In this document: piece after piece, positions 1 to 64,000 of the stretch
Layout of the letters: each line of letters begins with the position of its first letter
Position numbering within the stretch: position 1 is the first letter of the stretch
Source: Nemertoderma westbladi
Lineage: Eukaryota > Animalia > Xenacoelomorpha
Direction of reading: 5' to 3'
DNA: 64,000 nucleotides
NCBI GenBank assembly: GCA_032718475.1
Contig: JAUCBJ010007107.1
Coordinates: 1 to 64,000 of the forward strand
Notes under the pieces: generated by a model
What the model saw: only the letters and a program-made list of their open reading frames with translations
The model's database searches: none
What the model was told of the DNA's origin: nothing
Position numbers and translations under genes: made by a program

Positions 1-1218
1 ATACAGTCCCAATCCCAATAAACATTAACTTGGTCATTTTGGCGGCCAAAACGACCAAAATGGCCAAATATAAATTGCGGCATTCATGAAAGGAACTTCT
101 GAGGCAAGTTGGCTTGTCAATCACAGCCAGTGAATAGAGGCTGAGTGTAAGTAAAGCCCAGGATGTTGGCAGATAGAAAAAGGCTTCGATTTCCGGACAT
201 TCCCTCCCCCCCCCCCCCCCCCCCATCCCAGCCCCCCCCCCCGGACATTCCCTCCCCAACCCCCCACCCCCCCGGACAGTTCCGTTCCGTTCGAGTAGGA
301 CACTACTGTTTTATAGTTCCCACGTTTATTTTTCATTTTGTAAGGTAAACGGACCGCTTGTATCCAGACAAGTTGTACAGTATCCAATTTCCCTTTCTTA
401 CTGTAGCTCAGAAATTTATATTTTGCATCCCGATTTTACATTTTGTATCCACGTTTTATTTATGGATTTCATCAATTCAATTACACTGTATTGTTTGCTA
501 ATCTTTAAACAATTACAGTAATTAGATGACCTATATATTCCATCCCCCGAATGATATACTGTTTTGTTTACTAGAGTTATAATAATTATGTAACAGTTTT
601 AATTATGAGTATTATTATCTAATTGAGTTCTTCAAATAGAAGCAGATGGGGTTGACTATTATTGATGCAATCAAAATTTATACCTCTCCAGGGGAAATCG
701 ACATGCGTAGACCTGTATTCTGTGTTCAGCATTACATATTGATAAACTAATTACATTTCCTGGTTACTTGCAATATTTTAAATATGATTTTGTTGAATTA
801 TATAATATTATAGTAATTGTTATATTAATTTGGGAGAGAGGGGTGGAAACTGGACGATTATCCTTCCCCTATTCATTTCAATGGTAGCCAGCTTGTCTTT
901 CCCGCACTGGGGGTAGACCATTGCCATTGGTTAGCTGTATGCTATTGTAATACAAAGAGAGCGGCAGGATAAAGAGAAATGCCGACCTCACTAATAATGG
1001 GCTGGTTGTTTGTCCCACATGTCACTTTAAGGTAGGGGGTACAGTAGGTACTACAGTTTACATGTTCAAGGGCGCCAGTCCCTAGTCGCTAGCCCATAGT
1101 CTGTCATGGAGTTCCTGTAGTAGTTTCAGACGCTTTCACTCAGTATCCTAGTGTCCAGGAAGTTGGGAGTTGAGTGTGGGTGGGTGGATTGGTGGCCCCC
1201 ACGCAACACCGCAGTGTC

Positions 1219-1626
1219 GGGTGACTACAAAACAAAGACCAACGACCCAAATAATAAAGACCTGTACAAATACAAAACACATGTGTTAACTTTCGTTTAT
1301 TGTTTTGGTTTCCCAACACGCCTCTGTACTGTAACCTGCTTCTTTACTAACCTGCTCCTTTAAATGGCAATGTGACCTCACGCTCTCTGGCAATGGGACC
1401 TAAAGCTCTTTGGAACCTAACGCTCTTTGGGACGTAACGCGACTTTACCTCTTTGTTTTGTACAGGTCACAATGAGCGTTATGTACCATTGCTATTTAAA
1501 GGAGCAGGTTAGTAAAGGAGCAAGTTACAGAGGCGTGACGGGGGATTCAAAACAATTAACGAAAGTTAACACATGTAACAAGATTATGCAGGTCTTTATA
1601 ATTGGGTCTTTGTTTTGTAGTCACCC
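1219..1626. mobile_element. Mutator-like MITE nested in the TIR element
   Basis: TIRs gggtgactacaaaacaaagacc / ggtctttgttttgtagtcaccc with further internal inverted similarity; exact 9-bp TSD cgcagtgtc at 1210-1218 and 1627-1635. Confidence 0.85.
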
Positions 1627-1699
1627 CGCAGTGTCCGCGAATTATACATTGTAAAAAAATATTAAAAAAAAATGTTATTATAAAAAAAAATATTATTGA

Positions 1700-1935
1700 A
1701 ATTAATTTCCGAAATTAACATCCCGAAATTAATTTATGGACGTCCATTAATTAGTTATTTCATTACGATTCTGATTGGTTGATAGATTAATTTCGGGACG
1801 TCCATAAATTAATTTCGGGACGTCCATAAGTTAATTTCGGGACGTCCATAAGTTAATTTCGGGACGTCCATATAGTTAATTTCGGGACGTCCATAAATTA
1901 ATTTCGGGACGTCCATAAATTAATTTCAGGACGTT
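1700..1935. repeat. Minisatellite, ~22-bp unit (ttaatttcgggacgtccataa), with inverted copies at its left side
   Basis: About 6-7 direct copies at 1787-1935; reverse-complement pieces (tcccgaaattaatttatggacgtcc) at about 1700-1745. Confidence 0.85.
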
Positions 1936-3006
1936 CAGATTATTATACATACTCCTCCTTTAACGAAGCCCCATTTAACTCCTTTTATAAGACTGTGTAC
2001 TCTATCAATGCCTCAGTGGGCGGACTCCAGTACTGCAAGGCTCAGCGCCGGGTAAGTTAACAATCTGTCAATAATAAAAATGAAAGCGAGCCGACATTTA
2101 GTCAGATCCACCAAATGGATGGCCAAGGAGACAGACTGTCTGGATTGAGCTGATTCGAGTTAAATCGCTTCGCCAAAACGACCAAGTAGCCCATAGGAAT
2201 ACACTACATTTTTTTGGTGATTTTGGTCATTTTGGCCGCCAAAACGACCAAGTTAATGTTTATTGGGATTGGGACTGTATTATATTGTATTTGGAATATT
2301 GAAGTTGTATCTCTTTCTCAACGCTCGACATGTATTTAGTTTTGTTTTACAACCGTCAGTGTTGTTTCTAACTTGGTTGTTTTCTCCTCGACCATATTTC
2401 ATATTTTACTGGTATCGCTGTATTATATCGAGTCTTAATAATAATAATAATATGCATGGATCTTCGCCCTTCCATCAGGATTGCCGATGTAAATATATTA
2501 ATGCCTGTTCCATATCAACCACCACGCTACTGTTTGCCAGAAGTGTCCGCTACTTGCCTTGCTGAGCTCGTGGCCTAAATAATTTATTCTGTAAATATTA
2601 TACGGTAAATAATAAATATCAGTTTAAAATTATATTCTAAACATTTTATGTATTAATTATATTTTAAAGTGTACTTGATTGTAAATTTTGTTGCAGTCAA
2701 GTTTAGTTGTTTTAAATAAATAAATTTACTCAGCTTGGAGTGTATGTATATATTAAAAAAAAAATAATAATATCATCATTATCTGTCATACTGTCATTGC
2801 GCCAATAAAAGATAAGTTATTTTCGGTAAAATAAACTTATCATTCGAGGTTAAGACCCCTAGATCCCTTCCTATAATAAATGTATAATAACAAACACCTC
2901 GAAAAATACAGCTTGCCAACACATTGTTACTATCAATAATAAAACATCAGGGGCTAATAAAATGGCAGCTGGCTTTGAAATTAATACTCCATATCTCAAG
3001 AACCTG

Positions 3007-3059
3007 TGGCCTAGTGGTTGTAGTCTCGGCTTCTACCTCGAGGTCCCAGGTTCGAATCC
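3007..3059 (+). promoter_or_regulatory. tRNA-derived internal Pol III promoter (A box + B box), repeated in every 411-bp unit
   Basis: A box tggcctagtgg 3007-3017; B box ggttcgaatcc 3049-3059; tRNA-like spacing, but no acceptor stem. Confidence 0.8.
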
Positions 3060-3062
3060 GAC

Positions 3063-3105
3063 ACCACGCTGATGAGACCCAGTAAGGTCGAAACGCGTAC
3101 GTGGT
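3063..3105 (+). ncRNA. Minimal type I hammerhead ribozyme, copy 1
   Basis: Helix I accacg/cgtggt, core CTGATGA, helix II gacc-cagtaa-ggtc, GAAA, palindromic short helix III acgcgt, GUA cleavage triplet ending 3099. Confidence 0.9.
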
Positions 3106-3473
3106 TTGGAGAGATATGAGATATTAATTTCAAGAAAAATTACGCGATTCCTAAATTTGTACACTACCCGGTTTAAAAGTACGCATGTGATGGGATTAGT
3201 CCTACAATTGCGCCAATAAAAGATAAGTTATTTTCGGTAAAATAAACTTATCATTCGAGGTTAAGACCCCTAGATCCCTTCCTATAATAAATGTATAATA
3301 ACAAACACCTCGAAAAATACAGCTTGCCAACACATTGTTACTATCAATAATAAAACATCAGGGGCTAATAAAATGGCAGCTGGCTTTGAAATTAATACTC
3401 CATATCTCAAGAACCTGTGGCCTAGTGGTTGTAGTCTCGGCTTCTACCTCGAGGTCCCAGGTTCGAATCCGAC

Positions 3474-3516
3474 ACCACGCTGATGAGACCCAGTAAGGTC
3501 GAAACGCGTACGTGGT
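3474..3516 (+). ncRNA. Minimal type I hammerhead ribozyme, copy 2
   Basis: Identical to 3063-3105 (+411). Confidence 0.9.
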
Positions 3517-3884
3517 TTGGAGAGATATGAGATATTAATTTCAAGAAAAATTACGCGATTCCTAAATTTGTACACTACCCGGTTTAAAAGTACGCATGTG
3601 ATGGGATTAGTCCTACAATTGCGCCAATAAAAGATAAGTTATTTTCGGTAAAATAAACTTATCATTCGAGGTTAAGACCCCTAGATCCCTTCCTATAATA
3701 AATGTATAATAACAAACACCTCGAAAAATACAGCTTGCCAACACATTGTTACTATCAATAATAAAAAATCAGGGGCTAATAAAATGGCAGCTGGCTTTGA
3801 AATTAATACTCCATATCTCAAGAACCTGTGGCCTAGTGGTTGTAGTCTCGGCTTCTACCTCGAGGTCCCAGGTTCGAATCCGAC

Positions 3885-3927
3885 ACCACGCTGATGAGAC
3901 CCAGTAAGGTCGAAACGCGTACGTGGT
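3885..3927 (+). ncRNA. Minimal type I hammerhead ribozyme, copy 3
   Basis: Identical to 3063-3105 (+822). Confidence 0.9.
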
Positions 3928-4295
3928 TTGGAGAGATATGAGATATTAATTTCAAGAAAAATTACGCGATTCCTAAATTTGTACACTACCCGGTTAAAAA
4001 GTACGCATGTGATGGGATTAGTCCTACAATTGCGCCAATAAAAGATAAGTTATTTTCGGTAAAATAAACTTATCATTCGAGGTTAAGACCCCTAGATCCC
4101 TTCCTATAATAAATGTATAATAACAAACACCTCGAAAAATACAGCTTGCCAACACATTGTTACTATCAATAATAAAACATCAGGGGCTAATAAAATGGCA
4201 GCTGGCTTTGAAATTAATACTCCATATCTCAAGAACCTGTGGCCTAGTGGTTGTAGTCTCGGCTTCTACCTCGAGGTCCCAGGTTCGAATCCGAC

Positions 4296-4338
4296 ACCAC
4301 GCTGATGAGACCCAGTAAGGTCGAAACGCGTACGTGGT
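4296..4338 (+). ncRNA. Minimal type I hammerhead ribozyme, copy 4
   Basis: Identical to 3063-3105 (+1233). Confidence 0.9.
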
Positions 4339-4706
4339 TTGGAGAGATATGAGATATTAATTTCAAGAAAAATTACGCGATTCCTAAATTTGTACACTAC
4401 CCGGTTTAAAAGTACGCATGTGATGGGATTAGTCCTACAATTGCGCCAATAAAAGATAAGTTATTTTCGGTAAAATAAACTTATCATTCGAGGTTAAGAC
4501 CCCTAGATCCCTTCCTATAATAAATGTATAATAACAAACACCTCGAAAAATACAGCTTGCCAACACATTGTTACTATCAATAATAAAACATCAGGGGCTA
4601 ATAAAATGGCAGCTGGCTTTGAAATTAATACTCCATATCTCAAGAACCTGTGGCCTAGTGGTTGTAGTCTCGGCTTCTACCTCGAGGTCCCAGGTTCGAA
4701 TCCGAC

Positions 4707-4749
4707 ACCACGCTGATGAGACCCAGTAAGGTCGAAACGCGTACGTGGT
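4707..4749 (+). ncRNA. Minimal type I hammerhead ribozyme, copy 5
   Basis: Identical to 3063-3105 (+1644). Confidence 0.9.
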
Positions 4750-6350
4750 TTGGAGAGATATGAGATATTAATTTCAAGAAAAATTACGCGATTCCTAAAT
4801 TTGTACACTACCCGGTTTAAAAGTACGCATGTGATGGGATTAGTCCTACAATTGCGCCAATAAAAGATAAGTTATTTTCGGTAAAATAAACTTATCATTC
4901 GAGGTTAAGACCCCTAGATCCCTTCCTATAATAAATGTATAATAACAAACACCTCGAAAAATACAGCTTGCCAACACATTGTTACTATCAATACTGTCAT
5001 ATAGGCCTACCGCATAAATCCTGTAACAGTCTGACAGTGCACAGTGTAGGCCTATGGTTTACAGGCTGACAGGTCAGCTCAGCAGGTGTCTGGTGTATGT
5101 ACATGAAGTGCGGTACAGAAAGTAGTTTATGTAGTCAGTAGTACAGTAGTTACTATAATAATAATAATAATAATGCACTCTTTTATTAGGCTAATCATTA
5201 AACATATAAAAATTAATTAAAAGGGAGAACATCACCCAGGTTAGGTTACATGAACACTTACGGGCAACAATTGCACTTACAGACTTACAAATAGGCCTAT
5301 CGTTAAATTAAAAGACTAAAATACATGTTTCTTATATATTGTAAAAATTACTAATCCAAAAATCTACCAAAACTACAATAGGCCCCCTACGCCCTACCCC
5401 TAAGGTAAAAGATCTACTTTTTTTTAACAAGTTCTTAAAAACATTAATATTGCAGTATTGACTGCCATAAACTACGTCTGACTGTCTGACGGTAAATCGT
5501 CATATCGTCTGATCGTTCCATACACTTACTACACCGTCCTGTACACGCGGTTTGAATAGGAATACTTAGTTATCTCTAATCTAGTAAAACGTTTAAAAAG
5601 TTTATAAGAATGTCCTCTATTGCACCGCACCGTATTTCAGTATTTGCAAAATTAAAAAAATTTTTTTGCGGTAGATCAAAAAGTTGATGTAGAATGTTGT
5701 AAGTCATTGCAGCATTGTAAGATCAAAAATATGTCTTCGTACTTCTAAAGGCTGTACGGTAGTTCTAAGATTCTCAGCTCAATTAAATCAATTGTACCAA
5801 AGTGAATGCAGGAATGGGAGAGCTAACTGGAGTACAGTATTCTAGAATACTGGAATAGGTCACACGGGACTTATAGCTGTATAGGCAGTACCGGTAAGAA
5901 TTGCGTTTAAATTCAGAAATTACCAGTACAGCAGTATGAAAACATCTGAATATCATATTAACTATTTATATACGCCTTCTTCACCTGCTCCCTAAAGTAC
6001 TGAAGTATAAGTTAAACTTTAAATCACTACTTATAGTTATACCCAGATCCCTACAAGATGTATCATATCTCAATTTTGAACCACATACTGACATGACATA
6101 GATGGTATTCATTACTGTAATTACAATCTATTCTACGCTACCTGTACTGATATGAAGCACAGAGGTACCGGTACGCTGTCGTTAGTACTGTAGTACCGGT
6201 ACGCTACAGAACTAACTGCTGTACCGGTCAGCCGGTACTTTATTCAGTATTAACCCGTTAAACTGTTAAACGCTACCGTATTAAATACGATTAATCCTAA
6301 ACACAATAATTCCGATACTGATACTAACTCATAAACTGACTATTTTAATA

Positions 6351-9300
6351 ATGCCAAAGTCGTATACTAGCAGTACCGGTACTAGTCAAGGAAAACTGGT
6401 ACGAAATTCCGCTGCTTCCAAACTCTTCGATGAAGCCGTGGGATTTGATTGGATAACACCGAAGGATTCGACGAGGAGAGAGACTCGCGCGTCGTCCAAG
6501 TCGCCGGAGAAATCCAGCCAATCATCGACGTCTTCCTCGGTGTTTGATTCTCCGGAAAAACAACCGAATGTATTGCCTACTGGCAAAGGGAAGACGGCGC
6601 CGACCGCTCCTCGGAACAAACGCAAACTATCCGCTGTCAGTCCAATTAAATCGCCCTCAAAGAGGGCGAAAAATTGCGGAAACGACAACGCTAAACAGTC
6701 GCGTCTCCAACCCGAAACGGCGGACGCCAACGAATCCGAATCAGAGATCAAATCATCATCGAAACTTTTCGATGAGATTTTACCGACGACTCGAAAATCG
6801 AGTGGGAAGAATAAAACTCCGACGAAAATAGATTTAAAAGCAAAAAGAAGAAAACGCACTTATTCATCCACGCTGTTGGAGAATTCAACTTCAGAGACTG
6901 GCGCTCTCAGCGTTACCGTTTCTAGAACTTCCGGAACTTGTTTTGGTTTCGAGGACGATATCACTAGGCCTACACCCGGTAAACCGAGGAAGAAAGTCGA
7001 CGAACACAACTACGGAGCCGAGGTTTATGTGTCGAAACAGAAAGCGGAAGATCATCTGTATCTGCACGCGGTGTACGAAGATGGGGAGCGGAAACGGGAT
7101 CATTCGTACGCGACGCACTCGGATACCAAACCCAAGTACTACTGGCGGGAGAAGGGGAAGCCGCACAGCGACCACACGTACGAGTGCGAGGACGGAGTCC
7201 CGATAAACCATAACGTCGCCCTGATGGAGTCCAACAAACAGTTAACCGATAAACGACCCCAACAAACAGACAAACATCCCCAACAAACGGACAAGCGGCC
7301 CCAACAAACAGAAAAAATGCCTCAACAAGCGGACAGACGGCATAAACAAACGGACAAACGTTCTAAATTAGTAAGAGACGAAAAGTTTAAATCAATAAAC
7401 GACAACGGGAATAAATCTTTATCGGAAGAGTTTAACGATTCGAGCGATTATATTGAGGAATCTCTCGATCTCCCCGAGACCACCTCGGTCGGTGTTTACG
7501 ATTATAGCGACGAATTCACCCCGACTAAAGATTCCACCGACATCAAGGAACAGCCCAAAACCGGTGGGGAGGCGAAACGACGGATTCTGTGTAGCCCGCG
7601 GAAGAAGGTCGTCTACAACGCCAAATCGTGGCTCTCGGTGGACGGCGACTCCCCGGAGGAACCGAGGACCCCGGCTCAACGCCGACTCGTCGCGGTTCCC
7701 CCGAGGACTCCGGTTCAACCCCGTCTCGACGCTGTACCCCCCACCCCCGTTATATCCAACACGACTCACGAACTCCGCGAACTGGGCGAGTCCCAGAAAC
7801 TCAAAGAGGACCTCAGCTACCTGTTGGAAGGCTTGCAGCCGAGACACGCGCTCGCCACGCGGGTGCTCAGCGCGGTGAGCTTCGCGACTCGGTGCTGCGA
7901 CCGCCGCTTCCGTCTGCACCTCCGGGCCCGCGGGTGTCTCCCCCGGGTTATCGTGGCGCTGCGGGACTCCCCCCGCTACCAGTGTATGTCTCTGTGCGCG
8001 GCCGCCGTCCTCTTTCTGCTCGTCCAGGAGGGCAGCGTTGACCCGGAAGTGGACGTGCGAACCCTCGCCTTGCTGCTGCAACTCGCGCGGGTGCGACAGC
8101 GGTGGACCGGCCTGGAGGACGCCGGATCCACCCAGTCCGGTAAGGCCCACATGCGGATGGGTCAGCTGTTTAAGGGTCTCCTCCTCGGGGATGGACTCAT
8201 GTTGCTAGGGAACCCCAGCGTGGAGTCTGCCAGCGTCCGCGTGGGGGATCTAGCGATGGAGGCGGCGCTCACCATGGGGCTACTCAGCGGCTCAGAGTGG
8301 TTCAAAGAGCGACTCAGAACGTTCGGGGGGATCCCCCTTCTAGTCGACTACGTCCAGCAGTGGACCGACGTGGTCCTCGACGCTGATTGGTCCGACAGCC
8401 GCGGCGACCTCGATCGGGCGCTACTGTGCTGCACCAAGGGTCTATGCGTGGTCGTCACTGTGACCGAGGGGAACCTCGCCAATATTACCGCCCTGTTGGA
8501 GTACGGCGAGCTGATTGGTCGCTTGGCCCAGCTGGCGGGTCGCTGTCACACCGCGTTGCTAGACGACAACCAATCAAAGGGCGATAAAACCTTAGATTCT
8601 AATGAATCGCCGCAGATTAATAAAGCGTTCGGTGACTCAACGACCCAAAGTAAAGTCTTCAGTTGTCTCCAAGCAGTTCTTAAGACTTTGGTTCATTTAT
8701 CCTACGACGACAACGAGTTAGGGACTCACAGCACTCTGGTTGGTCAGCAAGCCGACCTGATTGGTATGCTGATAGACTGCGTCCTCCGTCTCCCTACAAG
8801 CATTCCTTGGGTTGAACGTCACGACGTTATGGTCCTCGGGTTGGTCCTACTGATCAACCTCGTCATCCACAGCCCCGCCAACCGCACCCAGGTCCTCCAA
8901 CCGGAAGAGACGCAACCCGGTTGTGACGTCATCGTCTCCTTGACGACCCTGTACGAGCGGTACACGGGTTTGGCGGCGGAGGCGGAATCCGAGACGATTT
9001 CTGCGATTCGGAGCACCAAGGAGCGGATGTTGCTGAAGTCGCAACGCACCGCGGACAACCGGGTTACCGAGAGCATTAAGGCGGCGTTACGGAGCGCGCA
9101 GAAGACCGCGGACTCGCATCTCGAGAACTCCATGGTAGCCGCTTACACCGCGCTCCTATTGGGTTGTCTAGTTCAGAACGACTCAGACTATATAGACCTG
9201 TTGAAGTCCAGTCTCCCGGGTAACAGTCTCTCCGGGATGGTGGAACGCTTACAATGGTACGTGGAATACTTCGAGTCGACTTTTAAGGACGATTACGATG

Positions 9301-9353
9301 TTATCGCTAATGTAGGTAAGGTTATTCGAACTTTACAACATTATATTCAATGA
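6351..9353 (+). CDS. WAPL: Wings apart-like (WAPL) cohesin release factor homologue, single exon, 1000 aa
   Basis: Disordered S/K-rich N-terminus with FGF motif (CFGFEDD); C-terminal WAPL domain motifs ELGESQKLKEDLSYLLEGL...TRVLSAVSFATRC...FRLHLRARG, EWFKERLRTFGG, VLGLVLLINLV, HLENSMVAAYTALLLGCL; aataaa near 9400. Confidence 0.9.
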   Translation: MPKSYTSSTGTSQGKLVRNSAASKLFDEAVGFDWITPKDSTRRETRASSKSPEKSSQSSTSSSVFDSPEKQPNVLPTGKGKTAPTAPRNKRKLSAVSPIKSPSKRAKNCGNDNAKQSRLQPETADANESESEIKSSSKLFDEILPTTRKSSGKNKTPTKIDLKAKRRKRTYSSTLLENSTSETGALSVTVSRTSGTCFGFEDDITRPTPGKPRKKVDEHNYGAEVYVSKQKAEDHLYLHAVYEDGERKRDHSYATHSDTKPKYYWREKGKPHSDHTYECEDGVPINHNVALMESNKQLTDKRPQQTDKHPQQTDKRPQQTEKMPQQADRRHKQTDKRSKLVRDEKFKSINDNGNKSLSEEFNDSSDYIEESLDLPETTSVGVYDYSDEFTPTKDSTDIKEQPKTGGEAKRRILCSPRKKVVYNAKSWLSVDGDSPEEPRTPAQRRLVAVPPRTPVQPRLDAVPPTPVISNTTHELRELGESQKLKEDLSYLLEGLQPRHALATRVLSAVSFATRCCDRRFRLHLRARGCLPRVIVALRDSPRYQCMSLCAAAVLFLLVQEGSVDPEVDVRTLALLLQLARVRQRWTGLEDAGSTQSGKAHMRMGQLFKGLLLGDGLMLLGNPSVESASVRVGDLAMEAALTMGLLSGSEWFKERLRTFGGIPLLVDYVQQWTDVVLDADWSDSRGDLDRALLCCTKGLCVVVTVTEGNLANITALLEYGELIGRLAQLAGRCHTALLDDNQSKGDKTLDSNESPQINKAFGDSTTQSKVFSCLQAVLKTLVHLSYDDNELGTHSTLVGQQADLIGMLIDCVLRLPTSIPWVERHDVMVLGLVLLINLVIHSPANRTQVLQPEETQPGCDVIVSLTTLYERYTGLAAEAESETISAIRSTKERMLLKSQRTADNRVTESIKAALRSAQKTADSHLENSMVAAYTALLLGCLVQNDSDYIDLLKSSLPGNSLSGMVERLQWYVEYFESTFKDDYDVIANVGKVIRTLQHYIQ
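7245..7360 (+). repeat. In-frame 21-bp coding repeat (QQTDKRP-like, about 5 copies) in WAPL
   Basis: TDKRPQQTDKHPQQTDKRPQQTEKMPQQADRRHKQTDKR. Confidence 0.8.
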
Positions 9354-10399
9354 TAAAGTTGAACCGATTTAATGTGAATTCTTAAAGTTTTACCTTTGAA
9401 ATAAAAGTTCCAATTCTACAAGAAAAGTCATAGCGGTACATTTACATAATATAATCACCATTCAGGGAATTTTGTATTTTGAAATTTCAGTTTATATTTC
9501 GGAAACTTTATAAATTATAGGCGATTTTTATACGATTAACTATTTTCGCTTTACGATTAATTTACCTTAAACACAATATAAATGGAATAAGACCAAGTTA
9601 GTTATAAAATTTGTTCCGATTTTGTCAGGAACTAATTTCCTAATTAATTAATTAATTAATTAAGATTCCTAATTAAATATTAACTATTTATTTTCTCATT
9701 TTGTTTAATTAACTAATTTTTTTCTCTGATTAATCTGACTCTCTATGCCTATAATATATTGTTTGCAATGATTTACCTTTTTCTTCGAATAGTGATTTTA
9801 AGTTACATTGATTTGCAGAAATAAATCCACGAATGTTTGGGGTTTACCATCGTGCTAATTTATAATACAACTTATACAACAATTGTATTCACTCTACTTT
9901 ACTTTATCTTGTACTAACTAGCCATCTTGGTATTTATTTTTATTCACAATTAGTGTATAACTGATATTTTTACTATTAAATTCGTTTTAGTTGGTTTAAT
10001 TGCTGTTTTTTTTTTAATAATGGACGTTTGTTGGAAATACTAAAACTGTATAGATCTGCTTTCCACGTGCTGAGTTACGGTAGTATGTGAATCTCTGTCT
10101 GAGTGTCTGTTCGCTATTACGTTAGTTTAAATAAACTCACCTACGTCTAAGGAACTATGGTGCTTATTATTACTACGTATTCTCCTAAGTTGGGATTGAA
10201 TATTGTTATTCCTATTTGAACATAACGAATTATAAGTTTTAATCAATGCGATTTGACCGTTTTTATCTAATATTTTATATTTGTTAATTAGTCCGGCCAT
10301 TCTAGAATTCTCTGACTGTTTCAAGTTGTTTTGTTATTTTGTATAATTTTATTTATGAAGTTTCGTTAAATCTTTTAACGAATGTTATCTCTTTAAGTT

Positions 10400-13300
10400 T
10401 ATTGCGTTAATTCATTTCTCAACCTGTACAGCTCCATCTGAACATTTGTAGGTACAATAATCCATGCGCGAGCCCACCAACCTTTAAAACACACTTAGTT
10501 CTGTTGTTAGTTGTGATTATATTGTATTATTGGTTGTTGTTGTTGTCTATTTTGTATTATAATTTTATGTACATTAAACTGTTTCCGCATAAATGTAAAA
10601 ATTCTGGGTTCCACATTTTGTCGTCTTAGTATTCTTATAGAGGGGATTAAAGCCTCCCACGCCAATTTACTTTAATATGATTCACCTTCCAATTGCGGAA
10701 GACACCTTGGTGTGCGGTATGTAGACGATGGATTATCTCTGCTCGTATCCCTGCAGGAACGACAATTTGGGATCCAAGGTAAACAAGGCCATCCTGTACT
10801 GAATAGTCATTTATATTGTTTTCATAAATACATAATTCCTTTGGGATGTTTTTACCAGATATGCCGATATGCCTCTTATTACTGCATACAAAATAAGTTT
10901 ATAATTGTCATCATGTAATGCAGCATCATATAAAAGCTTGTGGGAAGGATCAATTTCTCTTGTGCTATCAAAAGCAACCCGTTTGACATGCAGGGCAATT
11001 AGCAACCTGTTTGACATGCAGGGCAATTTCATCTGCTTGCTTAACATCTTCAGTTGCGGGTTTAGAAACGGGACACCCATAAAGTGTGTCAGCAAAAGTG
11101 TTTTTCTTCCCAGGAATCCATTCCGCAGTGAAATTGCAGCCACTTAAGCTTTTCTTTTAATTTCTGGAGACGTAAGTTCTCAATATAATTTATAGATCGA
11201 AGTGGTTTGTGGTTGGTTCTAATCAGAGAAGTTTGGACTCCCTTGTAAGTAAACCCGGGGTTTCTTTACTGCCCAAACGACTGCCAAGAGCTCGAGTTCA
11301 ACTACTTCCCAGTTGGCTTGGGAAGTTGGATGTAGTGAAATGGCTTCCACATATGTTGAAAATAGGGTGAATTGATTTGTGAGTCCCAGAAACGAGTTAA
11401 GTTCTGTTATGTTTCGTGGGATTTGAATATCGTGAATTACCCAAGTTTTTCCGGATCCCCTTTGATGCCATCTCATCCGATCCTAAGTCCAACAAACTGT
11501 ACTTCTGGACGTCCAAAGATAAATTTCTCCTTACTGAGGGTGATCCCGTACTTACGGCATTTACCTTGTGATGTTCCTCAAATGTAACGGTGTGTACCAA
11601 TATATGATCTACAATTTTTCCAATGTTATCTATTCCTGTCCTTGCTAAATCTCCCCAGACGTAAAAATTTATACGGTGCGATGTAATAAGGGTTGTTAGA
11701 GCCTGGCAGCCTGGATGTAGTGGGATATGTCAGTATCCCTTAACTGCATCAAGAGATGAGAATAAATTGCAGCCTGGCGATATATTTTCGATAATATCTG
11801 CGGGACAAACATAGGGATAAACAAACAGGCCTCTCAACATATTCGTTAAGGCGGGAATATTCTAACCCCTCCACGTGGTTTTTCCACAACTACCATTGGT
11901 GATACCCAGGGTGAAGGGGGATCACCCAGCTCTATCTTTTGTATGATTCCAAGTTGCAACATGCGGTCTAATTCTAACTTTGTTACAGTTTCAAGGGGAA
12001 GTTGTACCTTTCGTGTAGTGTAGATCTTGAAAGGTTGTGTCCCTTGCTTTAGAATGATTTCCATTGGAGGTATGTTCATTGGTTTAAATATACTTGTATT
12101 GAAAACATCAGAAAATTCCTCGATGACCAGATTTCTGGCAGTGTCAATACTAGATACTTCATCAATGATGATATTTTGTGGTACTGGGCATATTTAGTGA
12201 TAAACAGGTGTGCCAGGGTAATATGAAAGTGGATCCTATTTTGGAAACTGGCCTGAATATTAACGGATGAGTTATAATATTGAACTGTTAATTAATTGAA
12301 TTGTACCACACGATTCAATGATTTGGCAATTTGCTTCATATATTTGATGGATAATTTATTGTACAGTAATCTCAATATTTCGTTCTACATTATGAGTAGT
12401 GAGGAGGGAAAATAGTATGCTGGCAGCGTCAGCACCAGTGTCTTGTAGTGCAGTGACTGTAAAATTGTATATAGTGTATAGTAATATAGTGAAGGTACAC
12501 TTGCTGACAACCAACTTTTCTGGCAACCAACTCATGGAAAGCGTAGTCGTGGACGACCGGCCATAACATATATAGATCAACTTGAAAGGGATACTGAACG
12601 AAATTGAAAATTGAGAAACGAAATTGCGACAACTATGGAGAATCGGGAAGCCTGGAAGGATCTCATTTCCACTGTCCGAGTTCGCTCGACCTAGTAGTAG
12701 TACAGTAGTACACTTGCTGAATGCCTGAAGATTTACACACTGGTGAGAAATGACCTGATTTTCTACACTTATTTCATGTCCTGTTTCGGGCGGGACATTG
12801 CAAACGATTGGATGGCCTCATGTGATACAGCAGATTAGAAATTAATATTTGTGCTTGCAGAGGTCCTGTGAAACAGCTGTTTCATTAGTTAGTTATATGG
12901 TGGGAATTGATGTTTATGTCAGAGGATATTGCATTTGTTTCAGTTTCTCCTTTTTCATGAGTAATGCACACTGTTCGCACATCCTTTAAATTAAATTTTT
13001 TATTTAGGGAGAGCAAAAAGTTTTTTTTGAAGCTCCTTGTCACAAATACCAGAACAAATTTGAGTAGTTAGTGTCTCCTCAGCGCAAGGGCAACCTGAAC
13101 TCGGCTCAGTGACCTCTTGTAGACTTATAATCCTGTCAAAAAATTATTCAAATGATTCTCCTTCAGCCTGGAAACTCTTACTAAAAGGGACACGACGGCG
13201 TATGAGGCTCATTTTCTCAGCGTAGTACAATTGAAGAACATCTAATGTTTCTTCGACAGATTTGTTAGTATTCTCAGTGAGGCCCATGTGATCCTCATTT

Positions 13301-14200
13301 TAGTGAGCATGTCTGTTGAAATACATGACCGTAATTGTGCAACTTGGCTGCTTTGGTCAACTTGATCAAGATGATTGGAAGTGTAACAATCATTACATTT
13401 AGCACGCCAATAACGGAATGTCGCAAGTGTCAGTGAACTAACCAGTGCATTTGGTTGGCATGAACGGTCAATGCGGTGATTTGTCGCCATTCGGAAAATT
13501 CCAGGAGCACTAGGATGCGGAATTTCAGGGCCTTGGATCGCCTAATATTGCGACCTTAGCTTTTCATGGTCGCGCTCAAGGAAAAACACCTCATTTGAAA
13601 ATGTGTCAATGCGTGACACAGCCAAGTCATCTGGTGCAGGTTGTTCAATTATTGTTACCAAATCGTTCTGATCGACGATTTGGAGAGCGCATCTTTAAAG
13701 CCACTGAGCATGCGTGCTAGCATGTCAAAATCCAAAATGTCGAGATTTTCAGCGGGAACTGCCATAAGGCATTAATTGTGTTTTGAAACGAATTTTAGCC
13801 TTGTTGGTTCGACCAAAAAAAACAGCTCTCGGGAAACTTTGGCAGTTTTAAGAGCATCAGGATCGACCTTTTGTGCCATTATTGGTTTTGATTTTACTGT
13901 GTATACTCTTACAAGGTTTGTGGAGAGGTCCCGCTTCATTATGATGAAAAACATAAGAAAATGCGTAGTTTAACTAAACTACTCGCATCGCCATGTTCGG
14001 TGACCCCCCAGGCAGTCAACGAACTTAGATAAATGTAAATCAATATTAAATAAAGCAACTAACAACGTTTAATAATAATGATAATGATAATATATTCACT
14101 TTAGAATTGACAATATATCAACCCACAACCAAACAGTGAAACAGTGACCAGATGATTGGTTGCACTACTGAATAAGTTTAACCAGCTGAGACTGTGTATA
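10400..14200 (-). mobile_element. Decayed Ty3/Gypsy LTR retrotransposon (gag-PR-RT-RH-IN fragments); boundaries approximate
   Basis: Minus-strand fragments: protease LQDTGADA (about 12430-12450), RT LELDRMLQLGIIQKI...PWVSPMVVVEKPRGGVRI (11846-12079), RNase H ELELLAVVWAVKK (11219-11476), GSQIVVP near 10770; LTR end ...aaca followed by TGG-type PBS tggcgatgcgag at 13993-13982. Confidence 0.8.
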
Positions 14201-14760
14201 TCCCTTTGCTGCTCGAATTATTTTTACTGGTTTAAAATTTTTTTTAGGTGAGATAGATAAACTGAAAACAGTCTAAAAGAACACACTAATGCCAAAAAAT
14301 TTATTTTTTTTATTATTTTAATATTTTTAATGAATGTTGTTGAGGAACAACAATGAGCATTAATGGTAGCAATAATATTTGGTATAATAGTATCCGATTC
14401 ATCTTCCCCACTATCATTACTATCTGGTATGACAATTGAATACACCTTCTCTTTGTTCTGGTACCGAACTACTACTACTAGGATCGGCATGCTGTATTGG
14501 AGCTGCATTTTTCAGAAAGCTTTGTCGGCTTGTCGACAAAATTTCGCCGCCACAACTCCCTATAACCCATATCATTTGCTAGAACATCCGCATCTTCAAA
14601 GCCAGTGTCCTTCTAGATGCGTCTCAAGAAAGTCATGGGCTGTCTACCATGCTTATTTGCTCCATGAGAGCGCCAAAGCACAAGGTTATGCACTGGCTGG
14701 CCATTACGGCGAAAGCAATGTCCTGCAAAGAGTGTTCAAGTGTCAAGCTAGTGAAGATTA

Positions 14761-16421
14761 GGCTCATTCCAAAGTAAAGTACGGGACATTCGTACACAAT
14801 TTTAAACTTTGATTGCCTGTACAATGTTATCCACAGCACATATGTGCACAAAATTGTGCTTAGATTGAACTTTCGAATATCAGCTTTGATTTCGCTAAGC
14901 TTATGGCGGGACTTAGTCACTTTTGAGAAAACACCAGCTTGTCCAATTAAGGTAAAGTACGGATTCGTACGAAATGGTTTTTTTTATGTTATGATTTCAA
15001 TTCTAAAATTTAGCGAATTGTGCGCAGGTACGGTGTTGAGTTGATGTTTAGGATAAAGCTGTATTATTAAGCTTAAATAAAAATATAAATATCAGACGAA
15101 TTGCTACATTGCTAATTTTTTACAGTTGGTGTGTGTGGTAAAGTATGGGACATTGCTAAGTAAAGTACGGGACCTGTACGAATTTTATGGTCAAAATGGT
15201 CTCTTACACTTAAATTAACAGTAATTTCTGGATAATTAGTGATAATAAAGTGGAACTAAGTATTTCCAACCAAGATATGGATGCAAAATGTGGGGCGACC
15301 CACAAATTGACCCGAAGTCTTAGCATATGGATGCCGTTGAGGAGTTGTCTGTCTTCTGTCTAATTTTTGATCGCTAATACTGTATAACTCCATACTTGGT
15401 ACGTATGAAGTCTGTCAAAAGTTTGGAAATAATCTGAAGTTTAAGGAATCAAAGGTCACATATCAGACATTCTGTCTGTTGGTACCGATAGTTTCAAAAT
15501 TTTGATAAAAACCGAAATAAGTCCGCCAATCATTGATGAAATACTGTATAACCAAACTTGGTACACATGTATTCTGTGAAAAGTTTAGAAATTCTTTCCA
15601 TTTTTCTGAAAATGTACCGGTATCAATTACTGTACTTACCGATCTTCTTATCTGCTAAAAAACTAAATTTTTTGAAATTTGTTGTAAAGTACGGGACTTT
15701 ACATGCATAAACTCAAAGATTAGTTAACTGAGGAATGATTCTTAGTTCAAATACATACTTCTATGCTTCCCACTACTATCACCCTAAAGCATTATAACAC
15801 TCCTGCCTATGACCTTAGAGTATTATAACACTCATGGCTTCACATATTACATTAATACAGTGCACTAAAATATAATCGCCATTTTAATGGTAAAGTATGG
15901 GACAATTTTAAATTGGCCGCCATGATATTTCTGAGGGAGTGAAGATGAAACTAATTGTCTTATAAGATGACGCAACTCAAACGTGCTTTGCATTTAACTG
16001 GGTGATTAGGCTGAGTTACATCTCTGTGAATAAACTAAAAATTTCACTATTTTAGGTAAAGTATGGGACATCACATGATTAACTTTATCGATTTCATTAC
16101 AGAGGAATTAAACACTGGTGAAATTAAATGAAACCAAAAAAATTCGAAAATGGGTTTGTTTTTGATTTGGTACATGCTCAGAAATGTTAATTTATTGGTC
16201 ATAGAAAGTGCCTACAAGAAACGAAACTTTTGCACACTTTTATTCACATTTTGTGCAGAGCAGGTGCATAATTTGTAATTCGACTATTTTTGAGAAACCA
16301 CCTGTGTTGATACAATTTTTAGCACTGAATTCAGGAAGTACGATAAATTTTGACCTAAAAGAAGCATAAATTCAAAGCTACATCTCATTTTTCGAAATTA
16401 TTTTTCGAAATGGAATGAGCC
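14761..16421. mobile_element. Non-autonomous TIR element with 11-bp TIRs and internal taaagta(c/t)gggac repeats
   Basis: ggctcattcca at 14761 and tggaatgagcc at 16411-16421; atta on both flanks; motif taaagtaYgggac recurs near 14775, 15139, 15161, 15685, 15891, 16056. Confidence 0.65.
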
Positions 16422-17649
16422 ATTAATGGAACACCTCCAATGCTGTATAGAGTTTGGGTTGGAGATGTGTTCATTGTACTTGACAGAGTGAACTCTGCGC
16501 AGCATTCTTGTGAAAGTGCCTGTGAAAGTGTGAAATAAAAACTAATAACAGTGTAATTATAGCTTTCTTAAACTTAAATGGGCAATGTTGTTGTGGGACA
16601 ACAACCTTTAAAACACTACCCACTTGGTTAAAATCTATTAAAATCTATTGGAGCATTCGAAAACCACCTTAGACATGTTTTCCTATCTACTCAATTTTTT
16701 TGGAACGGAAAAATTAAAGGGAATTGTCTTTTTTAACAATATAAATGCACATGTTTTTTCAATTACCGCTTGTTGAAGCATAGGCTCACAATATGTAAGC
16801 CAATGTTCAAATTTCCATCTGGAAAGCAAAGGAAACTGATCCTCAGGTACAAGAAACATGTTGACAACCCATATCAACCAATCAGATTTCACATATTACT
16901 GTACCATTCTGAGATTAGGAGAGCCAATAATAGGAATGTTGTTCCGGAACAACACTGAGCAGCAAAGGGATATGCAATGCATGTGCAATGGTGCAATATA
17001 ATGTAATATAAACCATATTAGTACTTTAACTATATTGCTTACTGATGGAATACCATACAAGTTGCTAATACATTTATCATGTATATAGTTATATAATCCC
17101 GTCTAAAATAATTTAAAAAAACGTGAAATATTAATAAACAATATAACATACAATATAACATAATAACTTTTCATAAATTATTATTTATCAACAATAAAGA
17201 CACGGGTCGACTATAGCATTTTGTATATTTATATCCAATAATTAATAATAATTTAAAAATAAGGGGAGGGGGGGGGGGGGGGGGGGTTGGGATAGAATAA
17301 ATATGGTGCCATGTTGGTCTCCCGGTAGCAGCGGTTCTCGGGGAGGTTGAATGACTTCTTTATGCAGGAGGCATTCTCGGCTGGGATAGCGATTCGGAGA
17401 GGTTGACGCAGAAACTCTGTACCTCTTATTGTCGATGACCTACGGGTGGTGGTTTAACTGCCGTAAGAACGCTAAGGATGAAGATGGCCTATGCCACCAA
17501 GTGTCTCAACAGCGACAGGCTGGACTAAATAAAGTCTATGGAAAAGTTCCAACACTGTCAGTCCTTCAGCTACTGATGAACCATCTAAGTCTTTCTCAGG
17601 TGTCGATTTGTAATGGAATTTAATATAAAAAGCTTCAGTTCATAAGAGT

Positions 17650-18110
17650 CGTATCTTTGGCGTAAACTTTTCGTGTTAGCACCAAATTTTTTTGCTACCA
17701 CCGCAAAAAAATAAAATTTTGAGATGTCTAGTGTCATTATAATTTATTTCCATCAGATTCAGTACTCCCATAAAACGCAAGAAATTAATCCATATATTAA
17801 TAAATTGGATGTTTTAAATCTGGATACTGGATAAATAAAAAATAATAAATACTGGATGAATTGGAAGTGATAAAAAGATGCCAAAATCAATTGATGGATT
17901 TTCAAATTTGATAATAGCGCCAAATTTAGCACCCAATCAAATACAAGTTTGAGTTTTCTAGTGCAATTTTTATTTATTCCATCGCTGATATAATGTTTCT
18001 TTTCTACATACAATAATAGTTGAGAAACAATTAACCAAATAGGCGGACATTTTGGTGCTAACACCAACATTTGACAACCGCTGAAGAATACCAAGTTTGA
18101 AATTCCTAGC
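17650..18110 (-). repeat. Fragment of a dispersed repeat, inverted relative of the element at 63300-64000
   Basis: tttgagatgtctagt...atttccatcagattcag is reverse-similar to ctgaattcaatggaaaat...actagacatctcaaa (63919-63962); shared ttggtgcta(a/g)cac motifs. Confidence 0.55.
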
Positions 18111-18618
18111 ATTCAGTATTTATATTTATTCTATCGGATTGAAAACCTAACAATTCAGTGTAAGTCAAAAAATTGGGAGGGTACAAATCACATTTCATGC
18201 AATCGAATTTTCAAAAACGTCTCTAAAATAGGGCAAAAGTAGTGATAAAAAATGGTGCCATTTCTGGAAAAGAAACCAATGCACTTAAAAATCGATTTCA
18301 TTTTTAGAGGGTACAGTAAAATATTTTTTTAGGAAAAAGTCGCAAGATTTCCCAATATAACAAAATTTGAGATATAACAATAAAGCAGGCAACATTGAAT
18401 TGTTTAAACAAAGATACGCCCCAAGCGGGGCATATGGTTTGACCAATGAGAGTGATAAAAGTTTACAGCAATATGACCCTACAGGTATGTCGGGAAATAA
18501 ACACCTCGGGATATAAATTCAATAGGATTATACCGGAGAAACTCAAGTATGGATAATAATAATACACAAATATTCGTAGAATTACCTTCACCAGTAAATA
18601 GTTGATTTCCAACAAACT

Positions 18619-19296
18619 TTAGAATCTAAAAACCCCAAGAAATATGATTCCAACTAGAAGCTGAAAGGTCAGATCAATGTTATCGGATCCGCTTGTTTCT
18701 GTTGAGGTTTCCATGACAACCATGCTGGTTGTTTCTGCTACGGCATCATCCTTCCACGTAACAGGAGGACATTCGCTACCGGTACCGTTGCAGCATTGTA
18801 CTTGACACGACTTGCCTGTTATTACTGAAGCTAGACTCTCCAGCCATCCAACTATCCTTATAAAAAGATAGAAGTCATCCGACATACTATCCCGGTCTCT
18901 CTCTACAGCGATGTTGTACTGAAGTGTGCATGTAGCCTCGTTCAGATCTAAACACTTCTCCCAACATTCTATATACGAGTAATAGAACATAACCTCATCC
19001 TTGTCTTTGAAATCATCACCCGGAATACCGGAGAATCTCACATGTATGATGCCGCAAGAATTGCAGTTCGTTGCAATGCTTGTTGAGTTGAACCAATAAT
19101 GGTTGTTTTGTGTTACTATGAGATCTACCAAGGCATCTTCAATAAAGGATTGTAATTCTTTGTTGTCTGACTTTACAAAAACGGAATATCCAACTTCACA
19201 AGAAACTCCTACACAAATAGTTACACAAAATAATGACAAACTAATGGCTATTATGATTGGCACTTTGGAATATTCCATCTCTATGACTACAATCAT
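18619..19296 (-). CDS. Putative secreted, GPI- or TM-anchored Cys-rich protein (225 aa, unknown family)
   Basis: Hydrophobic signal-peptide-like N-terminus (IIIAISLSLFCVTICVG), multiple Cys, S/T-rich stalk, hydrophobic C-terminus (FQLLVGIIFLGVFRF); upstream splice acceptor tttttgtatctgcag ending at 19321 on the minus strand. Confidence 0.6.
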   Translation of the reverse strand: MIVVIEMEYSKVPIIIAISLSLFCVTICVGVSCEVGYSVFVKSDNKELQSFIEDALVDLIVTQNNHYWFNSTSIATNCNSCGIIHVRFSGIPGDDFKDKDEVMFYYSYIECWEKCLDLNEATCTLQYNIAVERDRDSMSDDFYLFIRIVGWLESLASVITGKSCQVQCCNGTGSECPPVTWKDDAVAETTSMVVMETSTETSGSDNIDLTFQLLVGIIFLGVFRF

Positions 19297-21023
19297 TCAT
19301 TTACATATTTCCATAATGAACTGCAGATACAAAAATGTTTACTAAGTTTGGACCCATCTCTTCATCATTCAGCTCTTATTTATTATTACTTAATTTCAAT
19401 TTCATGTATTGCAGGTTTATTATATAACTTATTGACTTCTTAAATATCTTTTAACGACTTCTTTAACTTTTAGCGTTAACCACGTCATTCACATTTAATA
19501 ATACAGTCTAAACCGCGGTAGAATGAGTTTCCTCATCAGATAGAAAATTGAAACAATGAATTATTGTAAACTGAAACTAATTAATTATTGTAGAAAGAAA
19601 TATGGTGAAAAAAGTGTAACTGCGTTCTGTTGTAGGATATGTATGCCTACTAACAACAGTATTATTCGTGTAGGCCTAAAGTAGAAAAATGCCTCAAAAT
19701 AATATTCTGCTACTCAAGCTGTAACCCATTTACATACTTAGGTACAGTAGGCTACCGAGGCTGATACAGAAGCATTAGACTGTAATACTGTTTCAGCTTT
19801 ATTCAGATTGGACCTGTGAACTATTTAGTGGAATCCACCAGATCTGATCGTTATTGTGCCATTGCCAGTCTCAAGTCCGATATGAAAATCCAAATTCAGG
19901 AGGTCATGAGGCAGGTCTGGAGCAATAGGCTGCAAAAGGAGAGCCAAAGGCTCGACAGAGTCTTATGAGGAATAAATAATGCAGCCTATTTAAGGGAACT
20001 TACAAACTAAAATAAACACCAAAGTGAAAAAAAACCTCCTAAGATAGCATTTTATGAAACCCCTTTTGTTAAGTAGGCACTTTGCTTTGATCATTTTTAG
20101 GTTGATCATTAAAGGATTTTCCCAGGAGAACAGCGAAAGCTAGAACGATTCTGTTTGCGCGATCTTATAGATGTCCCAAGCGCGCACAGCAGATAAATAT
20201 TTGACAAAAATCTGGTAATTAATTAATTAGTAATTAGCGATTAAACATTTATAATTGATATTGCTCGAAAACTATTTGGTTTTCCCATAACAACGGTGTT
20301 TTTTTACGTTCATCTAGGTAAGATCTGAAAAAAGTTCAATCATCGCTATGGCCCATCTATTACTGATAATTAGTACTAATTAGCCAAAAACTAATTAGCG
20401 TCTTATCTCGAAAACGCTAAGAGCTATGAAATAAGCTGTCCGTTAGACTATAGCAATTGGAGATGAAGCATGCAACTGCTTTCGTTTCCGGCAACGATAT
20501 TTGTCTTCTTAATCGGTTGTTAAGGTTGCGTTTACAGTAATCGAAAGTTAAAATGGACCCTAAGGCTGATAGATCGCATCCAACTTTTTCAGCAATCCAA
20601 CAGGGCTGAACCAACTTTTTATAAAAGAAAAATGCCCGGCCAAACTGATTTCATTTCTTGGGGCACTTCAACGCCCTGATTCCAAAAATGATATTTACAA
20701 AATCTTTTGCCCGTGTCGTTTTCTTAAAATTACTAAATAAATTAGAAATACTATTTATAATAATGCTATATATATTATAACAAATGCCCAGACCAAATTA
20801 TATCATTTTTCGAGACTTTTAATCAACCTGGTTCCGAATCTGTTAATTTTATAATATTTCGTTGTCTTTTAGAGTAATAAATAATACAGTATTCTAAAAT
20901 AATATTCAATTTATTAATATTATATAGTAGAACTGCCTAATACTCAATTGTAGTGAATATCAACTTCTCTTACTCCTATTGCACTGATATTAGTATCATT
21001 CGAACCGCAATGGTCGATTTAGT

Positions 21024-21950
21024 GGGCGTTGAAAGATTGCAAGAAGTATCGCTTGCTGAAGGCCATTTATTATATTTAATAGATACATAAAATTCTAGAA
21101 TGAGTTATTTATTTTGGTGGTTGCTTAGCTAATCATACATAAACAAAATGTTCCAGAACATTGTGTATAATTTTTTTAAATAGAATAACTGGCCCTCAGC
21201 GAACGATACTTCTAGCAATCTTTGAACGCCCGTATCTCAGCTGTTTCTAAACGAAATTCAACAAAAATCGAATTGCATTTTGGAATCCTTGCAAAGCAAG
21301 CTTTCTAATGGTATGAAAAATTCACTAATGATTATCAATGAGATTAATTAATGTGAAGTATGGCGACAATAGGAGATGTGCAATTTCGCAAAAGACACTT
21401 TTTTAAAACGCATATTAAACAAATTTACAGGCAAAATCGAAAATGCCGGCTTCATGTGGAAATCGACGGTGAGTGGAACTAGTTGTTCAAGTAATATGAT
21501 AAAGTACGGAAGCCCATAACGGCCATGTCGCGCGCAAACTTCCATGTCAAGCGCGCAAACTTTATGCCATTTCCGTGTAGAAACATTTGCGCGCGCGACA
21601 TGGAAGTTTGCGCGCGCGACGTGTAAGTTTGCGCGCGCGACATGGAAGTCGCGCGCGCAAACTCTCATGTCGCGCGCGCAAACTTTCATGTCGCGCGCGC
21701 AAACTTCCATGTCGAGCGCGCAAATATTTCTACACGGAAATGGCATAAAGTTTGCGCGCTTGACATGGAAGTTTGCGCGCGACATGGCCGTTATGGGCTT
21801 CCGTAATAAAGACTAGTAGAAAAAGTTTGGGGGGGGGGGTGTGAAAATGACAATATATTACGGGCCACGTTGTAATTGTTAGGGAAAATAAGGTTAGTTT
21901 CAACAGGAAAAGGCTACTAGGAAAAGTTATATGGAGAGAGTATTGGGTGG
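21024..21950. mobile_element. Dispersed non-autonomous repeat (left part), interrupted by a MITE and by the BEL/Pao element; continues at 41042-41220
   Basis: 21213-21950 plus 41042-41220 is colinear with the uninterrupted copy at 62417-63058; internal inverted repeat at about 21024-21064 / 21191-21231. Confidence 0.75.
21505..21805. mobile_element. Palindromic MITE, IS3EU-like (TAC...GTA termini, 6-bp TSD)
   Basis: tacggaagcccataacggccatgtcgcgcgcaaact / agtttgcgcgcgacatggccgttatgggcttccgta; TSD ataaag 21499-21504 and 21806-21811; empty site atgataaagactag at about 62703-62716. Confidence 0.85.
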
Positions 21951-24153
21951 TGTTACGGTATATGGCGCTGTATCCACAGTATTAGTCCATTATGCAGTAT
22001 GCAGTATTAGTCCATTATGCAGTATGCAGTATTAGTCCATTATGCAGTATGCAGTATTAGTCCGTTATACTGTACGTAATATTAGTCCGTTGTGCAGTAT
22101 AATTATTTAGATAAGGCGCAGTGTGGTGACATTTAGGTAAGGAAGTTAAAACGCCCATATATTTTGCATCCATTCATTTTGTATAGTATGTAGCCCTACC
22201 TACGTAATTTTGTATTAGGATATATGTAGATAGTTCCAGGGTAGCGAGTTTACTCGGACCCTGGATTTTGTGCTTGCTGATATTAGTTTGATAGGGCTAG
22301 CATATAGGGACGCTGTCCTGGCCATTCAGCAGCCAGAGACGTGATCCATTACCATATATGGTAATAATTTGAGGGCATAGGGCTACAATCCGGTCTCCTT
22401 ATTGGATTAACTGCTTCCAGGTTGGTTTAATGCTAGCATGGACTGGAGAGCCAATGGGAGAGCGATTGAGTCACCTTATTGCATCACCCCATCCGGATCA
22501 CCTATAAATTGGCGGTGTGCCGGTAGGGCCTTTTGTTGTTCATATGTTCATGCCTTATCACATGACACACCCCTGTTACAATTTACTTGCTGAGCTGTCT
22601 CTAATTTTGTATTAGGATATCGTATTTCTGCAATTTGCTAATTCTGATTAATTTCTTGGAATGATTTGCTATTACGATTACTTTGCTTGTGTTTCTCAAT
22701 AATTCCTTCGATTACTGCAAATTACAATCGAACTATGATTTCTACCTTTGATTGATGGTTCTATGTGATTCTTTTCTGCGCAATAATCCCAAGGGATTCC
22801 TGAGACTGTCAGACTTTGTGATTTGCATGCGCCGCTACGGTAGCTATTAGCATCATGGAGGGCTAAGGTGCCAGTGGGCGGTGGGCGCATCGGGGGGTTG
22901 AGCAACTAGGAGAGAGCGGAGGATTCAAGGCGGGCAACGCTGGCCAGGGTCACCGTTGCGGGCGGGTATCTTGCACTGCGGCACGCAGACCGATCGCCGG
23001 TACAGTATCTAGGGGGCTGATGATCCAGGTTTTGTCTCTATTTAGTATTAGGGGGGCAGGAATTGGGTTAGTTAGGAATCCTAGATGTACCCGGGAGAGG
23101 CCTGCGCGTATTATAACGTTGAGTGTGGAGTACGAGTAGTGAATTGCACAATTGTAAACTGTGATTTCTAACGCTGATTGGTGTGTTATTGAAGTGTGCC
23201 TAAGATTACGAATGCTTAGATAGGCGCTCTTTTCCTTTGATTGATTTCTATTTCTTAGTTACAATAATTAGTTATTGATTAGGTCAAAGTAATACGGCAA
23301 TTTAGGCTATTACTAGCGAAACCTGTTGCGTGATAAATTAGAATTACGTATTCTGGAACTCTTAGTAATTAGTACGCTGTTAAATATTTGTGACTGTAAT
23401 TAATTAGTAAAAAAATTAAGAATTAGTACGCAGCATAGCGGAGAGTAGCTAAGGTAATAATTAGTGTACTGTAAACTATTCACGCTGAGCGGTTATTTGC
23501 ATTAGCGGGCAATCAGCTAGAACGCACTATTCGGTACGCACGATACGCTAGTAATTTTGCTGGCCTAAAGCCAGTCGGGGGCAGTTTTAGACCCGGAGTG
23601 GTACTATCCACGTAGAAACAGATACTGTACCATTTTGATATTTTAAATATTCTCGCATTCACACATTACGTTAGGGAACCTCCAGTATTCGCGATTAGAA
23701 AGACGTAGGTAATAGCGTGCTTTAATAGTGATAGAATTAGGCGTAAGAATACTCTGAGTGCAAGGCCTCTCGCACTCGTCTTAAGTAAGCTTAGGGAGCC
23801 GACTCGGGTTTACTGTTTTGGTTATTCCTGCGTGGCTCATAGATTCGAACAGTTAGCTCTCTATCGAGCAATCGGTAGAGAAAGGAACAAGCGATTTTGC
23901 AGGAGTTGTGTAAATTTAGTAAAATATATTAGCGGACGGCAGATTAGCGCCATCTAACGGTAAGTAGCAGTTTGTATTTAGCAACCCTTACAATTTAGTA
24001 ATATCACGCTCCTGAGCCCCTTTACTTAACAGTAGAGCAGTCTTTGTGTCTTATTGGTTAGACGAGAACTTATTAGGTTGGCAGAAGGATATTAACGGGT
24101 ATTGGTCTGTTCAACAGTTCTGCTGTTAGTATAGAGGTCGCGGTTGTTTATCA
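21951..24153 (+). repeat. 5' LTR of element 1 (2203 bp), with 25-bp tandem repeats cagtattagtccattatgcagtatg near its start
   Basis: tgttacggta...tttatca; near-identical to 38834-41036 (4 substitutions seen by eye). Confidence 0.97.
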
Positions 24154-24197
24154 GTAATACGCGCTTTGTTTGCTGTAGGCTGTAGCGTACAGTAAAT

Positions 24198-24482
24198 AGA
24201 GTATTCTTAGGCTGTTAATTTAGATCACTGATACTTCGTATCAGTAATACGCGGTTTGTTTTGCTGTACTGCGTACAGTAAATACGAATTAGATTACTGT
24301 ATTAGGTACTGTACTGCGTACGGTGAGACAGAGAGTATTCTTAGGCTGTTAATTTAGATCACTGATACTTCGTATCAGTAATACGCGTTTTGTTTTGCTG
24401 TACTGCGTACTGTAAATACGAATTAGATTACTGTATTAGGTACTGTACTGCGTACGGTGAGACAGAGAGTATTCTTAGGCTG
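24198..24482 (+). repeat. 134-bp tandem duplication in the leader of element 1
   Basis: agagtattcttaggctg... recurs with period 134; each unit contains tatcagtaatacgcg (24239, 24373). Confidence 0.85.
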
Positions 24483-25616
24483 ATTAGTAGTATCACAGTA
24501 TTAAGTAATAAGTTGGAGCACGTGATCGTCTGCTGTAGGCTATAGGCTAGCGTACAGTAAGACATTGAGTTTATTCTATTAGGTTGTTAGTTTAGATTAC
24601 TGTATTCACTGGCTGCGTACAATAGTACAGTAGTACATTAGGCTGATTGTTGTTACTGCGTACGGTAGAAGGGACATTTGTTTTGCCGTACCACACACAG
24701 TATCATTAGGCTGTTAGGTTGGTGTACTGTTTTACTTACTGTACTGCATACAGTGAATGTACGGTAGTGCGTTTTTACTAATTGCGAATACAGCAGTTCC
24801 TTAGGCCTTAGGGCAAACAGTAATTAGTAAGTTTTTTGAAAATTTTAGCTAGGTTTGCGAGAATTCAGTTTTCGGTCAAAATTATTTTGTAAAATTCTAG
24901 AGTTTTGTACCGGTATGTTAGGTAACCGCTTAGTTATTTTATACCATCTGGAGATATATGGCAAGACGGAACTTCTGAGTTTGGGGTTCGTGTGGGTCTG
25001 CGGGTTCGGTTTGCAATCAGCGAAGGGCCTGAATCTTTGGACGCGGACGTGGAATCTCACAGCAAACAAGGTTGGTTGTTCTGTTGGCACCAGTGTGTTT
25101 GTGGAAGCAGTAAAAAATTACCGGTTGTTTAACTGCGAAGCTGAACTCAATTTATTAGTTAGGATATTTAGGTTTAGCCGGCCATGGTTTTTTGAATCGC
25201 TCAAGTTAGAGAGAGAGTTAGAGAGAGTCGCAACCCGAAGATGTAGCCACGCGCTAGTGGATACATATAATATTTGAAACTAAAATTACGTTGATTAGAG
25301 CTATATATATAAAATTAGAAATATTCGGGTGGCAAGTATATTTTGAATATTTTGTATTAGATTCAGAGTTATTTTGTGCTATACCGGTATTTAATGCTAT
25401 ATAATAGCTATATAATAATATTTTGTTTAAATATTGTGCTAGTATTTGCTATAACTATATACCCCATTAAATTCACAATATTGCATTGCGAATTTATTTT
25501 GACATTTGGACCAACTGATTATTTGACAAATAATTTGACCGTATTTCGGTTAAATTATAATTATATCTCGAACTTTGCGAGATATTTTTGCCGGAAGGCA
25601 AAATATTATTTAGACT

Positions 25617-28600
25617 ATGAGTGTCTCAGACAAAGAGGCACTAGAGGACAGCTATGAGACGGCGGCTGGACCGCCGACTGACGATAGCGTAAATATTACT
25701 GTTGATGACAATGCCGACTATGACGACGCAGCGAGCGACGCTGACGTAAGTGAACAGGAGGACGAGACAGTGACTAGTGAGGAAGAACAGCAGCCTCATG
25801 TAATAGTATTAGGATCCCCTACCGCTACTGTAAGGAAGGATTGTACAGCAACCCAACCAGAGGTGAGTGATAGGGAGGGTAGTGTAGCAGAAGCGAGAGC
25901 CCGGAGCCCGGTTTCCAGACCTGTGGGTATGGTAAGTGCCGTGGTCCCGACGGCTGTTAGGAGTACCCGTAGTTTCCGAAATAATCCTTCAAGTCCACCA
26001 AGTGTGAGTCAGGTAAGCGAGAGAGAACTTGATATCGCGATAAAGAAGAAACTTCGCGCGCATGCCGGACATATAACTCGGACGGCGGACAAGGTAAGGA
26101 AGATGTTAGCTGACCCAGCGAACATCGGGAGGGTAGAATTAGTAGAGATTAGAAGAGGATATAACTCAGCGTTATTCAAGCAGACGGAGGAGCTTGCAGT
26201 CCTAGCGAAGAAGGCAGTAGAGTCTCAGTCGAGCGACGTAGCAACGAGGATTTACGACAGGGTTTTAGCAGCCTTGTTAGAGCACCGCGAGTTATCGGAG
26301 CGATTCCGGCGAGTTAGGACGGAGAACTGGCTGCTATGGGCATCACAAACGCAGGCGACTCAGGTGAGTGACGCAGAGTTAAGAGACTTAGTGGAGCGGG
26401 AAGAGATCCAAGATAAGGAAGAGCGCCGTTATCAGAGGGAAGTTACTAGCTGGCTGATGCAGAATGGAGTGGTGGTACCAGGCCAGGTGCTACCGACGAC
26501 GGAGAACATTCAACAGAGGACGTTAACTCCACCCGACGATGCATCCAGAGACAGCGGCGATTCCCAGGTTAGTCACGCGCGAGGGAAAGTAATATGTGCT
26601 AGATCCCTTGTTTCTCACAACTCGGCGGAGGAGAGAAGACGCCGACTAGACGAACAGCAGGCGGAAGTTTTGCGTGCACAGGAAGCACGGAAGGAAGCCG
26701 AGCGGGAACGGGAGCGCACACGTAAGTTGGACGCAGAGTTACGAGAGTTGGAAGAGATAAGTAAGCGCGAGCGAGCGGAACGCGAGCAAAGGGAACGTGA
26801 ACTCCAAGCCGAGCGCGAGCGCGAGGAACTCGAATGCGAACAGAGAGAACGCGAACTCCAACTTGAATGCGAACGGGAAGCGAAGAAACGCGAACTCCAA
26901 CTCGAACGCGAACAGGAAGCGAAGAAACGCGAACTCCAAGCCGAACGCAAGCGCAAGAAACTCGATCGTGAACAGAAGGAGCGCGAGCTTCAACTCGAAT
27001 GCGGACGCAAGGAACGCGAACTCGAGATCGAGAAAAGAAGACGCGCATTGTATGAAGAAAAGGCGCGAGTGGAAGAAGAGAGCGCAGCGAGACGAGCGAG
27101 GGAAGAAGAAGAGCGTAAACTGGCGCAGTTGGAAAGTGCGAGATTAAGTTTAGAGAGCGAAGAACGGACTAGGAAGGCGAACGAAATCGCCGAGAAGGGG
27201 ATGCGAATGCTCGAAGAATGTGGGGCGAGTGTGGGGACAGAGTTGCGAGAACTGTTCGCACTGCAGAAGGCCGAACAGGAAGCGAGAACTCCGACTATAC
27301 GCGAGTCAACGACGACCAGAATTCCTATACCCGGTCCAGCTATTACGAGTACACGGATCGTTAAACCGTTCTCTACATATCGCACGCCAGTTGGTATTAG
27401 TGCTTCACCTATCGCCCAGGATCTACGTCATCGGAACGCCGCACCACTGTATACCGAACGTGACAACGGAGAATTTAGAGAAGAAACTCCAACGGGACGA
27501 GTATTTGGCGAACCGAACCCGCGGGTTTGGAATACGCGGACGGAGCGCCGACCCAGTTCGACGGAGAACTTCCGGGTTAAACCGGAAGAGGGATCATATG
27601 AGAGACAGCGGATTACTCAGATAGAGCCGACTATACAACAGAACCCTAGCCAGGAATTTATTACGAGGGATGAGTTAAGTGCTAGTTTAGCGCAAGCTAT
27701 ATCGCCGCACATCCAACCTATAACGGACATGCTTAGCAACCTACGGTTAAAGGAAGCAGCCCAGGTAAGAAGTAATTCTAATCCTAGCAGGCCTGAGTTA
27801 GATAAAGTCCAGCCTAGTCAACGAGTACGCATATCGGAGGAGACTATACCACATAGACCTCAGGTAAGGACGCCTGTCCCGAATATCCATAATCCCAATT
27901 TCGAAAATTCGGCAGAAAGATTTATTGAGGAAGCTTGGGTCAGGGCCTCGGCGCGCAAACCATCGCGAGTGCTAAGGACTGACACCGAGTCAAGCGATGA
28001 AGAGGAAGACATGAGACGTCAGAAGTCCCGAAACTATAAGGAAAGAAGGACGGACGCGGAGCAGGTAAGTTGGAACCACCGGGAAAGGACCAGACTTAAC
28101 AACCCTGCGGAACTAAACCATTTGTTAACCCGGAACGACGCAACCCTTAGGGACATAGGTAAGTTTGCTGCTAGGCAAGGACTGCCGACGCAGCAACCCC
28201 AGAAGTTTATGGGTAACCATAAACATTGGAGGACCTTCAAAACCTATGTCGACGAGCAGCTAACCAACAGCACCTTTACTCCCAACGAAAAGTTCAACTA
28301 TTTGCTTCAGATGCTCCATCGAGAACCTAGAGCCATTGCTGATAACTTCGTCGGCAATGAACGGGCATTCGAATTAGCGATGAAGACGCTTAGCGACATC
28401 TACGGGAATAAAACGAAGATGGCGCAGTCGATAGTAGAAGACTTGGGTAAGGGCGGAAGGATTACAACTCCGTTAGAGCTGTTGAACTTAGCGAACGCTA
28501 TTTCGAACGCATTGGACATCTTGAGGACGGTGAATCTACCTCATCATGGTGATCACGCCGAAGTTTTGAAAAGCGTAATAAGACGTTTAAACATGCGTTA

Positions 28601-31600
28601 CAGACAGAAATGGCGCAAATTAGAGAATAAGTTGGAGGGCCAAGGTAAGGTGTTGACACTTCAGCATATTCATGACATGATAGCCACAGACGCAGTAGCA
28701 GAGATGAAATCAAACTTCTCAGAGGAGAATATGAGGGAGTCTAAACCTGTTACCGGTAAGTCTATGGTAAGTTTTGACGATGACAGGACCACTGTGACAT
28801 TTAACTCAGTAGACAGATATAATTCGAATACCCCAGCCTTTAGATCAGACTCGCGAGTATGGTCAGGTGAGCGGTTAGATAGACCTAGGTTAAAGCAACA
28901 GGAGTTGCCGGATGGATTTGTAGGTTGCCAATACTGTTTACTAAAGGAGGTAAGATCTGACGACCATAAGTTAGATAGTTGCAGACGGTTCAAAGAATTA
29001 AATTCGGAACAGAGAAGAGTTCAAGTGCGGACGTTGGACACCTGTTGGGCTTGTCTTGCGCCAGGTCATGTACGGCGGCAGTGCCCGAACAGCAAGGACG
29101 GATGCATGGAATGCGGCAGACTACATCACAAGTTGCTACATGCGGATTTCCACACCCCAACGGACCGTTACTTACAGCGAAATCCTCAAAGGAAGGGGAG
29201 CAAAGAACCCGTATCGATAAGGAGGAATACGTACACTGGCATCCAGGACGATGGTTACCAACCAGGTTCGTCGGACGAGGATGGCGAGTCGAGCGCGAGA
29301 GAAGTGACCTGCCAAGGTTTCACTGCGGATAGTTCATCGACCAGCGCGCGGACGTATTTATCATCGGCAACGTCGGAAATATTTAGCGTGATTCCGGTGA
29401 AACTCACTGGCGATAAGGGATCGAAGCGAATATATGTGATGTTGGACACTGCGTCCACATTATCTTATATCGACGAGGAAGTGGCGAGAGCCGTTTCTAG
29501 CTTCCAGGACGCCGAGGAGATCCAAATAGAGTTGAAGTCTATGCATGGAGTAGGAGACCTCAAGGGACACAGAATTTCGGTAGAACTTGATTCCCTACTT
29601 CCGAGAGACCAGCATACTCGACAAGAACGGAAAGCTTTGCCATTGGACGGATTTAAGTGTCTAGCTATGAAGGGATTCGGCAGGCAGTTAGGTAAGGTGC
29701 CGCCGATGAGTCCCATAGCACAGGAGTATTTTGACAAGCTCAGGATACCCAGACATCAGGTAGGTTATAGGAATGTTTCTATGTTGATTGGTGCAGAACA
29801 GCTGATCGCACACCAGATATGGGAAACGAGACCAGCTGAGCCGCATGTCAATGGACCACATGCCCATAGGACCATACTAGGTTGGTATACACGAGTACCC
29901 ATGTCTTATGAGTTTACAGGTGGCGACAAGCCAATGGACAGATACGATGAATTACAGCCTATAACTCAACCACCGTTAGTAGAACCACCAGACATAGACG
30001 AGTTTAGGAGAACCTGTATTGACCACTATAGTGACTTTAGCGAGTCGGACGAGGAGTTGATTCCCGATAACGTTAGGTTGTCGGAACCACTTCATAATGA
30101 CCGGACAGATAGTGAACCCGAGGACTACTGTTATCAGACCCGTGGGTCTGGTTCAGCGGCCCACGCTACCTATTTGACTAACGTTTTGACTTATACCGAC
30201 ATAGTGGAGGGTCAAGTGGCTAAATATCGAGACCTAGACATTTTCCAATACAGTGAGGAGGAATTACAGAAGGAATTGATACGCCAGGACCTCGAAACAG
30301 GAGCTAGAACCGTCGAATGGCTGGATAGGGACGCAATGGAACCCGGTGGGTATGATCTAGCCATGTCTACTGATGAGAAACGGTCGCTGGAGATGATGGA
30401 AGATACCATACGTCTACTACCGACTGGACATTTTGAAGTTGGAATGTTGTGGCGTCGACAACCACCTAAGTTGGAGAACAACTACAGCTTAGCCTTGAAA
30501 AGATTGAACGGAGTAAGGGCTCGGTTGTTGAAGAATCCGGACATTAGGGAGAAGTATTGCGCCCAGATCAACAACTATTTCGCCAAGGGATTTGCTGGGA
30601 AGGTAGAGGACCCTGACTTAGTGACAGACCAGACTTATTACCTTCCACACCACTATGTGACTCACCCTGACAAGCCAGACAAAGTCCGAGTAGACAACGA
30701 CTGCGCAGCAGTCTATAGAGGTATGTCCCTAAATTCAGAGTTGATGGATGGTCCCAACCTGAATAACTATTTGATTGGAATACTGTTGCGTTTTAGACAG
30801 CGGCGATTCGCATTTACTTGTGACATCGAGGCGATGTTCCACCAGGTAAGAGCCTGTAAGGCAGACCAGGATAGCCTTCGATTTCTCTGGTTTGAGAATG
30901 AAGACTTATCCGGCCCAGTGGTTACATACCAGATGTACGTAAGGATATTTGGCGCCCGCGATAGTCCAAACGGCACGCTGTTTGTGCTAAAGAAAACGGC
31001 AACAGCCCAGATTGGTAAGTACCCAGTAGAAGTAATCGAGTCCATCTTGAGAAACTTCTATATGGACGACGGATTGGTGTCCAAGGACACAGCGGAACAA
31101 GCCATAGAAGTGGCTCATGGCCTGCAAGAGTGCTTGGCTACAGGGGGATTTCCTCTGACCAAGTTCACTACTAATTCGGAGGCCCTATTAGAATCGTTCC
31201 CGGTAAAAGATCGCGGGAGCGGAGACATAGAATTGGGGGTAGAACCAATCCCCATGGCGCGAGTACTGGGACTCGCTTGGAACCCGAACTCGGATAAGTT
31301 CCAGGTAAGAGTTAGATTTGAGCCCAGTAGCCCAGACAAAGTTTTGACAAAGAGAATTTGCTTATCGACATTAAGTAGACTATTTGACCCGATGAACTTT
31401 ATCAGTCCGGTTATATTACAGGCACGAGCGTGCATGAGGAAAATTTGGTTGTCCGACTTAGAGTGGGACGAACCAATATCTCCTATACATGCAAAGCAGT
31501 GGAGGGAGTGGGAAGCCGAGTTGCATCTATTGAAAAATATAGATGTACCCCGTTCCTACTTTCCGAATCAGCTGGTATTTCCAGCTGATTTAGAACTGCA

Positions 31601-34055
31601 TTTATTCAGTGACGCAAGTGATACCGGCTTTGGTATGGTAGCCTACCTTCGCCGAGAGGTAAGTCAGGACAAATTTGAGACGGCCTTTGTGACTTCTAGA
31701 TCAAAGACAATGCCGGTCAAATATATGACTGTCCCTCGTGCAGAGTTACAGGCGGCTGTAGTTTCGGTCGAGGTAAGTAAGCAAATAACTGAGGAGTTAG
31801 ACACGACATTGACCTTATTCTATTGGACGGACGCATCCTTGGTGTTAGTATACATTGCGGCCGACAATATTGCACTAAAGACATTTGTTGCCAACAGACG
31901 CGCTCAGATCGTTGATTTTTCGACGAAGGAACAATGGAGACATTGTCCGGGAGTGTTGAACCCGGCCGACATAACTTCGAGAGGTGCAATGCCGGCGGAA
32001 TTCTGTCAGGAAGAGTCGCAGGAGTTTTGGTTGCATGGACCTGAATTTCTAACGAGGACACAGGAACATTGGCCAGAGCGACTAAAGATAGTGACCAATC
32101 CGATGCCTGAAGATGCAGAAGTCAAAGTGGAGAAAGTCTCTAAGTCGAAGTCTAAAGCCAAACTTAAGTCATTGGAGCGGCCTGAAGAGTCATTGGAGCG
32201 GCCTGAAGAGTCATTGGAGCGGCCTGAAGAGTCATTGGAGCGGCCCGGAGACCTGTCAGACCAACAGACTTACGTGACTACTAGGTCCGGAAGGGTAAGT
32301 TATGACATCAAACCACCCTTACAGACTAAACCGCAGTCACAGTTGGTAAGTGACGGACAGAAAATGACCGACACAATGGAGCCTTTGGTTTCCAAACCTG
32401 CGGGTTTGGATTCGAAACTTCCATTAGTTAGCGGACAACCGTCGCTGGCATTAGAGTCATGCAGTGTTTATGACAAATTACTAAATTCGTCTGCCTCTTG
32501 GCTGACAATTTGTAAAAGAACTGCGTGGTTAAGCCGATACGTTTCGTACCTTTGTTTAAAACATTCGAAACATTTGAGAGAACCATTGAGCACCAATAGT
32601 GAGCGAATTCGGAAATTGAAACAACCTCTGACAGAGGATGAGATTGATCAAGCGGAATTAAAGCATTTGAAACATTATCAAATGTGTGCCTTCCCCAAAG
32701 AATTCCATCTATTATCGGCTCAACGACCAGTTCTCTATAAACCCCTTAGAAAATGGAGTCCATTAATCCATAAGGGTTTAATTTGTCATAGATCGAGAAT
32801 CCAGACTGTCGACATAAACTCACAGTTTCGGTTCCCAGTGATAATCCCTAGTCACCCAATAGAATTGCAAAGAGCGATTCTATGGGATATACACAAGAGG
32901 TTGCATCACGCGGGAAAGTTACACTGTTTGTCGGCAGCGAGACAGCGATTCATTCTATTGCAGCCAAGCAGGGCAGTCGGCACTATGTATGACGCCTGTC
33001 TGGTTTGCAAAAGGGTGAACGCCAGAGTATTGGAACAGGAGATGGCTGAACTCCCGGAAGCGAGAGTGCAGGCATATGACCCACCCTTTACGAATACAGG
33101 GGTGGACTGTTTTGGTCCGATTGAGGCAAAGAGTGGACGGCTGACCCACAAGCGATGGGGTCTGCTACTGACATGTATGGCTAGTAGAGCCATACACATC
33201 GAACGTGTGGCAGACATGTCGACTAAATCTCTGCTCCTGGCCTTAAAGAGATTTATGGCCAGGAGAGGACTAGTAAAGGCGTTCTACTCTGATAAGGGTA
33301 CAAACTTTGTCGGAGGGAATAGCGAGTTGAACGCGGCTCATAAAGCAGCACAGAATAAGGAAATTTCTGCAGCACTTTTGCCGCAACGAGTAGAGTGGAG
33401 ATTCAATACTCCAGAAAGTCCTTGGAGAGGAGGAAGTTGGGAGCGTTTGGTTCGCTCTGTGAAGCAGGCCATTGCCAAAACATTGCCTGTGAACAAACAA
33501 CTTACCGACGACGAACTGGTCACAGCCTTTATTGAAATCGAGCATACCCTAAACTCGAGGCTGATAGCTATGTTGCCAGACGGTGTTGCATTAACGCCGA
33601 ATCATTTGCTAATGCAGAGTCCAGCATTTCTTGTGCCGGCATCAGAACCCATTAGTGCCGACCTATATAGTCGTAAAAGCTGGAAGGTGACACAATTAGT
33701 GGCGTACACATTCTGGGAATATTGGCGGGAATACTATCTTCCCACCATATCCACCAGAACAAAGTGGTACAAAACGGTTCGGAGTCTCCAAAGGGGAGAT
33801 TACGTGTTGATAACCGAACCCATTGTCAAGAGAAAGTATTGGGAGACAGGAGTGATCTTGCACACACACCCAGACGTGCAAAACATAGTGCGCACAGTCA
33901 CTGTGAAAATTAGGTGCAAGTGTCCGCACCCAAAAAAGTGTAAAACTAATGGTTTACACACCTTGGACCGACCGGTCCAAGATATTGTGTTATTAGAGGA
34001 GACACGCATCGAGACGGGAGATTATAGTTTGTCTCCTGCCTCAAAACAGAGTTAG
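25617..34055 (+). CDS. BEL/Pao Gag-Pol polyprotein (2812 aa)
   Basis: Coiled-coil E/R repeats; Pao gag (FMGNHKHWRTF...EKFNYL); knuckles CWACLAPGHVRRQC and CMECGRLHHKLLH; protease LDTAS; RT DIEAMFHQ...FYMDD; RNase H FSDAS, PRAELQAA, WTDAS, NPADITSRG; integrase HHAG..CLVC, GVDCFGP, SDKGTNF, WERLV; order PR-RT-RH-IN. Confidence 0.97.
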   Translation: MSVSDKEALEDSYETAAGPPTDDSVNITVDDNADYDDAASDADVSEQEDETVTSEEEQQPHVIVLGSPTATVRKDCTATQPEVSDREGSVAEARARSPVSRPVGMVSAVVPTAVRSTRSFRNNPSSPPSVSQVSERELDIAIKKKLRAHAGHITRTADKVRKMLADPANIGRVELVEIRRGYNSALFKQTEELAVLAKKAVESQSSDVATRIYDRVLAALLEHRELSERFRRVRTENWLLWASQTQATQVSDAELRDLVEREEIQDKEERRYQREVTSWLMQNGVVVPGQVLPTTENIQQRTLTPPDDASRDSGDSQVSHARGKVICARSLVSHNSAEERRRRLDEQQAEVLRAQEARKEAERERERTRKLDAELRELEEISKRERAEREQRERELQAEREREELECEQRERELQLECEREAKKRELQLEREQEAKKRELQAERKRKKLDREQKERELQLECGRKERELEIEKRRRALYEEKARVEEESAARRAREEEERKLAQLESARLSLESEERTRKANEIAEKGMRMLEECGASVGTELRELFALQKAEQEARTPTIRESTTTRIPIPGPAITSTRIVKPFSTYRTPVGISASPIAQDLRHRNAAPLYTERDNGEFREETPTGRVFGEPNPRVWNTRTERRPSSTENFRVKPEEGSYERQRITQIEPTIQQNPSQEFITRDELSASLAQAISPHIQPITDMLSNLRLKEAAQVRSNSNPSRPELDKVQPSQRVRISEETIPHRPQVRTPVPNIHNPNFENSAERFIEEAWVRASARKPSRVLRTDTESSDEEEDMRRQKSRNYKERRTDAEQVSWNHRERTRLNNPAELNHLLTRNDATLRDIGKFAARQGLPTQQPQKFMGNHKHWRTFKTYVDEQLTNSTFTPNEKFNYLLQMLHREPRAIADNFVGNERAFELAMKTLSDIYGNKTKMAQSIVEDLGKGGRITTPLELLNLANAISNALDILRTVNLPHHGDHAEVLKSVIRRLNMRYRQKWRKLENKLEGQGKVLTLQHIHDMIATDAVAEMKSNFSEENMRESKPVTGKSMVSFDDDRTTVTFNSVDRYNSNTPAFRSDSRVWSGERLDRPRLKQQELPDGFVGCQYCLLKEVRSDDHKLDSCRRFKELNSEQRRVQVRTLDTCWACLAPGHVRRQCPNSKDGCMECGRLHHKLLHADFHTPTDRYLQRNPQRKGSKEPVSIRRNTYTGIQDDGYQPGSSDEDGESSAREVTCQGFTADSSSTSARTYLSSATSEIFSVIPVKLTGDKGSKRIYVMLDTASTLSYIDEEVARAVSSFQDAEEIQIELKSMHGVGDLKGHRISVELDSLLPRDQHTRQERKALPLDGFKCLAMKGFGRQLGKVPPMSPIAQEYFDKLRIPRHQVGYRNVSMLIGAEQLIAHQIWETRPAEPHVNGPHAHRTILGWYTRVPMSYEFTGGDKPMDRYDELQPITQPPLVEPPDIDEFRRTCIDHYSDFSESDEELIPDNVRLSEPLHNDRTDSEPEDYCYQTRGSGSAAHATYLTNVLTYTDIVEGQVAKYRDLDIFQYSEEELQKELIRQDLETGARTVEWLDRDAMEPGGYDLAMSTDEKRSLEMMEDTIRLLPTGHFEVGMLWRRQPPKLENNYSLALKRLNGVRARLLKNPDIREKYCAQINNYFAKGFAGKVEDPDLVTDQTYYLPHHYVTHPDKPDKVRVDNDCAAVYRGMSLNSELMDGPNLNNYLIGILLRFRQRRFAFTCDIEAMFHQVRACKADQDSLRFLWFENEDLSGPVVTYQMYVRIFGARDSPNGTLFVLKKTATAQIGKYPVEVIESILRNFYMDDGLVSKDTAEQAIEVAHGLQECLATGGFPLTKFTTNSEALLESFPVKDRGSGDIELGVEPIPMARVLGLAWNPNSDKFQVRVRFEPSSPDKVLTKRICLSTLSRLFDPMNFISPVILQARACMRKIWLSDLEWDEPISPIHAKQWREWEAELHLLKNIDVPRSYFPNQLVFPADLELHLFSDASDTGFGMVAYLRREVSQDKFETAFVTSRSKTMPVKYMTVPRAELQAAVVSVEVSKQITEELDTTLTLFYWTDASLVLVYIAADNIALKTFVANRRAQIVDFSTKEQWRHCPGVLNPADITSRGAMPAEFCQEESQEFWLHGPEFLTRTQEHWPERLKIVTNPMPEDAEVKVEKVSKSKSKAKLKSLERPEESLERPEESLERPEESLERPGDLSDQQTYVTTRSGRVSYDIKPPLQTKPQSQLVSDGQKMTDTMEPLVSKPAGLDSKLPLVSGQPSLALESCSVYDKLLNSSASWLTICKRTAWLSRYVSYLCLKHSKHLREPLSTNSERIRKLKQPLTEDEIDQAELKHLKHYQMCAFPKEFHLLSAQRPVLYKPLRKWSPLIHKGLICHRSRIQTVDINSQFRFPVIIPSHPIELQRAILWDIHKRLHHAGKLHCLSAARQRFILLQPSRAVGTMYDACLVCKRVNARVLEQEMAELPEARVQAYDPPFTNTGVDCFGPIEAKSGRLTHKRWGLLLTCMASRAIHIERVADMSTKSLLLALKRFMARRGLVKAFYSDKGTNFVGGNSELNAAHKAAQNKEISAALLPQRVEWRFNTPESPWRGGSWERLVRSVKQAIAKTLPVNKQLTDDELVTAFIEIEHTLNSRLIAMLPDGVALTPNHLLMQSPAFLVPASEPISADLYSRKSWKVTQLVAYTFWEYWREYYLPTISTRTKWYKTVRSLQRGDYVLITEPIVKRKYWETGVILHTHPDVQNIVRTVTVKIRCKCPHPKKCKTNGLHTLDRPVQDIVLLEETRIETGDYSLSPASKQS
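32167..32245 (+). repeat. In-frame 21-bp tandem repeat (SLERPEE x about 4) in the RNase H-integrase linker
   Basis: agtcattggagcggcctgaag at 32167, 32188, 32209, 32230. Confidence 0.9.
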
Positions 34056-34819
34056 TGTTGGACGCAACTCACTTCGTATGCATTCCTCGTATGCAAATAC
34101 AAGGAAATGCATAGGAGCGGGGTTGTGGTGATTTGCGTTGAGTTTTGTCTGGTGGGTATCAAAACAAAATTTTATTTTCAAAAATTTTGGAAAATTTAAA
34201 ATTTTTAAAAAATTAGAAGTGAACCCAAGACAATTCCAGACGCTGTGTATAGACGCGTTTTAGAATTCGTCTATAGATAAACAGTAATTTGAAAAGTCGT
34301 GAAGCCTGGAAAATAGCATTTAGAAACCATGGTGACGGCTATATTACGTAGGAGTGTAAATTGAGTTTAGCAACTTCCACAGATTGGTGCCAACAGTGCA
34401 ACTAAGGTGCTAAAGGTTAGTAGCACCAGAGGGGTGCACGGACCCCACTCAGTAGTTTGCAGGATGTGTGATGTTCGATTATCAAACCTGTGGGTTTGGT
34501 ATAGTCGAGTATTGTGGCTATAGTCCTTTCTAACTACTGTAGTTTAGTACGAGTAATGGGAGTAGTTTGGGCATCAAAAAGTGAGTTGGTCACGGCCAGT
34601 TTATCTCCAAAGTTTTTGCGCTATGCATGGGAATAGGTTAGAGGATAGTTAGTTAGGAAGAGACGGGATCTAGAGAGTCGAACCTGAACTGCTGGAAGGC
34701 GGGGGGGGGGGGGGTTCGGGAGGTCTGTCCTTCGGCGACATCTAACTGATTTACCCACAGTGTAGTTGGTTACGTAACGGCACTTATTGGGATATATATA
34801 TGTATATACGCGTAACATA

Positions 34820-37800
34820 ATGGAGAGGGATATTAGAGCGCAACCGCGCAGAGGATTTACTGCCAGAGAGGAGGCGGAGCTACCATTCGCGCGACCAGGA
34901 TGTAAAGACTCTAACGTTTACTACCATGGGCGGTCCGTGATGGAGCTGAACGGGAAGTATAAACCAAGTTATGATAAAGAATTACGGAGAGAAAGAATGA
35001 GAGCGTTGGGGGACCGGATGGAAGTCTTGCGGAGAGAGTATCGCACGCGGTATCCCTACGACTTTGCTTTGGACGTGTGCGACATTAGCGCAGATCCGGA
35101 CGAGGAAATCGCACGACTATACCATATGAATATGTATTTACGACACGAGGAGCCTCTACCTGCAGTCCGAGACCAGTTCGACGGAATGCACCTGTATCGG
35201 AAGACTCGAGGCGAGGATCAGGAGACGCCGAAAGTCTTCAGCGTATACAAGCTCTTCTACAAGTGTGGTGAATGCATGAATAAACAGGACGTGGCGATTC
35301 CCGACCGATTAGACGAGCAACATCCGGAACCGATATTAACGCGATGTCCAGCTCACCAATTCCTTAGATACAACGAGGGAGGTTACCCGATGAGCAACCC
35401 GATGATCAGTATCGACTTCAGCGGAAAGCGACCTCCGAGACCCATTACGCCGACCGTTACGACATTAGATCCGTATACGGAGATTAAACCCTGTTCGACA
35501 CCCAGTTTGATAGAGACGGCAGCAGCCATTTCGCTGTACCGAGCCTACAAGGATCTAGAGGCGCGGCGCGAAGCGGCGCGGGACTCGGGTACCAAACCCG
35601 TGGGTTTGGAGCTCTCGAGTCCCTGGACTGCGTTTACTTCACCTCACCGAGTGAGAAGCCTCACACCTGAGCATCAGGACGACATAGACGCGTTGCGGCA
35701 GGAGGAGCGAGCGGCGAAGGCGAAAGAGTTATTTGAGAACAGGATAGCGGAGTATAATAAGACCGCGGATAGACATCAAGAGGAGACGAGGAGAGTGACC
35801 GGATTTGTTCCACAGGTCGTATCTCAACCCGGACCGGTGTGTTATTCCGACGGCACCGAACCTGCGATATTAGTAGATCATCCGGAGTCGCGAGAAGCGA
35901 TACGATTCTTGCCGATGGTAAGAATGGCGGACCATTGGAATGTTGACTGTCTACGGGAAGTTTTATGCGCGAAGTTCTTGCGTGATGTCCCAATGCAGAT
36001 CACAGATTACGACACTTTGTACAAGATTGGAGCTCCGGGGAAGGAGAGTAAGTTATTCGGATGGTTGGATAAGTACATCAAGGTATGGGTCGCGGTGGCT
36101 ACATTCCCAGATGACGAGGAGGTAGACCAGACGTGGCTGAGGAGGAAGGGTTCTTATACCCGATATGATGACCACAAGGCTATTGAGCGCATGTGGACCC
36201 CATCAGATGAGATTCAGCGTCAGTGGAGGAAAACGGAGGAATCACTGCAGGATTGGAGAGTGATGTTCTACGACAATGAAGGAGGGTCCCATCAGGAATG
36301 CTTGACTAGCAAGTGTATTCAAATTCGTGCGGCCGATGGTGTGACTCATGTGTTTATGCGTGTGAGGGCGGATCGAGAGAGACCGGAGCCCATCATAACG
36401 ACACAATATCGGAAGGGGAAGGATCCTAGGGAACAGATTTTGGAGGTATGCAGGCGAGGAGGTATGCACGGAGCGGAGCGTATCGACGCCAGGATGTTAC
36501 CCAAGAAAGCTAGAGAGGCTATTCTCAACCAAGATTACGTCAAGGTGGGATCGGGAGTCCAGAGCGATTTGGAGAGCGACTTCAACGCCATGACTGATCT
36601 GGAAGATAGATTGCCGAGACCGTTTGTCGACACCAAGCTATTGTTGCTATGGGCACAGGATATTGGAATTTATAGGGAGTATCCCAACTCTGCCAAGACT
36701 GGTATGGGCTTTATAGCACACTTGTTGTATAATTGGGACTTTAAGTTAAAGACGCAGAAGAAGTACGAGGAGGCGTATGGTGAATACAACACGCCACCGG
36801 GAGCGGAGTTCAAATCCCACTTCAAGCGGCAAGCGTTAGTGTATTGGAACATTTGCGCGCCACCCCGTGCGTCGCTACAATATTATTTGGTGCTTGAGTC
36901 GAACACGGTGACTTGTTTATTAGCGGATATCGTTGCGCGAGTTTTGAAGCGTCATCCATTGGTATTCGGAGGAGATCAATACGTTCGCTCGAAAGGGGGA
37001 ATCCAATCCGACGTGATGAAGCGTTTCTTAACCCCGTTCTTCAACCAATCGTTAGAGAATACGTCGATGGTAAGGAGAGGATTAGCGATATTCGAAGGAG
37101 TATATCGACAGAACATCGGAGATTTGGGAGACCGACCGTCGATGGAATATCCGACGCCAGAAGCTTTGGAGAAGTGGTTCAGGAATCAAACCCGCGGGTT
37201 TGGTACTCCCTTCCACTCGGAGGCTGATAGACCTGTTAAGGAGGGCTGGCCGGAAACGTTAGTAGAGGTGTTCGGAGTAGATCTTCCGGTGGAGAAGACA
37301 TATCCGAAACGAACGCGGGAGGAAATATTGGAGATAGAGGACAAGGGCGAGGATGTTTACTTTGTTCCGGATCGACAACCGTTGACCGGAGAGGACGACA
37401 TCGTATTAGACATTGGGAAGGAAGGAAGTGCGAAACCGATTGGAGACCTCATATACGAGAGGGCCTGGTTTCCACAAGCGCGTAGGTGCAAATTGTGCGG
37501 CAGCACAAGGCACAATCTAAAGTCGTGCGACGCGGTAGTAGAGGCGGCGCATAAGGTCTGTCGTTGGTGTAATGAGACCGACCATTCGTTTCACACGTGC
37601 ACCGTCTTCATTTCTCAATGTGGATATTGTGGAGTAAAGGGACATCGTAGCGCGAGATGTCAGCTGCGAGATGATTCCTTTCAAAACCATAGCGCTAACC
37701 TACTTCGGGAGATGTTAGATAAGTGGGAGAGTGTGGCGGATTACCATATTCAAGCGCAGATGCGTTGGTTACCATTTAAAGCGGGATATGGGTTTTGGGC

Positions 37801-38527
37801 GGTAGACCCATCGCATGTTGCGTACGAGCCATATCTACAATCGCTACCACAATATCAGGAGCTCATCCTAACTGCTCAAGACCTTCCACAGAACACTGGA
37901 GTTATCGTAGTCCGAGAATACTTCAGACAATTGAACATGGACAATAAGTACACATGGAACTTCGTTGCTATTTGCGATCGCATCACGAAGGGTGTATTTA
38001 CGGAGACTAGAAAAGTGGTACGCGCGCGAGGTGATTGGAGGATGGCGGCTATACAATACCGCAACGAATTCTTGTTGACTCATGTGCCAGTGGGTTCATT
38101 GACCGCCGAGAGGATACAGGAACAAAGGATCGCAGCGACCACAGCGACGACCGCTGGAGCTCAAGGCTCGCGGAAAGAACGAGGAGGAGGGGTCCAAGAC
38201 AAGCGTCAAGTCAAGGACGACCACTACCACTCCATTATAGAAGCTCAACGGTTGCAGCGCAAGGCGCAGGGGGCGTCTGAGAAAGCGCGTGTGCAACTGC
38301 AGAAGGAAGAGTTGGCGGAAGCGACCACGGGAGCGCGACAATTGGGACGAGGCCGAGGGAGAAGTTCAAGCCGAGAATCTGTCGGGGCTCAGGGAACGTC
38401 GTCGCCGGTTCCGGGGAGTGACGCCTCACGGACGCCGTCAACGGAGTCGACTAGAGGTAGATTAGTGTATCTGGGAAGGGGACGAAAGAGAGGAGCGAGC
38501 CCAAAGAACCCAGGAGCGGGTCGATAA
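34820..38527 (+). CDS. Accessory ORF2 of element 1 (1235 aa from first ATG); three CCHC zinc knuckles, basic RG-rich tail; function unknown
   Basis: Uninterrupted 3.7-kb ORF between pol and the 3' LTR; CKLCGSTRHNLKSC, CRWCNETDHSFHTC, CGYCGVKGHRSARC; no signal peptide or TM segment evident. Confidence 0.88.
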   Translation: MERDIRAQPRRGFTAREEAELPFARPGCKDSNVYYHGRSVMELNGKYKPSYDKELRRERMRALGDRMEVLRREYRTRYPYDFALDVCDISADPDEEIARLYHMNMYLRHEEPLPAVRDQFDGMHLYRKTRGEDQETPKVFSVYKLFYKCGECMNKQDVAIPDRLDEQHPEPILTRCPAHQFLRYNEGGYPMSNPMISIDFSGKRPPRPITPTVTTLDPYTEIKPCSTPSLIETAAAISLYRAYKDLEARREAARDSGTKPVGLELSSPWTAFTSPHRVRSLTPEHQDDIDALRQEERAAKAKELFENRIAEYNKTADRHQEETRRVTGFVPQVVSQPGPVCYSDGTEPAILVDHPESREAIRFLPMVRMADHWNVDCLREVLCAKFLRDVPMQITDYDTLYKIGAPGKESKLFGWLDKYIKVWVAVATFPDDEEVDQTWLRRKGSYTRYDDHKAIERMWTPSDEIQRQWRKTEESLQDWRVMFYDNEGGSHQECLTSKCIQIRAADGVTHVFMRVRADRERPEPIITTQYRKGKDPREQILEVCRRGGMHGAERIDARMLPKKAREAILNQDYVKVGSGVQSDLESDFNAMTDLEDRLPRPFVDTKLLLLWAQDIGIYREYPNSAKTGMGFIAHLLYNWDFKLKTQKKYEEAYGEYNTPPGAEFKSHFKRQALVYWNICAPPRASLQYYLVLESNTVTCLLADIVARVLKRHPLVFGGDQYVRSKGGIQSDVMKRFLTPFFNQSLENTSMVRRGLAIFEGVYRQNIGDLGDRPSMEYPTPEALEKWFRNQTRGFGTPFHSEADRPVKEGWPETLVEVFGVDLPVEKTYPKRTREEILEIEDKGEDVYFVPDRQPLTGEDDIVLDIGKEGSAKPIGDLIYERAWFPQARRCKLCGSTRHNLKSCDAVVEAAHKVCRWCNETDHSFHTCTVFISQCGYCGVKGHRSARCQLRDDSFQNHSANLLREMLDKWESVADYHIQAQMRWLPFKAGYGFWAVDPSHVAYEPYLQSLPQYQELILTAQDLPQNTGVIVVREYFRQLNMDNKYTWNFVAICDRITKGVFTETRKVVRARGDWRMAAIQYRNEFLLTHVPVGSLTAERIQEQRIAATTATTAGAQGSRKERGGGVQDKRQVKDDHYHSIIEAQRLQRKAQGASEKARVQLQKEELAEATTGARQLGRGRGRSSSRESVGAQGTSSPVPGSDASRTPSTESTRGRLVYLGRGRKRGASPKNPGAGR

Positions 38528-38833
38528 TACATTATGGCACAGGGCGACAGACTCTAGATATATACATCATCGTCGCTCTGATTAAGAATGAACGAGAAAC
38601 AATATTTTGTAAATTTAATTTGTATGTAATAATCGTTAAACAGTGAGAGAGATAATATTTTTGTAAATTTAATTTGTATGTAATTCATTATGCAATATCT
38701 ATGGCAATATTTGTAAATAGTAGAATTATTATGTTATTTAGATTGGTTGGAAGAAATTTATTTTGTTTTGTATACATCACCTTATACTCTTCTACAATTG
38801 GAGGGAAACATTGTATGATTTCCCTTGGAGCGG

Positions 38834-41036
38834 TGTTACGGTATATGGCGCTGTATCCACAGTATTAGTCCATTATGCAGTATGCAGTATTAGTCCATTA
38901 TGCAGTATGCAGTATTAGTCCATTATGCAGTATGCAGTATTAGTCCGTTATACTGTACGTAATATTAGTCCGTTGTGCAGTATAATTATTTAGATAAGGC
39001 GCAGTGTGGTGACATTTAGGTAAGGAAGTTAAAACGCCCATATATTTTGCATCCATTCATTTTGTATAGTATGTAGCCCTACCTACGTAATTTTGTATTA
39101 GGATATATGTAGATAGTTCCAGGGTAGCGAGTTTACTCGGACCCTGGATTTTGTGCTTGCTGATATTAGTTTGATAGGGCTAGCATATAGGGACGCTGTC
39201 CTGGCAATTCAGCAGCCAGAGACGTGATCCATTACCATATATGGTAATAATTTGAGGGCATAGGGCTACAATCCGGTCTCCTTATTGGATTAACTGCTTC
39301 CAGGTTGGTTTAATGCTAGCATGGACTGGAGAGCCAATGGGAGAGCGATTGAGTCACCTTATTGCATCACCCCATCCGGATCACCTATAAATTGGCGGTG
39401 TGCCGGTAGGGCCTTTTGTTGTTCATATGTTCATGCCTTATCACATGACACACCCCTGTTACAATTTACTTGCTGAGCTGTCTCTAATTTTGTATTAGGA
39501 TATCGTATTTCTGCAATTTGCTAATTTTGATTAATTTCTTGGAATGATTTGCTATTACGATTACTTTGCTTGTGTTTCTCAATAATTCCTTCGATTACTG
39601 CAAATTACAATCGAACTATGATTTCTACCTTTGATTGATGGTTCTATGTGATTCTTTTCTGCGCAATAATCCCAAGGGATTCCTGAGACTGTCAGACTTT
39701 GTGATTTGCATGCGCCGCTACGGTAGCTATTAGCATCATGGAGGGCTAAGGTGCCAGTGGGCGGTGGGCGCATCGGGGGGTTGAGCGACTAGGAGAGAGC
39801 GGAGGATTCAAGGCGGGCAACGCTGGCCAGGGTCACCGTTGCGGGCGGGTATCTTGCACTGCGGCACGCAGACCGATCGCCGGTACAGTATCTAGGGGGC
39901 TGATGATCCAGGTTTTGTCTCTATTTAGTATTAGGGGGGCAGGAATTGGGTTAGTTAGGAATCCTAGATGTACCCGGGAGAGGCCTGCGCGTATTATAAC
40001 GTTGAGTGTGGAGTACGAGTAGTGAATTGCACAATTGTAAACTGTGATTTCTAACGCTGATTGGTGTGTTATTGAAGTGTGCCTAAGATTACGAATGCTT
40101 AGATAGGCGCTCTTTTCCTTTGATTGATTTCTATTTCTTAGTTACAATAATTAGTTATTGATTAGGTCAAAGTAATACGGCAATTTAGGCTATTACTAGC
40201 GAAACCTGTTGCGTGATAAATTAGAATTACGTATTCTGGAACTCTTAGTAATTAGTACGCTGTTAAATATTTGTGACTGTAATTAATTAGTAAAAAAATT
40301 AAGAATTAGTACGCAGCATAGCGGAGAGTAGCTAAGGTAATAATTAGTGTACTGTAAACTATTCACGCTGAGCGGTTATTTGCATTAGCGGGCAATCAGC
40401 TAGAACGCACTATTCGGTACGCACGATACGCTAGTAATTTTGCTGGCCTAAAGCCAGTCGCGGGCAGTTTTAGACCCGGAGTGGTACTATCCACGTAGAA
40501 ACAGATACTGTACCATTTTGATATTTTAAATATTCTCGCATTCACACATTACGTTAGGGAACCTCCAGTATTCGCGATTAGAAAGACGTAGGTAATAGCG
40601 TGCTTTAATAGTGATAGAATTAGGCGTAAGAATACTCTGAGTGCAAGGCCTCTCGCACTCGTCTTAAGTAAGCTTAGGGAGCCGACTCGGGTTTACTGTT
40701 TTGGTTATTCCTGCGTGGCTCATAGATTCGAACAGTTAGCTCTCTATCGAGCAATCGGTAGAGAAAGGAACAAGCGATTTTGCAGGAGTTGTGTAAATTT
40801 AGTAAAATATATTAGCGGACGGCAGATTAGCGCCATCTAACGGTAAGTAGCAGTTTGTATTTAGCAACCCTTACAATTTAGTAATATCACGCTCCTGAGC
40901 CCCTTTACTTAACAGTAGAGCAGTCTTTGTGTCTTATTGGTTAGACGAGAACTTATTAGGTTGGCAGAAGGATATTAACGGGTATTGGTCTGTTCAACAG
41001 TTCTGCTGTTAGTATAGAGGTCGCGGTTGTTTATCA
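38834..41036 (+). repeat. 3' LTR of element 1
   Basis: Matches 21951-24153; preceded by ttggagcgg, followed by TSD ggtgg. Confidence 0.97.
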
Positions 41037-42740
41037 GGTGGAATGCAGGGTTACTCCACGGTTCGGATGGTTCATCCACCACGAAACGCGGACCAGTACG
41101 ATAAAAATCGTGGAGATCAGAAGCATCCCCATTCCTCTGTAGTCTGATTCAAAAGACAAAACAAACTGATATTGTACCTTTACCAATACTACCGGTATAG
41201 GTGGAGCTTTTCTAGCGTCGCGATCTTCGCGAATGTTCTAGAAGAAAATATGTTAGTTCTATAATGTTAGTTAAATAATTTTGTGTTCTCGAATATTTAT
41301 TACGTAACTAGAGAGCCGCTTAACAACATAAACTAATATTGGATATTGAGTTCCGTTTTGGAGTTCGCCTTGCAGACACTGAAGTTGCAATAACGTTTAA
41401 GTATTTTACTCAAATTACGTGCAAACAATTTCTACGTCGATGATCTTTAAACACATTTAATAAAATTTAAAAAATTCCAATAAATATATTTTATTTTGGT
41501 ACAATCCGGATTCAGGGCCCTCCACCTGTCCACTAAATTCTGCTTTGATGTGTGTTGTGTATGTGTAGGCCTATGTGTTACTCACACTGTTTATTTTTTT
41601 CTAATCGTTTATTGTTTTGGTTCCTTCTGGCTACCACTGTAACCTGCTCCTTTACTTTTCAATTTTTTTTGTGATTTTGTGTGATTTGGTATCATTTGGT
41701 GTAATTTCAACAAGACAAAAAAACTGGAGGGCCCCCAGTCCGGTTATTACCTTTATTTTACTTTTTCCGCCGGGAAAAAAGTAAAATCAATGCAATCTTA
41801 TGAGTAACTTTTTTCCCTATGGGAAAAAATGAAACTTTTTCACCCGATTTTGGTCTAAATTCGAGCGAAAAAGTTACAATTTAAGAATAAAAACTGTTTT
41901 TAACGAATTGTGTGCTTTTTAGAAATCAAATCGTATGTTAAATTATTATAATATAAATATCTTATTTGTTATAATTCATTCAAATTTAGGTTATAACTAA
42001 ATACAAACTACATAAAAATTTGAAGTTTTTTGAAGTTACAGTAGTTGAATACAATGTTTTTTTTAGTGTACACAATACACAGTCAACCCACTGTATGACG
42101 TTTCATTCACAGTATTAAAGTTATCATGTTGTGTTACATGATGTAAGGAGGGAGTCCTGCAGTCTCTTTAGTATAAGAATCAATACAAGTGAGGTTGTGT
42201 TGTTATAAAGTACTGTACATTCAATCAATTTTTACAAACTAGAGAATTGTGGCAATGTTAATTATTTCATAGAGTTATGTACTGTGGGGCGAGCCAAGAA
42301 AATAAGCGAGCTTAGCATAAGGGTACCCGTACCACTATCTCAATCGGTGTGTCTGTCATTCTTAGATCCGTGTTATTAAACGTTAATAATTCAGCCCCCT
42401 CTATGAAATATATTTATTGGGTGATAGTGTTAACCAATGAACCCAATATACTTTTTGGTGCAACGGGAAAATCCGTTCGGGGAAGAAAATTAATAAATAA
42501 AGAAACCGCAAGGTGGTGTCATGAAAATTAAGTCTCATCTCACTGCTTACTGTATACAAATAAAGTCAATCAACAAAGTAGTTAAATAATGGGTCGAGGG
42601 GGATGCTAAAATCACTACACAGACTCGACATAAGCTGAGGGTAAGGTAGAAAGCTGAACAGCCAATACAATTACAGGAGGCGTTTAGTTGCTAAGATGCA
42701 CTGTCAAGACAACGGAATAAATAATAACAGAAACAGCTGG

Positions 42741-43911
42741 TGTTCGCGCTTTTAGACCTTTTAGCAGCTAACCTGCCAATTTAAATGTACTTTTAATTAT
42801 AAATCGACTTTTGCCCTTACCAATTTGCTGAATAGTACTGAATTTACATCCGCCAAAGCCAGTCCGTGCGCGGCGTATGACCCACTATGTGGGAGACTGG
42901 AGTCGGGTCCAGAGAAAGTTTATTGCGGTCTAGGCTACTTTGTATTATTCGATTGATCACTACTATATAATTTCCGACAACTATATTTACTTTCGGGAAA
43001 TATTAACAGTTCCTTTAGGACGTGGCGCTTTAAGTATAAAAACAGAGTTATGACTTACACTAATCACAACTAGATGGCTATAGAATCTCGTAAATAGCGC
43101 ATTATTCAGGAGATGCTTTATTAACCTTCACACTACTTCACACGACTTCACACTACTTCACACTAAGTCACACTAATTTGCCGACCGTCACTGACTTTGA
43201 TCATATATAAGGAGGATTGCTACTGACACACGTAGGGATTATGAAATAGCATTTAATTCACACAAAAACCACTATAATTTGAGTCACAGTTGCTACCGGT
43301 AGACCCTTCTGCTTACCTCAGTAATTAAGAAAGTTTAGGGGTTTACGATTATTTATCGGTATTCTCCAAATATAACATCCATTAACCCTCCAGTTATCTT
43401 GCTGTCGTGAAGGGGTTAATATAAACAGCAATTAACAACAATATAAAACAGCATTAAAACAGTGCGGTGAACAGTCAGTATGTGTTCATGAAGTTCAGTA
43501 TGATAAGGTGCGGTTTGTATGTTCGATGCAATGTGCAGTAAGGTTTGATGAGTTAATAGATTTATGTTCTTATAACTCCAGCCATCAGATGTTCTTGGGC
43601 CAAAGTCTGAAACGTCTGTACTTAGTACTGTACTGAATCCAGAAAGGAATCGGATTCTCAGAAAAACTATAACTGCGCATGCGCCAATTTCCACAGGTAG
43701 GTCTCTATTGGCATAACTGGGAAGATTGCTCTGATTGGCTGAAATATGCCCAAACAAAGGAACCTCCACGTACACAAAGAATCAGCTGACAGATTTCATC
43801 ATCTTGGTTCTAATTTCTGACCGACGCATAGTTGAACAATTTTAGGCCTTTTTAGAGTATTCAGCGCATTGCGTAAAAATGACTTGTTATGTCCGCAAAA
43901 GCTTTTTTGCA
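42741..43911 (-). mobile_element. Diverged solo LTR related to the element 2 LTR
   Basis: tgttcgcgcttttagacc... is the reverse complement of the LTR end ggtcttaaaagcgcgaaca; ccgcaaaagcttttttgca is reverse-similar to the LTR start tgtaaaagcttttgcgg; internal matches (ctttcgggaaatatta.cagttcctttaggacgtggcgct); no matching TSD seen. Confidence 0.8.
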
Positions 43912-43913
43912 TC

Positions 43914-44062
43914 CAGTTACCAATTTCAATCTCCGGTTACCAATTTCAGTACTTGGTTACGAATTTCTGTTTCAGGTTACAAATTGTCACCCAGTTAGTG
44001 CACCCAATTACAAATCTCAGTCCACGGTTACTAATTTCAGTATTTGGTTACCGAATTTCCAG
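43914..44062 (+). repeat. Degenerate minisatellite (ggttaccaatttcag-like, about 20-bp period)
   Basis: Repeated gttacYaattt motifs. Confidence 0.65.
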
Positions 44063-44510
44063 AAAAGTATACTTCACCCGTATTTACGATTACGACCACA
44101 AGAGTCCACAAGATACCGAACCACTGCAACACAACTAAGCAGGTATCACTTGTTTCTAGTGTTTACTCTAATTGCATTTCCCTGTGTTTTCAAAATGTGT
44201 ATAAACTGGTAAAATATATAGCAGGAGGTATTAAATTGTGAAAGAGTTAAAATTGAAAATGTATTAATTTATGAAATTGCGTTCAATGTAAAGGACGGTA
44301 ATAACGAAATTGACAAAGGGAAATAAAAAGACAAAGTCACAATCACAATTTTAGTTGTATCCTATTATTGCTCTTTTATGCAGTTAATACGAGAGATATT
44401 TCTCGAAATATTTACTATTAAAAGTAAACTTTATAATAAAAAATTAATAAAATGGGAAATTTTCGGAAAAATGTAAAGAAAAAATGTCCTAATATTTCCT
44501 CATAGGAACT

Positions 44511-44785
44511 GATCTAGGGGTCTTAACCTCGAATGATAAGTTTATTTAACCGAGTATGTACGCATGTGATGGGATTAGTCCTACAATTGCGCTAATGAAA
44601 GATAAGTTATTTGGGTTAAGACCCCTAGAACAGTTCATATAACAAAATGTATAATAAATAACAAACACATCAAAAAACACAGCTCGCCAACAGCACATTT
44701 ACTAACATTTCCTGATGTTGTTGTACCAACATTTATAACTAAAATTGTCTGTCACTGACAGACAGACAGACAGACAGACGGACGA
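44511..44785. repeat. Dispersed repeat homologous to part of the 411-bp unit, with an inverted segment and (GACA)n microsatellite (Helentron/HINE-like)
   Basis: 44558-44699 matches gtacgcatgtgatgggattagtcctacaattgcgc...; 44511-44553 is the reverse complement of another unit segment; gacagacagac... at 44757-44784. Confidence 0.7.
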
Positions 44786-45589
44786 ACTGACAAGCAATAT
44801 ACATCTATGACCAATTATACTTAAACCCTAAAATACTTTTTTCAATTATACAATTTAAATAACATTGACGGCGGTAAAAATAAAAGTTAAATATCTTATT
44901 TTCGAACTACGAAAGCATAAATAAACTTTTTGTTTTTTCTTACGTGCAATATAAAGGATCTTGGGTAATATAATATGTTGGTATGAGTTGGCGTAATTAT
45001 CACATCAGCAAGGCCCGAGTTTCAAGCCAATGCAACTCAATCAACGATTCCCTAAGCCAATGATATGAATGATATGACTCAGCTACCTTTAGGGGAAGTG
45101 AGCGAAGATGATGATGATATGAGTTTCTACGGTAAACTGAACTGGACAGCAGAGCCGTTTATAGGGTTACTGACAGCCCAGGTGAAATGAATGGCTATAT
45201 TGGAAATGTTGAAGAGAATAATTGGCAAAGAGAGACGCGGCTAGATAGAGATAATGTATTGTATTGATTATTGTTACTATAATGAATACTTAAAAGCATT
45301 TAAATTTTTTTAAAGGCACATTATGATTATCCATGTATTTACCAAACTGGAATTCAAAGTTAATTTTACCGCCGTTTAGAGTAACATAGATAATTAAAGA
45401 TCCAAGTCAGTTCAGATGACCATTAATGAAATAACAGTTGTATGAAATAGTTTGCTCGTGAACGACACATAAAATATTAATCCACTCCCCTCAACAACAA
45501 AACTACTAATTTGTTAATTTGTTGGATCGGATCTTTCTTCCCCACACCTACCTACTCTAAACCTCAAGCTCTAGCTACCTAAAAGATTA

Positions 45590-46453
45590 TACAATGAGGG
45601 GAAGAATAATCCCGAGGAATTAGAGCGGATAGTGAAAGAGATCCGAGCACATGTTGCTCAAAAAAGAGCAAAGGGGACGTTGCTATACCGTATGTTTTTC
45701 ATCCCAACGGATGATGTTAGATCATGTAGAGGCTTCACATCCCGACGCTATCCACAAAAAGAAGCAGCCTGCAACGCGACGCACTAGACCAATCCGCATC
45801 GCCGCTCAACGTCAGCGCGAATTCATGGTGATCTACTCGAATTTCATCAATGCTACCGAAGAGGATGCCGACGTTGAGTGGCTGAATGAGGACGAGATTG
45901 ATATGTCCGGGGTCGATATCACTGCCACTGCCAGCAATGATTGTGATGACGGATTTCCCATCCTTGAGTATCAAGATGGAGGGCCATGGGAGGAATTGTA
46001 GAGTTGTGGAATTCTGGAATTGGTATTAATTACTATTAATTAAATAATAATAATAATAATATATTATTAATATAATAATAAACGGCGGGGTAGCTCAGTT
46101 TGTTGAGCGCCGGGCCTGCAATCTATTGGTTGTAGGTTCAGCCCCGCCAGGGTCCACTCAGCCTTTCATCCACTGGGGTCGATAAAATGAGTACCAGTTA
46201 AATAACTGGGAGCAAATCTTGGGATAGGAGTAACGCCCACCCCTACCCTCGGGTAGCAGCTATCGAAAGAGGAGCCTTCGGGCCGCCTCCGGCTTCGGCC
46301 GACTGTTTGCTTTGCTTTGATTAATATAATATATTATGTTAATAAAAAAAATCAATTAATAATATTATATTCAAGCTAGCGTTACGTTACAGGGGGGGGG
46401 GGGGGGGTCAAAAAATGGCAAAATTGGCGTTACGTAATATGTGAACAGCCCCC
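45590..46453 (+). mobile_element. Internally deleted DNA transposon remnant, possibly Zator-like (C-terminal transposase fragment and right terminus)
   Basis: ORF 45651-46001 has a degenerate C2H2-like motif followed by RPIRIAAQRQREFM; terminus gcgttacgtaatatgtgaacagcccc at about 46427-46452; family call is from recall and the left TIR was not found. Confidence 0.45.
46084..46320 (+). mobile_element. tRNA-derived SINE with conserved central domain and (tttgc)n tail
   Basis: A box tagctcagtttg, degenerate B box ggttcagccc, central ccactcagcctttcatcc...gtcgataaaatgagtacc, GC-rich 3' stem-loops, tttgctttgctttg tail; candidate TSD attaatataata (46066-46077 / 46320-46331). Confidence 0.8.
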
Positions 46454-46789
46454 AATAGGTGAAGCCAGGTATGGTTTTGGTTTATAGGAATATAGTCTAC
46501 GCAGCACTCATTCCTCATGAGCCCGAGTTATAGTGTGGCAATGTAGATGCAGTAGTTGCACCCGACCAGCCGGAAACTCGGAGCAATAGGCCTACTGCTT
46601 GTACAATGCGTGTCAATTTCAACACCGCCGGGCACTGGGTGATGGCAGAGTGAGATTAAAAAACCGGATTATTTCATCCTCGGTTACGGTTAGTCCAGTT
46701 TGCCCGTAGCGGCAGCGATACCGAAAGTCGAGGTCAACAGACAGAGGCGGCCTTGGTGGTGAGTTGTTTGATTTCAATTCCAACACTTT

Positions 46790-47919
46790 TGTAAAAGCTT
46801 TTGCGGGATATAACTGGCCCTTTTGCTTCGCAATCCAGTTTCCCTTAATGCGCTCAAATACTCTAAAGAAAAACTCCCTAACTCAAAGGATGAAAGCTAC
46901 CGGCTGATTGGCTGATTTGCCTAGCGACGGCCTCTTTGTTGGGTTCGATCAACCAACCAGAGCAAGGTCAACCAAGCAGAGCGATTCAGCCTTATGTTGG
47001 CTAAATCAATGTAATTGGCTGCAAAGGCTAGGGTGGTTTGGCATTTTAGACGATTTGGAACCTGTGGAATATGGAACTCTGCCAATGAGAGCTTTTCCTT
47101 TCTGTGTTGAAATCTACCTGCAGCAGCTCACAGGGTTCAGTGTGTTGGTTTTCCTGATGCCATGCACATCGGCCATGGAATTATTCTGAATTATTCCAAC
47201 ATTAGAACGTCTTTAATTATAAGATCACATAACTGTTACCGGTACTACGGTACATGACCAGCACTGGACAGCGTGAGGACCGGTACGGTACCTGCTGCTG
47301 TATTGCACATTATTTACTGCTATTTGCTGTTTGTTATTAAATGTATAATTCGTTTGCATATTGTTATTTGGAGAATAACTATAAACGATCAGAAACCCCG
47401 ATCTTCTTGATACACTAAGGTTAGAGAGACCGGCTACATATAGCAATTGCGGCTTATATTATCGTGGTTTGTAGTGTGTAGTGAATTGAATGCTATTTTA
47501 TAGGCCCTACAAATGCCGGTTGCTATTCTCTTTATATATGATTAAAATCAGTGACTATCGGCAATTCAGTGTGCAGCGGTGTGCAATAGTCTGTATGTGC
47601 TTGTCCGCGTAACAAAGCATCTCCTAAAGAATGCGTCTTATGTGTAACTTATAATCCATTCGTTGTGTTTAGTGTAAGCCATAGCTCTGTTTATATAGAT
47701 AGAGCGCCACGTCCTAAAGGAACTGCTAATATTTCCCGAAAGTGAATAATATTTGTCAGAGATTATATATTAACGATCAATCGAATAGTACGGTAGGCCT
47801 GCACCGCAATCAAATTAAAGCATCCGAATCCAGTCTCTCGGGTATATCCAGCGGGTGAATGGTCGCGCATAGACTGGCTTCGGCTAATGTTGGATTTATT
47901 TGTGTCAAATACTTGTCAT
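46790..47919 (+). repeat. First (3'-truncated) LTR of element 2
   Basis: Matches 49552 onward until acttgtcat, then jumps via tcat microhomology to the sequence equivalent to 58474. Confidence 0.92.
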
Positions 47920-47925
47920 TATAAT

Positions 47926-49473
47926 ATGGATAAACTTATATAGCAGATATGATTGAGTTGATAGAAGATGAGCTTGGTATCAGGGAGCGATATACTCTAC
48001 CTTTACAAGCGTTTGTTGATAGCTTGATACGCGGCGACGCTGGTCCAACTACTACGGAGGACGATGGTCGTTATATCTAACCGCCAATCTCCCGGGAGCA
48101 ACTTGCGCGTGGGTTGGACTGTAGAAAATTTACCGCTCGCTATACGCATCGTAATGGTATGTATATGGACTTCTTAACTACTGGTCATCCTATCGACCTA
48201 CACGATACGAACGATATAGACACCAAAAGGGAAATGGTTTTATTTAAATATCATACCCAGCGGAAGCGGAACGATAAAATGAGACTCGAACACGAAAATT
48301 CTATTCGAAACCGACTTGAAAGGAAGATGTTGAAGAGCCGGATAAACGCAGCGACTTCACCAAAATATCTGGAATTCTTGAGAGAAGCCTATCTTGATAT
48401 TACCAGTCAACAGAACCTAGAGACTCGATATCCTCAAGGTATACATCATGACCGCATGGTAGAACTCAAACAGCTCTATTCCACTATGATGTATCTTACC
48501 GTCGATCGACCGCTACCTGTTGTACCGGATAGCTTCGAACGGATGGAGGAATATTGTAAGCTGGAGAAAGATCACTCGCGTTTCCCCTATAAGACGTGCG
48601 TCTTTGGTATTATTGAGATGAATGCCCTAGACCCAACCAACAAACGGAAAGATATAAACATCCGCGGAGACGTTGCGCTAAACACGGTTTTACTCGCTAT
48701 ACTTACGGGAGTTTCGAGCGAAACTTGTTCGATGTATCACCTACGCTCGCTCGGCTCAAACGATCCTTAAATAAACCTATGATCAGAGTTCCGGAATACT
48801 CGATCAGACCTCCTCATTCCCTAGTGAGACCTCAAGCTCTTGATCTTAATAGTATGACGGATCCTCCTGAACTGTATTCATTGTTTAAAGATCTAGTGTT
48901 ACCCGAGCAATTAGTCGGTGGCACTCCGGTTGTGGGCTCCCTAAATATCCGCCCATCTTACCTGGCCGGATTGGGGCACGGACACCTGATATCGCCATTC
49001 AACCGTATAATCGTAATCGTCCCCGTTTAACACGATACAACCGTCATCAAGGTGGAGGAGAGCGTTGTATGAAACGAGTTAAACGCTATTCTACAAAGAT
49101 CAGAAAAGAAACCTACGTTTGTTCAGATAAACTTAAATTATAACGGCAAGTCCAAGCGGTAAACGGATTGGCTTTATCCCAGTTCGATTGGGAAATCCCG
49201 AATCTCTAAGACGATATTGAGCTTGGATGACCCTATTCTCGGCGAGAGTTTGGACGAACGTATCCAACGATGAGCGGAGGAAAATCAGCTCGAGGAGAAG
49301 CATATCGAAACGGCGGATACCCCGACCATAATCCTACACCTTATGATGCAATCACATTGCACCCTTCACCCAGGAGTTATGGCCCTCCTAGTAAAGTGGC
49401 TCCCCCCAAAGAGAAAAGGACTCTTGCTAGCTTTAAAAAACTGCGTAAACGCCGTCCACGCAAGACAGACTAA
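47926..49473 (+). pseudogene. Fragmented accessory 3' ORF of element 2, duplicate copy
   Basis: Identical ORF pieces (218, 101 and 67 aa) to 58484-60031, offset 10558. Confidence 0.6.
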
Positions 49474-49551
49474 CTGTTTAGAGTATTTTTATATTTTAGA
49501 AACTGTGATTTTTTATATTTTATAGAATTAAATCCCATTTTCTGGGAGCGG

Positions 49552-50759
49552 TGTAAAAGCTTTTGCGGGATATAACTGGCCCTTTTGCTTCGCAATCCAG
49601 TTTCCCTTAATGCGCTCAAATACTCTAAAGAAAAACTCCCTAACTCAAAGGATGAAAGCTACCGGCTGATTGGCTGATTTGCCTAGCGACGGCCTCTTTG
49701 TTGGGTTCGATCAACCAACCAGAGCAAGGTCAACCAAGCAGAGCGATTCAGCCTTATGTTGGCTAAATCAATGTAATTGGCTGCAAAGGCTAGGGTGGTT
49801 TGGCATTTTAGACGATTTGGAACCTGTGGAATATGGAACTCTGCCAATGAGAGCTTTTCCTTTCTGTGTTGAAATCTACCTGCAGCAGCTCACAGGGTTC
49901 AGTGTGTTGGTTTTCCTGATGCCATGAACATCGGCCATGGAATTATTCTGAATTATTCCAACATTAGAACGTCTTTAATTATAAGATCACATAACTGTTA
50001 TCGGTACTACGGTACATGACCAGCACTGGACAGCGTGAGGACCGGTACGGTACCTGCTGCTGTATTGCACATTATTTACTGCTATTTGCTGTTTGTTATT
50101 AAATGTATCATTCGTTTGCATATTGTTATTTGGAGAATAACTATAAACGATCAGAAACCCCGATCTTCTTGATACACTAAGGTTAGAGAGACCGGCTACA
50201 TATAGCAATTGCGGCTTATATTATCGTGGTTTGTAGTGTGTAGTGAATTGAATGCTATTTTATAGGCCCTACAAATGCCGGTTGCTATTCTCTTTATATA
50301 TGATTAAAATCAGTGACTATCGGCAATTCAGTGTGCAGCGGTGTGCAATAGTCTGTATGTGCTTGTCCGCGTAACAAAGCATCTCCTAAAGAATGCGTCT
50401 TATGTGTAACTTATAATCCATTCGTTGTGTTTAGTGTAAGCCATAGCTCTGTTTATATAGATAGAGCGCCACGTCCTAAAGGAACTGCTAATATTTCCCG
50501 AAAGTGAATAATATTTGTCAGAGATTATATATTAACGATCAATCGAATAGTACGGTAGGCCTGCACCGCAATCAAATTAAAGCATCCGAATCCAGTCTCC
50601 CGGGTATATCCAGCGGGTGAATGGTCGCGCATAGACTGGCTTCGGCTAATGTTGGATTTATTTGTGTCAAATACTTGTCATAGGCTAAAGTCGATTTATA
50701 ACCTAGAAGACATATAGATTTGGCGGGTTAAACTGCCAAAGGTCTTAAAAGCGCGAACA
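49552..50759 (+). repeat. Middle LTR of element 2 (5' LTR of the longer unit)
   Basis: tgtaaaagc...gcgcgaaca, preceded by tgggagcgg; appears identical to 60110-61317. Confidence 0.95.
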
Positions 50760-51039
50760 GTAACAGTTATAGCTTCTTGATTGCGGCGTAAGCAATCAAG
50801 TTGATAGTACCGGTCGACCGGTAACCAGTAGGCCTGACTGCCTGATCATCCGGACCGGTACTTACTTACAGTACAGGTACAGCAGTATTATTTCGAGTGT
50901 GATATATTGTATATTGTAGGCTGTTAGGGGATTAGGGATTGATCACCCCTTATTCCTTTGCATGGTTTACTTATTTCTGTCAGTTTTATTTACTAGTAGG
51001 CTAATATTGAGCAAAAGACGTGTAAACCTGCTCAGATTG

Positions 51040-51615
51040 TACAGATAATTTGTAGGCTGGACTGTTGTCTGACTGTTGATAGGTCTGAACGGATTGCAGT
51101 GCATGTAGAGTGTATGTCCGATAAAGTGCCGGTTAGAAATGTAGGGGCAGCCAGAGCTGTAAGGTAAATCCCCCACCGAAAGAATAAGTCGTACTACTAG
51201 GTTAGAACGCATACTAACTAACCATTTCGGAGTCTGCATGTCCTGTAGTTTATTTAGGCTTAATAGTAGTCTGCCAGCGTTTGGTCTGTACTTTGTTTGT
51301 GTAGTCTGTACGGGTAGCGTATAATTTTATTTAGATAATTTGTAGGCTGGATAGTTGTCTGACTGTTGTTGGGTTTGAGGAAATTTCGGTGTGTGTAGAG
51401 CATCTGTCCGATAAAGTGTTGGGAACGTAGGGGCTTCAAGTGCTGTGAGGTAAACCCCCTGTGAAGGAATAAGTCGTACTACTAGGTTAGAACGCATACT
51501 AACTAATCATTTCGGAGTCTGCATATACCGTAGTTTGTTTAGGCTTGATAGTAGTCTGTCAGTATTTGGTCTGCATTTTGTTTGAGTAGTTTGTACGCGT
51601 AGCGTAATATTTATT
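51040..51615 (+). repeat. Diverged duplication of about 290 bp in the leader of element 2
   Basis: agataatttgtaggctgga...gaataagtcgtactactaggttagaacgcatactaacta occurs twice (about 51043 and 51333). Confidence 0.8.
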
Positions 51616-52917
51616 ATTCAGAGTTTATGCGATTATTCGCAACATTCATATCCCCAAGTTTATTCCTACAGTAATTGTGTTTGTTATACATACCGTTATA
51701 GTTAAACTAACCCCGGTACTACATCAGGGCTGCTCGGCGTAGGTAAAGACTGGAGATTTTGTGCTTTGGTCACTCCGGCAGATACCGTGGTTCTTTTAGC
51801 TGTTCAAGTATTTTTAACTACTGATTATTTGTTGTACAAGTACTTGTACCTAATTTAGGGTTTAGTGTACAGTGCTTTCCGAAAGCAATTAGTGTGTAGG
51901 CAGTTTATTTGTGTTGTAAAGTGGTTAATAGGCACGTTGGTTCTGGTAGACCGCGGTAATTAATCTCTAGGTAGGAACACTCCGTGATACATAACGTAGT
52001 ACCTATAGCGATACGGTTATAGGTCGTCAGGCGGTGGTATTTTCCTATCTGGACAACGCAGTATATTTACTACTACTTATTATTTTCAAATACCGTAGTA
52101 ACCTGTCCGTCGTAATAACCAGATATTCTAACCCTTTGTTAGGCTGGTTTGTAGATTCCCTGTAAAATTACCCTAAAAATTCGTATTTGTGTATTTGTAA
52201 TTTTTGTGTTTATTTAGAGATTGTAATCTCACCCAGATTGTACGTAATTTGTAGTAATAAGTAACTTAGGTAAATTAGAATTATTTGTTTTAGTGTCCAA
52301 TAATTAGCACTTCACTGAGAGCGCACAGCTTTTGTGTAGTGATTAATTCCCAGAAATAATAACATCTATTTCAATATTGTAACAAAACCCCTCATACGGG
52401 TACATATAAATCCACTAAATCTATTAATAAAATAGTAGGCCTGTTATACAACAACTAGGTCTCAATATCAGTTGGACTACTGCTTAAATAACGGTAATAA
52501 AGTAAGTTAAAGTAACCAAGTAACCCTAAAATGTTCAGAAATTCAATTATTCTAAAATAATTGACATACCAGTATTTACCATAGGCTTATTATATTTATT
52601 TCTATAAATTTGAGCTGAAATCATACCGGTAATCTGTAATTAATTCTAGTCCATAATTATACTTATATATACTATCAGTGTAAGCTGTATACCGGTATTC
52701 ACGATAGGCCTATTATATATTTATATATATTTGTACTAAAATTATATACCGGTACTCTGTGACAAACCTAGTTTACAATACTTATATATACTATAAGTGT
52801 ATACCGGTATTCTAATATATTGTAATTAATTACCGGTACTAGGCTAACAGTGATACTGAATTACTAGACTTGCTTTGACTGTAATATAGCAGTAGGCATT
52901 CAACTGTACAATCAAAC

Positions 52918-54789
52918 ATGTCTGACACAAAACGGGCACTGTCAGATAGTTCGGATCCCCTTCTCATCCTTCCTGTAGCCGTACTCAAAAGGGTATTGAT
53001 TGCGGTGGAGGAGCACCAGATGGATTGGGCGAAAAGTGAGCGATCGACCAAGGATAGTTATGCGGGATACACGAAGGAGGAACTGAAGTCTATTGTCGAG
53101 ACGCAATGGAATTTCCCCGGACCCGGACTCCCGTTTAACTTATCGAAAGCTGGCTGGGAGGACTTATACAGGATGGGAGTGGTATGGAACACTAGGGATT
53201 CGGCTAGGTGGAAGGAGTCGGCAGCAGGATATGTACAGAGATTCTTCAGCTCTCTGTTGCGATTGGAGGAGCAGATGTTTCAGCGGCCTCACGGACCTCG
53301 GGAGCAGGAAGAGCTGTTTTATCAAGTTCGCGAACGAGTTCTGTGGATCAGACTAATTCTTTCAGCCTATAAGAAAGTCTCAAGGATAAGCCAAGATACG
53401 TCGTTGCGGGTCGCCGTAAAGACTTGGTTCTGGCGAGTGAGTCTTAAAGTCCAAGAAACGACTCAATGGAAAGCTCTGCTAACCGAGCACATGACCCAAG
53501 GAGAATCAACAGACGCTGTCTTTTCTCAAGTGGAAGGCGAAGCGACGGCAGAGAAACCTCAGAAGAAGGACGCAAGCGTTACGTCATCTGATGAAGGCGA
53601 TACCACTGATCCTGAAGGCGGAGGAAATAGATCTCGTTCCAACGGACGTAGAAGAATGCCTCACTGTCAGAAATTGCCTAATCTGCCCCCAGCTGGGAGA
53701 AGGCAACTAGCTCGCACAGACTTAGGTAGTACAGAACCCACAGACCAAATTATTACAGTAGAAAGACTCCCTACTGTAGTAGATGAGCCTGAAATAATTA
53801 GGCCTGTTCTTGAAATCACCCCTTCGGTGATAGAGACACCTGTGCTCCCAGAACCTGCCTATAAATTCCCTTCGTACAGTACTAAACTACCTGTGCCCAG
53901 TAGGACTGTTCCCGAGTCCGAACCCGTCCTGGACGCCGAGCGAGATATCAAGAATTTATCGCCCGTCGTCTCTCGCTCGCCCGCTACTACTTTGGCGACT
54001 CCCGCTTCGGCGGTTGAGTGGGTAGCTGAGGGACGACGGGAGATGGGTCTCCTGCTCAAGCAGCTGAGGGAACACTGTTTGTGCTCCTCTCAGCAGGTCC
54101 AGGAAATGGAAGAGACTGTTCAGCAGCTCAAGGGAACAGTAAGGGAAAGTAGGTTAGAGTTGCAAAAGGTGCAGCAAAGTATCGCGTTAGAACGCGATAA
54201 ATTAGTCAATTTACAAAAGGGTATACCACCACCCCCTGTAACAATGTGTCAACCCGTTAGGTCTGAAGTATCTCATGCGCAAGGTGTGGAGCCTACACGC
54301 ATCTATACTGCTAGTGAAGTAGAAACTCCTATAGTAAACCCTATTCAGGGTGATTATAAACCTGTTGATAATAATATTCCATATAGACCTGATCATAATC
54401 CGAGAAACTTATATACCGATAATTCTATATTCAATAATATGATGGCTCAAGAAAGTTTTACGCGTCAAATGGCTAGAACCGAAGCCCGTCAAGCGGTAAA
54501 GGTTGGAGAGATCGTCAAGTTCAATGGAGATGAGATGAAATGGTTACCTTTTAATGAATATTACAAAGATAACATACAGAATTCTGTGCTATCTAACGGA
54601 GAGAAACTCAGATACCTCATCGAATGCTTGGAAGGACCTCCCAAGTTAATGGCGTTAAAATTTATTGGACATCCAGATGGCTTAAGACAAGTTTGGGATA
54701 CATTAAACATCAGGTATGGTAATAGGACTAACATAGCTAGGTATTTAGGTATTTGGCGCCCCGAAAGTTTCTTAGCAGCGGGATTATAG
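52918..54789 (+). CDS. BEL/Pao Gag, N-terminal part (element 2), ends at a frameshift
   Basis: KFNGDEMKWLPF...LSNGEKLRYLIECLEGPP...YGN aligns with element 1 gag KFMGNHKHWRTF...EKFNYLLQML...YGN. Confidence 0.8.
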   Translation: MSDTKRALSDSSDPLLILPVAVLKRVLIAVEEHQMDWAKSERSTKDSYAGYTKEELKSIVETQWNFPGPGLPFNLSKAGWEDLYRMGVVWNTRDSARWKESAAGYVQRFFSSLLRLEEQMFQRPHGPREQEELFYQVRERVLWIRLILSAYKKVSRISQDTSLRVAVKTWFWRVSLKVQETTQWKALLTEHMTQGESTDAVFSQVEGEATAEKPQKKDASVTSSDEGDTTDPEGGGNRSRSNGRRRMPHCQKLPNLPPAGRRQLARTDLGSTEPTDQIITVERLPTVVDEPEIIRPVLEITPSVIETPVLPEPAYKFPSYSTKLPVPSRTVPESEPVLDAERDIKNLSPVVSRSPATTLATPASAVEWVAEGRREMGLLLKQLREHCLCSSQQVQEMEETVQQLKGTVRESRLELQKVQQSIALERDKLVNLQKGIPPPPVTMCQPVRSEVSHAQGVEPTRIYTASEVETPIVNPIQGDYKPVDNNIPYRPDHNPRNLYTDNSIFNNMMAQESFTRQMARTEARQAVKVGEIVKFNGDEMKWLPFNEYYKDNIQNSVLSNGEKLRYLIECLEGPPKLMALKFIGHPDGLRQVWDTLNIRYGNRTNIARYLGIWRPESFLAAGL

Positions 54790-56864
54790 AGTTTTCCGAT
54801 GAGATTCAGGAGATCTGTAGACAGCTAGATTGGTTAGGTAAGTCTCATGAATACCAGAACTCTATGGCTGTAGGAGCCTTAGCATCTACTTTACCAAAGG
54901 GTGGAGTAGGTACACGCTGGGACAAGAAAGTGTTATATATGATGGAACAACAACAACGAGACCCTACCATGGCTGATCTCATGTCATTCTTGGATGGCGA
55001 AGTGAAATTACAGCTCATAAAGCAGTCCAGAGAGAAAACACCGGAAAACAAGGTAAGTGAGAAACCCGTCTCTAGGAGAAAGGTAACACCAGTGTGTTAT
55101 ACAGACGACGGCGAAAGCCAGACTGCTCAAGGAGAGGATAGCGGGAAAGACACTGAAAGATCTTACTATGACAACAAAGCGACTAAGGACGTAAGTAAAT
55201 TCAAGTCTCGAACCAATGACAGGAGAGAACAGGTAAGAAAAACTCCTCCTACGTCTCCCAAGAGAATTCAGGTGAGAAAGCCCGAGGAAAGAACGAGCGT
55301 GCACCACACAGCACATGTTAAAGTAAGTAACATCAAGCCCAAATGTGTGTTGTGCGACGGGCCCCACCGTTTGAATATGTGTGGTAAATTCCTAAAGAAA
55401 TCATTAAAGGATAGACGTGAAGTCATGTGGGATAAGCGGTTGTGTTATAATTGCCTCAGACGAGGACACCAACGGCGAACCTGTTACTCCGACGCAAGGT
55501 GTGCGAAGTGCGGCGCGAAACATCATATTTTGTTGCACACCGAATTCGAAAGAAACAGCCCGAGTCAGGTAAGTGAGTCCAAACTACATGTCCAATTCAG
55601 TGATGTGAACGACACTGACCAAAGTTCTGAGATGGAAGGATTCTATACGGACGAATTCTCCGACCAAATTTCTGAAATGGAAGGATTCTATACGGACGAA
55701 TTCTCCGACCAAATTTCTGAAATGGAAGGATTCTATACGGACGAATTCTCAGACGAAAACGAATCCTGTTACTTAATAAATACCGCAGTGTATCGAGCAC
55801 TTACGTATGAGAAGGAAACCGACAGTGAGCTCCCCCTAACTACTTCTGACAGACAACCATCTTGGAAAGCGCCACCTTCCAATGTAGGAATCCGAGAATT
55901 TCCTGTAGTCCAGGTAAGGGTCCACGGACCTAAAAGGAGTTATGTAGTGAACACCCTCCTTGACTCCGGTAGTACAGGAACATTCATCGACAAAGAACTA
56001 GCCGAAGACATCTTTGCTGGCCAACCCAAGTTCCGAACTAAGCTAAACATGTCAGGAATTATGCCGGTTTGGAAATCTACAGTAACAGCGGATTATTATG
56101 TAGGTGCGTTGTCCACCCCCCAGGACGAACTAGGAGAACATAGCATAAGGTCAGTGAAAATGGTGGCAATAAAGAACTTCGCGACCAGCCAAGTGGAACC
56201 TTATAACTGGGATGAGGACGATTTCACCCAGCAGCTTGAAATACCTAGATTCAACACCGATTACCCTGGAGTCCAAATACTCATCGGTCAAAATGCGCAT
56301 GAAGCGCTCGAGACATTGGAGAAACGGCCTGCTCAACCGCAACCACTACAAGTCTATGCGGGAAGAACTAGAGTAGGTTGGTACTTTACTGGCCCTTCTC
56401 GTAGAACTCTTATAGAAAGATTACCAAAAGAACAGGTATATCAATTAAGTGAACGGGAAGTGGAGAGCAGTGAAGTTGACGACCCAACTGAGGGAACACC
56501 ATACTCCTCAGATAATGACGACATCAACTCCAATGTAGATCAATGGAGACATTGCCCCGAGACGATCAATCTAGCCGACATCGCCTCCAGAGGAGCAACT
56601 CCTCAAGAACTGATAGATACTCCAGCGTGGTTAGGTGGACCCGACTTCCTAAGTAAAGAAGATGAATGGCCTCCTCATCTTACCCCGGCTAAGATTAGAC
56701 AAGCCAATGGAGCGGAGAAAGTAACACAACCACTCAATCGCCCAGCTGGTCGTTTATGTTTACTGGAAAGAGACCGAAAACTGTCCGGAAACTATGGAAG
56801 GCAAGATACTCTTCCCACGACCACTTCCCTAATCCGACAAATATCTAGGGACTCCATAACGTAA
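54753..56864 (+). pseudogene. Gag C-terminus plus protease fused to the RNase H tail; RT and integrase deleted
   Basis: CVLCDGPHRLNMC, CYNCLRRGHQRRTC, CAKCGAKHHILLH, protease LLDSGS, then directly QWRHCPETINLADIASRG...WLGGPDFL; no YxDD or DDE core; 45-bp repeat SEMEGFYTDEFSDQI x3. Confidence 0.85.
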
Positions 56865-58483
56865 CAACATATGGAGCGGGTGTGTGACTATATTATTTAT
56901 ATTTGTTTTTTATTATTTTATATTATGTATGTATTATTATGTAATTTTATTATAATCGTTTTCTTTAATTTTATTTAGTAGAATGTTATTTTATCGATTA
57001 TTTAGTAGATTAGTGCAATATATTCGCGTTTATTAGTTAATTATGTATATTATATTTAGTGCGACGGCGAGAAATAATTATTTTTCTCTTTCCTTACTGT
57101 CCGTATCATATTATAAATACGTGACTACAGTAAGATGAAATATCCGTACTTATTAAAGTACAATAAAGCCACTACTATATTTAAGTATTATTGGTAGGCA
57201 GAGTATTAGGAATGCAAAGTTCAGATCCTCGTGTCTCGGCTAAACCAAGCTCTGGGTAGACCTTGGAAACGACTTGCCTCTTCACACTGACATTGCTTCG
57301 TGCGATATTGCTCTCATACCGTATATTAAATAATACATATAGTAGCGTGATGTATCTTTAACAGTAGCGTACAACGCAAATAAATCTGTTAAACCCTTTG
57401 ACCATCTGCAATTCTAGTCGATTAAGATATCGCGGCACCCACCGATATACTTGAAAGACAAAATTCTATAATCAGTGGTTAACGTCCCCAGACAAGTTCT
57501 GGAATAAACTGGTGCCCATCCTAAATATTAATTATTAATATTTACAAAATCTGTCAAATATCAGATCCTTTAAAATTCTAGTCGATTAAGATATCGTAGC
57601 ACTTACCGATACTCTTAAAAGGACAAAATTCCTAGAATCAAGGATCCAAGTCCCCAGACACGTTCTGGAATAAAATTGTGTCTATTTAACATTAAATAAT
57701 AAAATTTACGGGAATAAATTTAAATTCAGATATTTCAATGAATTTAATAAATTGTCATTTTATACAATTTATAACATTCCCAAAATTCCATTAATTAATA
57801 GATCATGGGAGCGGAGATTCACTCTATTAAGTGTATCAGTGTGCGAGAATCTCCAATGTATAGTCAATAGCCGATAAAATTCATAGAATCATGTGTAAAG
57901 GGGATATTGACAATTAAAGAATTACTATTAAATAGCATCCCAGATCTGTATGCATGAGAATTACCCTAATTCTACCGCTAGCTTTCCATAATGTCACCAT
58001 GGCAACAACCACGCTAGAATTAGAAGTGAGTTAAAAGAACAATAACAGGCTTGCCCATTGAATAGCATACGGAATAAATAGCACACCGCTAGTATCTAAA
58101 GATACATAATAACAAGGTGACATTCTGGAAGGCACTTGACTAATGGACAAATGACCCGAATGTGTGATAGAATGTGTACAATTTGTGACAGTTATGTGGA
58201 ATTTGTGCGTTTGTAGGTGAATGTTACTACTTAGGTGTGTTTACAGTAGCGAGTCGCAATTGTGAAAGTAACCCTAACTCTCCAGTAAGAACCTGAAGTA
58301 TATCTAAGCCTTTGGGACGGACGGTGGAGTGGCTCGTGCTGGTTGTTGTGGTCGTTGTGCAGCTACTACGTTGGCGATAGAAACAGCGGCGACAGTACAT
58401 CAGCGCTGAGGATCTCGCACTGTCCGGGGGCAGAGAGGGGTAGGCCGCGACGCCCGCTCGCCTAAATATAAACTCATTATAAT

Positions 58484-60031
58484 ATGGATAAACTTATATA
58501 GCAGATATGATTGAGTTGATAGAAGATGAGCTTGGTATCAGGGAGCGATATACTCTACCTTTACAAGCGTTTGTTGATAGCTTGATACGCGGCGACGCTG
58601 GTCCAACTACTACGGAGGACGATGGTCGTTATATCTAACCGCCAATCTCCCGGGAGCAACTTGCGCGTGGGTTGGACTGTAGAAAATTTACCGCTCGCTA
58701 TACGCATCGTAATGGTATGTATATGGACTTCTTAACTACTGGTCATCCTATCGACCTACACGATACGAACGATATAGACACCAAAAGGGAAATGGTTTTA
58801 TTTAAATATCATACCCAGCGGAAGCGGAACGATAAAATGAGACTCGAACACGAAAATTCTATTCGAAACCGACTTGAAAGGAAGATGTTGAAGAGCCGGA
58901 TAAACGCAGCGACTTCACCAAAATATCTGGAATTCTTGAGAGAAGCCTATCTTGATATTACCAGTCAACAGAACCTAGAGACTCGATATCCTCAAGGTAT
59001 ACATCATGACCGCATGGTAGAACTCAAACAGCTCTATTCCACTATGATGTATCTTACCGTCGATCGACCGCTACCTGTTGTACCGGATAGCTTCGAACGG
59101 ATGGAGGAATATTGTAAGCTGGAGAAAGATCACTCGCGTTTCCCCTATAAGACGTGCGTCTTTGGTATTATTGAGATGAATGCCCTAGACCCAACCAACA
59201 AACGGAAAGATATAAACATCCGCGGAGACGTTGCGCTAAACACGGTTTTACTCGCTATACTTACGGGAGTTTCGAGCGAAACTTGTTCGATGTATCACCT
59301 ACGCTCGCTCGGCTCAAACGATCCTTAAATAAACCTATGATCAGAGTTCCGGAATACTCGATCAGACCTCCTCATTCCCTAGTGAGACCTCAAGCTCTTG
59401 ATCTTAATAGTATGACGGATCCTCCTGAACTGTATTCATTGTTTAAAGATCTAGTGTTACCCGAGCAATTAGTCGGTGGCACTCCGGTTGTGGGCTCCCT
59501 AAATATCCGCCCATCTTACCTGGCCGGATTGGGGCACGGACACCTGATATCGCCATTCAACCGTATAATCGTAATCGTCCCCGTTTAACACGATACAACC
59601 GTCATCAAGGTGGAGGAGAGCGTTGTATGAAACGAGTTAAACGCTATTCTACAAAGATCAGAAAAGAAACCTACGTTTGTTCAGATAAACTTAAATTATA
59701 ACGGCAAGTCCAAGCGGTAAACGGATTGGCTTTATCCCAGTTCGATTGGGAAATCCCGAATCTCTAAGACGATATTGAGCTTGGATGACCCTATTCTCGG
59801 CGAGAGTTTGGACGAACGTATCCAACGATGAGCGGAGGAAAATCAGCTCGAGGAGAAGCATATCGAAACGGCGGATACCCCGACCATAATCCTACACCTT
59901 ATGATGCAATCACATTGCACCCTTCACCCAGGAGTTATGGCCCTCCTAGTAAAGTGGCTCCCCCCAAAGAGAAAAGGACTCTTGCTAGCTTTAAAAAACT
60001 GCGTAAACGCCGTCCACGCAAGACAGACTAA
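58484..60031 (+). pseudogene. Fragmented accessory 3' ORF of element 2
   Basis: Consecutive same-strand ORF pieces 58672-59328, 59283-59588 and 59828-60031 ending in a basic tail KKLRKRRPRKTD just before the 3' LTR; same position as ORF2 of element 1. Confidence 0.6.
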
Positions 60032-60109
60032 CTGTTTAGAGTATTTTTATATTTTAGAAACTGTGATTTTTTATATTTTATAGAATTAAATCCCATTTTC
60101 TGGGAGCGG

Positions 60110-61317
60110 TGTAAAAGCTTTTGCGGGATATAACTGGCCCTTTTGCTTCGCAATCCAGTTTCCCTTAATGCGCTCAAATACTCTAAAGAAAAACTCCCTA
60201 ACTCAAAGGATGAAAGCTACCGGCTGATTGGCTGATTTGCCTAGCGACGGCCTCTTTGTTGGGTTCGATCAACCAACCAGAGCAAGGTCAACCAAGCAGA
60301 GCGATTCAGCCTTATGTTGGCTAAATCAATGTAATTGGCTGCAAAGGCTAGGGTGGTTTGGCATTTTAGACGATTTGGAACCTGTGGAATATGGAACTCT
60401 GCCAATGAGAGCTTTTCCTTTCTGTGTTGAAATCTACCTGCAGCAGCTCACAGGGTTCAGTGTGTTGGTTTTCCTGATGCCATGAACATCGGCCATGGAA
60501 TTATTCTGAATTATTCCAACATTAGAACGTCTTTAATTATAAGATCACATAACTGTTATCGGTACTACGGTACATGACCAGCACTGGACAGCGTGAGGAC
60601 CGGTACGGTACCTGCTGCTGTATTGCACATTATTTACTGCTATTTGCTGTTTGTTATTAAATGTATCATTCGTTTGCATATTGTTATTTGGAGAATAACT
60701 ATAAACGATCAGAAACCCCGATCTTCTTGATACACTAAGGTTAGAGAGACCGGCTACATATAGCAATTGCGGCTTATATTATCGTGGTTTGTAGTGTGTA
60801 GTGAATTGAATGCTATTTTATAGGCCCTACAAATGCCGGTTGCTATTCTCTTTATATATGATTAAAATCAGTGACTATCGGCAATTCAGTGTGCAGCGGT
60901 GTGCAATAGTCTGTATGTGCTTGTCCGCGTAACAAAGCATCTCCTAAAGAATGCGTCTTATGTGTAACTTATAATCCATTCGTTGTGTTTAGTGTAAGCC
61001 ATAGCTCTGTTTATATAGATAGAGCGCCACGTCCTAAAGGAACTGCTAATATTTCCCGAAAGTGAATAATATTTGTCAGAGATTATATATTAACGATCAA
61101 TCGAATAGTACGGTAGGCCTGCACCGCAATCAAATTAAAGCATCCGAATCCAGTCTCCCGGGTATATCCAGCGGGTGAATGGTCGCGCATAGACTGGCTT
61201 CGGCTAATGTTGGATTTATTTGTGTCAAATACTTGTCATAGGCTAAAGTCGATTTATAACCTAGAAGACATATAGATTTGGCGGGTTAAACTGCCAAAGG
61301 TCTTAAAAGCGCGAACA
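60110..61317 (+). repeat. 3' LTR of element 2
   Basis: TG...CA, preceded by tgggagcgg, followed by TSD acttt. Confidence 0.95.
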
Positions 61318-62316
61318 ACTTTTCTGGGCAGCTGGGTAGACTATGGTAGTGGGTTCCTGATCTTAGAATGCCGGTCAGCTGGTTAGTCCGCATAACTTCC
61401 ATTGTTGCAGTTGCCGAGTCGATGGATGGTTGGTAGTGTGGTAGGCCTATTGCTATTGTTGTATTGGCAGATTGGTATGTACATCTACATCTGATTATAC
61501 CAGTTGCCGGTGCCATCGGTCGTACCAATACATAGTCTTTAATTAACATATTTAACCGTTAACAAGAGTAGAAACCGCAAACGAAGAAATTCATTTTCTT
61601 CCGTCGCTGACAGGAGCATAGAAATGCGGTATACAGGTATAGTGCTGTCGTCGTTCAGTACCTACCGTGTACCGGTACCGTACCGGTAGTTCTGTAGTTG
61701 GCAGTTGCCACCAGTCCGGTTCTACAGTCTGAAGGTAGTAGGGCGGTACGGCGCCATCGGACCCTCTAATCTAATTCAGGACCGCAATCTCCGGAGTCTG
61801 CACTGCAGTGCATAACATGCTGGCATGGCTAATTAGGGCCTACAGAATTAGCCTGTTCTGTACCAGTATACCTGTATACGTGATCTATAATCACTGCACC
61901 GGTACCGCGGTATCAGTCAGCCAGTACCGTAAAACACCGAATACAGTATGGTATTGCAGTATTGCTGTATTGTCTGATTGCAGGATTCCTGATTCAGGGA
62001 TTGACATTGTACCGGTACAGGCAGACAGGACACAAAGGTATTACTGCAGTACTGTAATTTCATAATTTGCTAGAAACCCTGCTGATTTAGTCTCCTAGCA
62101 ACCTGCTGATGTCAAGCGTTATAATTTTGGATAAATAAATTTATTATAACTGTGCTATTAACACTGGTGCTGCACGAAGGCCCCAAGCAAATTCAACTTT
62201 GAAAATTTCTAAACTTTTGACGGACTATTTGTGTACCAAGTTTGGTTACATTTCATCGAGGATTGATCGAGTTATTAACGTTCAAAATTGAACACCACAA
62301 AAAAAGCGACAGAACG

Positions 62317-62413
62317 ACAGGTTGATTAATGGTACCCCTACGCTAAGGCTCACTCACTTCGGGGCTCGCCCCACAGGTTGATTAATGGTACCCCTACGCT
62401 AAGGCTCACTCAC
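62317..62413 (+). repeat. Short direct duplication (period 55 bp)
   Basis: acaggttgattaatggtacccctacgctaaggctcactcac occurs twice. Confidence 0.85.
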
Positions 62414-62416
62414 ATA

Positions 62417-63078
62417 ATTCTTGCAATCTTTGAACGTCCGTATCTCAGCTGTTTCTCAACGAAATTCAACAAAAATCGAATTGCATTTGGAATCCTTGCA
62501 AAGCAAGCTTTCTAATGGTATGAAAAATTCACTAATGATTATCAATGAGATTAATTAATGTGAAGTATGGCGACGATAGGAGATGTGCAATTTCGCAAAA
62601 GACACTTTTTTAAAACGCATATTAAACAAATTTACAGGCAAAATCGAAAATGCCGGCTTCATGTGGACATCGACGGTGAGTGGAACTAGTTGTTCAAGCA
62701 ATATGATAAAGACTAGTAGAAAAAGTTTGGGGGGGGGGGGGGGGGCGTGTCATCATAAAATGACACTATATTACGGGTCATGGTGTAATTGTTAGGGAAA
62801 ATCGGTAGTTTCACCAGGAAAACGCTACTAGGAAAAGTTATATGGAAAGAGTATTGGGTGGAATGTAGGGTTACCCCTCGGTTCGGATGGTTCATCCACC
62901 ACGAAACGCGGACCAGTACGATAAAAATCGTGGAGATCAGAAGCATCCCCCCATTCATCTGTAGTCTGAATCTATAGCTTTACTACTAATACTATAGGTG
63001 GAGCTTTTCTAGCGTCGCGATCTTCGCGAATGTTCTAGAAGAAAATATGTTAGTTCTCTCTAGAACTAACATATTTGG
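62417..63078. mobile_element. Uninterrupted copy of the dispersed repeat, ending in a hairpin (Helitron/HINE-like)
   Basis: Colinear with 21213-21950 plus 41042-41220 but lacking both insertions; terminal palindrome aaatatgttagttct-ctct-agaactaacatattt. Confidence 0.7.
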
Positions 63079-63299
63079 TATATCTCCACCCCCCCCCCCC
63101 CCCCCCCCCCCCCCTGTCTCGGATAGTTTCTCAGAACATTACAGTTTCACTAGTTTTAGGCGAAATTCAGTTTGAGGCAGTGATGGGGAATCAGTGAATG
63201 AGGCACAAATAGCTGGACCACTAAGCGGGAATTGAATAAAGTCAGAATCAGACATGGAAACAAATAAATGTACATTAAGGTGAGCAGAATTTTATGGCA

Positions 63300-64000
63300 T
63301 TAACCCTATTAAACCCGGGGGGGGGGGGTCAATATGACCCCCCCCGTGGTTTTTTTATTATAATTCTGAAACAAACGCAGTTGGGAATCTGAAATTTTAT
63401 GACTTTTCCTAAAAATCTATTGTCTTCCTAGTAGTGAAAACCGTTTTCAAAAATATTGGGTACTTTTCGAGTTATAGCACCATTTTTTAACCCTACTTTT
63501 GGCACTTTTTTTGAGACGTTTTTTGAAAATTACATTTCATTAAATATGAATTGTAACATCTCTATTTTTGATTTACACAGGTTTTTTGGTGTTAGAAAAG
63601 TGATGGAATTCATATAAATTGATTTAGAAATTTCAAACTTGTTTTTTTCGGTCGGTGCCTAATTTTGGTGCCAGCACCAAATTTTGAAATAAGTCAATTT
63701 TGTAAATTGATCGTTTGAAACTTGTTTTTTACGCAATTGGGGTTTTTTGGGTTTCTGGATTCGATGAAATATATACGAGTTGCACCAAGCGTATCAAACT
63801 TGTATTTTTCGGTGCTGTGTGCAAATTTTGGTGCTAGCACGAAATTTTGAAAATCCATTCAATAGATAAAATTGCTTGTGACTATTTATTTCTTGCGTTT
63901 TAGTGGTTTATGGCTGTTCTGAATTCAATGGAAAATATAATTATCGAACTAGACATCTCAAACTTGTATTTTTCGGATGTGGGTGCAAAATGTGGTGCTA
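63300..64000 (+). mobile_element. Start of a TTAA/CCC (piggyBac-like) non-autonomous element running off the window
   Basis: ttaa-ccctatt followed by gggggggtcaatatgacccccc hairpin and internal ttttggtgc repeats; second TIR not in the window. Confidence 0.45.

What the first reader, a model, noticed from the sequence alone, without database searches (positions are those of the whole stretch)
2975..3133. tRNA-promoter plus hammerhead ribozyme cassette enclosed in a long hairpin, repeated every 411 bp
Seen: A/B boxes (3007-3059) run directly into a minimal type I hammerhead (3063-3105). Both are bracketed by an imperfect 23-bp inverted repeat (2975-2997 / 3111-3133). Helix III is only the palindrome ACGCGU. 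Known: such minimal hammerheads in Penelope-like elements and metazoan retrozymes are thought to cleave as dimers, and schistosome SM-alpha repeats also join a tRNA-like promoter to a hammerhead. Inferred: a self-transcribing, self-cleaving 411-nt monomer or circRNA that carries its own Pol III promoter. There is only one T4 run per unit (e.g. 3231-3234), so monomer production needs read-through.
Basis: partly seen in the sequence, partly recalled or inferred. Interest (0 to 1): 0.8.

Follow-up and report, generated by a model that had tools for sequence, protein, structure and literature searches.

The report
tRNA-promoter hammerhead retrozyme, Penelope-style ends
This is one insertion (5.3 near-identical 411-base units between two copies of a 10-base target sequence) of a very abundant non-coding animal repeat that carries a hammerhead RNA motif directly behind a tRNA-like promoter motif; it likely makes its own RNA, is predicted to cut itself only in pairs into units that would close into circles, and is likely pasted back by a Penelope-type enzyme, a design already known from blood flukes.

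Summary
Observation confirmed: A/B boxes, hammerhead core, ACGCGU helix III, cut site after 3099, the 20/23 inverted repeat (0 of 200 shuffles match it) and one T4 per unit are all present. Two corrections: the ribozyme is a canonical metazoan type I hammerhead with a newt/axolotl-type weak helix III, not a Penelope 'minimal' one, and the hairpin's left arm lies mostly upstream of the likely Pol III start. New here: the array (2798-4990, 5.34 units) sits in a 10-bp target duplication. The family is very high copy (read depth about 10^4 times the flanks). Its 3' ends cluster at two internal sites around an AC-rich stretch, both downstream of the T4. A decayed copy at 44501-44706 (7-bp duplication) uses both sites, one inverted, which resembles Penelope two-strand internal priming. 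Folding never forms helix III in a monomer, and the double hammerhead ties or wins in a dimer. Verdict: a non-LTR retrozyme of the Schistosoma Sm-alpha design. Transcription, cleavage, circles and the helper enzyme are not shown. The scan has noted what appears to be this family on at least four other pieces of this genome. Interest 0.35.

The parts
2788..2797 (+). left target-site duplication ATACTGTCAT (last 2 bases also match the unit)
2798..4990 (+). tandem array, 2193 bp = 5.34 units of 411 bp; units 1, 2, 4, 5 identical, unit 3 differs at 3767 and 3996
4991..5000 (+). right target-site duplication (first 3 bases also match the unit: possible priming microhomology)
2975..2997 (+). left arm of inverted repeat (repeated every 411 bp)
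3000..3054 (+). tRNA-derived head, predicted to fold as a rod rather than a cloverleaf
3007..3017 (+). Pol III A-box motif
   Evidence: sequence
3049..3059 (+). Pol III B-box motif; 3057-3059 also form the helix I extension
3057..3110 (+). canonical type I hammerhead with 1-bp helix III and palindromic CGCG loop; predicted cut after 3099; copies at 3468-3521, 3879-3932, 4290-4343, 4701-4754
3111..3133 (+). right arm of inverted repeat
3100..3510 (+). predicted 411-nt monomer between two cut sites (promoter at its 3' end); this array could release four
   Evidence: inference from cut sites; folds
3231..3234 (+). only T4 run of the unit, likely a leaky Pol III terminator
   Evidence: PMC5725217 section 6
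3285..3298 (+). 3'-end hot spot A (unit-3 coordinates 3696-3709): likely reverse-transcription start
   Evidence: loose ends; inverted piece of decayed copy
3297..3321 (+). most A+C-rich stretch of the unit, between the two hot spots
3346..3351 (+). 3'-end hot spot B (unit-3 coordinates 3757-3762): 3' end of this array and of the decayed copy
44501..44706 (.). decayed second insertion of the family: 5' inverted piece 44502-44553 plus direct piece 44558-44706, between 7-bp duplications ATTTCCT (44494-44500, 44707-44713); no hammerhead

Best explanation
The cassette is the promoter-plus-ribozyme module of a young, very high-copy, non-coding tandem repeat (a non-LTR retrozyme) that is likely transcribed by Pol III from its own A/B boxes, is predicted to self-cleave only as a double hammerhead, would then be ligated into a 411-nt circle, and is likely reverse-transcribed into AT-rich sites by a Penelope-like element. 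Steps: (1) Pol III starts just upstream of the A box (inferred from motifs). (2) Most transcripts would stop at the T4 as about 235-nt RNAs with one ribozyme that cannot form helix III and lacks both 3'-end hot spots (inferred). (3) Read-through RNAs bring in a second ribozyme. The right arm of the inverted repeat in unit n pairs with the left arm in unit n+1, the two ACGCGU palindromes form a 6-bp helix III, and both sites cut (predicted by folding). (4) The monomer's ends lie close together on the stem made of helix I and the inverted repeat. A host RtcB-type ligase would close it, and the circle would be stable because helix III cannot form alone (by analogy to PMC7229834). (5) An RT/GIY-YIG protein primes at one of two internal sites flanking the AC-rich stretch and copies more than one turn (ends shown; enzyme inferred). 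Only inserts of about 1.8 units or more would carry a promoter and two ribozymes and so stay active.
For: Shown: a non-integer array in a 10-bp duplication, and a second insertion in a 7-bp duplication. No long ORF: longest stop-free frame 69 aa in three joined units. Summed contig depth is 2.8-6.7e5 (X1) and 0.8-5.0e5 (X2) over the unit, against 17.6-18.7 for contigs in the left flank. Of 14 loose-end rows shown (of 498), the 7 with 5 or more contigs are all 3' ends, at 3700-3709 or 3761-3762, running into unrelated AT-rich flanks (agreement 0.43-0.51). Both window insertions end within 1 base of each other at site B, and the inverted 5' piece of the decayed copy ends at site A. This matches PAc: two internal RT starts in an AC-rich stem-loop, AT-rich targets, both strands primed (PMC11167929), and the inverted 5' copies of PLEs (PMC8557442). 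Folding: monomer helix III has probability 0.00, and forcing it costs 11.2 kcal/mol for two units. The double hammerhead ties for lowest energy with ensemble probability 0.10 under default parameters, and reaches 0.99 under Turner 1999. In three diverged contigs from one sediment run, 12 differing places lie in 3830-3864, while one contig has 1 difference over 3865-3944 (B box plus ribozyme) (Fisher p 1e-6, inflated by ascertainment). Precedent: Sm-alpha, Pol III promoter followed by hammerhead in tandem (PMC6765202); axolotl HHR_Amex1 with the same helix III cleaves poorly as a monomer and well as a dimer (PMC7229834).
Against: No Penelope ORF in the 10 of 15 window ORFs scanned with Pfam, and no genome was available to look for one. 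Unit 3 carries the family-majority base at two sites (3767, 3996) where units 1, 2, 4, 5 share rare bases, while all five share the rare T3034: one circle copied five times does not explain this. Within the host species the lack of common variants in the ribozyme is not significant (0 of 13 variable places in 54 of 411 bases, p 0.16). The dimer fold depends on the parameter set (0.10 versus 0.99). In vitro, 8 of 9 Xenopus retrozyme dimers did not cleave (bioRxiv 10.64898/2026.07.22.740005), and for PAc uncleaved RNA was the main insertion substrate. The loop 1 bulge aligns with gaps to the HH9 model, so the tertiary contact may be weak. Duplications of 7-10 bp also fit LINE-type insertion (recalled), and an unchecked scan note reports this family fused to a LINE tail (e1-10596620).
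Confidence: 0.55

Rival explanations
1. Same element, but the template is a linear, uncut read-through multimer (Pol II or Pol III) from a parent array, copied by the Penelope-type enzyme; circles are by-products or absent.
For: PAc inserts mainly unprocessed RNA, and ribozyme mutants insert normally. The mosaic unit 3 could have been copied from a mosaic parent array. Weak ribozymes are common in this class.
Against: If the human T4 value of 75% termination applied, five Pol III read-throughs would be about 1 in 1000, so a Pol II source would be needed. The ribozyme is intact in all 5 units and conserved in diverged relatives.
Confidence: 0.18
2. A short copy (about 1.3 units with terminal redundancy) inserted once and was then expanded in place by unequal crossing-over, as for satellite DNA; array length says nothing about rolling-circle copying.
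For: A 1.34-unit insert would expand to n+0.34 units inside the same duplication. The 2026 preprint proposes local amplification. The odd unit 3 could be a conversion tract.
Against: Four of five units are identical and share rare bases, so expansion would have had to be very recent. It explains array length only, not the fixed 3' ends or the ribozyme.
Confidence: 0.12
3. A SINE-like element mobilised by a LINE (target-primed reverse transcription with an APE endonuclease) rather than by a Penelope element.
For: tRNA head; duplications of 7 and 10 bp with 1-3 bases of microhomology. An unchecked scan note describes a copy joined to a LINE tail (e1-10596620). PMC7229834 lists LINEs as candidates.
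Against: No poly-A or simple-repeat tail. The 5' end is not at the tRNA head. There are two internal 3'-end hot spots, and the inverted piece starts at one of them.
Confidence: 0.12
4. The A/B boxes or the ribozyme are non-functional relics and the repeat is transcribed passively.
For: No function was measured. PMC7761336 states that retrozymes seem to lack promoters and rely on read-through.
Against: Both boxes match consensus at normal spacing, and the B box and ribozyme stay fixed in diverged relatives while the sequence between the boxes drifts.
Confidence: 0.08

Closest known systems
Schistosoma Sm-alpha / Sj-alpha SINE-like hammerhead retroposons (PMC6765202 passages; PMC2770079 passages; the original Ferbeyre 1998 paper was not held)
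   Same: Pol III-type promoter followed directly by a type I hammerhead; tandem repeats; promoter ends up at the 3' end of the cut monomer; over 10,000 copies.
   Different: Sm-alpha resembles tRNA-Gln-TTG; here the anticodon position reads TCT (this array), TCC (family majority) or TTC (sediment relatives), so the origin is likely independent. Helix III here is predicted to need a dimer. Sequence homology to Sm-alpha was not tested. Fixed internal 3' ends and a flanking inverted repeat were not seen in the passages read.
Metazoan non-LTR retrozymes (Cervera and de la Pena 2020, PMC7229834; results parts 1-2 of 3 and discussion read), especially axolotl HHR_Amex1 and newt satellite repeats
   Same: 150-450 bp tandem units, GC under 50%, type I hammerhead in each unit, duplications longer than 4 bp, no coding capacity, 1-bp helix III with a palindromic tetraloop.
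   Different: Carries internal A/B boxes, whereas PMC7761336 says retrozymes seem to lack promoters and PMC6765202 says newt repeats appear to be Pol II transcripts. Circles are shown for those families, not for this one.
Penelope/Poseidon PLEs, e.g. PAc of Anolis (PMC11167929, main text read) and non-autonomous PLE derivatives (PMC8557442 passages; bioRxiv 10.64898/2026.07.22.740005, parts 1-3 of 5)
   Same: Two internal 3'-end sites near an AC-rich stretch, AT-rich targets, inverted 5' piece, partial tandem layout, hammerhead upstream of the RT start region.
   Different: No ORF. Canonical rather than minimal hammerhead. Sites are about 60 bases apart, against the 30-40 bp PLE tail. Short junction microhomology is present, whereas PAc starts without homology. 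No parent pseudo-LTR was identified.

Membership tests
metazoan non-LTR retrozyme | tandem units of 150-450 bp, each with a type I hammerhead | tested here: met
   411 bp x 5.34, five intact motifs
metazoan non-LTR retrozyme | GC under 50% and no protein-coding capacity | tested here: met
   GC 0.37 over 2001-4000; longest stop-free frame 69 aa
metazoan non-LTR retrozyme | target duplication longer than 4 bp | tested here: met
   10 bp and 7 bp
metazoan non-LTR retrozyme | no PBS or PPT | not tested
   no search was made for these motifs
metazoan non-LTR retrozyme | self-cleavage | not testable with these tools
   folding only
metazoan non-LTR retrozyme | expressed as linear and circular monomer RNA | not testable with these tools
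   all runs laid were contigs, which cannot show RNA ends or circles
canonical metazoan type I hammerhead | conserved core; helix I 6 bp, helix II 4 bp, helix III 1-2 bp with palindromic loop | tested here: met
   against the definition in PMC4209133
canonical metazoan type I hammerhead | loop 1 / loop 2 tertiary nucleotides | tested here: inconclusive
   the 6-nt loop 2 aligns to HH9, but the helix I bulge aligns with gaps
PLE minimal hammerhead (min-HHR) | helix II 7-8 bp, helix I 4-5 bp, extra base before helix II | tested here: not met
   helix II 4 bp, helix I 6+5 bp, no extra base
Sm-alpha-like SINE-hammerhead retroposon | tRNA-type A/B boxes directly upstream of the hammerhead, in tandem | tested here: met
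   (motif level only)
Sm-alpha-like SINE-hammerhead retroposon | Pol III transcription | not testable with these tools
   no raw RNA reads
Sm-alpha family proper | derivation from tRNA-Gln-TTG | tested here: not met
   triplet at 3032-3034 is TCT, TCC or TTC; whole-sequence homology not tested
non-autonomous Penelope-like element | internal, clustered 3' ends in AT-rich targets; inverted 5' piece | tested here: met
   (14 of 498 loose-end rows seen; one inverted example in the window)
non-autonomous Penelope-like element | shared sequence with the pseudo-LTR or 3' end of an autonomous PLE of the same genome | not testable with these tools
   no genome held; none in the 10 of 15 window ORFs scanned
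classical tRNA SINE | 5' end at the tRNA head, 3' poly-A or simple-repeat tail, dispersed monomers | tested here: not met
   array starts and ends inside the AT-rich body, with no tail

The most novel reading that the evidence does not exclude
A self-promoting retrozyme whose whole cycle is written into one unit. A leaky T4 placed upstream of both reverse-transcription start sites, together with a dimer-only ribozyme brought into register by the inverted repeat, makes read-through RNA the only cleavable and only transposable form. The resulting circle is copied by a Penelope protein that primes from both target strands at two fixed internal sites. This would be a Pol III-driven, circle-based Penelope passenger that arose independently of Sm-alpha, and a direct in vivo record of the PAc priming mechanism on a non-coding RNA.
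Probability: 0.35. Interest if true: 0.6.

Novelty: new member of a known kind. Interest (0 to 1): 0.35.

Why it matters
Two open points for animal retrozymes are what transcribes them (a review says they seem to lack promoters, PMC7761336) and which enzyme inserts them. This young, abundant family has clean promoter motifs, an intact ribozyme and defined insertion ends, so both points can be tested in one construct. The architecture itself is not new, since Schistosoma Sm-alpha has it. The most useful additions are the two fixed 3'-end sites with a both-strand inverted insertion, and their position downstream of the only terminator.

Tried and rejected
Whole-genome search was impossible, as no genome is held. 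Expression: no RNA holder listed. Run X3 (RNA is a guess, different organism label) has one 441-base contig that closes on itself at depth 13.8, but the DNA runs show the same head-to-tail joint, so it was not used. An empty-site allele was not seen among the 15 of 40 joints shown, which is uninformative. ARAGORN and Rfam do not recognise the head as tRNA, so the parent tRNA is unassigned; a likeness to tRNA-Glu is recalled only. A B-box-plus-hammerhead pattern gave 1 metagenome and 1 viral locus, both phage-like and unrelated, and 0 prokaryotic genome hits. Phage blastn found nothing. These collections hold little animal DNA, so no alignment for covariation analysis could be built. The scan's own sequence look-up found nothing. 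The bacterial promoter scan is irrelevant. One search used helix II indices that were off by one (corrected). In one search the alternative energy sets did not load, so all rows are default parameters; the Andronescu rows equal the Turner 1999 rows and are not independent. The first WAPL homologue search failed on the length filter. The second gave fish proteins at 29-32% identity, which does not place the host beyond 'animal'. Paper searches listed no paper, beyond those on Schistosoma, describing a tRNA-promoter retrozyme; subscription papers (Ferbeyre 1998, Laha 2000) were not seen and no supplements were read, so family lists in supplements may already hold such elements.

Full report
Observation. 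The A box is at 3007-3017 and the B box at 3049-3059; a joint pattern occurs 5 times in 64 kb on both strands, all in this array. The hammerhead has helix I 3063-68/3100-05, extended by 3057-61/3106-10, core CUGAUGA, a 4-bp helix II with loop CAGUAA, GAA, one A-U pair closing CGCG, and the cut site after A3099. Rfam gives Hammerhead_HH9 at 26.6 bits, E 3.5e-4, under its gathering score, and nothing at gathering level. The inverted repeat is 20 of 23 complementary, which none of 200 shuffles reached, and the cassette folds with z -6.35. The only T>=4 run per unit on the + strand is 3231-3234.

Two corrections. By the definitions in PMC4209133 (parts 1-2 of 4 read) this is a canonical metazoan type I hammerhead, not a Penelope min-HHR. 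Its helix III matches axolotl HHR_Amex1, which cut 6% in an hour as a monomer and much better as a dimer (PMC7229834). Second, type 2 Pol III starts lie shortly upstream of the A box (recalled), so the left hairpin arm is mostly outside the first transcript. The stem forms in read-through units and in the monomer or circle, where its outer pairs have probabilities 0.92-1.0. The head is not recognised as tRNA and folds as a rod.

It is a mobile insertion. The array spans 2798-4990 (5.34 units) between two copies of ATACTGTCAT. It starts and ends inside the AT-rich body, not at the tRNA head or the cut site, and has no tail. Units 1, 2, 4 and 5 are identical; unit 3 differs at 3767 and 3996. No whole genome is held, so public runs were laid on it. 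Summed contig depth over one unit is 2.8-6.7e5 in X1 and 0.8-5.0e5 in X2 at the listed variant places, against about 18 for contigs in the left flank. The tool warns that this is not a copy number, but a ratio near 10^4 means a very abundant family. Only 13 places vary at 1% or more in these two runs, so the family is young. T3034 is nearly private to this array (99.6% C in X1).

The ends point to a Penelope-type enzyme. Of 14 loose-end rows shown (of 498), the seven with five or more contigs are all 3' ends, at unit-3 places 3700-3709 (site A) and 3761-3762 (site B), each running into different AT-rich flanks. One search shows the same sites (21 of 757 rows shown). This array ends at site B. 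A decayed copy at 44501-44706, inside a 7-bp duplication, ends within one base of the same place, and its inverted 5' piece ends at site A. The most A+C-rich stretch of the unit lies between the two sites. The Penelope element PAc nicks AT-rich DNA on both strands and starts reverse transcription at two internal sites in an AC-rich stem-loop (PMC11167929, main text), and inverted 5' copies are typical of PLEs (PMC8557442 passages). Differences: the spacing is about 60 bases here against a 30-40 bp tail, and there are 1-3 bases of junction microhomology. Both sites lie downstream of the T4, so any RNA used for these insertions read through it. No Penelope ORF was found in the 10 of 15 window ORFs scanned.

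Ribozyme logic. In single units and in the circle, helices I and II form but helix III has probability 0.00, and forcing it costs 11.2 kcal/mol for two units. In a two-unit RNA the nested double hammerhead, closed by the right arm of unit 1 pairing with the left arm of unit 2, ties for lowest energy. Its ensemble share is 0.10 with default parameters and 0.99 with Turner 1999. Tertiary contacts are not modelled. A T4 stopped 75% of Pol III transcripts in a human U6 cassette (PMC5725217 section 6), a different host and promoter type, so partial read-through is plausible but not measured here. Conservation evidence is thin. Within the host species the ribozyme's lack of common variants is not significant (p 0.16). 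In three diverged contigs from one sediment run, 12 differing places fall in 3830-3864 and one contig has a single difference over 3865-3944; ascertainment inflates that contrast.

Mechanism. Most likely: Pol III start, leaky stop at the T4, double-hammerhead cutting of read-through RNA, ligation by a host RtcB-type ligase (shown for axolotl and mussel retrozymes in vitro), and multi-turn copying by a Penelope protein. Shown: motifs, array, duplications, abundance and end clustering. Predicted: dimer dependence. Inferred by analogy: transcription, circles, ligase and helper. Against a simple single-circle origin, unit 3 has the family-majority base at two sites where the other four share rare bases, yet keeps T3034. 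A template switch, a mosaic linear template, gene conversion or an assembly consensus error could each explain it, and I could not separate them. Also, 8 of 9 Xenopus retrozyme dimers did not cut in vitro, and PAc inserts mainly uncut RNA.

Comparison with what is known. It meets the sequence-level criteria of metazoan non-LTR retrozymes (PMC7229834) and has the layout of Schistosoma Sm-alpha: a Pol III promoter then a hammerhead, in tandem, with the promoter at the 3' end of the cut unit (PMC6765202 passages; PMC2770079 passages). It is not Sm-alpha itself, as the anticodon position does not read TTG. It departs from the review statement that retrozymes seem to lack promoters (PMC7761336 passage). 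A 2026 preprint argues that animal retrozymes derive from PLEs (parts 1-3 of 5). PMC10886601 (passages) was not relevant. The host is an animal, from the WAPL and Pao/BEL genes in the window, and is not resolved further. Earlier scan notes describe 411-412-bp arrays of this design on other pieces of the same genome. They are unchecked, were not matched by sequence, and are not counted as support.

Verdict. Real, well formed and of a known kind: a new member of the Sm-alpha-like retrozymes with clear Penelope-style ends. Interest 0.35; the bolder reading (probability 0.35) would merit about 0.6.

Noticed in passing
L001 1128-1343, minus strand (metagenome contig Ga0315909_10014035): In a phage-like tRNA cluster, a type I hammerhead (core at 1267) sits between tRNA-Gln and tRNA-His. 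Helix I (5 pairs) is made from the tRNA-Gln 3' end and the tRNA-His 5' end, and the predicted cut after C1203 would release an RNA starting at G1202, one base before ARAGORN's tRNA-His start, i.e. the G-1 position (G-1 requirement recalled). A second hammerhead follows tRNA-His near 1070-1020.
   Followed up: partly
L002 1501-1550, minus strand: Viral contig with a hammerhead directly after a tRNA-like B-box sequence; ARAGORN calls no tRNA there.
   Followed up: no
window 3767 and 3996: Unit 3 has the family-majority bases at two sites next to A runs, while the other four units share rare bases; unexplained (template switch, conversion or assembly artefact).
   Followed up: partly
window 6285-9353: Uninterrupted 1022-codon frame with a WAPL domain, starting about 1.3 kb downstream of the array on the same strand.
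   Followed up: partly
window 1-2280: Stretch bounded by 68-bp inverted repeats (94%), with internal 22-bp tandem and inverted repeats: a likely non-autonomous DNA transposon.
   Followed up: no
window 25614-34055 and 52885-56864: Pao/BEL-type retrotransposon frames (2813 aa with Peptidase_A17, DUF1759, DUF5641; a second with DUF1759); the 1249-aa frame at 34778-38527 has no Pfam match. Direct repeats at 21949 and 38832 may be LTRs.
   Followed up: no
window 21505-21805: 145-bp arms, 96% complementary, made of 21-bp GC-rich repeats: a large palindrome.
   Followed up: no
window 3222-3249: The only T4 lies in the stem of a strong local hairpin, which may affect termination.
   Followed up: no

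Follow-up and report, generated by a model that had tools for sequence, protein, structure and literature searches.

Probable tRNA-independent self-priming in a BEL/Pao retrotransposon lineage, with the primer match split by an LTR intron in many relatives

The window, that is the whole stretch of 64,000 nucleotides of Nemertoderma westbladi DNA that was analysed, carries a young BEL/Pao retrotransposon of 19,086 nt (element 1), whose features are collected in Table 1 together with those of a second element (element 2). The LTRs of element 1 are direct repeats with TG...CA ends and a target-site duplication. The repeat hit by element 1 is also present as an intact copy at 62414-63057, which matches 21206-21950 plus 41037-41260, and near 62850 this uninterrupted target copy corresponds to the empty site of element 1. 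The GGTGG duplication and the empty target copy place the LTR end at 24153 on grounds separate from the primer-binding site (PBS). An alternative reading, in which the LTR end is moved and the target duplication has 4 bp, was rejected, as TG...CA with 5 bp fits the empty site.

Table 1. Coordinates of the features of elements 1 and 2 in the window
Feature	Positions	Strand	Basis or remark
Left target-site duplication of element 1, GGTGG	21946..21950	+	right copy 41037-41041
Element 1 5' LTR, 2203 nt, TG...CA	21951..24153	+	99.8% identity with 3' LTR, 4 mismatches
Probable promoter: CCAAT box (22451) and TATAAAT (22503)	22451..22510	+	motif scan, predicted
Predicted self-primer segment of element 1, complement of PBS	23104..23114	+	3' LTR copy 39987-39997
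Non-tRNA PBS adjoining the 5' LTR of element 1	24154..24164	+	sequence reading; first TGG at +361
Two 134-nt repeats with copies of the LTR-end/PBS junction	24198..24465	+	PBS copies at 24244 and 24378, 10/11 nt
gag-pol open frame, 2813 aa	25614..34055	+	Pfam and motifs in translation
Extra ORF, 1249 aa, three zinc-knuckle-like motifs	34778..38527	+	possible 3'-5' exonuclease-like domain, lead only
Short tract rich in purines upstream of the 3' LTR, terminal GGAGCGG shared with element 2	38822..38833	+	
Element 1 3' LTR, 2203 nt	38834..41036	+	LTR pair comparison
Element 2 full LTR, 1208 nt	49552..50759	+	other copies 46790-47919 (truncated) and 60110-61317; target duplication ACTTT
Element 2 predicted self-primer segment	49991..50001	+	10 Watson-Crick pairs and one G-U
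Element 2 non-tRNA PBS	50760..50770	+	6/11 positions differ from element 1 PBS

The gag-pol frame of element 1 encodes, in this order, a DUF1759 Gag, three zinc knuckles, a protease, an RT (YMDD), a Peptidase_A17/RNase H region, an integrase and DUF5641, which is the PR-RT-RH-IN order with the accessory domains of BEL/Pao elements. Pfam recognised DUF1759, Peptidase_A17, Integrase_H2C2 and DUF5641 (E 7e-39 to 9e-5), and the protease, YMDD and integrase motifs are visible in the translation. With the RT-RNase H region, 127 BEL-type homologues were retrieved (best 43%), the named ones belonging to cnidarians, molluscs, echinoderms, crustaceans, insects and fish. Element 1 was filed as BEL/Pao because of this Pol ancestry and not because of its primer type. 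Its marine invertebrate neighbours suggest the Sailor lineage (Sinbad, Sparrow, Surcouf), in trees that do not include those references.

The extra ORF downstream of gag-pol is not env-like. It gave no Pfam match, a word search returned no homologue, its PDB matches look spurious and a single-sequence structure model was unusable (pLDDT 33). Concerning its middle region, the Atlas proposed a DNA_pol_A_exo1 plus zf-CCHC cluster with a score of 0.82, which we take as a lead only, and one homologue, P0123, is common to the zinc-knuckle and the middle regions. DEDDy-type extra ORFs occur in rotifer LTR elements, according to the available part of PMC5408684.

Elsewhere in the window, an ORF of 1022 aa without introns, which has a WAPL domain (E 8e-29) and a 21-nt repeat, lies at 6285-9353 on the plus strand, and decayed Gypsy-like pol fragments occupy about 10800-14000 on the minus strand. 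The normal TGG PBS ascribed to this decayed Gypsy by the initial annotation is a putative one, several CA-N-TGG candidates being present on the minus strand. A 411-nt unit is repeated in near-perfect tandem more than five times at 2796-4993, and a piece related to it, partly inverted, is present at 44502-44707.

The mature 3' end of a tRNA is CCA. The initial annotation had noted that no TGG follows the 5' LTR of element 1, that the LTR contains, at 23104-23113, the exact reverse complement of 24155-24164, and that T23114 can form a G-U pair with G24154; all three observations were borne out and the coordinates hold, the first TGG being found at +361. The resulting helix has 10 Watson-Crick pairs and one G-U pair at offset 0 from the LTR end. 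It is uninterrupted and needs no intron, and a splice-junction match beating the contiguous one was not found in this element (best 8 bp). When the LTR was dinucleotide-shuffled, at least 10 bp were reached at offset 0-1 in 9 of 1000 cases and at offset 0-5 in 19 of 1000, while internal pseudo-PBS controls reached the match in 2 of 300. Taken alone, the match is suggestive, being unlikely by chance yet not decisive, and it is modest because the 2.2-kb LTR also pairs over 10 bp with two of ten foreign PBS, both from one family.

A bulged, G-U rich duplex between the first 20 post-LTR nucleotides and a presumed U3 stretch was discarded as a candidate since it is not at the PBS start; its energy is -18.0 kcal/mol, compared with -15.2 kcal/mol for the 11-bp site alone. 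In a cis equilibrium fold over the 1.04-kb loop of element 1 the probability of the helix is about 0. Contigs of run X1, whose RNA origin is a guess, cover parts of the LTR and include neither the site nor the PBS, and no joint was seen in them. A PBS-like stretch of 8 nt is present inside the LTR at 23289, and in the repeats at 24198-24465 an 8-bp hairpin covers each repeated LTR-end/PBS junction. Were the downstream PBS copies used, the LTR might grow longer with time.

Element 2 is a deleted BEL/Pao element with Gag, protease and RNase H pieces 27-49% like those of element 1; no RT or integrase match was found in it. Its LTR end (61317/50759) is set by the ACTTT target duplication. The PBS has changed at 6 of 11 positions with respect to element 1 and all of them are still paired with its own LTR; none of 300 pseudo-PBS controls reached the observed match. 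In the outer LTR the primer copy (47229-47239) forms 11 Watson-Crick pairs with the PBS. The cis fold over the loop of 0.76 kb gave a helix probability of 0.02.

The arrangement of element 2 (46790-61317, plus strand) is a tandem with three LTR copies, the first of which is truncated, and a 229-aa ORF at 58639-59328 has a duplicate at 48081-48770. The last base of the predicted primer is C at 47239 and T at 50001 and 60559, one of only 4 differences, and both variants pair with the first PBS base. The 3' region weakly resembles the N-terminus of the extra ORF of element 1 (E 0.002). A decayed solo LTR at 42741-43912 on the minus strand, about 72% like the element 2 LTR, keeps the TATAAGA and differs at the predicted primer site.

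Relatives were collected from one metagenome scan, several of them from related host samples, which gave at least 79 loci; 34 of those listed have a terminal repeat. Of these, 22 were analysed; the other 12 were omitted, as either their contig stops within the LTR or their repeat is something other than an LTR. A scan of viral contigs for relatives found none. In 11 loci both LTR copies run past the 3' end, a rule that sets the LTR end independently of the PBS, and with elements 1 and 2 these form a fixed-end set of 13, which L002 and L025, with LTRs ending in TA, joined later. A comparison of PBS-to-LTR complementarity among relatives, proposed by the initial annotation, was run on this set. 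Every non-TGG element (11/11) has a match of 10-15 bp to its own LTR at an offset of 0-3 nt, among the matches listed, and the PBS sequence varies from family to family, while in both TGG elements (L012 and L071, TGG within 6 nt) the self-match is limited to 4-5 bp, so that 0 of 2 show it. L032 and L039 are one family, and the 11 non-TGG elements therefore represent ten families with ten PBS sequences, which share 2-9 of their first 14 nt. The LTRs of different families are unalignable, and "compensation" rests on anchoring at the LTR end.

Several controls bear on this recurrence. For seven non-TGG relatives (without L002 and L025) the observed length appeared in 0-1 of 400 pseudo-PBS draws, and in a swap matrix only 4 of 110 foreign pairs reached 10 bp, 2 of the 4 within one family. 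A further set of 12 loci, in which only the LTR start is fixed, was scanned at all CA positions: a junction match of 10-11 bp was present in 9 of them, and the maximum among 128 swapped pairs was 9 bp. In the same set L074 gave 13 bp with an AAG acceptor, under a rule relaxed afterwards, L025 has a contiguous match instead and no clean self-match was seen in L065. The site of L025 is kept in two LTR copies that are only 74% alike. L052:16-620 has two rival self-matches, one of 11 bp across a splice junction and one contiguous over 14 bp, at different candidate LTR ends. A cruder, unguided scan reached at least 10 bp in 10 of 37 loci and passed over known positives that had a cut LTR or an incorrect ATG anchor. 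Folding of seven short-LTR relatives gave a helix probability of 0.74-0.94 in four and of 0.09 or less in three (L024, L039, L079).

The match is contiguous in five of the 11 non-TGG elements (element 1, element 2, L019, L025, L079). In the other six (L002, L024, L029, L032, L035, L039) it exists only across an exon junction, with a GTAAG...YAG intron of 76-164 nt lying in the LTR, and the predicted primer consists of 4-9 nt of exon 1 and 6-7 nt of exon 2. The expectation of a self-match in relatives is supported; the initial annotation had missed that the predicted primer is intron-split in many of them. In all five intron-bearing relatives that were folded the unspliced half-helix has a probability of 0.0, and in L032 and L035 both LTR copies are near-identical with the intron present.

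Phylogenetic relationships were evaluated with a careful tree of 25 RT-RNase H rows and a quick tree of 76 rows, which showed the same pattern; L032 is missing from both, its RT frame being too short. One clade (98/95) unites element 1 with P0003 and 12 self-matching loci. The branch of element 1 is long, and its forced placement among the TGG loci could not be rejected (p-AU 0.08). L012 and L071 (TGG) and L020 (candidate TGG) fall outside this clade, and so does L052. The closest labelled relative of element 1 is L024. Two pairs of sisters, L019/L015 and L079/L055 (100/100), differ in that the first member is intron-less and the second intron-bearing, which indicates that the intron state changed, in one direction or the other, more than once. 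Complementarity to the own LTR at 0-3 nt from the LTR end recurs with different sequences in one RT clade, and in many relatives it is split by a canonical intron.

The position of the site in the LTR was compared with promoter and poly(A) motifs. A poly(A) signal (AATAAA/ATTAAA) follows the site in 8 of 11 fixed-end elements and precedes it in none (0/11), and a TATA-like box lies upstream in 7 of 11. In four of these its distance from the site is 122-167 nt, in L024 it is 29-31 nt, and in elements 2 (TATAAGA) and 1 it amounts to 11 and 601 nt, respectively. These positions place the site in R for most relatives and do not support a general rule by which the first 11 nt of the transcript are the primer: they speak against it in five of the seven TATA-bearing elements and fit it in L024. 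The initial annotation had predicted, by analogy with Tf1, that transcription of element 1 starts at about 23104. A motif scan found no TATA or initiator near -30 of that position, and the only clear TATA, with a CCAAT box in the probable promoter at 22451-22510, lies 601 nt upstream; the prediction finds no support in this element. The strict Tf1 geometry, with a start at about 23104 and the first 11 nt as primer, is a special case of self-priming, and helices of 10-12 bp in most elements, close to the 11 of Tf1 (PMC7175516, available part), the TATA box of L024 and the sharp end of the helix at 23104 agree with it; given the distances of 122-167 nt in four relatives and 601 nt in element 1, we consider it unlikely.

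Element 1 itself probably primes reverse transcription without a tRNA, from a contiguous site in its R region. Tentatively raised by the initial annotation for a BEL/Pao lineage, this reading is supported by the contrast between non-TGG and TGG relatives, and the only conserved partner that we found for the site at the LTR end is the R RNA of the element itself. Whether the match between site and PBS is maintained by selection or by re-copying of the PBS from the primer, the LTR RNA would be the primer either way. Beyond the complementarity, we infer each of the following steps. The transcription start would precede 23104, its most likely position being some 30 nt downstream of the TATA at 22503, and the segment would thus be in R. 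Positions 23104-23114 would anneal to 24154-24164, in cis with the help of nucleocapsid or from the dimer partner RNA, and a cut just 3' of 23114, analogous to the Tf1 RNase H cut, would free a 3'-OH; that a 3'-5' exonuclease from the extra ORF trims the primer end is speculation. RT would then copy U5 and R back to the cut and jump to the 3' R.

For the relatives with an intron, splicing of the 5' LTR RNA would produce the primer, cDNA synthesis would end after 4-7 nt of exon 2, and the unspliced 3' LTR would serve as template for copying the intron anew. As the cDNA would never enter the 5' intron, the intron could be inherited from the unspliced 3' LTR and hence be kept in both LTRs, while splicing of the 3' LTR copy would give the intron-less form. 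Element 1 has the intron-less state, as do L019 and L079, the sisters of the intron-bearing L015 and L055. Judging from these sequences, it is probable that a large BEL/Pao clade has dropped tRNA priming and lets the spliceosome build its primer at an LTR exon-exon junction, so that only spliced 5' ends prime and the intron survives via the unspliced 3' LTR, with the intron-less elements 1 and 2 carrying the primer ready-made. The splice-built primer would, with comparable probability, apply to the relatives and not to element 1.

It could be argued that a host tRNA half or another small RNA is the primer, and that the LTR match is due to chance in element 1 or has a role in folding, dimerisation or packaging. 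Half-tRNA primers are known from Ty1/copia (PMC6317226, available part); in half-tRNA priming of the Bianca kind the PBS is complementary to a host tRNA cleaved in the anticodon stem. The match of element 1 alone has a p of about 0.01-0.02, the PBS regions of several relatives contain palindromes and the cis helix is not predicted by the fold. However, ten families have ten PBS, each matched by its own LTR, which a conserved host RNA would not track, and the match sets in within 0-3 nt of the LTR end, the point at which minus-strand synthesis has to begin. Moreover, an Rfam scan of 21900-25700 gave two matches only, both at chance level. A host primer appears quite unlikely. A search for tRNAs to compare with the PBS found none in the window and none in the 40 loci scanned of the at least 79 relatives. 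The last alternative, a site in U3, was a caveat of the initial annotation; transcription of the site would then be confined to the 3' LTR, and priming would proceed from a partner RNA or from the RNA's 3' portion. In its favour are the TATA-like stretch at 23109-23116, which overlaps the site of element 1 (the LTR of element 1 also contains no AATAAA/ATTAAA), and the TATAAGA before the element 2 site, which the solo-LTR relative keeps. For the lineage it is unlikely, as the site of relatives lies between the TATA and the poly(A) signal, and a U3 intron in need of splicing would vanish from the cDNA at each cycle whereas the LTRs of L032 and L035 keep it. We regard this alternative as very improbable, less so for elements 1 and 2 themselves.

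Animals contain BEL/Pao elements in abundance, and the priming of these elements is described as tRNA-dependent. If self-priming is true for this lineage, it would be extended to the third LTR superfamily. A splice-made primer would tie retrotransposition to host splicing, would free the element from the tRNA supply and from tRNA-fragment defence, and would account for PBS calls that are missing in annotation pipelines. It should be noted that the self-priming reading gives exact predictions of which sequence primes, where the cut falls and which bases are joined by splicing. The C. elegans BEL/Pao element Cer7 has reportedly been described with a self-encoded primer; if so, self-priming in BEL/Pao would be less new, and the splice-built form would be unaffected. 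We found no report of self-priming or of a splice-built primer in BEL/Pao in the full-text literature searched, subscription papers, Repbase and GyDB aside, including the available parts of PMC3601003, PMC13524379, PMC8220671 and PMC3286476. The main texts of the Sinbad paper (PMC554778), of a BEL/Pao survey (PMC3118150) and of a mollusc survey (PMC6238403) have no mention of PBS or tRNA.

Compared with known systems, element 1 resembles the Belpaoviridae in its single gag-pol frame, its PR-RT-RH-IN order, its BEL Pfam domains and its TG...CA LTRs. The 2021 ICTV description of this family, whose replication is called "poorly understood", gives an 18-nt PBS for either tRNA-Arg or tRNA-Gly, an LTR length of 0.2-1.2 kb and a genome size of 4.2-10 kb (PMC8742986, available part), whereas element 1 has no tRNA PBS, LTRs of 2.2 kb, a length of 19.1 kb and a non-env extra ORF. 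Among other elements, the insect BEL/Pao element Achilles has a tRNA-Tyr PBS (PMC4580426) and Skipper a non-TGG PBS without LTR complement (PMC5006619), as far as the available parts of these papers report. Three primer types are distinguished in the available part of PMC6317226, which assigns self-priming to Tf1/sushi, Tcn1 and TAR; for the TAR/Houba/Osr-1 (Ty1/copia) and Tcn1 (Ty3/gypsy) plant lineages it was likewise predicted from LTR-PBS complementarity. These lineages are not BEL/Pao, and an intron-split primer is not mentioned in that part of the article. The closest parallel concerns Tf1/Tf2 of Schizosaccharomyces pombe, Tj1 and the Tf1/sushi group, which likewise lack a tRNA PBS and have an LTR-derived RNA complement, about 11 nt long, of the sequence adjoining the 5' LTR, as in element 1 (PMC7175516, PMC4600332, available parts); the minus-strand DNA of LTR elements starts at the LTR end (PMC7175516). 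Tf1/sushi belongs to Ty3/gypsy, while the Pol of element 1 is BEL/Pao and not that of a Ty3/gypsy chromovirus; in Tf1 the first 11 transcript nucleotides serve as primer, while that of element 1 appears internal to R, within a loop of 1.04 kb, and in 6 of 11 fixed-end relatives the primer is intron-split. Priming of element 1 is likely to work as in the Tf1 group, without membership of it.

Follow-up and report, generated by a model that had tools for sequence, protein, structure and literature searches.

The window analysed covered 64,000 nucleotides of Nemertoderma westbladi contig JAUCBJ010007107.1 (GCA_032718475.1) and contained two BEL/Pao elements. One of them was intact and comprised 19.1 kb (Table 1). 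Its gag and pol were encoded by a single ORF, with the pol domains in the order PR-RT-RH-IN according to their motifs. Pfam matches were Peptidase_A17, DUF1759 and DUF5641 (E 7e-39, 4e-16 and 4e-9 across the three), of which Pao-type Peptidase_A17 and DUF5641 belong to pol and DUF1759 to gag. The two LTRs differed at 4 of 2203 bases and were flanked on both sides by the same 5-bp target site duplication (TSD). This element is young. An accessory ORF, ORF2, was located between pol and the 3' LTR.

Table 1. Features of the BEL/Pao element carrying ORF2 and of the related broken ORF in the second element (positions in the window; aa, residues of the encoded protein).
Feature	Position	Strand	Remarks
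5' LTR, 2203 bp	21951..24153	+	TG...CA; TSD GGTGG at 21946-21950
11-nt LTR segment, candidate self-primer	23104..23114	+	complement of first 11 nt after 5' LTR
Primer-binding position	24154..24164	+	no TGG; pairs with 23104-23114
gag-pol, BEL/Pao type, 2812 aa	25617..34055	+	own gag knuckles ~aa 1104-1174
Spacer, 764 bp	34056..34819	+	candidate motifs by sequence: 14-G run, acceptor-like stretch, (TA)4, upstream ORF
Accessory ORF (ORF2), 1235 aa	34820..38527	+	open reading frame, ATG to TAA
N-terminal module, aa 71-262	35030..35605	+	C-x2-C...C-x2-H; no family or structure match; absent in distant relatives
Predicted DEDDy 3'-5' exonuclease domain, ~aa 462-711	36203..36952	+	profile, alignment, predicted fold
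Three tandem CX2CX4HX4C zinc knuckles, aa 890-947	37487..37660	+	starts at aa 890, 914, 934
Conserved post-knuckle domain, ~aa 948-1020	37661..37879	+	F/W-x3-A...G-F-F/W; common to whole family, no known match
Basic RG-rich low-complexity tail	38120..38524	+	composition; similar tail ends the L003 homologue
3' LTR	38834..41036	+	purine tract GGAGCGG before; TSD GGTGG after, at 41037-41041
Broken homologue of N-terminal module	47919..49551	+	in second, defective BEL/Pao element

ORF2 had been described as intact in a preliminary description of this DNA, and the frame was confirmed over its full length. The gap to pol, estimated there at about 760 bp, measured 764 bp. ORF2 is not a read-through product of pol, because an in-frame stop ends at 34777. 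The spacer held a run of 14 G (34701-34714), a stretch resembling a splice acceptor that ends at 34760, a (TA)4 run (34793-34800) and a six-codon upstream ORF whose stop codon overlaps the ATG of ORF2. Both the G run and the TATA-like sequence of the preliminary description were thus present, but the role of TATA box was dropped for the latter. The usual distance from a TATA box to the start is ~30 bases; the TA run lies only 19 bases 5' of the ATG, so that a start would fall at or after the ATG. Separate expression of ORF2 is plausible from this layout, and the protein would probably be made from its own, probably spliced mRNA. In contigs of a run that may be RNA, no listed joint was seen, a result without bearing on splicing.

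The central part of ORF2 is very probably a DEDDy exonuclease domain. It falls within the ~850 aa previously considered unrecognised, a view that does not hold for this stretch. A search against 1.84 billion representative sequences gave seven matches at E<=0.001, all of which carried exonuclease-like motifs and knuckles. A profile built from just four relatives found through their knuckles scored 34.2 bits on the exonuclease region, compared with at most 3.9 bits in 500 shuffles. In the PDB, the family profile matched seven sequences, all DEDDy enzymes or domains, including EXD2, Egalitarian, WRN and trypanosome RNase D, with EXD2 as the top match (E 2.6e-7). Confident alignment of this profile was confined to aa 550-700, outside of which the Exo I part is located. 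The predicted model of the domain reached a pLDDT of 68.6 and a pTM of 0.68, and Foldseek, which had been proposed as a check, matched it to EXD2 with E 2.7e-4. All 50 structural matches listed were DnaQ-like exonuclease domains or enzymes containing one, the best of those listed being Nibbler (Z 12.7, rmsd 3.4, 185 aligned residues). Model and fold matches both indicate the RNase H-like DnaQ fold. A first fold of aa 441-1060 was poor (pLDDT 41.7) and its Foldseek rows were non-significant; the better model originated from an alignment trimmed to the acidic Exo I register and differed from the poor one also in length and depth, which makes the comparison between them uncontrolled.

Pfam assigned no family to the whole of ORF2 or to its exonuclease region. 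Word-based homology searches gave nothing for ORF2, only P0002 itself for one alignment (A2) and nothing among longer proteins for another (A6), all of which are weak negatives. No entry of a viral structure library matched at E<=0.001, the best rows being exonucleases at 10-17% identity. A match of rotavirus VP4 to the exonuclease region (E 0.008) was put down to chance, since every profile and fold result speaks against it. Values from the ESM Atlas were 0.84 for the whole of ORF2 and 0.90-0.91 for aa 450-730, and were taken as a lead only.

Likely catalytic positions were D485 and E487 in Exo I, D583 in Exo II, and Y689 with E693 in Exo III. The Asp and Glu of Exo I were present in all eight rows of the family alignment covering them. 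The Exo II Asp was found in 8/9 rows of one alignment and was invariant in another. Exo III was acidic in 9/9 rows, with seven Asp and two Glu. Here, ORF2 retains the Tyr and has Glu at position 693, where seven of eight relatives have Asp and the relative P0002 likewise has Glu. A literature search for the effect of an Asp-to-Glu exchange at Exo III on catalysis found no paper. For Exo I, D485/E487 were favoured in several comparisons; two default alignments placed a non-acidic strand at this position, a register that, if right, would make the domain a pseudo-nuclease. The residues around D485 are atypical. Ungapped block scoring of aa 440-575 gave D485-N-E487 and a hairpin at 498-515 as the best collinear matches, with normal spacing, and the model in the acidic register formed the three expected strands with pLDDT 71-80. 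Two-metal catalysis by D485, E487, D583 and E693 is a reasonably probable activity of the domain.

All three knuckles of the preliminary description were recovered, and its suggestion of an RNA-binding protein appears likely from them. RNA is quite likely the substrate, which the knuckles would hold for the exonuclease by analogy with trypanosome RNase D. The domain following the knuckles was covered by the poor aa 441-1060 model, for which the best Z was 4.1 (VIA). The RG-rich basic tail was also borne out, with 6 RG and 7 GR in aa 1101-1235, as was the N-terminal CxxC...CxxH motif, formed by C149-x2-C152 and C176-x2-H179. The best PDB match of the N-terminal 450 aa had E 1.3.

Seven distant relatives share the exonuclease motifs, the knuckles and the conserved domain behind them. 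Identity to ORF2 was 12-23%, and the acidic residues were kept across them. An insertion of ~30 residues and the 450-aa N-terminal extension of ORF2 were absent from these relatives. Among related copies, 34 of the 40 listed variant sites were synonymous, compared with 21-34% expected (p<1e-10); the gene is conserved among copies, under purifying selection. Whether homologues always lie in BEL/Pao elements had been proposed as a check. A tie to other BEL/Pao elements was supported by two metagenome loci, with informative context in 2/9 relatives from one assembly. L003 contained an intact BEL/Pao gag-pol followed by a homologous exonuclease-knuckle gene, and in L002 the homologous gene was located between the DUF5641 end of pol and an LTR. 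The LTR ends of L002 were degenerate. The gag-pol of L003, whose 5' end is missing, had at least 2033 aa, an ordinary length. The pol preceding a homologous gene elsewhere was only 30% identical to that of the present element. Scans of viral contigs and a first metagenome scan with the relative P0004 gave no relative. As judged from these sequences, a protein family with exonuclease, three knuckles and following domain travels with BEL/Pao elements and is missed by Pfam.

Both BEL/Pao elements of the window lacked TGG at the primer-binding position and were judged by this absence to have no standard tRNA 3'-end site. In each, exactly 11 bp of the LTR were complementary to the 11 nt that follow the 5' LTR, with different letters in the two elements (reached in 2/300 and 1/300 shuffles). 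In the element carrying ORF2, the duplex has a calculated energy of -15.2 kcal/mol, and a second copy of the 11-nt segment is present in the 3' LTR at 39987. No tRNA gene was found within the window. The unusual priming noted before is thus backed by an LTR complement in both elements. In Tf1-type self-priming, RNase H makes the cut. In the Tf1, Tj1 and sushi-group elements, too, the primer-binding position can pair with part of the LTR and there is no tRNA site (available parts of PMC4600332 and PMC6317226), a likeness that concerns the LTR complement in the DNA. They belong, unlike the BEL/Pao elements of the window, to the Ty3/gypsy chromoviruses or to the copia TAR group, and the same parts of these sources describe no accessory exonuclease for them.

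Among known systems, a DEDDy exonuclease as ORF3 has been reported from the bdelloid rotifer elements Juno and Vesta, and also from Athena/Terminon (Rodriguez, Kenefick, Arkhipova 2017, PMC5408684). Like the ORF3 of Juno and Vesta, ORF2 follows pol as an ORF of its own where an env would lie, has an RNase D-like DEDDy domain with its acidic residues likely kept, and lacks the TM or coiled-coil features of an env. In contrast, ORF2 resides in BEL/Pao, a group not discussed in the main text of PMC5408684. Its likely residues are D-E-D-E, most relatives having D-E-D-D, whereas the rotifer proteins have DEED. ORF2 further differs by its three CCHC knuckles, the conserved following domain, its length of 1235 aa and the N-terminal module. 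Strong purifying selection among ORF2 copies also sets it apart from the rotifer ORFs, which were compared by description only; in print, the rotifer third-gene exonucleases show no sign of selection. As far as the literature search reached, exonucleases of this kind had been published for rotifer elements only, and no report of one in BEL/Pao was found.

The Trypanosoma brucei RNase D, TbRND (PDB 7c42/7c45), resembles ORF2 in that a DEDD exonuclease is followed by tandem CCHC fingers, and without its CCHC domain RNA binding and cleavage are weaker, according to the accessible part of PMC7797062. TbRND was matched by the family profile and in the fold search (Z 10.2), with 12% identity in the structural alignment, and was not the best match. 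Unlike ORF2, TbRND is an enzyme of the cell: it works in the mitochondrion, has four fingers and trims the U-tails of guide RNAs. The likeness probably reflects shared architecture rather than orthology. Nibbler (mut-7), WRN (Z 11.9), EXD1 (Z 11.4), Egalitarian (Z 10.7) and EXD2 have similar exonuclease domains but lack the triple knuckle and following domain; identity was 8-16%, and none of them can be singled out as donor. Env-bearing BEL/Pao elements, such as roo (F-type), mosquito chuvirus-like elements (gB-type; PMC13524379, as far as its available text goes) and, in the partial account available, hookworm Atlas, also carry an additional ORF that follows pol and precedes the 3' LTR; ORF2 differs in its predicted nuclease fold and in lacking both a signal peptide and a TM helix.

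From its env position and the occurrence of tandem knuckles in gag proteins, ORF2 could be taken for an env, for a nested element's gag or for neutral cargo recently taken from the host, all of which is very improbable. In agreement with the preliminary description, no hydrophobic helix was detected. The highest 19-residue Kyte-Doolittle mean was 1.34 and the N-terminus was charged; by this measure, ORF2 has neither a signal peptide nor a C-terminal TM helix. A nested gag is contradicted by the lack of a gag Pfam family, of similarity to the element's gag-pol and of a second LTR pair, and the knuckle region scored 36.7 bits on a family member versus at most 4.8 bits on three gag-pol proteins. 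Strong purifying selection and a homologous gene behind so divergent a pol speak against cargo. The earlier idea of a captured host gene is unsupported as a recent event, because the closest relatives of known context lie in other BEL/Pao elements and are only 12-23% identical. In another reading, ORF2 has little or no catalytic activity and is an adaptor of the EXD1 or Egalitarian kind that would bind element RNA and move or shield it, for example by bringing it to the germ line instead of an env. The ambiguous Exo I register, the Glu at Exo III, the insertion and N-terminal extension unseen in relatives, the RG tail and the presence of EXD1 and Egalitarian among the structural matches listed are in its favour, but block scoring, the strands of the acidic-register model, the acidic residues kept at such low identity and the Exo III Glu shared with P0002 argue for an active enzyme and leave an adaptor rather unlikely.

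With a recognisable DEDDy domain, a nuclease with an RNA-binding module fits better than the RNA chaperone proposed earlier. The best explanation, put forward tentatively, is that ORF2 is an RNA-gripping exoribonuclease of BEL/Pao elements that counters host small-RNA silencing. Host small silencing RNAs would be trimmed or degraded and the element thereby protected; this target is possible and forms the weakest step. Nibbler, EXD1 and Egalitarian among the near structural matches listed were counted for it, and DEDDy genes in unrelated retroelements (PMC5408684) fit a general benefit such as counter-silencing. The Z scores of Nibbler, DNA-polymerase proofreading domains, WRN and RNase D lie within ~1, so a DNA substrate is possible too. 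In the work of Rodriguez et al. (PMC5408684), DEDDy ORF3 gave no clear advantage in copy number, and processing of the element's own RNA was the role they raised first. Action on the element's own nucleic acid, by trimming the self-derived primer's unpaired 3' overhang to the 11-bp duplex or by trimming RNA or cDNA ends (possibly including RT proofreading), with the knuckles as a nucleocapsid-like chaperone, is unlikely, if less so than an adaptor. It agrees with the LTR complements and missing TGG of both elements, with the trimming of 3' ends of structured RNA by RNase D-type enzymes (PMC5408684) and with the large size of the element. However, Tf1-type self-priming elements have no such gene in the parts of PMC4600332 and PMC6317226 available, it is not apparent how the product of a separate ORF would enter the particle, and the ordinary length of the L003 gag-pol weakens the argument of proofreading for size. 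Its most specific form, an own primer-maturation enzyme in a tRNA-independent BEL/Pao lineage whose knuckles would anneal the 11-nt RNA and whose exonuclease would trim it flush, is improbable; if true, it would be a fifth enzyme in the LTR replication cycle. A primer as target would add a new step to LTR reverse transcription. If host small RNA is the target, ORF2 would be a transposon-encoded counter-defence nuclease, long sought in the transposon-piRNA conflict. In either case, an unannotated 1235-aa ORF has become a testable predicted enzyme, for which the young, intact copy makes tests with purified protein practical.

Of the two BEL/Pao elements, the second was defective. Its broken ORF gave no exonuclease or knuckle match. 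Homology to the N-terminal module of ORF2 was found in two stretches, with 0/500 shuffles as good, and an identical copy of this ORF was located at ~58477-60109.

ORF2, the accessory open reading frame between gag-pol and the 3' LTR of the first BEL/Pao element, was confirmed as preliminarily described by the ORF call, motif positions and hydropathy: 1235 aa, three zinc knuckles, a CxxC...CxxH motif and no hydrophobic helix (19-residue mean of at most 1.34). An in-frame stop is located 43 bases upstream of its ATG, and it begins 764 bp downstream of gag-pol, a frame of 2812 aa typed as BEL/Pao by Pfam. The four LTR differences and the target duplication mark the 19.1-kb element as young and intact. 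A TA run that had been called TATA-like is present at 34793-34800, but it ends 19 bases before the ATG. This is too close for a TATA box, and that reading was rejected for the ORF2 start. A candidate acceptor-like stretch upstream of ORF2 ends at 34760, and the stop of a six-codon upstream ORF (34800-34822) overlaps the ORF2 start (TAATG).

Features of the analysed sequence and of the ORF2 protein
Feature	Position	Details
Tandem repeat, 411-bp	2796-5150	five identical units plus a partial sixth
WAPL-domain frame	6285-9353	uninterrupted, 1022 codons; E 8e-29; second half G+C-rich
Inverted repeat, 145-bp	21505-21805	96% complementary, MITE-like; about 145 bp left of first BEL/Pao element
LTRs, first element	21951-24153 and 38834-41036	2203 bp each; 4 sites differ; flanking duplication GGTGG
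11-bp pair, first element	23104-23114 with 24154-24164
ORF2	34820-38527	+ strand; 1235 aa
C-x2-C...C-x2-H motif	ORF2 aa 149-179
Three CX2CX4HX4C knuckles	ORF2 aa 890, 914, 934	motif positions
Second BEL/Pao element	46790-61317	defective; DUF1759 gag, most of pol missing; TSD ACTTT
11-bp pair, second element	49991-50001 with 50760-50770

The middle of ORF2, previously regarded as unrecognised, showed homology to DEDDy exonucleases by family profile and fold matches. Pfam returned no family for ORF2, and a word-based search found no relatives. The ESM Atlas gave DNA_pol_A_exo1 and zf-CCHC clusters at 0.84, treated as a lead only. With phmmer, seven proteins among 1.84 billion representatives matched at E<=0.001, best in the knuckles (five proteins) or at aa 558-722 (two). 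In all seven, exonuclease-like motifs preceded the knuckles, which were in turn followed by a conserved domain; eleven knuckle positions were invariant in 8/8 aligned sequences. In one relative, P0001, the knuckle-plus-domain block is duplicated and the Exo I motif degenerate. As an independent test, a profile of the exonuclease part was built from only four relatives, each found via the knuckles. It scored 34.2 bits on ORF2 aa 553-652 and at most 3.9 on shuffles (176 of 500 with any score), with no score on gag-pol or reversed ORF2. A nine-row profile including ORF2 matched seven PDB sequences, every one a DEDDy domain: EXD2 (E 2.6e-7) and two each of Egalitarian, WRN and trypanosome RNase D. 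The structure model built on this alignment (pLDDT 68.6, pTM 0.68) matched EXD2 in Foldseek at E 2.7e-4. The 50 matches listed from a wide fold search were DnaQ-like exonuclease domains throughout. The top match was Nibbler (Z 12.7, rmsd 3.4, 185 aligned residues); polymerase proofreading domains, WRN and RNase D were level with it to about 1 Z unit.

That ORF2 is neither env nor a nested gag was borne out. An env was rejected for lack of a TM segment, and a nested gag for lack of gag-pol similarity and of LTRs of its own. In single-sequence searches, the knuckle region scored 36.7 bits on the protein of metagenome locus L001 and at most 4.8 on three gag-pol proteins. Loci L002 and L003 scored 3.4 and -2.8 in this search and 75 and 64 bits with the family profile. 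The three loci were obtained from 270 pattern matches, using a four-protein alignment without any window sequence as query. In L003, the BEL/Pao gag-pol is open (RT, integrase, DUF5641 and Peptidase_A17, the last at E 1e-39) and about 30% identical to the pol of the first window element; downstream of it, the exonuclease, knuckles, conserved domain and an RG tail are split over two frames. A short AT-rich stretch at about 7400-7550 separates its exonuclease and knuckle parts, which differ in frame, and may be an intron. In L002, a gag-like ORF is accompanied by the DUF5641 end of a pol, an exonuclease-knuckle gene interrupted by a stop, a purine tract and LTR-like repeats. Homologues lie in BEL/Pao elements at these two loci, which come from a single assembly and, among nine relatives, provide all the informative context; L001 (2.5 kb, encoding P0006) is too short for this. 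At 514-727 aa, the relatives are shorter than ORF2 and have no counterpart of its N-terminal 450 aa.

Exo II (D583) and Exo III (Y689/E693) of ORF2 aligned firmly. At Exo I, default alignments placed a non-acidic strand, whereas E-INS-i and trimmed alignments placed D485-N-E487. The latter alignments open an insertion of about 30 residues behind the third strand, a point at which P0007 carries an insertion too. Ungapped block scoring of aa 440-575 gave the best Exo I block at 478-488 and the best hairpin block at 498-515, which across the whole protein rank ninth among 1224 and fifth among 1217; this scoring, with normal spacing between the blocks, favours the acidic register. The expected strands formed in the acidic-register model and the non-acidic one was poor, although the two models also differed in length and alignment depth. 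Acidic residues occurred at Exo I in 8/8, Exo II in 8/9 and Exo III in 9/9 sequences (Glu in ORF2 and P0002). Altogether, exonuclease activity is likely, and the Exo I register is the less sure part of the active site.

ORF2 is a real, selected accessory gene. Runs X1 and X3, rich in related copies, yielded 1769 and 759 contigs on 36200-37750, a region spanning the exonuclease domain and the knuckles. Among 47 variant sites at a share of at least 10%, 40 were listed: 34 were synonymous (expected 21-34% by transition weight, p<1e-10) and 33 third-position, with no indel among those listed and none of the 40 in the five catalytic codons. The rough omega was 0.05-0.09, or 0.10-0.20 if all seven unlisted sites were non-synonymous, in line with the proposed conservation among copies. 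For comparison, 21/33 listed gag-pol sites were synonymous. Some element copies have internal ORF2 deletions, as the contigs of probable DNA runs omit 34703-36692, 34965-35295 and 37208-38033.

Third genes of the DEDDy type are known from the rotifer elements Juno, Vesta and Athena (PMC5408684; reviewed in PMC6431247, PMC6338049), and some Dada DNA transposases contain DEDDy domains (PMC3706591). The term 'exonuclease' is absent from a recent survey of env-carrying elements (PMC13524379) and an annelid LTR survey (PMC8220671). Titles and abstract openings, covering few subscription papers or Repbase reports, yielded no exonuclease gene in a BEL/Pao element.

In trypanosome RNase D, the tandem CCHC fingers that follow the exonuclease are reported to give RNA binding and boost cleavage (PMC7797062), and ORF2 has a parallel arrangement. 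Its product would be an RNA-gripping 3'-5' exoribonuclease, translated from an mRNA of its own that is probably spliced, as reported for rotifer ORF3s (PMC5408684). Host small silencing RNAs are tentatively proposed as its target, because the acquisition of DEDDy nucleases by unrelated retroelements points to an advantage of a general kind, and because the product of a free-standing ORF does not have to be packaged into the particle. There are two close rivals. Action on the element's own primer, RNA or cDNA ends appears rather unlikely, and a catalytically dead RNA adaptor somewhat more so.

Both window elements lack TGG after the 5' LTR. In each, exactly 11 bp of complementarity link an LTR segment to the 11 bases directly following the LTR (2/300 and 1/300 dinucleotide shuffles); the pairs differ in letters, share a terminal G-U pair, and both sites start GTAA. 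This is a self-priming signature of the Tf1/Tj1 kind, where an LTR segment is reported as complementary to the primer-binding position (PMC4600332, PMC6317226). In the LTR of the first element, TATAAA occurs once, 600 bases upstream of the segment. The LTR end with the primer-binding word occurs three times in the leader, at 24150, 24240 and 24374, within 134-bp repeats.

The second element has three LTR copies, in the order shortened LTR, broken ORF2-like region, full 1208-bp LTR, gag, ORF2-like region again, last LTR. A 2844-bp block is duplicated with no differences. The ORF2 N-terminal module has a broken homologue there (two stretches, 0/500 shuffles each; three further stretches not significant); exonuclease and knuckles are absent from this element. 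Elsewhere, the WAPL-domain frame is possibly an intronless gene or a retrocopy.

What the first reader, a model, noticed from the sequence alone, without database searches (positions are those of the whole stretch)
49991..50770. Independent, covarying PBS-to-LTR complementarity in element 2
The LTR ends ...gcgaaca(50759) and is followed by g-taacagttat (50760-50770), again with no TGG. taacagttat is the exact reverse complement of ataactgtta at 49991-50000 in the LTR. The next base gives G-U (t50001), or G-C in the first LTR copy (ataactgttac). The LTRs of elements 1 and 2 show no obvious similarity and their PBS sequences differ after GTAA, yet both keep a 10(+1)-bp duplex in the same register, each beginning at a pyrimidine-purine step. 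Two such matches are unlikely by chance and support a conserved self-pairing priming mechanism.
Basis: partly seen in the sequence, partly recalled or inferred. Interest (0 to 1): 0.88.

Follow-up and report, generated by a model that had tools for sequence, protein, structure and literature searches.

The report
Self-priming BEL/Pao retrotransposons, splice-built primers
Two BEL/Pao jumping genes here lack the usual tRNA landing site and carry instead 11 letters that match a stretch of their own terminal repeat, and most readable relatives show the same self-match, often interrupted by a predicted intron, so this group likely starts copying itself with a piece of its own, probably spliced, RNA.

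Summary
Observation confirmed. In element 2 the 11 nt after the LTR (50760-50770) pair with LTR 49991-50001 (10 Watson-Crick pairs + G-U; G-C in LTR-a). Element 1 does the same with other letters. Each match alone has p of about 0.01.

The relatives carry the case. In 25 of 26 BEL/Pao families from metagenome contigs the post-LTR sequence has a 10-15 nt complement in its own LTR, against 22-38 of 756 swapped pairs. The one failure has a tRNA-type TGG site. In 19 families the complement exists only across a canonical GT-AG intron in the LTR, which points to pairing in spliced RNA. Elements 1 and 2 are the intron-less form.

Best reading: Tf1-like self-priming (0.65), inferred; no primer was seen. 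The predicted start site at 49991 is not supported: the pyrimidine-purine step occurs in 4 of 25 relatives. Against: here the site lies 759 and 1040 nt from the LTR end (46-203 in relatives), and longer folds lose the helix. ICTV lists BEL/Pao as tRNA-primed, and nine paper searches found no report. This scan's AI notes found the same in other genomes.

The parts
49991..50001 (+). Element 2 candidate self-primer in the middle LTR (10 Watson-Crick pairs + terminal G-U with the PBS)
   Evidence: best duplex site in the LTR for the PBS; -10.4 kcal/mol
50760..50770 (+). Element 2 PBS-position sequence, non-TGG, starts GT at offset 0 from the LTR end
49552..50759 (+). Element 2 middle LTR (LTR-b, 1208 bp, TG...CA), preceded by a polypurine tract; identical to LTR-c
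   Evidence: 0 differences
46790..47919 (+). Element 2 outer 5' LTR (LTR-a), 3' end deleted; 4 differences from LTR-b; target-site copy ACTTT at 46785-46789
47229..47239 (+). Candidate self-primer in LTR-a, full 11 Watson-Crick pairs with the PBS (-11.7 kcal/mol)
47916..49551 (+). Duplicated 3' internal region of element 2 (identical to 58474-60109), joined to LTR-a at a 4-nt microhomology; holds a 229-aa ORF of unknown kind
52885..56864 (+). Element 2 coding region: gag (DUF1759) and, in a second frame, zinc knuckle and protease region, then a short RNase H-end remnant (56529-56681); no RT or integrase match, so non-autonomous
60110..61317 (+). Element 2 3' LTR (LTR-c), self-primer copy at 60549-60559; target-site copy ACTTT at 61318-61322
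50821..50829 (+). Degenerate PBS-like stretch in the element 2 leader that captures the primer segment in a longer fold
21951..24153 (+). Element 1 5' LTR (2203 bp; 4 differences from the 3' LTR 38834-41036; target-site duplication GGTGG)
23104..23114 (+). Element 1 candidate self-primer (10 Watson-Crick pairs + G-U; -15.2 kcal/mol)
24154..24164 (+). Element 1 PBS-position sequence, non-TGG; imperfect duplicates of LTR end + PBS start at 24240 and 24374 and mismatch at the last position
25614..34055 (+). Element 1 gag-pol, 2813 aa, BEL/Pao (PF05380, PF03564, PF18701, PF17921)
34778..38527 (+). Element 1 extra ORF, 1249 aa, no Pfam hit; weak lead to a 3'-5' exonuclease-like domain and zinc knuckles
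42741..43911 (-). Element 3: lone LTR related to element 2 (about 72% in the 3' half); diverged over U3 and the primer region; no PBS attached

Best explanation
Element 2 and element 1 are BEL/Pao LTR retrotransposons with no tRNA-type primer site, whose first 11 nt after the LTR are complementary to a stretch of their own LTR, and they likely prime minus-strand DNA synthesis with that stretch of their own RNA. Shown: the complementarity, its register (the 3' end of the LTR stretch pairs with the first base after the LTR and points into U5), its presence with different letters in 25 of 26 related families, and its interruption by a canonical GT-AG segment in 19 of them. Inferred by analogy with Tf1: transcription starts in the LTR at or upstream of the stretch; the stretch anneals to the PBS; the RNA is cut at the 3' edge of the duplex, probably by the element's RNase H; RT extends the new 3' end through U5 and R and jumps to the 3' LTR. 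Inferred for the intron-split relatives: the host spliceosome must first join the two halves in the cap-proximal LTR, while the 3' LTR copy keeps the intron and passes it on; when the 3' copy is spliced too, the intron is lost precisely and a contiguous primer results, the state seen in elements 1 and 2. Element 2 lacks RT and integrase and would be moved in trans, keeping the cis signal.
For: Letters and register. Shuffles 24 and 39 of 3000. Own match of 10 or more in 27 of 28 families including elements 1 and 2, against 38 of 756 swapped pairs with any GT donor or 22 of 756 with a donor list chosen after seeing the data. 15 of 16 where the LTR end is fixed by two LTR copies. The only failure (L064) has a TGG tRNA-type site. 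With any GT allowed, 15 of 20 best split solutions use a GT[AG]AG donor, against 50 of 1302 GTs in these LTRs; pyrimidine fraction before the acceptors is 0.71 against 0.54. Sister families differ in the PBS at 3 of 13, 1 of 10, 4 of 11 and 6 of 10 positions, each still perfectly matched. The PBS starts GT or AT in 25 of 28 by strict pairing; elements 1 and 2 also start GT once the G-U pair is counted. Contiguous forms sit in four separate places among split forms in a quick tree. Tf1 uses an 11-nt self-primer cut by RNase H (PMC7175516, passage).
Against: No primer RNA, spliced RNA or start site was observed. In elements 1 and 2 the match ends 1040 and 759 nt before the LTR end, against 46-203 nt in 25 relatives. 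The helix is predicted only when the RNA is cut at the two sites (mean pair probability 0.89 and 0.98) and falls to 0.00-0.03 with 55-75 nt more leader, where local hairpins or a PBS-like decoy win. Element 1 is a long branch not placed inside the split-primer clade, and element 2 has no RT to place. For 12 of 26 relatives I chose the LTR end by eye from a terminal motif. In a blind scan of 29 further loci only 7 beat all 20 shuffles; whether the other 22 hold a whole 5' LTR was not checked one by one. L018's site also begins with TGG. A blind prediction of the PBS for element 3's subfamily was not seen among the listed variants.
Confidence: 0.65

Rival explanations
1. The family-wide signal is real, but the matches in elements 1 and 2 are chance or vestigial, and these long-LTR elements are primed by something else, such as an internal tRNA fragment.
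For: p is only about 0.01 each. The LTRs are 3-5 times longer than those of most relatives, and the site is far from the LTR end. Element 1's place in the tree is unresolved. Half-tRNA priming exists in some Copia lineages (PMC6317226, passages).
Against: Both elements show it, in the same register and with the GT start that the relatives have. 0 of 27 foreign PBS reach 10 contiguous in either LTR. Host tRNAs could not be tested because no genome is held.
Confidence: 0.13
2. The duplex is a conserved RNA structure for another job (packaging, dimerisation, translation control or a splicing checkpoint), and priming happens otherwise.
For: Conserved non-priming hairpins at the PBS position are proposed for fungal GalEa elements (PMC5445492, passages). 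Alternative folds exist.
Against: The pairing always starts 0-5 nt from the LTR end with the polarity a primer needs, is 10-15 bp, replaces the TGG site, and is absent in the one tRNA-type relative. No other primer is in view.
Confidence: 0.12
3. The primer comes from the element's LTR but in trans: a separate short or processed LTR-initiated RNA (spliced in most families), or the second packaged genome, anneals to the PBS.
For: It removes the need to close a 760-1040-nt loop and explains how an unspliced template could keep the intron. Element 1's extra ORF has a weak lead to a 3'-5' exonuclease that could trim such an RNA.
Against: No such RNA was seen. The exonuclease lead is unconfirmed. 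The cis mechanism has a precedent in Tf1.
Confidence: 0.1

Closest known systems
Tf1/Tf2 of Schizosaccharomyces pombe and the Tf1/sushi and Tcn1 groups (Ty3/gypsy)
   Same: No tRNA site; about 11 nt after the 5' LTR complementary to LTR-derived RNA (PMC7175516, PMC6317226, PMC5341516; passages).
   Different: Different superfamily. In Tf1 the primer is the first 11 nt of the transcript; here no start-site signature is conserved. No intron in the primer is mentioned in the passages read. The loop in elements 1 and 2 is 760-1040 nt.
TAR / Houba / Osr-1 Ty1/copia elements of plants
   Same: Self-priming predicted from PBS-LTR complementarity (PMC6317226, passages).
   Different: Copia lineage of plants; no intron-split primer in the passages read.
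Belpaoviridae (BEL/Pao, genus Semotivirus) as profiled by ICTV
   Same: Domain set and order, TG...CA LTRs, polypurine tract, metazoan host (PMC8742986, whole text).
   Different: ICTV gives an 18-nt PBS for tRNA-Arg or tRNA-Gly, LTRs of 0.2-1.2 kb and genomes of 4.2-10 kb. Here there is no tRNA PBS, and element 1 has 2.2-kb LTRs and spans 19 kb.
Fungal GalEa Copia elements with a Conserved Hairpin Site
   Same: The tRNA PBS is replaced by a self-pairing element (PMC5445492, passages).
   Different: There the hairpin lies downstream of the LTR and no LTR complement was found; here the partner is inside the LTR.

Membership tests
BEL/Pao (Belpaoviridae) | Gag-pol with Pao-type domains in the order PR-RT-RH-IN | tested here: met
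   Element 1: PF03564, PF05380, PF17921, PF18701; all 120 listed homologues carry PF05380. Element 2: PF03564 and about 27% identity to element 1 in gag and protease; no RT or integrase match.
BEL/Pao (Belpaoviridae) | TG...CA LTRs, polypurine tract, target-site duplication | tested here: met
   (5-bp duplications for both elements)
BEL/Pao (Belpaoviridae) | 18-nt PBS complementary to the 3' end of tRNA-Arg or tRNA-Gly (ICTV profile) | tested here: not met
   No TGG in the first 8 nt after either LTR. They are BEL/Pao by protein phylogeny but depart from the ICTV profile in priming.
BEL/Pao (Belpaoviridae) | [quoted passage not shown] | tested here: inconclusive
   No reference elements were in the tree; element 1 is a long unresolved branch.
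Tf1-type self-priming | Sequence just after the 5' LTR complementary to about 11 nt of the element's own LTR RNA; no tRNA site | tested here: met
Tf1-type self-priming | The primer is the first nucleotides of the transcript | tested here: inconclusive
   No start-site data. Pyrimidine-purine step in both window elements but only 4 of 25 relatives.
Tf1-type self-priming | RNase H cut at the duplex edge; primer RNA attached to cDNA | not testable with these tools
   needs particle cDNA or in vitro RT
Tf1-type self-priming | RNA fold that brings primer and PBS together | tested here: inconclusive
   Helix present in bounded folds, absent in longer ones.
Tf1/sushi group | Ty3/gypsy chromovirus-type Pol | tested here: not met
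   Pol is BEL/Pao: it works like Tf1 but is not a member.
Splice-built primer (as in 19 relatives) | PBS complement split by a GT-AG intron in the LTR | tested here: not met
   Best split match 8 (element 1) and 7 (element 2), no better than shuffles, 33 of 40 and 20 of 40; their match is contiguous.
Half-tRNA-primed elements | PBS complementary to an internal part of a host tRNA | not testable with these tools
   No host genome held; no tRNA or Rfam hit in the window.

The most novel reading that the evidence does not exclude
A widespread branch of animal BEL/Pao retrotransposons is tRNA-independent and has its reverse-transcription primer assembled by the host spliceosome from two exons inside the LTR. 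Splicing of the cap-proximal copy licenses replication while the 3' copy keeps the intron, and repeated precise intron loss yields ready-made primers such as those of elements 1 and 2.
Probability: 0.5. Interest if true: 0.9.

Novelty: new variant of a known kind. Interest (0 to 1): 0.76.

Why it matters
BEL/Pao is one of the most abundant LTR groups in animals, and ICTV describes it as tRNA-primed with poorly understood replication (PMC8742986). Self-priming is described in Ty3/gypsy (Tf1 group) and predicted in one plant Copia lineage; this would add a third superfamily. A primer whose halves are joined by splicing would tie retrotransposon replication to the host spliceosome and pose a clear puzzle: how an intron survives in a sequence copied through RNA. 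It would also explain why tRNA-based PBS finders miss these elements, and it predicts that they escape control by tRNA fragments. The claim can be tested with 5' RACE, RT-PCR and primer mapping.

Tried and rejected
1. No whole host genome is held, so the genome-wide test and a host tRNA comparison were not possible.
2. Viral contigs held no relative. A pattern of LTR end plus PBS start gave one unrelated match.
3. An intron-split primer in elements 1 and 2 was rejected: no better than shuffles. A splice-site profile from 12 relatives found no acceptor in the element 2 LTR scoring in the training range (best 6.5 against 11.4-18.7), so no intron that would shorten the long loop could be named.
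4. A start site marked by a pyrimidine-purine step was rejected as a family feature (4 of 25).
5. My blind prediction of the PBS of element 3's subfamily was not seen among the listed variants or loose ends (29 loose ends not shown). The two-way alignment does not place that candidate opposite element 2's site. Inconclusive.
6. Sequencing runs: no RNA holder listed. Contigs laid cannot show starts or splicing.
7. The extra ORF of element 1 gave no significant Pfam hit, a useless single-sequence model (pLDDT 32) and only a weak unrelated PDB hit.
8. No tRNA, tmRNA or Rfam family in the window.
9. The tree is the quick one; the careful search did not finish.
10. The paper searches with the phrase 'bel pao' returned nothing and may miss the spelling with a slash.

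Full report
VERDICT. The two window matches are modest alone, but they belong to a family-wide pattern that most likely marks tRNA-independent self-priming in BEL/Pao elements. No primer RNA was observed, so the mechanism is inferred.

ANATOMY. The window is from an animal (a WAPL gene about 30% identical to vertebrate proteins) and holds two BEL/Pao elements and one lone LTR. Element 1 has 2203-bp LTRs (21951-24153, 38834-41036; 4 differences), a GGTGG target-site duplication, a 2813-aa gag-pol and a 1249-aa extra ORF. Element 2 is a tandem between ACTTT target-site copies: truncated LTR-a (46790-47919), a duplicated 3' internal region, LTR-b (49552-50759), the internal region, and LTR-c (60110-61317). 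LTR-b and LTR-c are identical; LTR-a differs at 4 sites. Element 2 matches element 1's polyprotein only in gag, protease and a short RNase H-end piece, so it lacks RT and integrase. An assembly artefact for the 2844-bp exact duplicate cannot be excluded.

THE OBSERVATION. The letters are as reported. Counting the first base after the LTR, both duplexes are 11 bp with a terminal G-U, or G-C in LTR-a. They are the best duplex sites for each PBS in its LTR, and the cross pairs do not form (-10.4, -11.7 and -15.2 against -0.4 and -1.6 kcal/mol). Contiguous matches of 10 or more arose in 24 and 39 of 3000 shuffled LTRs and for 46 and 72 of 7000 host positions, and for 0 of 27 foreign PBS in either LTR. 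With intron-split matches at any GT allowed, 3 of 27 (element 2) and 6 of 27 (element 1) foreign PBS reach 10. If the tandem arose by unequal exchange between LTRs (inference), LTR-a is the original 5' LTR and carries the full 11 Watson-Crick pairs.

RELATIVES: WHAT WAS SCORED. One scan of metagenome contigs with an RT-RNase H alignment kept the best 80 of 481 confirmed loci, 35-43% identical to element 1. In 34 of the 80 I could read an LTR and the sequence after it. Dropping 8 family mates (L003, L044, L017, L026, L033, L043, L075, L076) left 26 families. For 14 the LTR end is fixed by two LTR copies; for 12 I chose it by eye from a terminal motif, which risks circularity.

RELATIVES: RESULT. 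25 of 26 families have a perfect 10-15 nt complement of the post-LTR sequence (offset 0-5) in their own LTR. With elements 1 and 2 this is 27 of 28, against 38 of 756 swapped pairs when any GT may serve as donor and 22 of 756 with a donor list chosen after seeing the data; several swapped hits are between families that share a PBS. Among the 16 with independently fixed ends, 15 pass. The one failure, L064, has a TGG tRNA-type site. L018's site also begins with TGG yet has a 10-nt split match.

THE INTRON. In 19 families the complement is not contiguous: its 5' part (4-10 nt) ends at a GT and its 3' part (3-8 nt) begins after an AG 66-423 nt downstream. The search did not ask for good splice sites, yet 15 of 20 best split solutions use GT[AG]AG donors (50 of 1302 GTs in these LTRs do), and the acceptors have pyrimidine-rich tracts (0.71 against 0.54). 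Shuffling the PBS gave 0-3 of 200 as good for the 14 loci with canonical split matches (two of them family mates). Sister families in the tree differ in the PBS at 3 of 13, 1 of 10, 4 of 11 and 6 of 10 positions and stay perfectly matched; two further pairs (L012 with L022 and with L009) do not differ. Six relatives are contiguous like elements 1 and 2 and fall in four separate places among split forms in a quick tree, which fits repeated precise intron loss but does not prove the direction. The remaining 46 loci were put to a blind scan: 14 had too little upstream DNA, 3 no long ORF, and of 29 scanned 7 beat all 20 shuffles. The other 22 did not; I did not check each for a whole 5' LTR. I found the split pattern before reading this scan's earlier AI notes, which report it in other genomes. 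Those notes are unchecked and are not counted as evidence.

MECHANISM. A complement that exists only across a splice junction points to pairing in spliced RNA. Its fixed place at the LTR edge, its polarity, its length and the absence of a tRNA site point to priming. In Tf1 the first 11 bases pair with the PBS and RNase H cuts between bases 11 and 12 (PMC7175516, passage). By analogy (inferred), the LTR stretch anneals to the PBS, is cut at its 3' edge and primes through U5 and R. Everything upstream of the cut, including the intron, would then be copied from the 3' LTR, where the intron must stay unspliced; splicing there would give the intron-less state of elements 1 and 2. If plus-strand synthesis copies the primer into the PBS, as in tRNA-primed elements (established knowledge, recalled), complementarity would be self-renewing and the letters free to drift, as seen. 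An intron could restrict priming to the cap-proximal copy; this is speculation.

AGAINST, AND OPEN. In elements 1 and 2 the match ends 1040 and 759 nt before the LTR end, against 46-203 nt in the 25 relatives, and no intron that would shorten this could be named. The helix appears in folds bounded by the two sites (0.89, 0.98) and vanishes with more leader (0.00-0.03). There, element 1's PBS forms a local hairpin with the LTR end, and element 2's primer pairs with a PBS-like stretch at 50821-50829. Element 1 is a long, unplaced branch. Contigs of four runs laid on element 2 show far lower summed depth over U3 and the primer region (about 1e4 in X1) and over 50763-50786 (about 1e4 to 4e4) than over the LTR end and leader (about 1e5 and more), with no substitution listed inside 50760-50770. 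This hints that subfamilies differ in both regions, but the tool states that such depth is no copy number, so it is weak. My blind PBS prediction for element 3 was not seen.

LITERATURE. The ICTV profile (PMC8742986, whole text) gives an 18-nt tRNA-Arg or tRNA-Gly PBS. Passages read: PMC6317226 (self-priming in Tf1/sushi, Tcn1, TAR), PMC7175516 and PMC5341516 (Tf1, Tf2), PMC5445492 (GalEa hairpin), PMC3601003, PMC2864245, PMC8220671, PMC5408684 (DEDDy ORFs), PMC3118150 (no occurrence of primer, PBS, tRNA or intron) and PMC554778 (no PBS or tRNA). Lin and Levin 1997 and Atwood-Moore 2006 were seen only as titles in a reference list. Nine searches showed no report of self-priming or a splice-built primer in BEL/Pao; most listed papers were seen only as listings. 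Repbase Reports, GyDB, the full ICTV report, subscription journals and all supplements were not seen, and a prior note there is possible.

SCORES. Observation confirmed; interpretation partly supported; self-priming for these two elements 0.65; novelty: new variant of a known kind; interest 0.76. Most novel reading, spliceosome-assembled primers across a BEL/Pao branch: probability 0.5, interest 0.9.

Noticed in passing
window 50769-50806 (run X4): One contig is identical to these 38 bases and carries before 50769 twenty letters that look like the template-switch adaptor of SMART-type cDNA libraries (recalled, from no call). A lead to an RNA 5' end inside the PBS, like the primer-less downstream start of Tf2 (PMC5341516). 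One contig; contigs cannot show starts.
   Followed up: no
window 34778-38527: Extra 1249-aa ORF of element 1: ESM Atlas lead to 3'-5' exonuclease clusters (score 0.91, 153 of 256 features, PF01612 on 50% of members) and C-terminal zinc knuckles. DEDDy extra ORFs are known in rotifer LTR elements (PMC5408684). Unconfirmed.
   Followed up: partly
window 24198-24482: Element 1's leader holds two tandem 134-bp copies that include the LTR end and PBS; both mismatch the primer at the last position while the true PBS is perfect.
   Followed up: partly
window 46785-61322: Tandem three-LTR structure of non-autonomous element 2 with an internal deletion at a 4-nt microhomology; unequal exchange or an assembly artefact.
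   Followed up: partly
window 50181 and the aligned place in 42741-43911 (-): A donor-like site in element 2's LTR aligns with a canonical GTAAG donor in element 3's LTR, downstream of the primer site: a possible LTR intron unrelated to the primer.
   Followed up: no
window 21951-41036: Element 1 is 19 kb with 2.2-kb LTRs and a 2813-aa polyprotein, beyond the sizes in the ICTV profile (4.2-10 kb; LTR 0.2-1.2 kb).
   Followed up: no
window 2796-5150 and 44558-44619: Five to six exact tandem copies of a 411-bp unit, with a related 62-bp piece at 44558; also a 22-bp tandem array at 1765-1964.
   Followed up: no
window 6285-9353: WAPL homologue in one 1022-aa open frame, only about 30% identical to the best hits (vertebrates): a divergent animal host.
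   Followed up: partly
L064 235-405 and following bases: A BEL/Pao relative with a TGG site identical to the tRNA-Met PBS described for metazoan GalEa elements (PMC5445492), not tRNA-Arg or tRNA-Gly.
   Followed up: partly
L075/L076 (one contig): Head-to-tail array of a BEL/Pao element with a 6138-bp period sharing single LTRs.
   Followed up: no
window 51043-51622: Two 285-290-bp direct repeats (82-87% alike) in element 2's leader.
   Followed up: no
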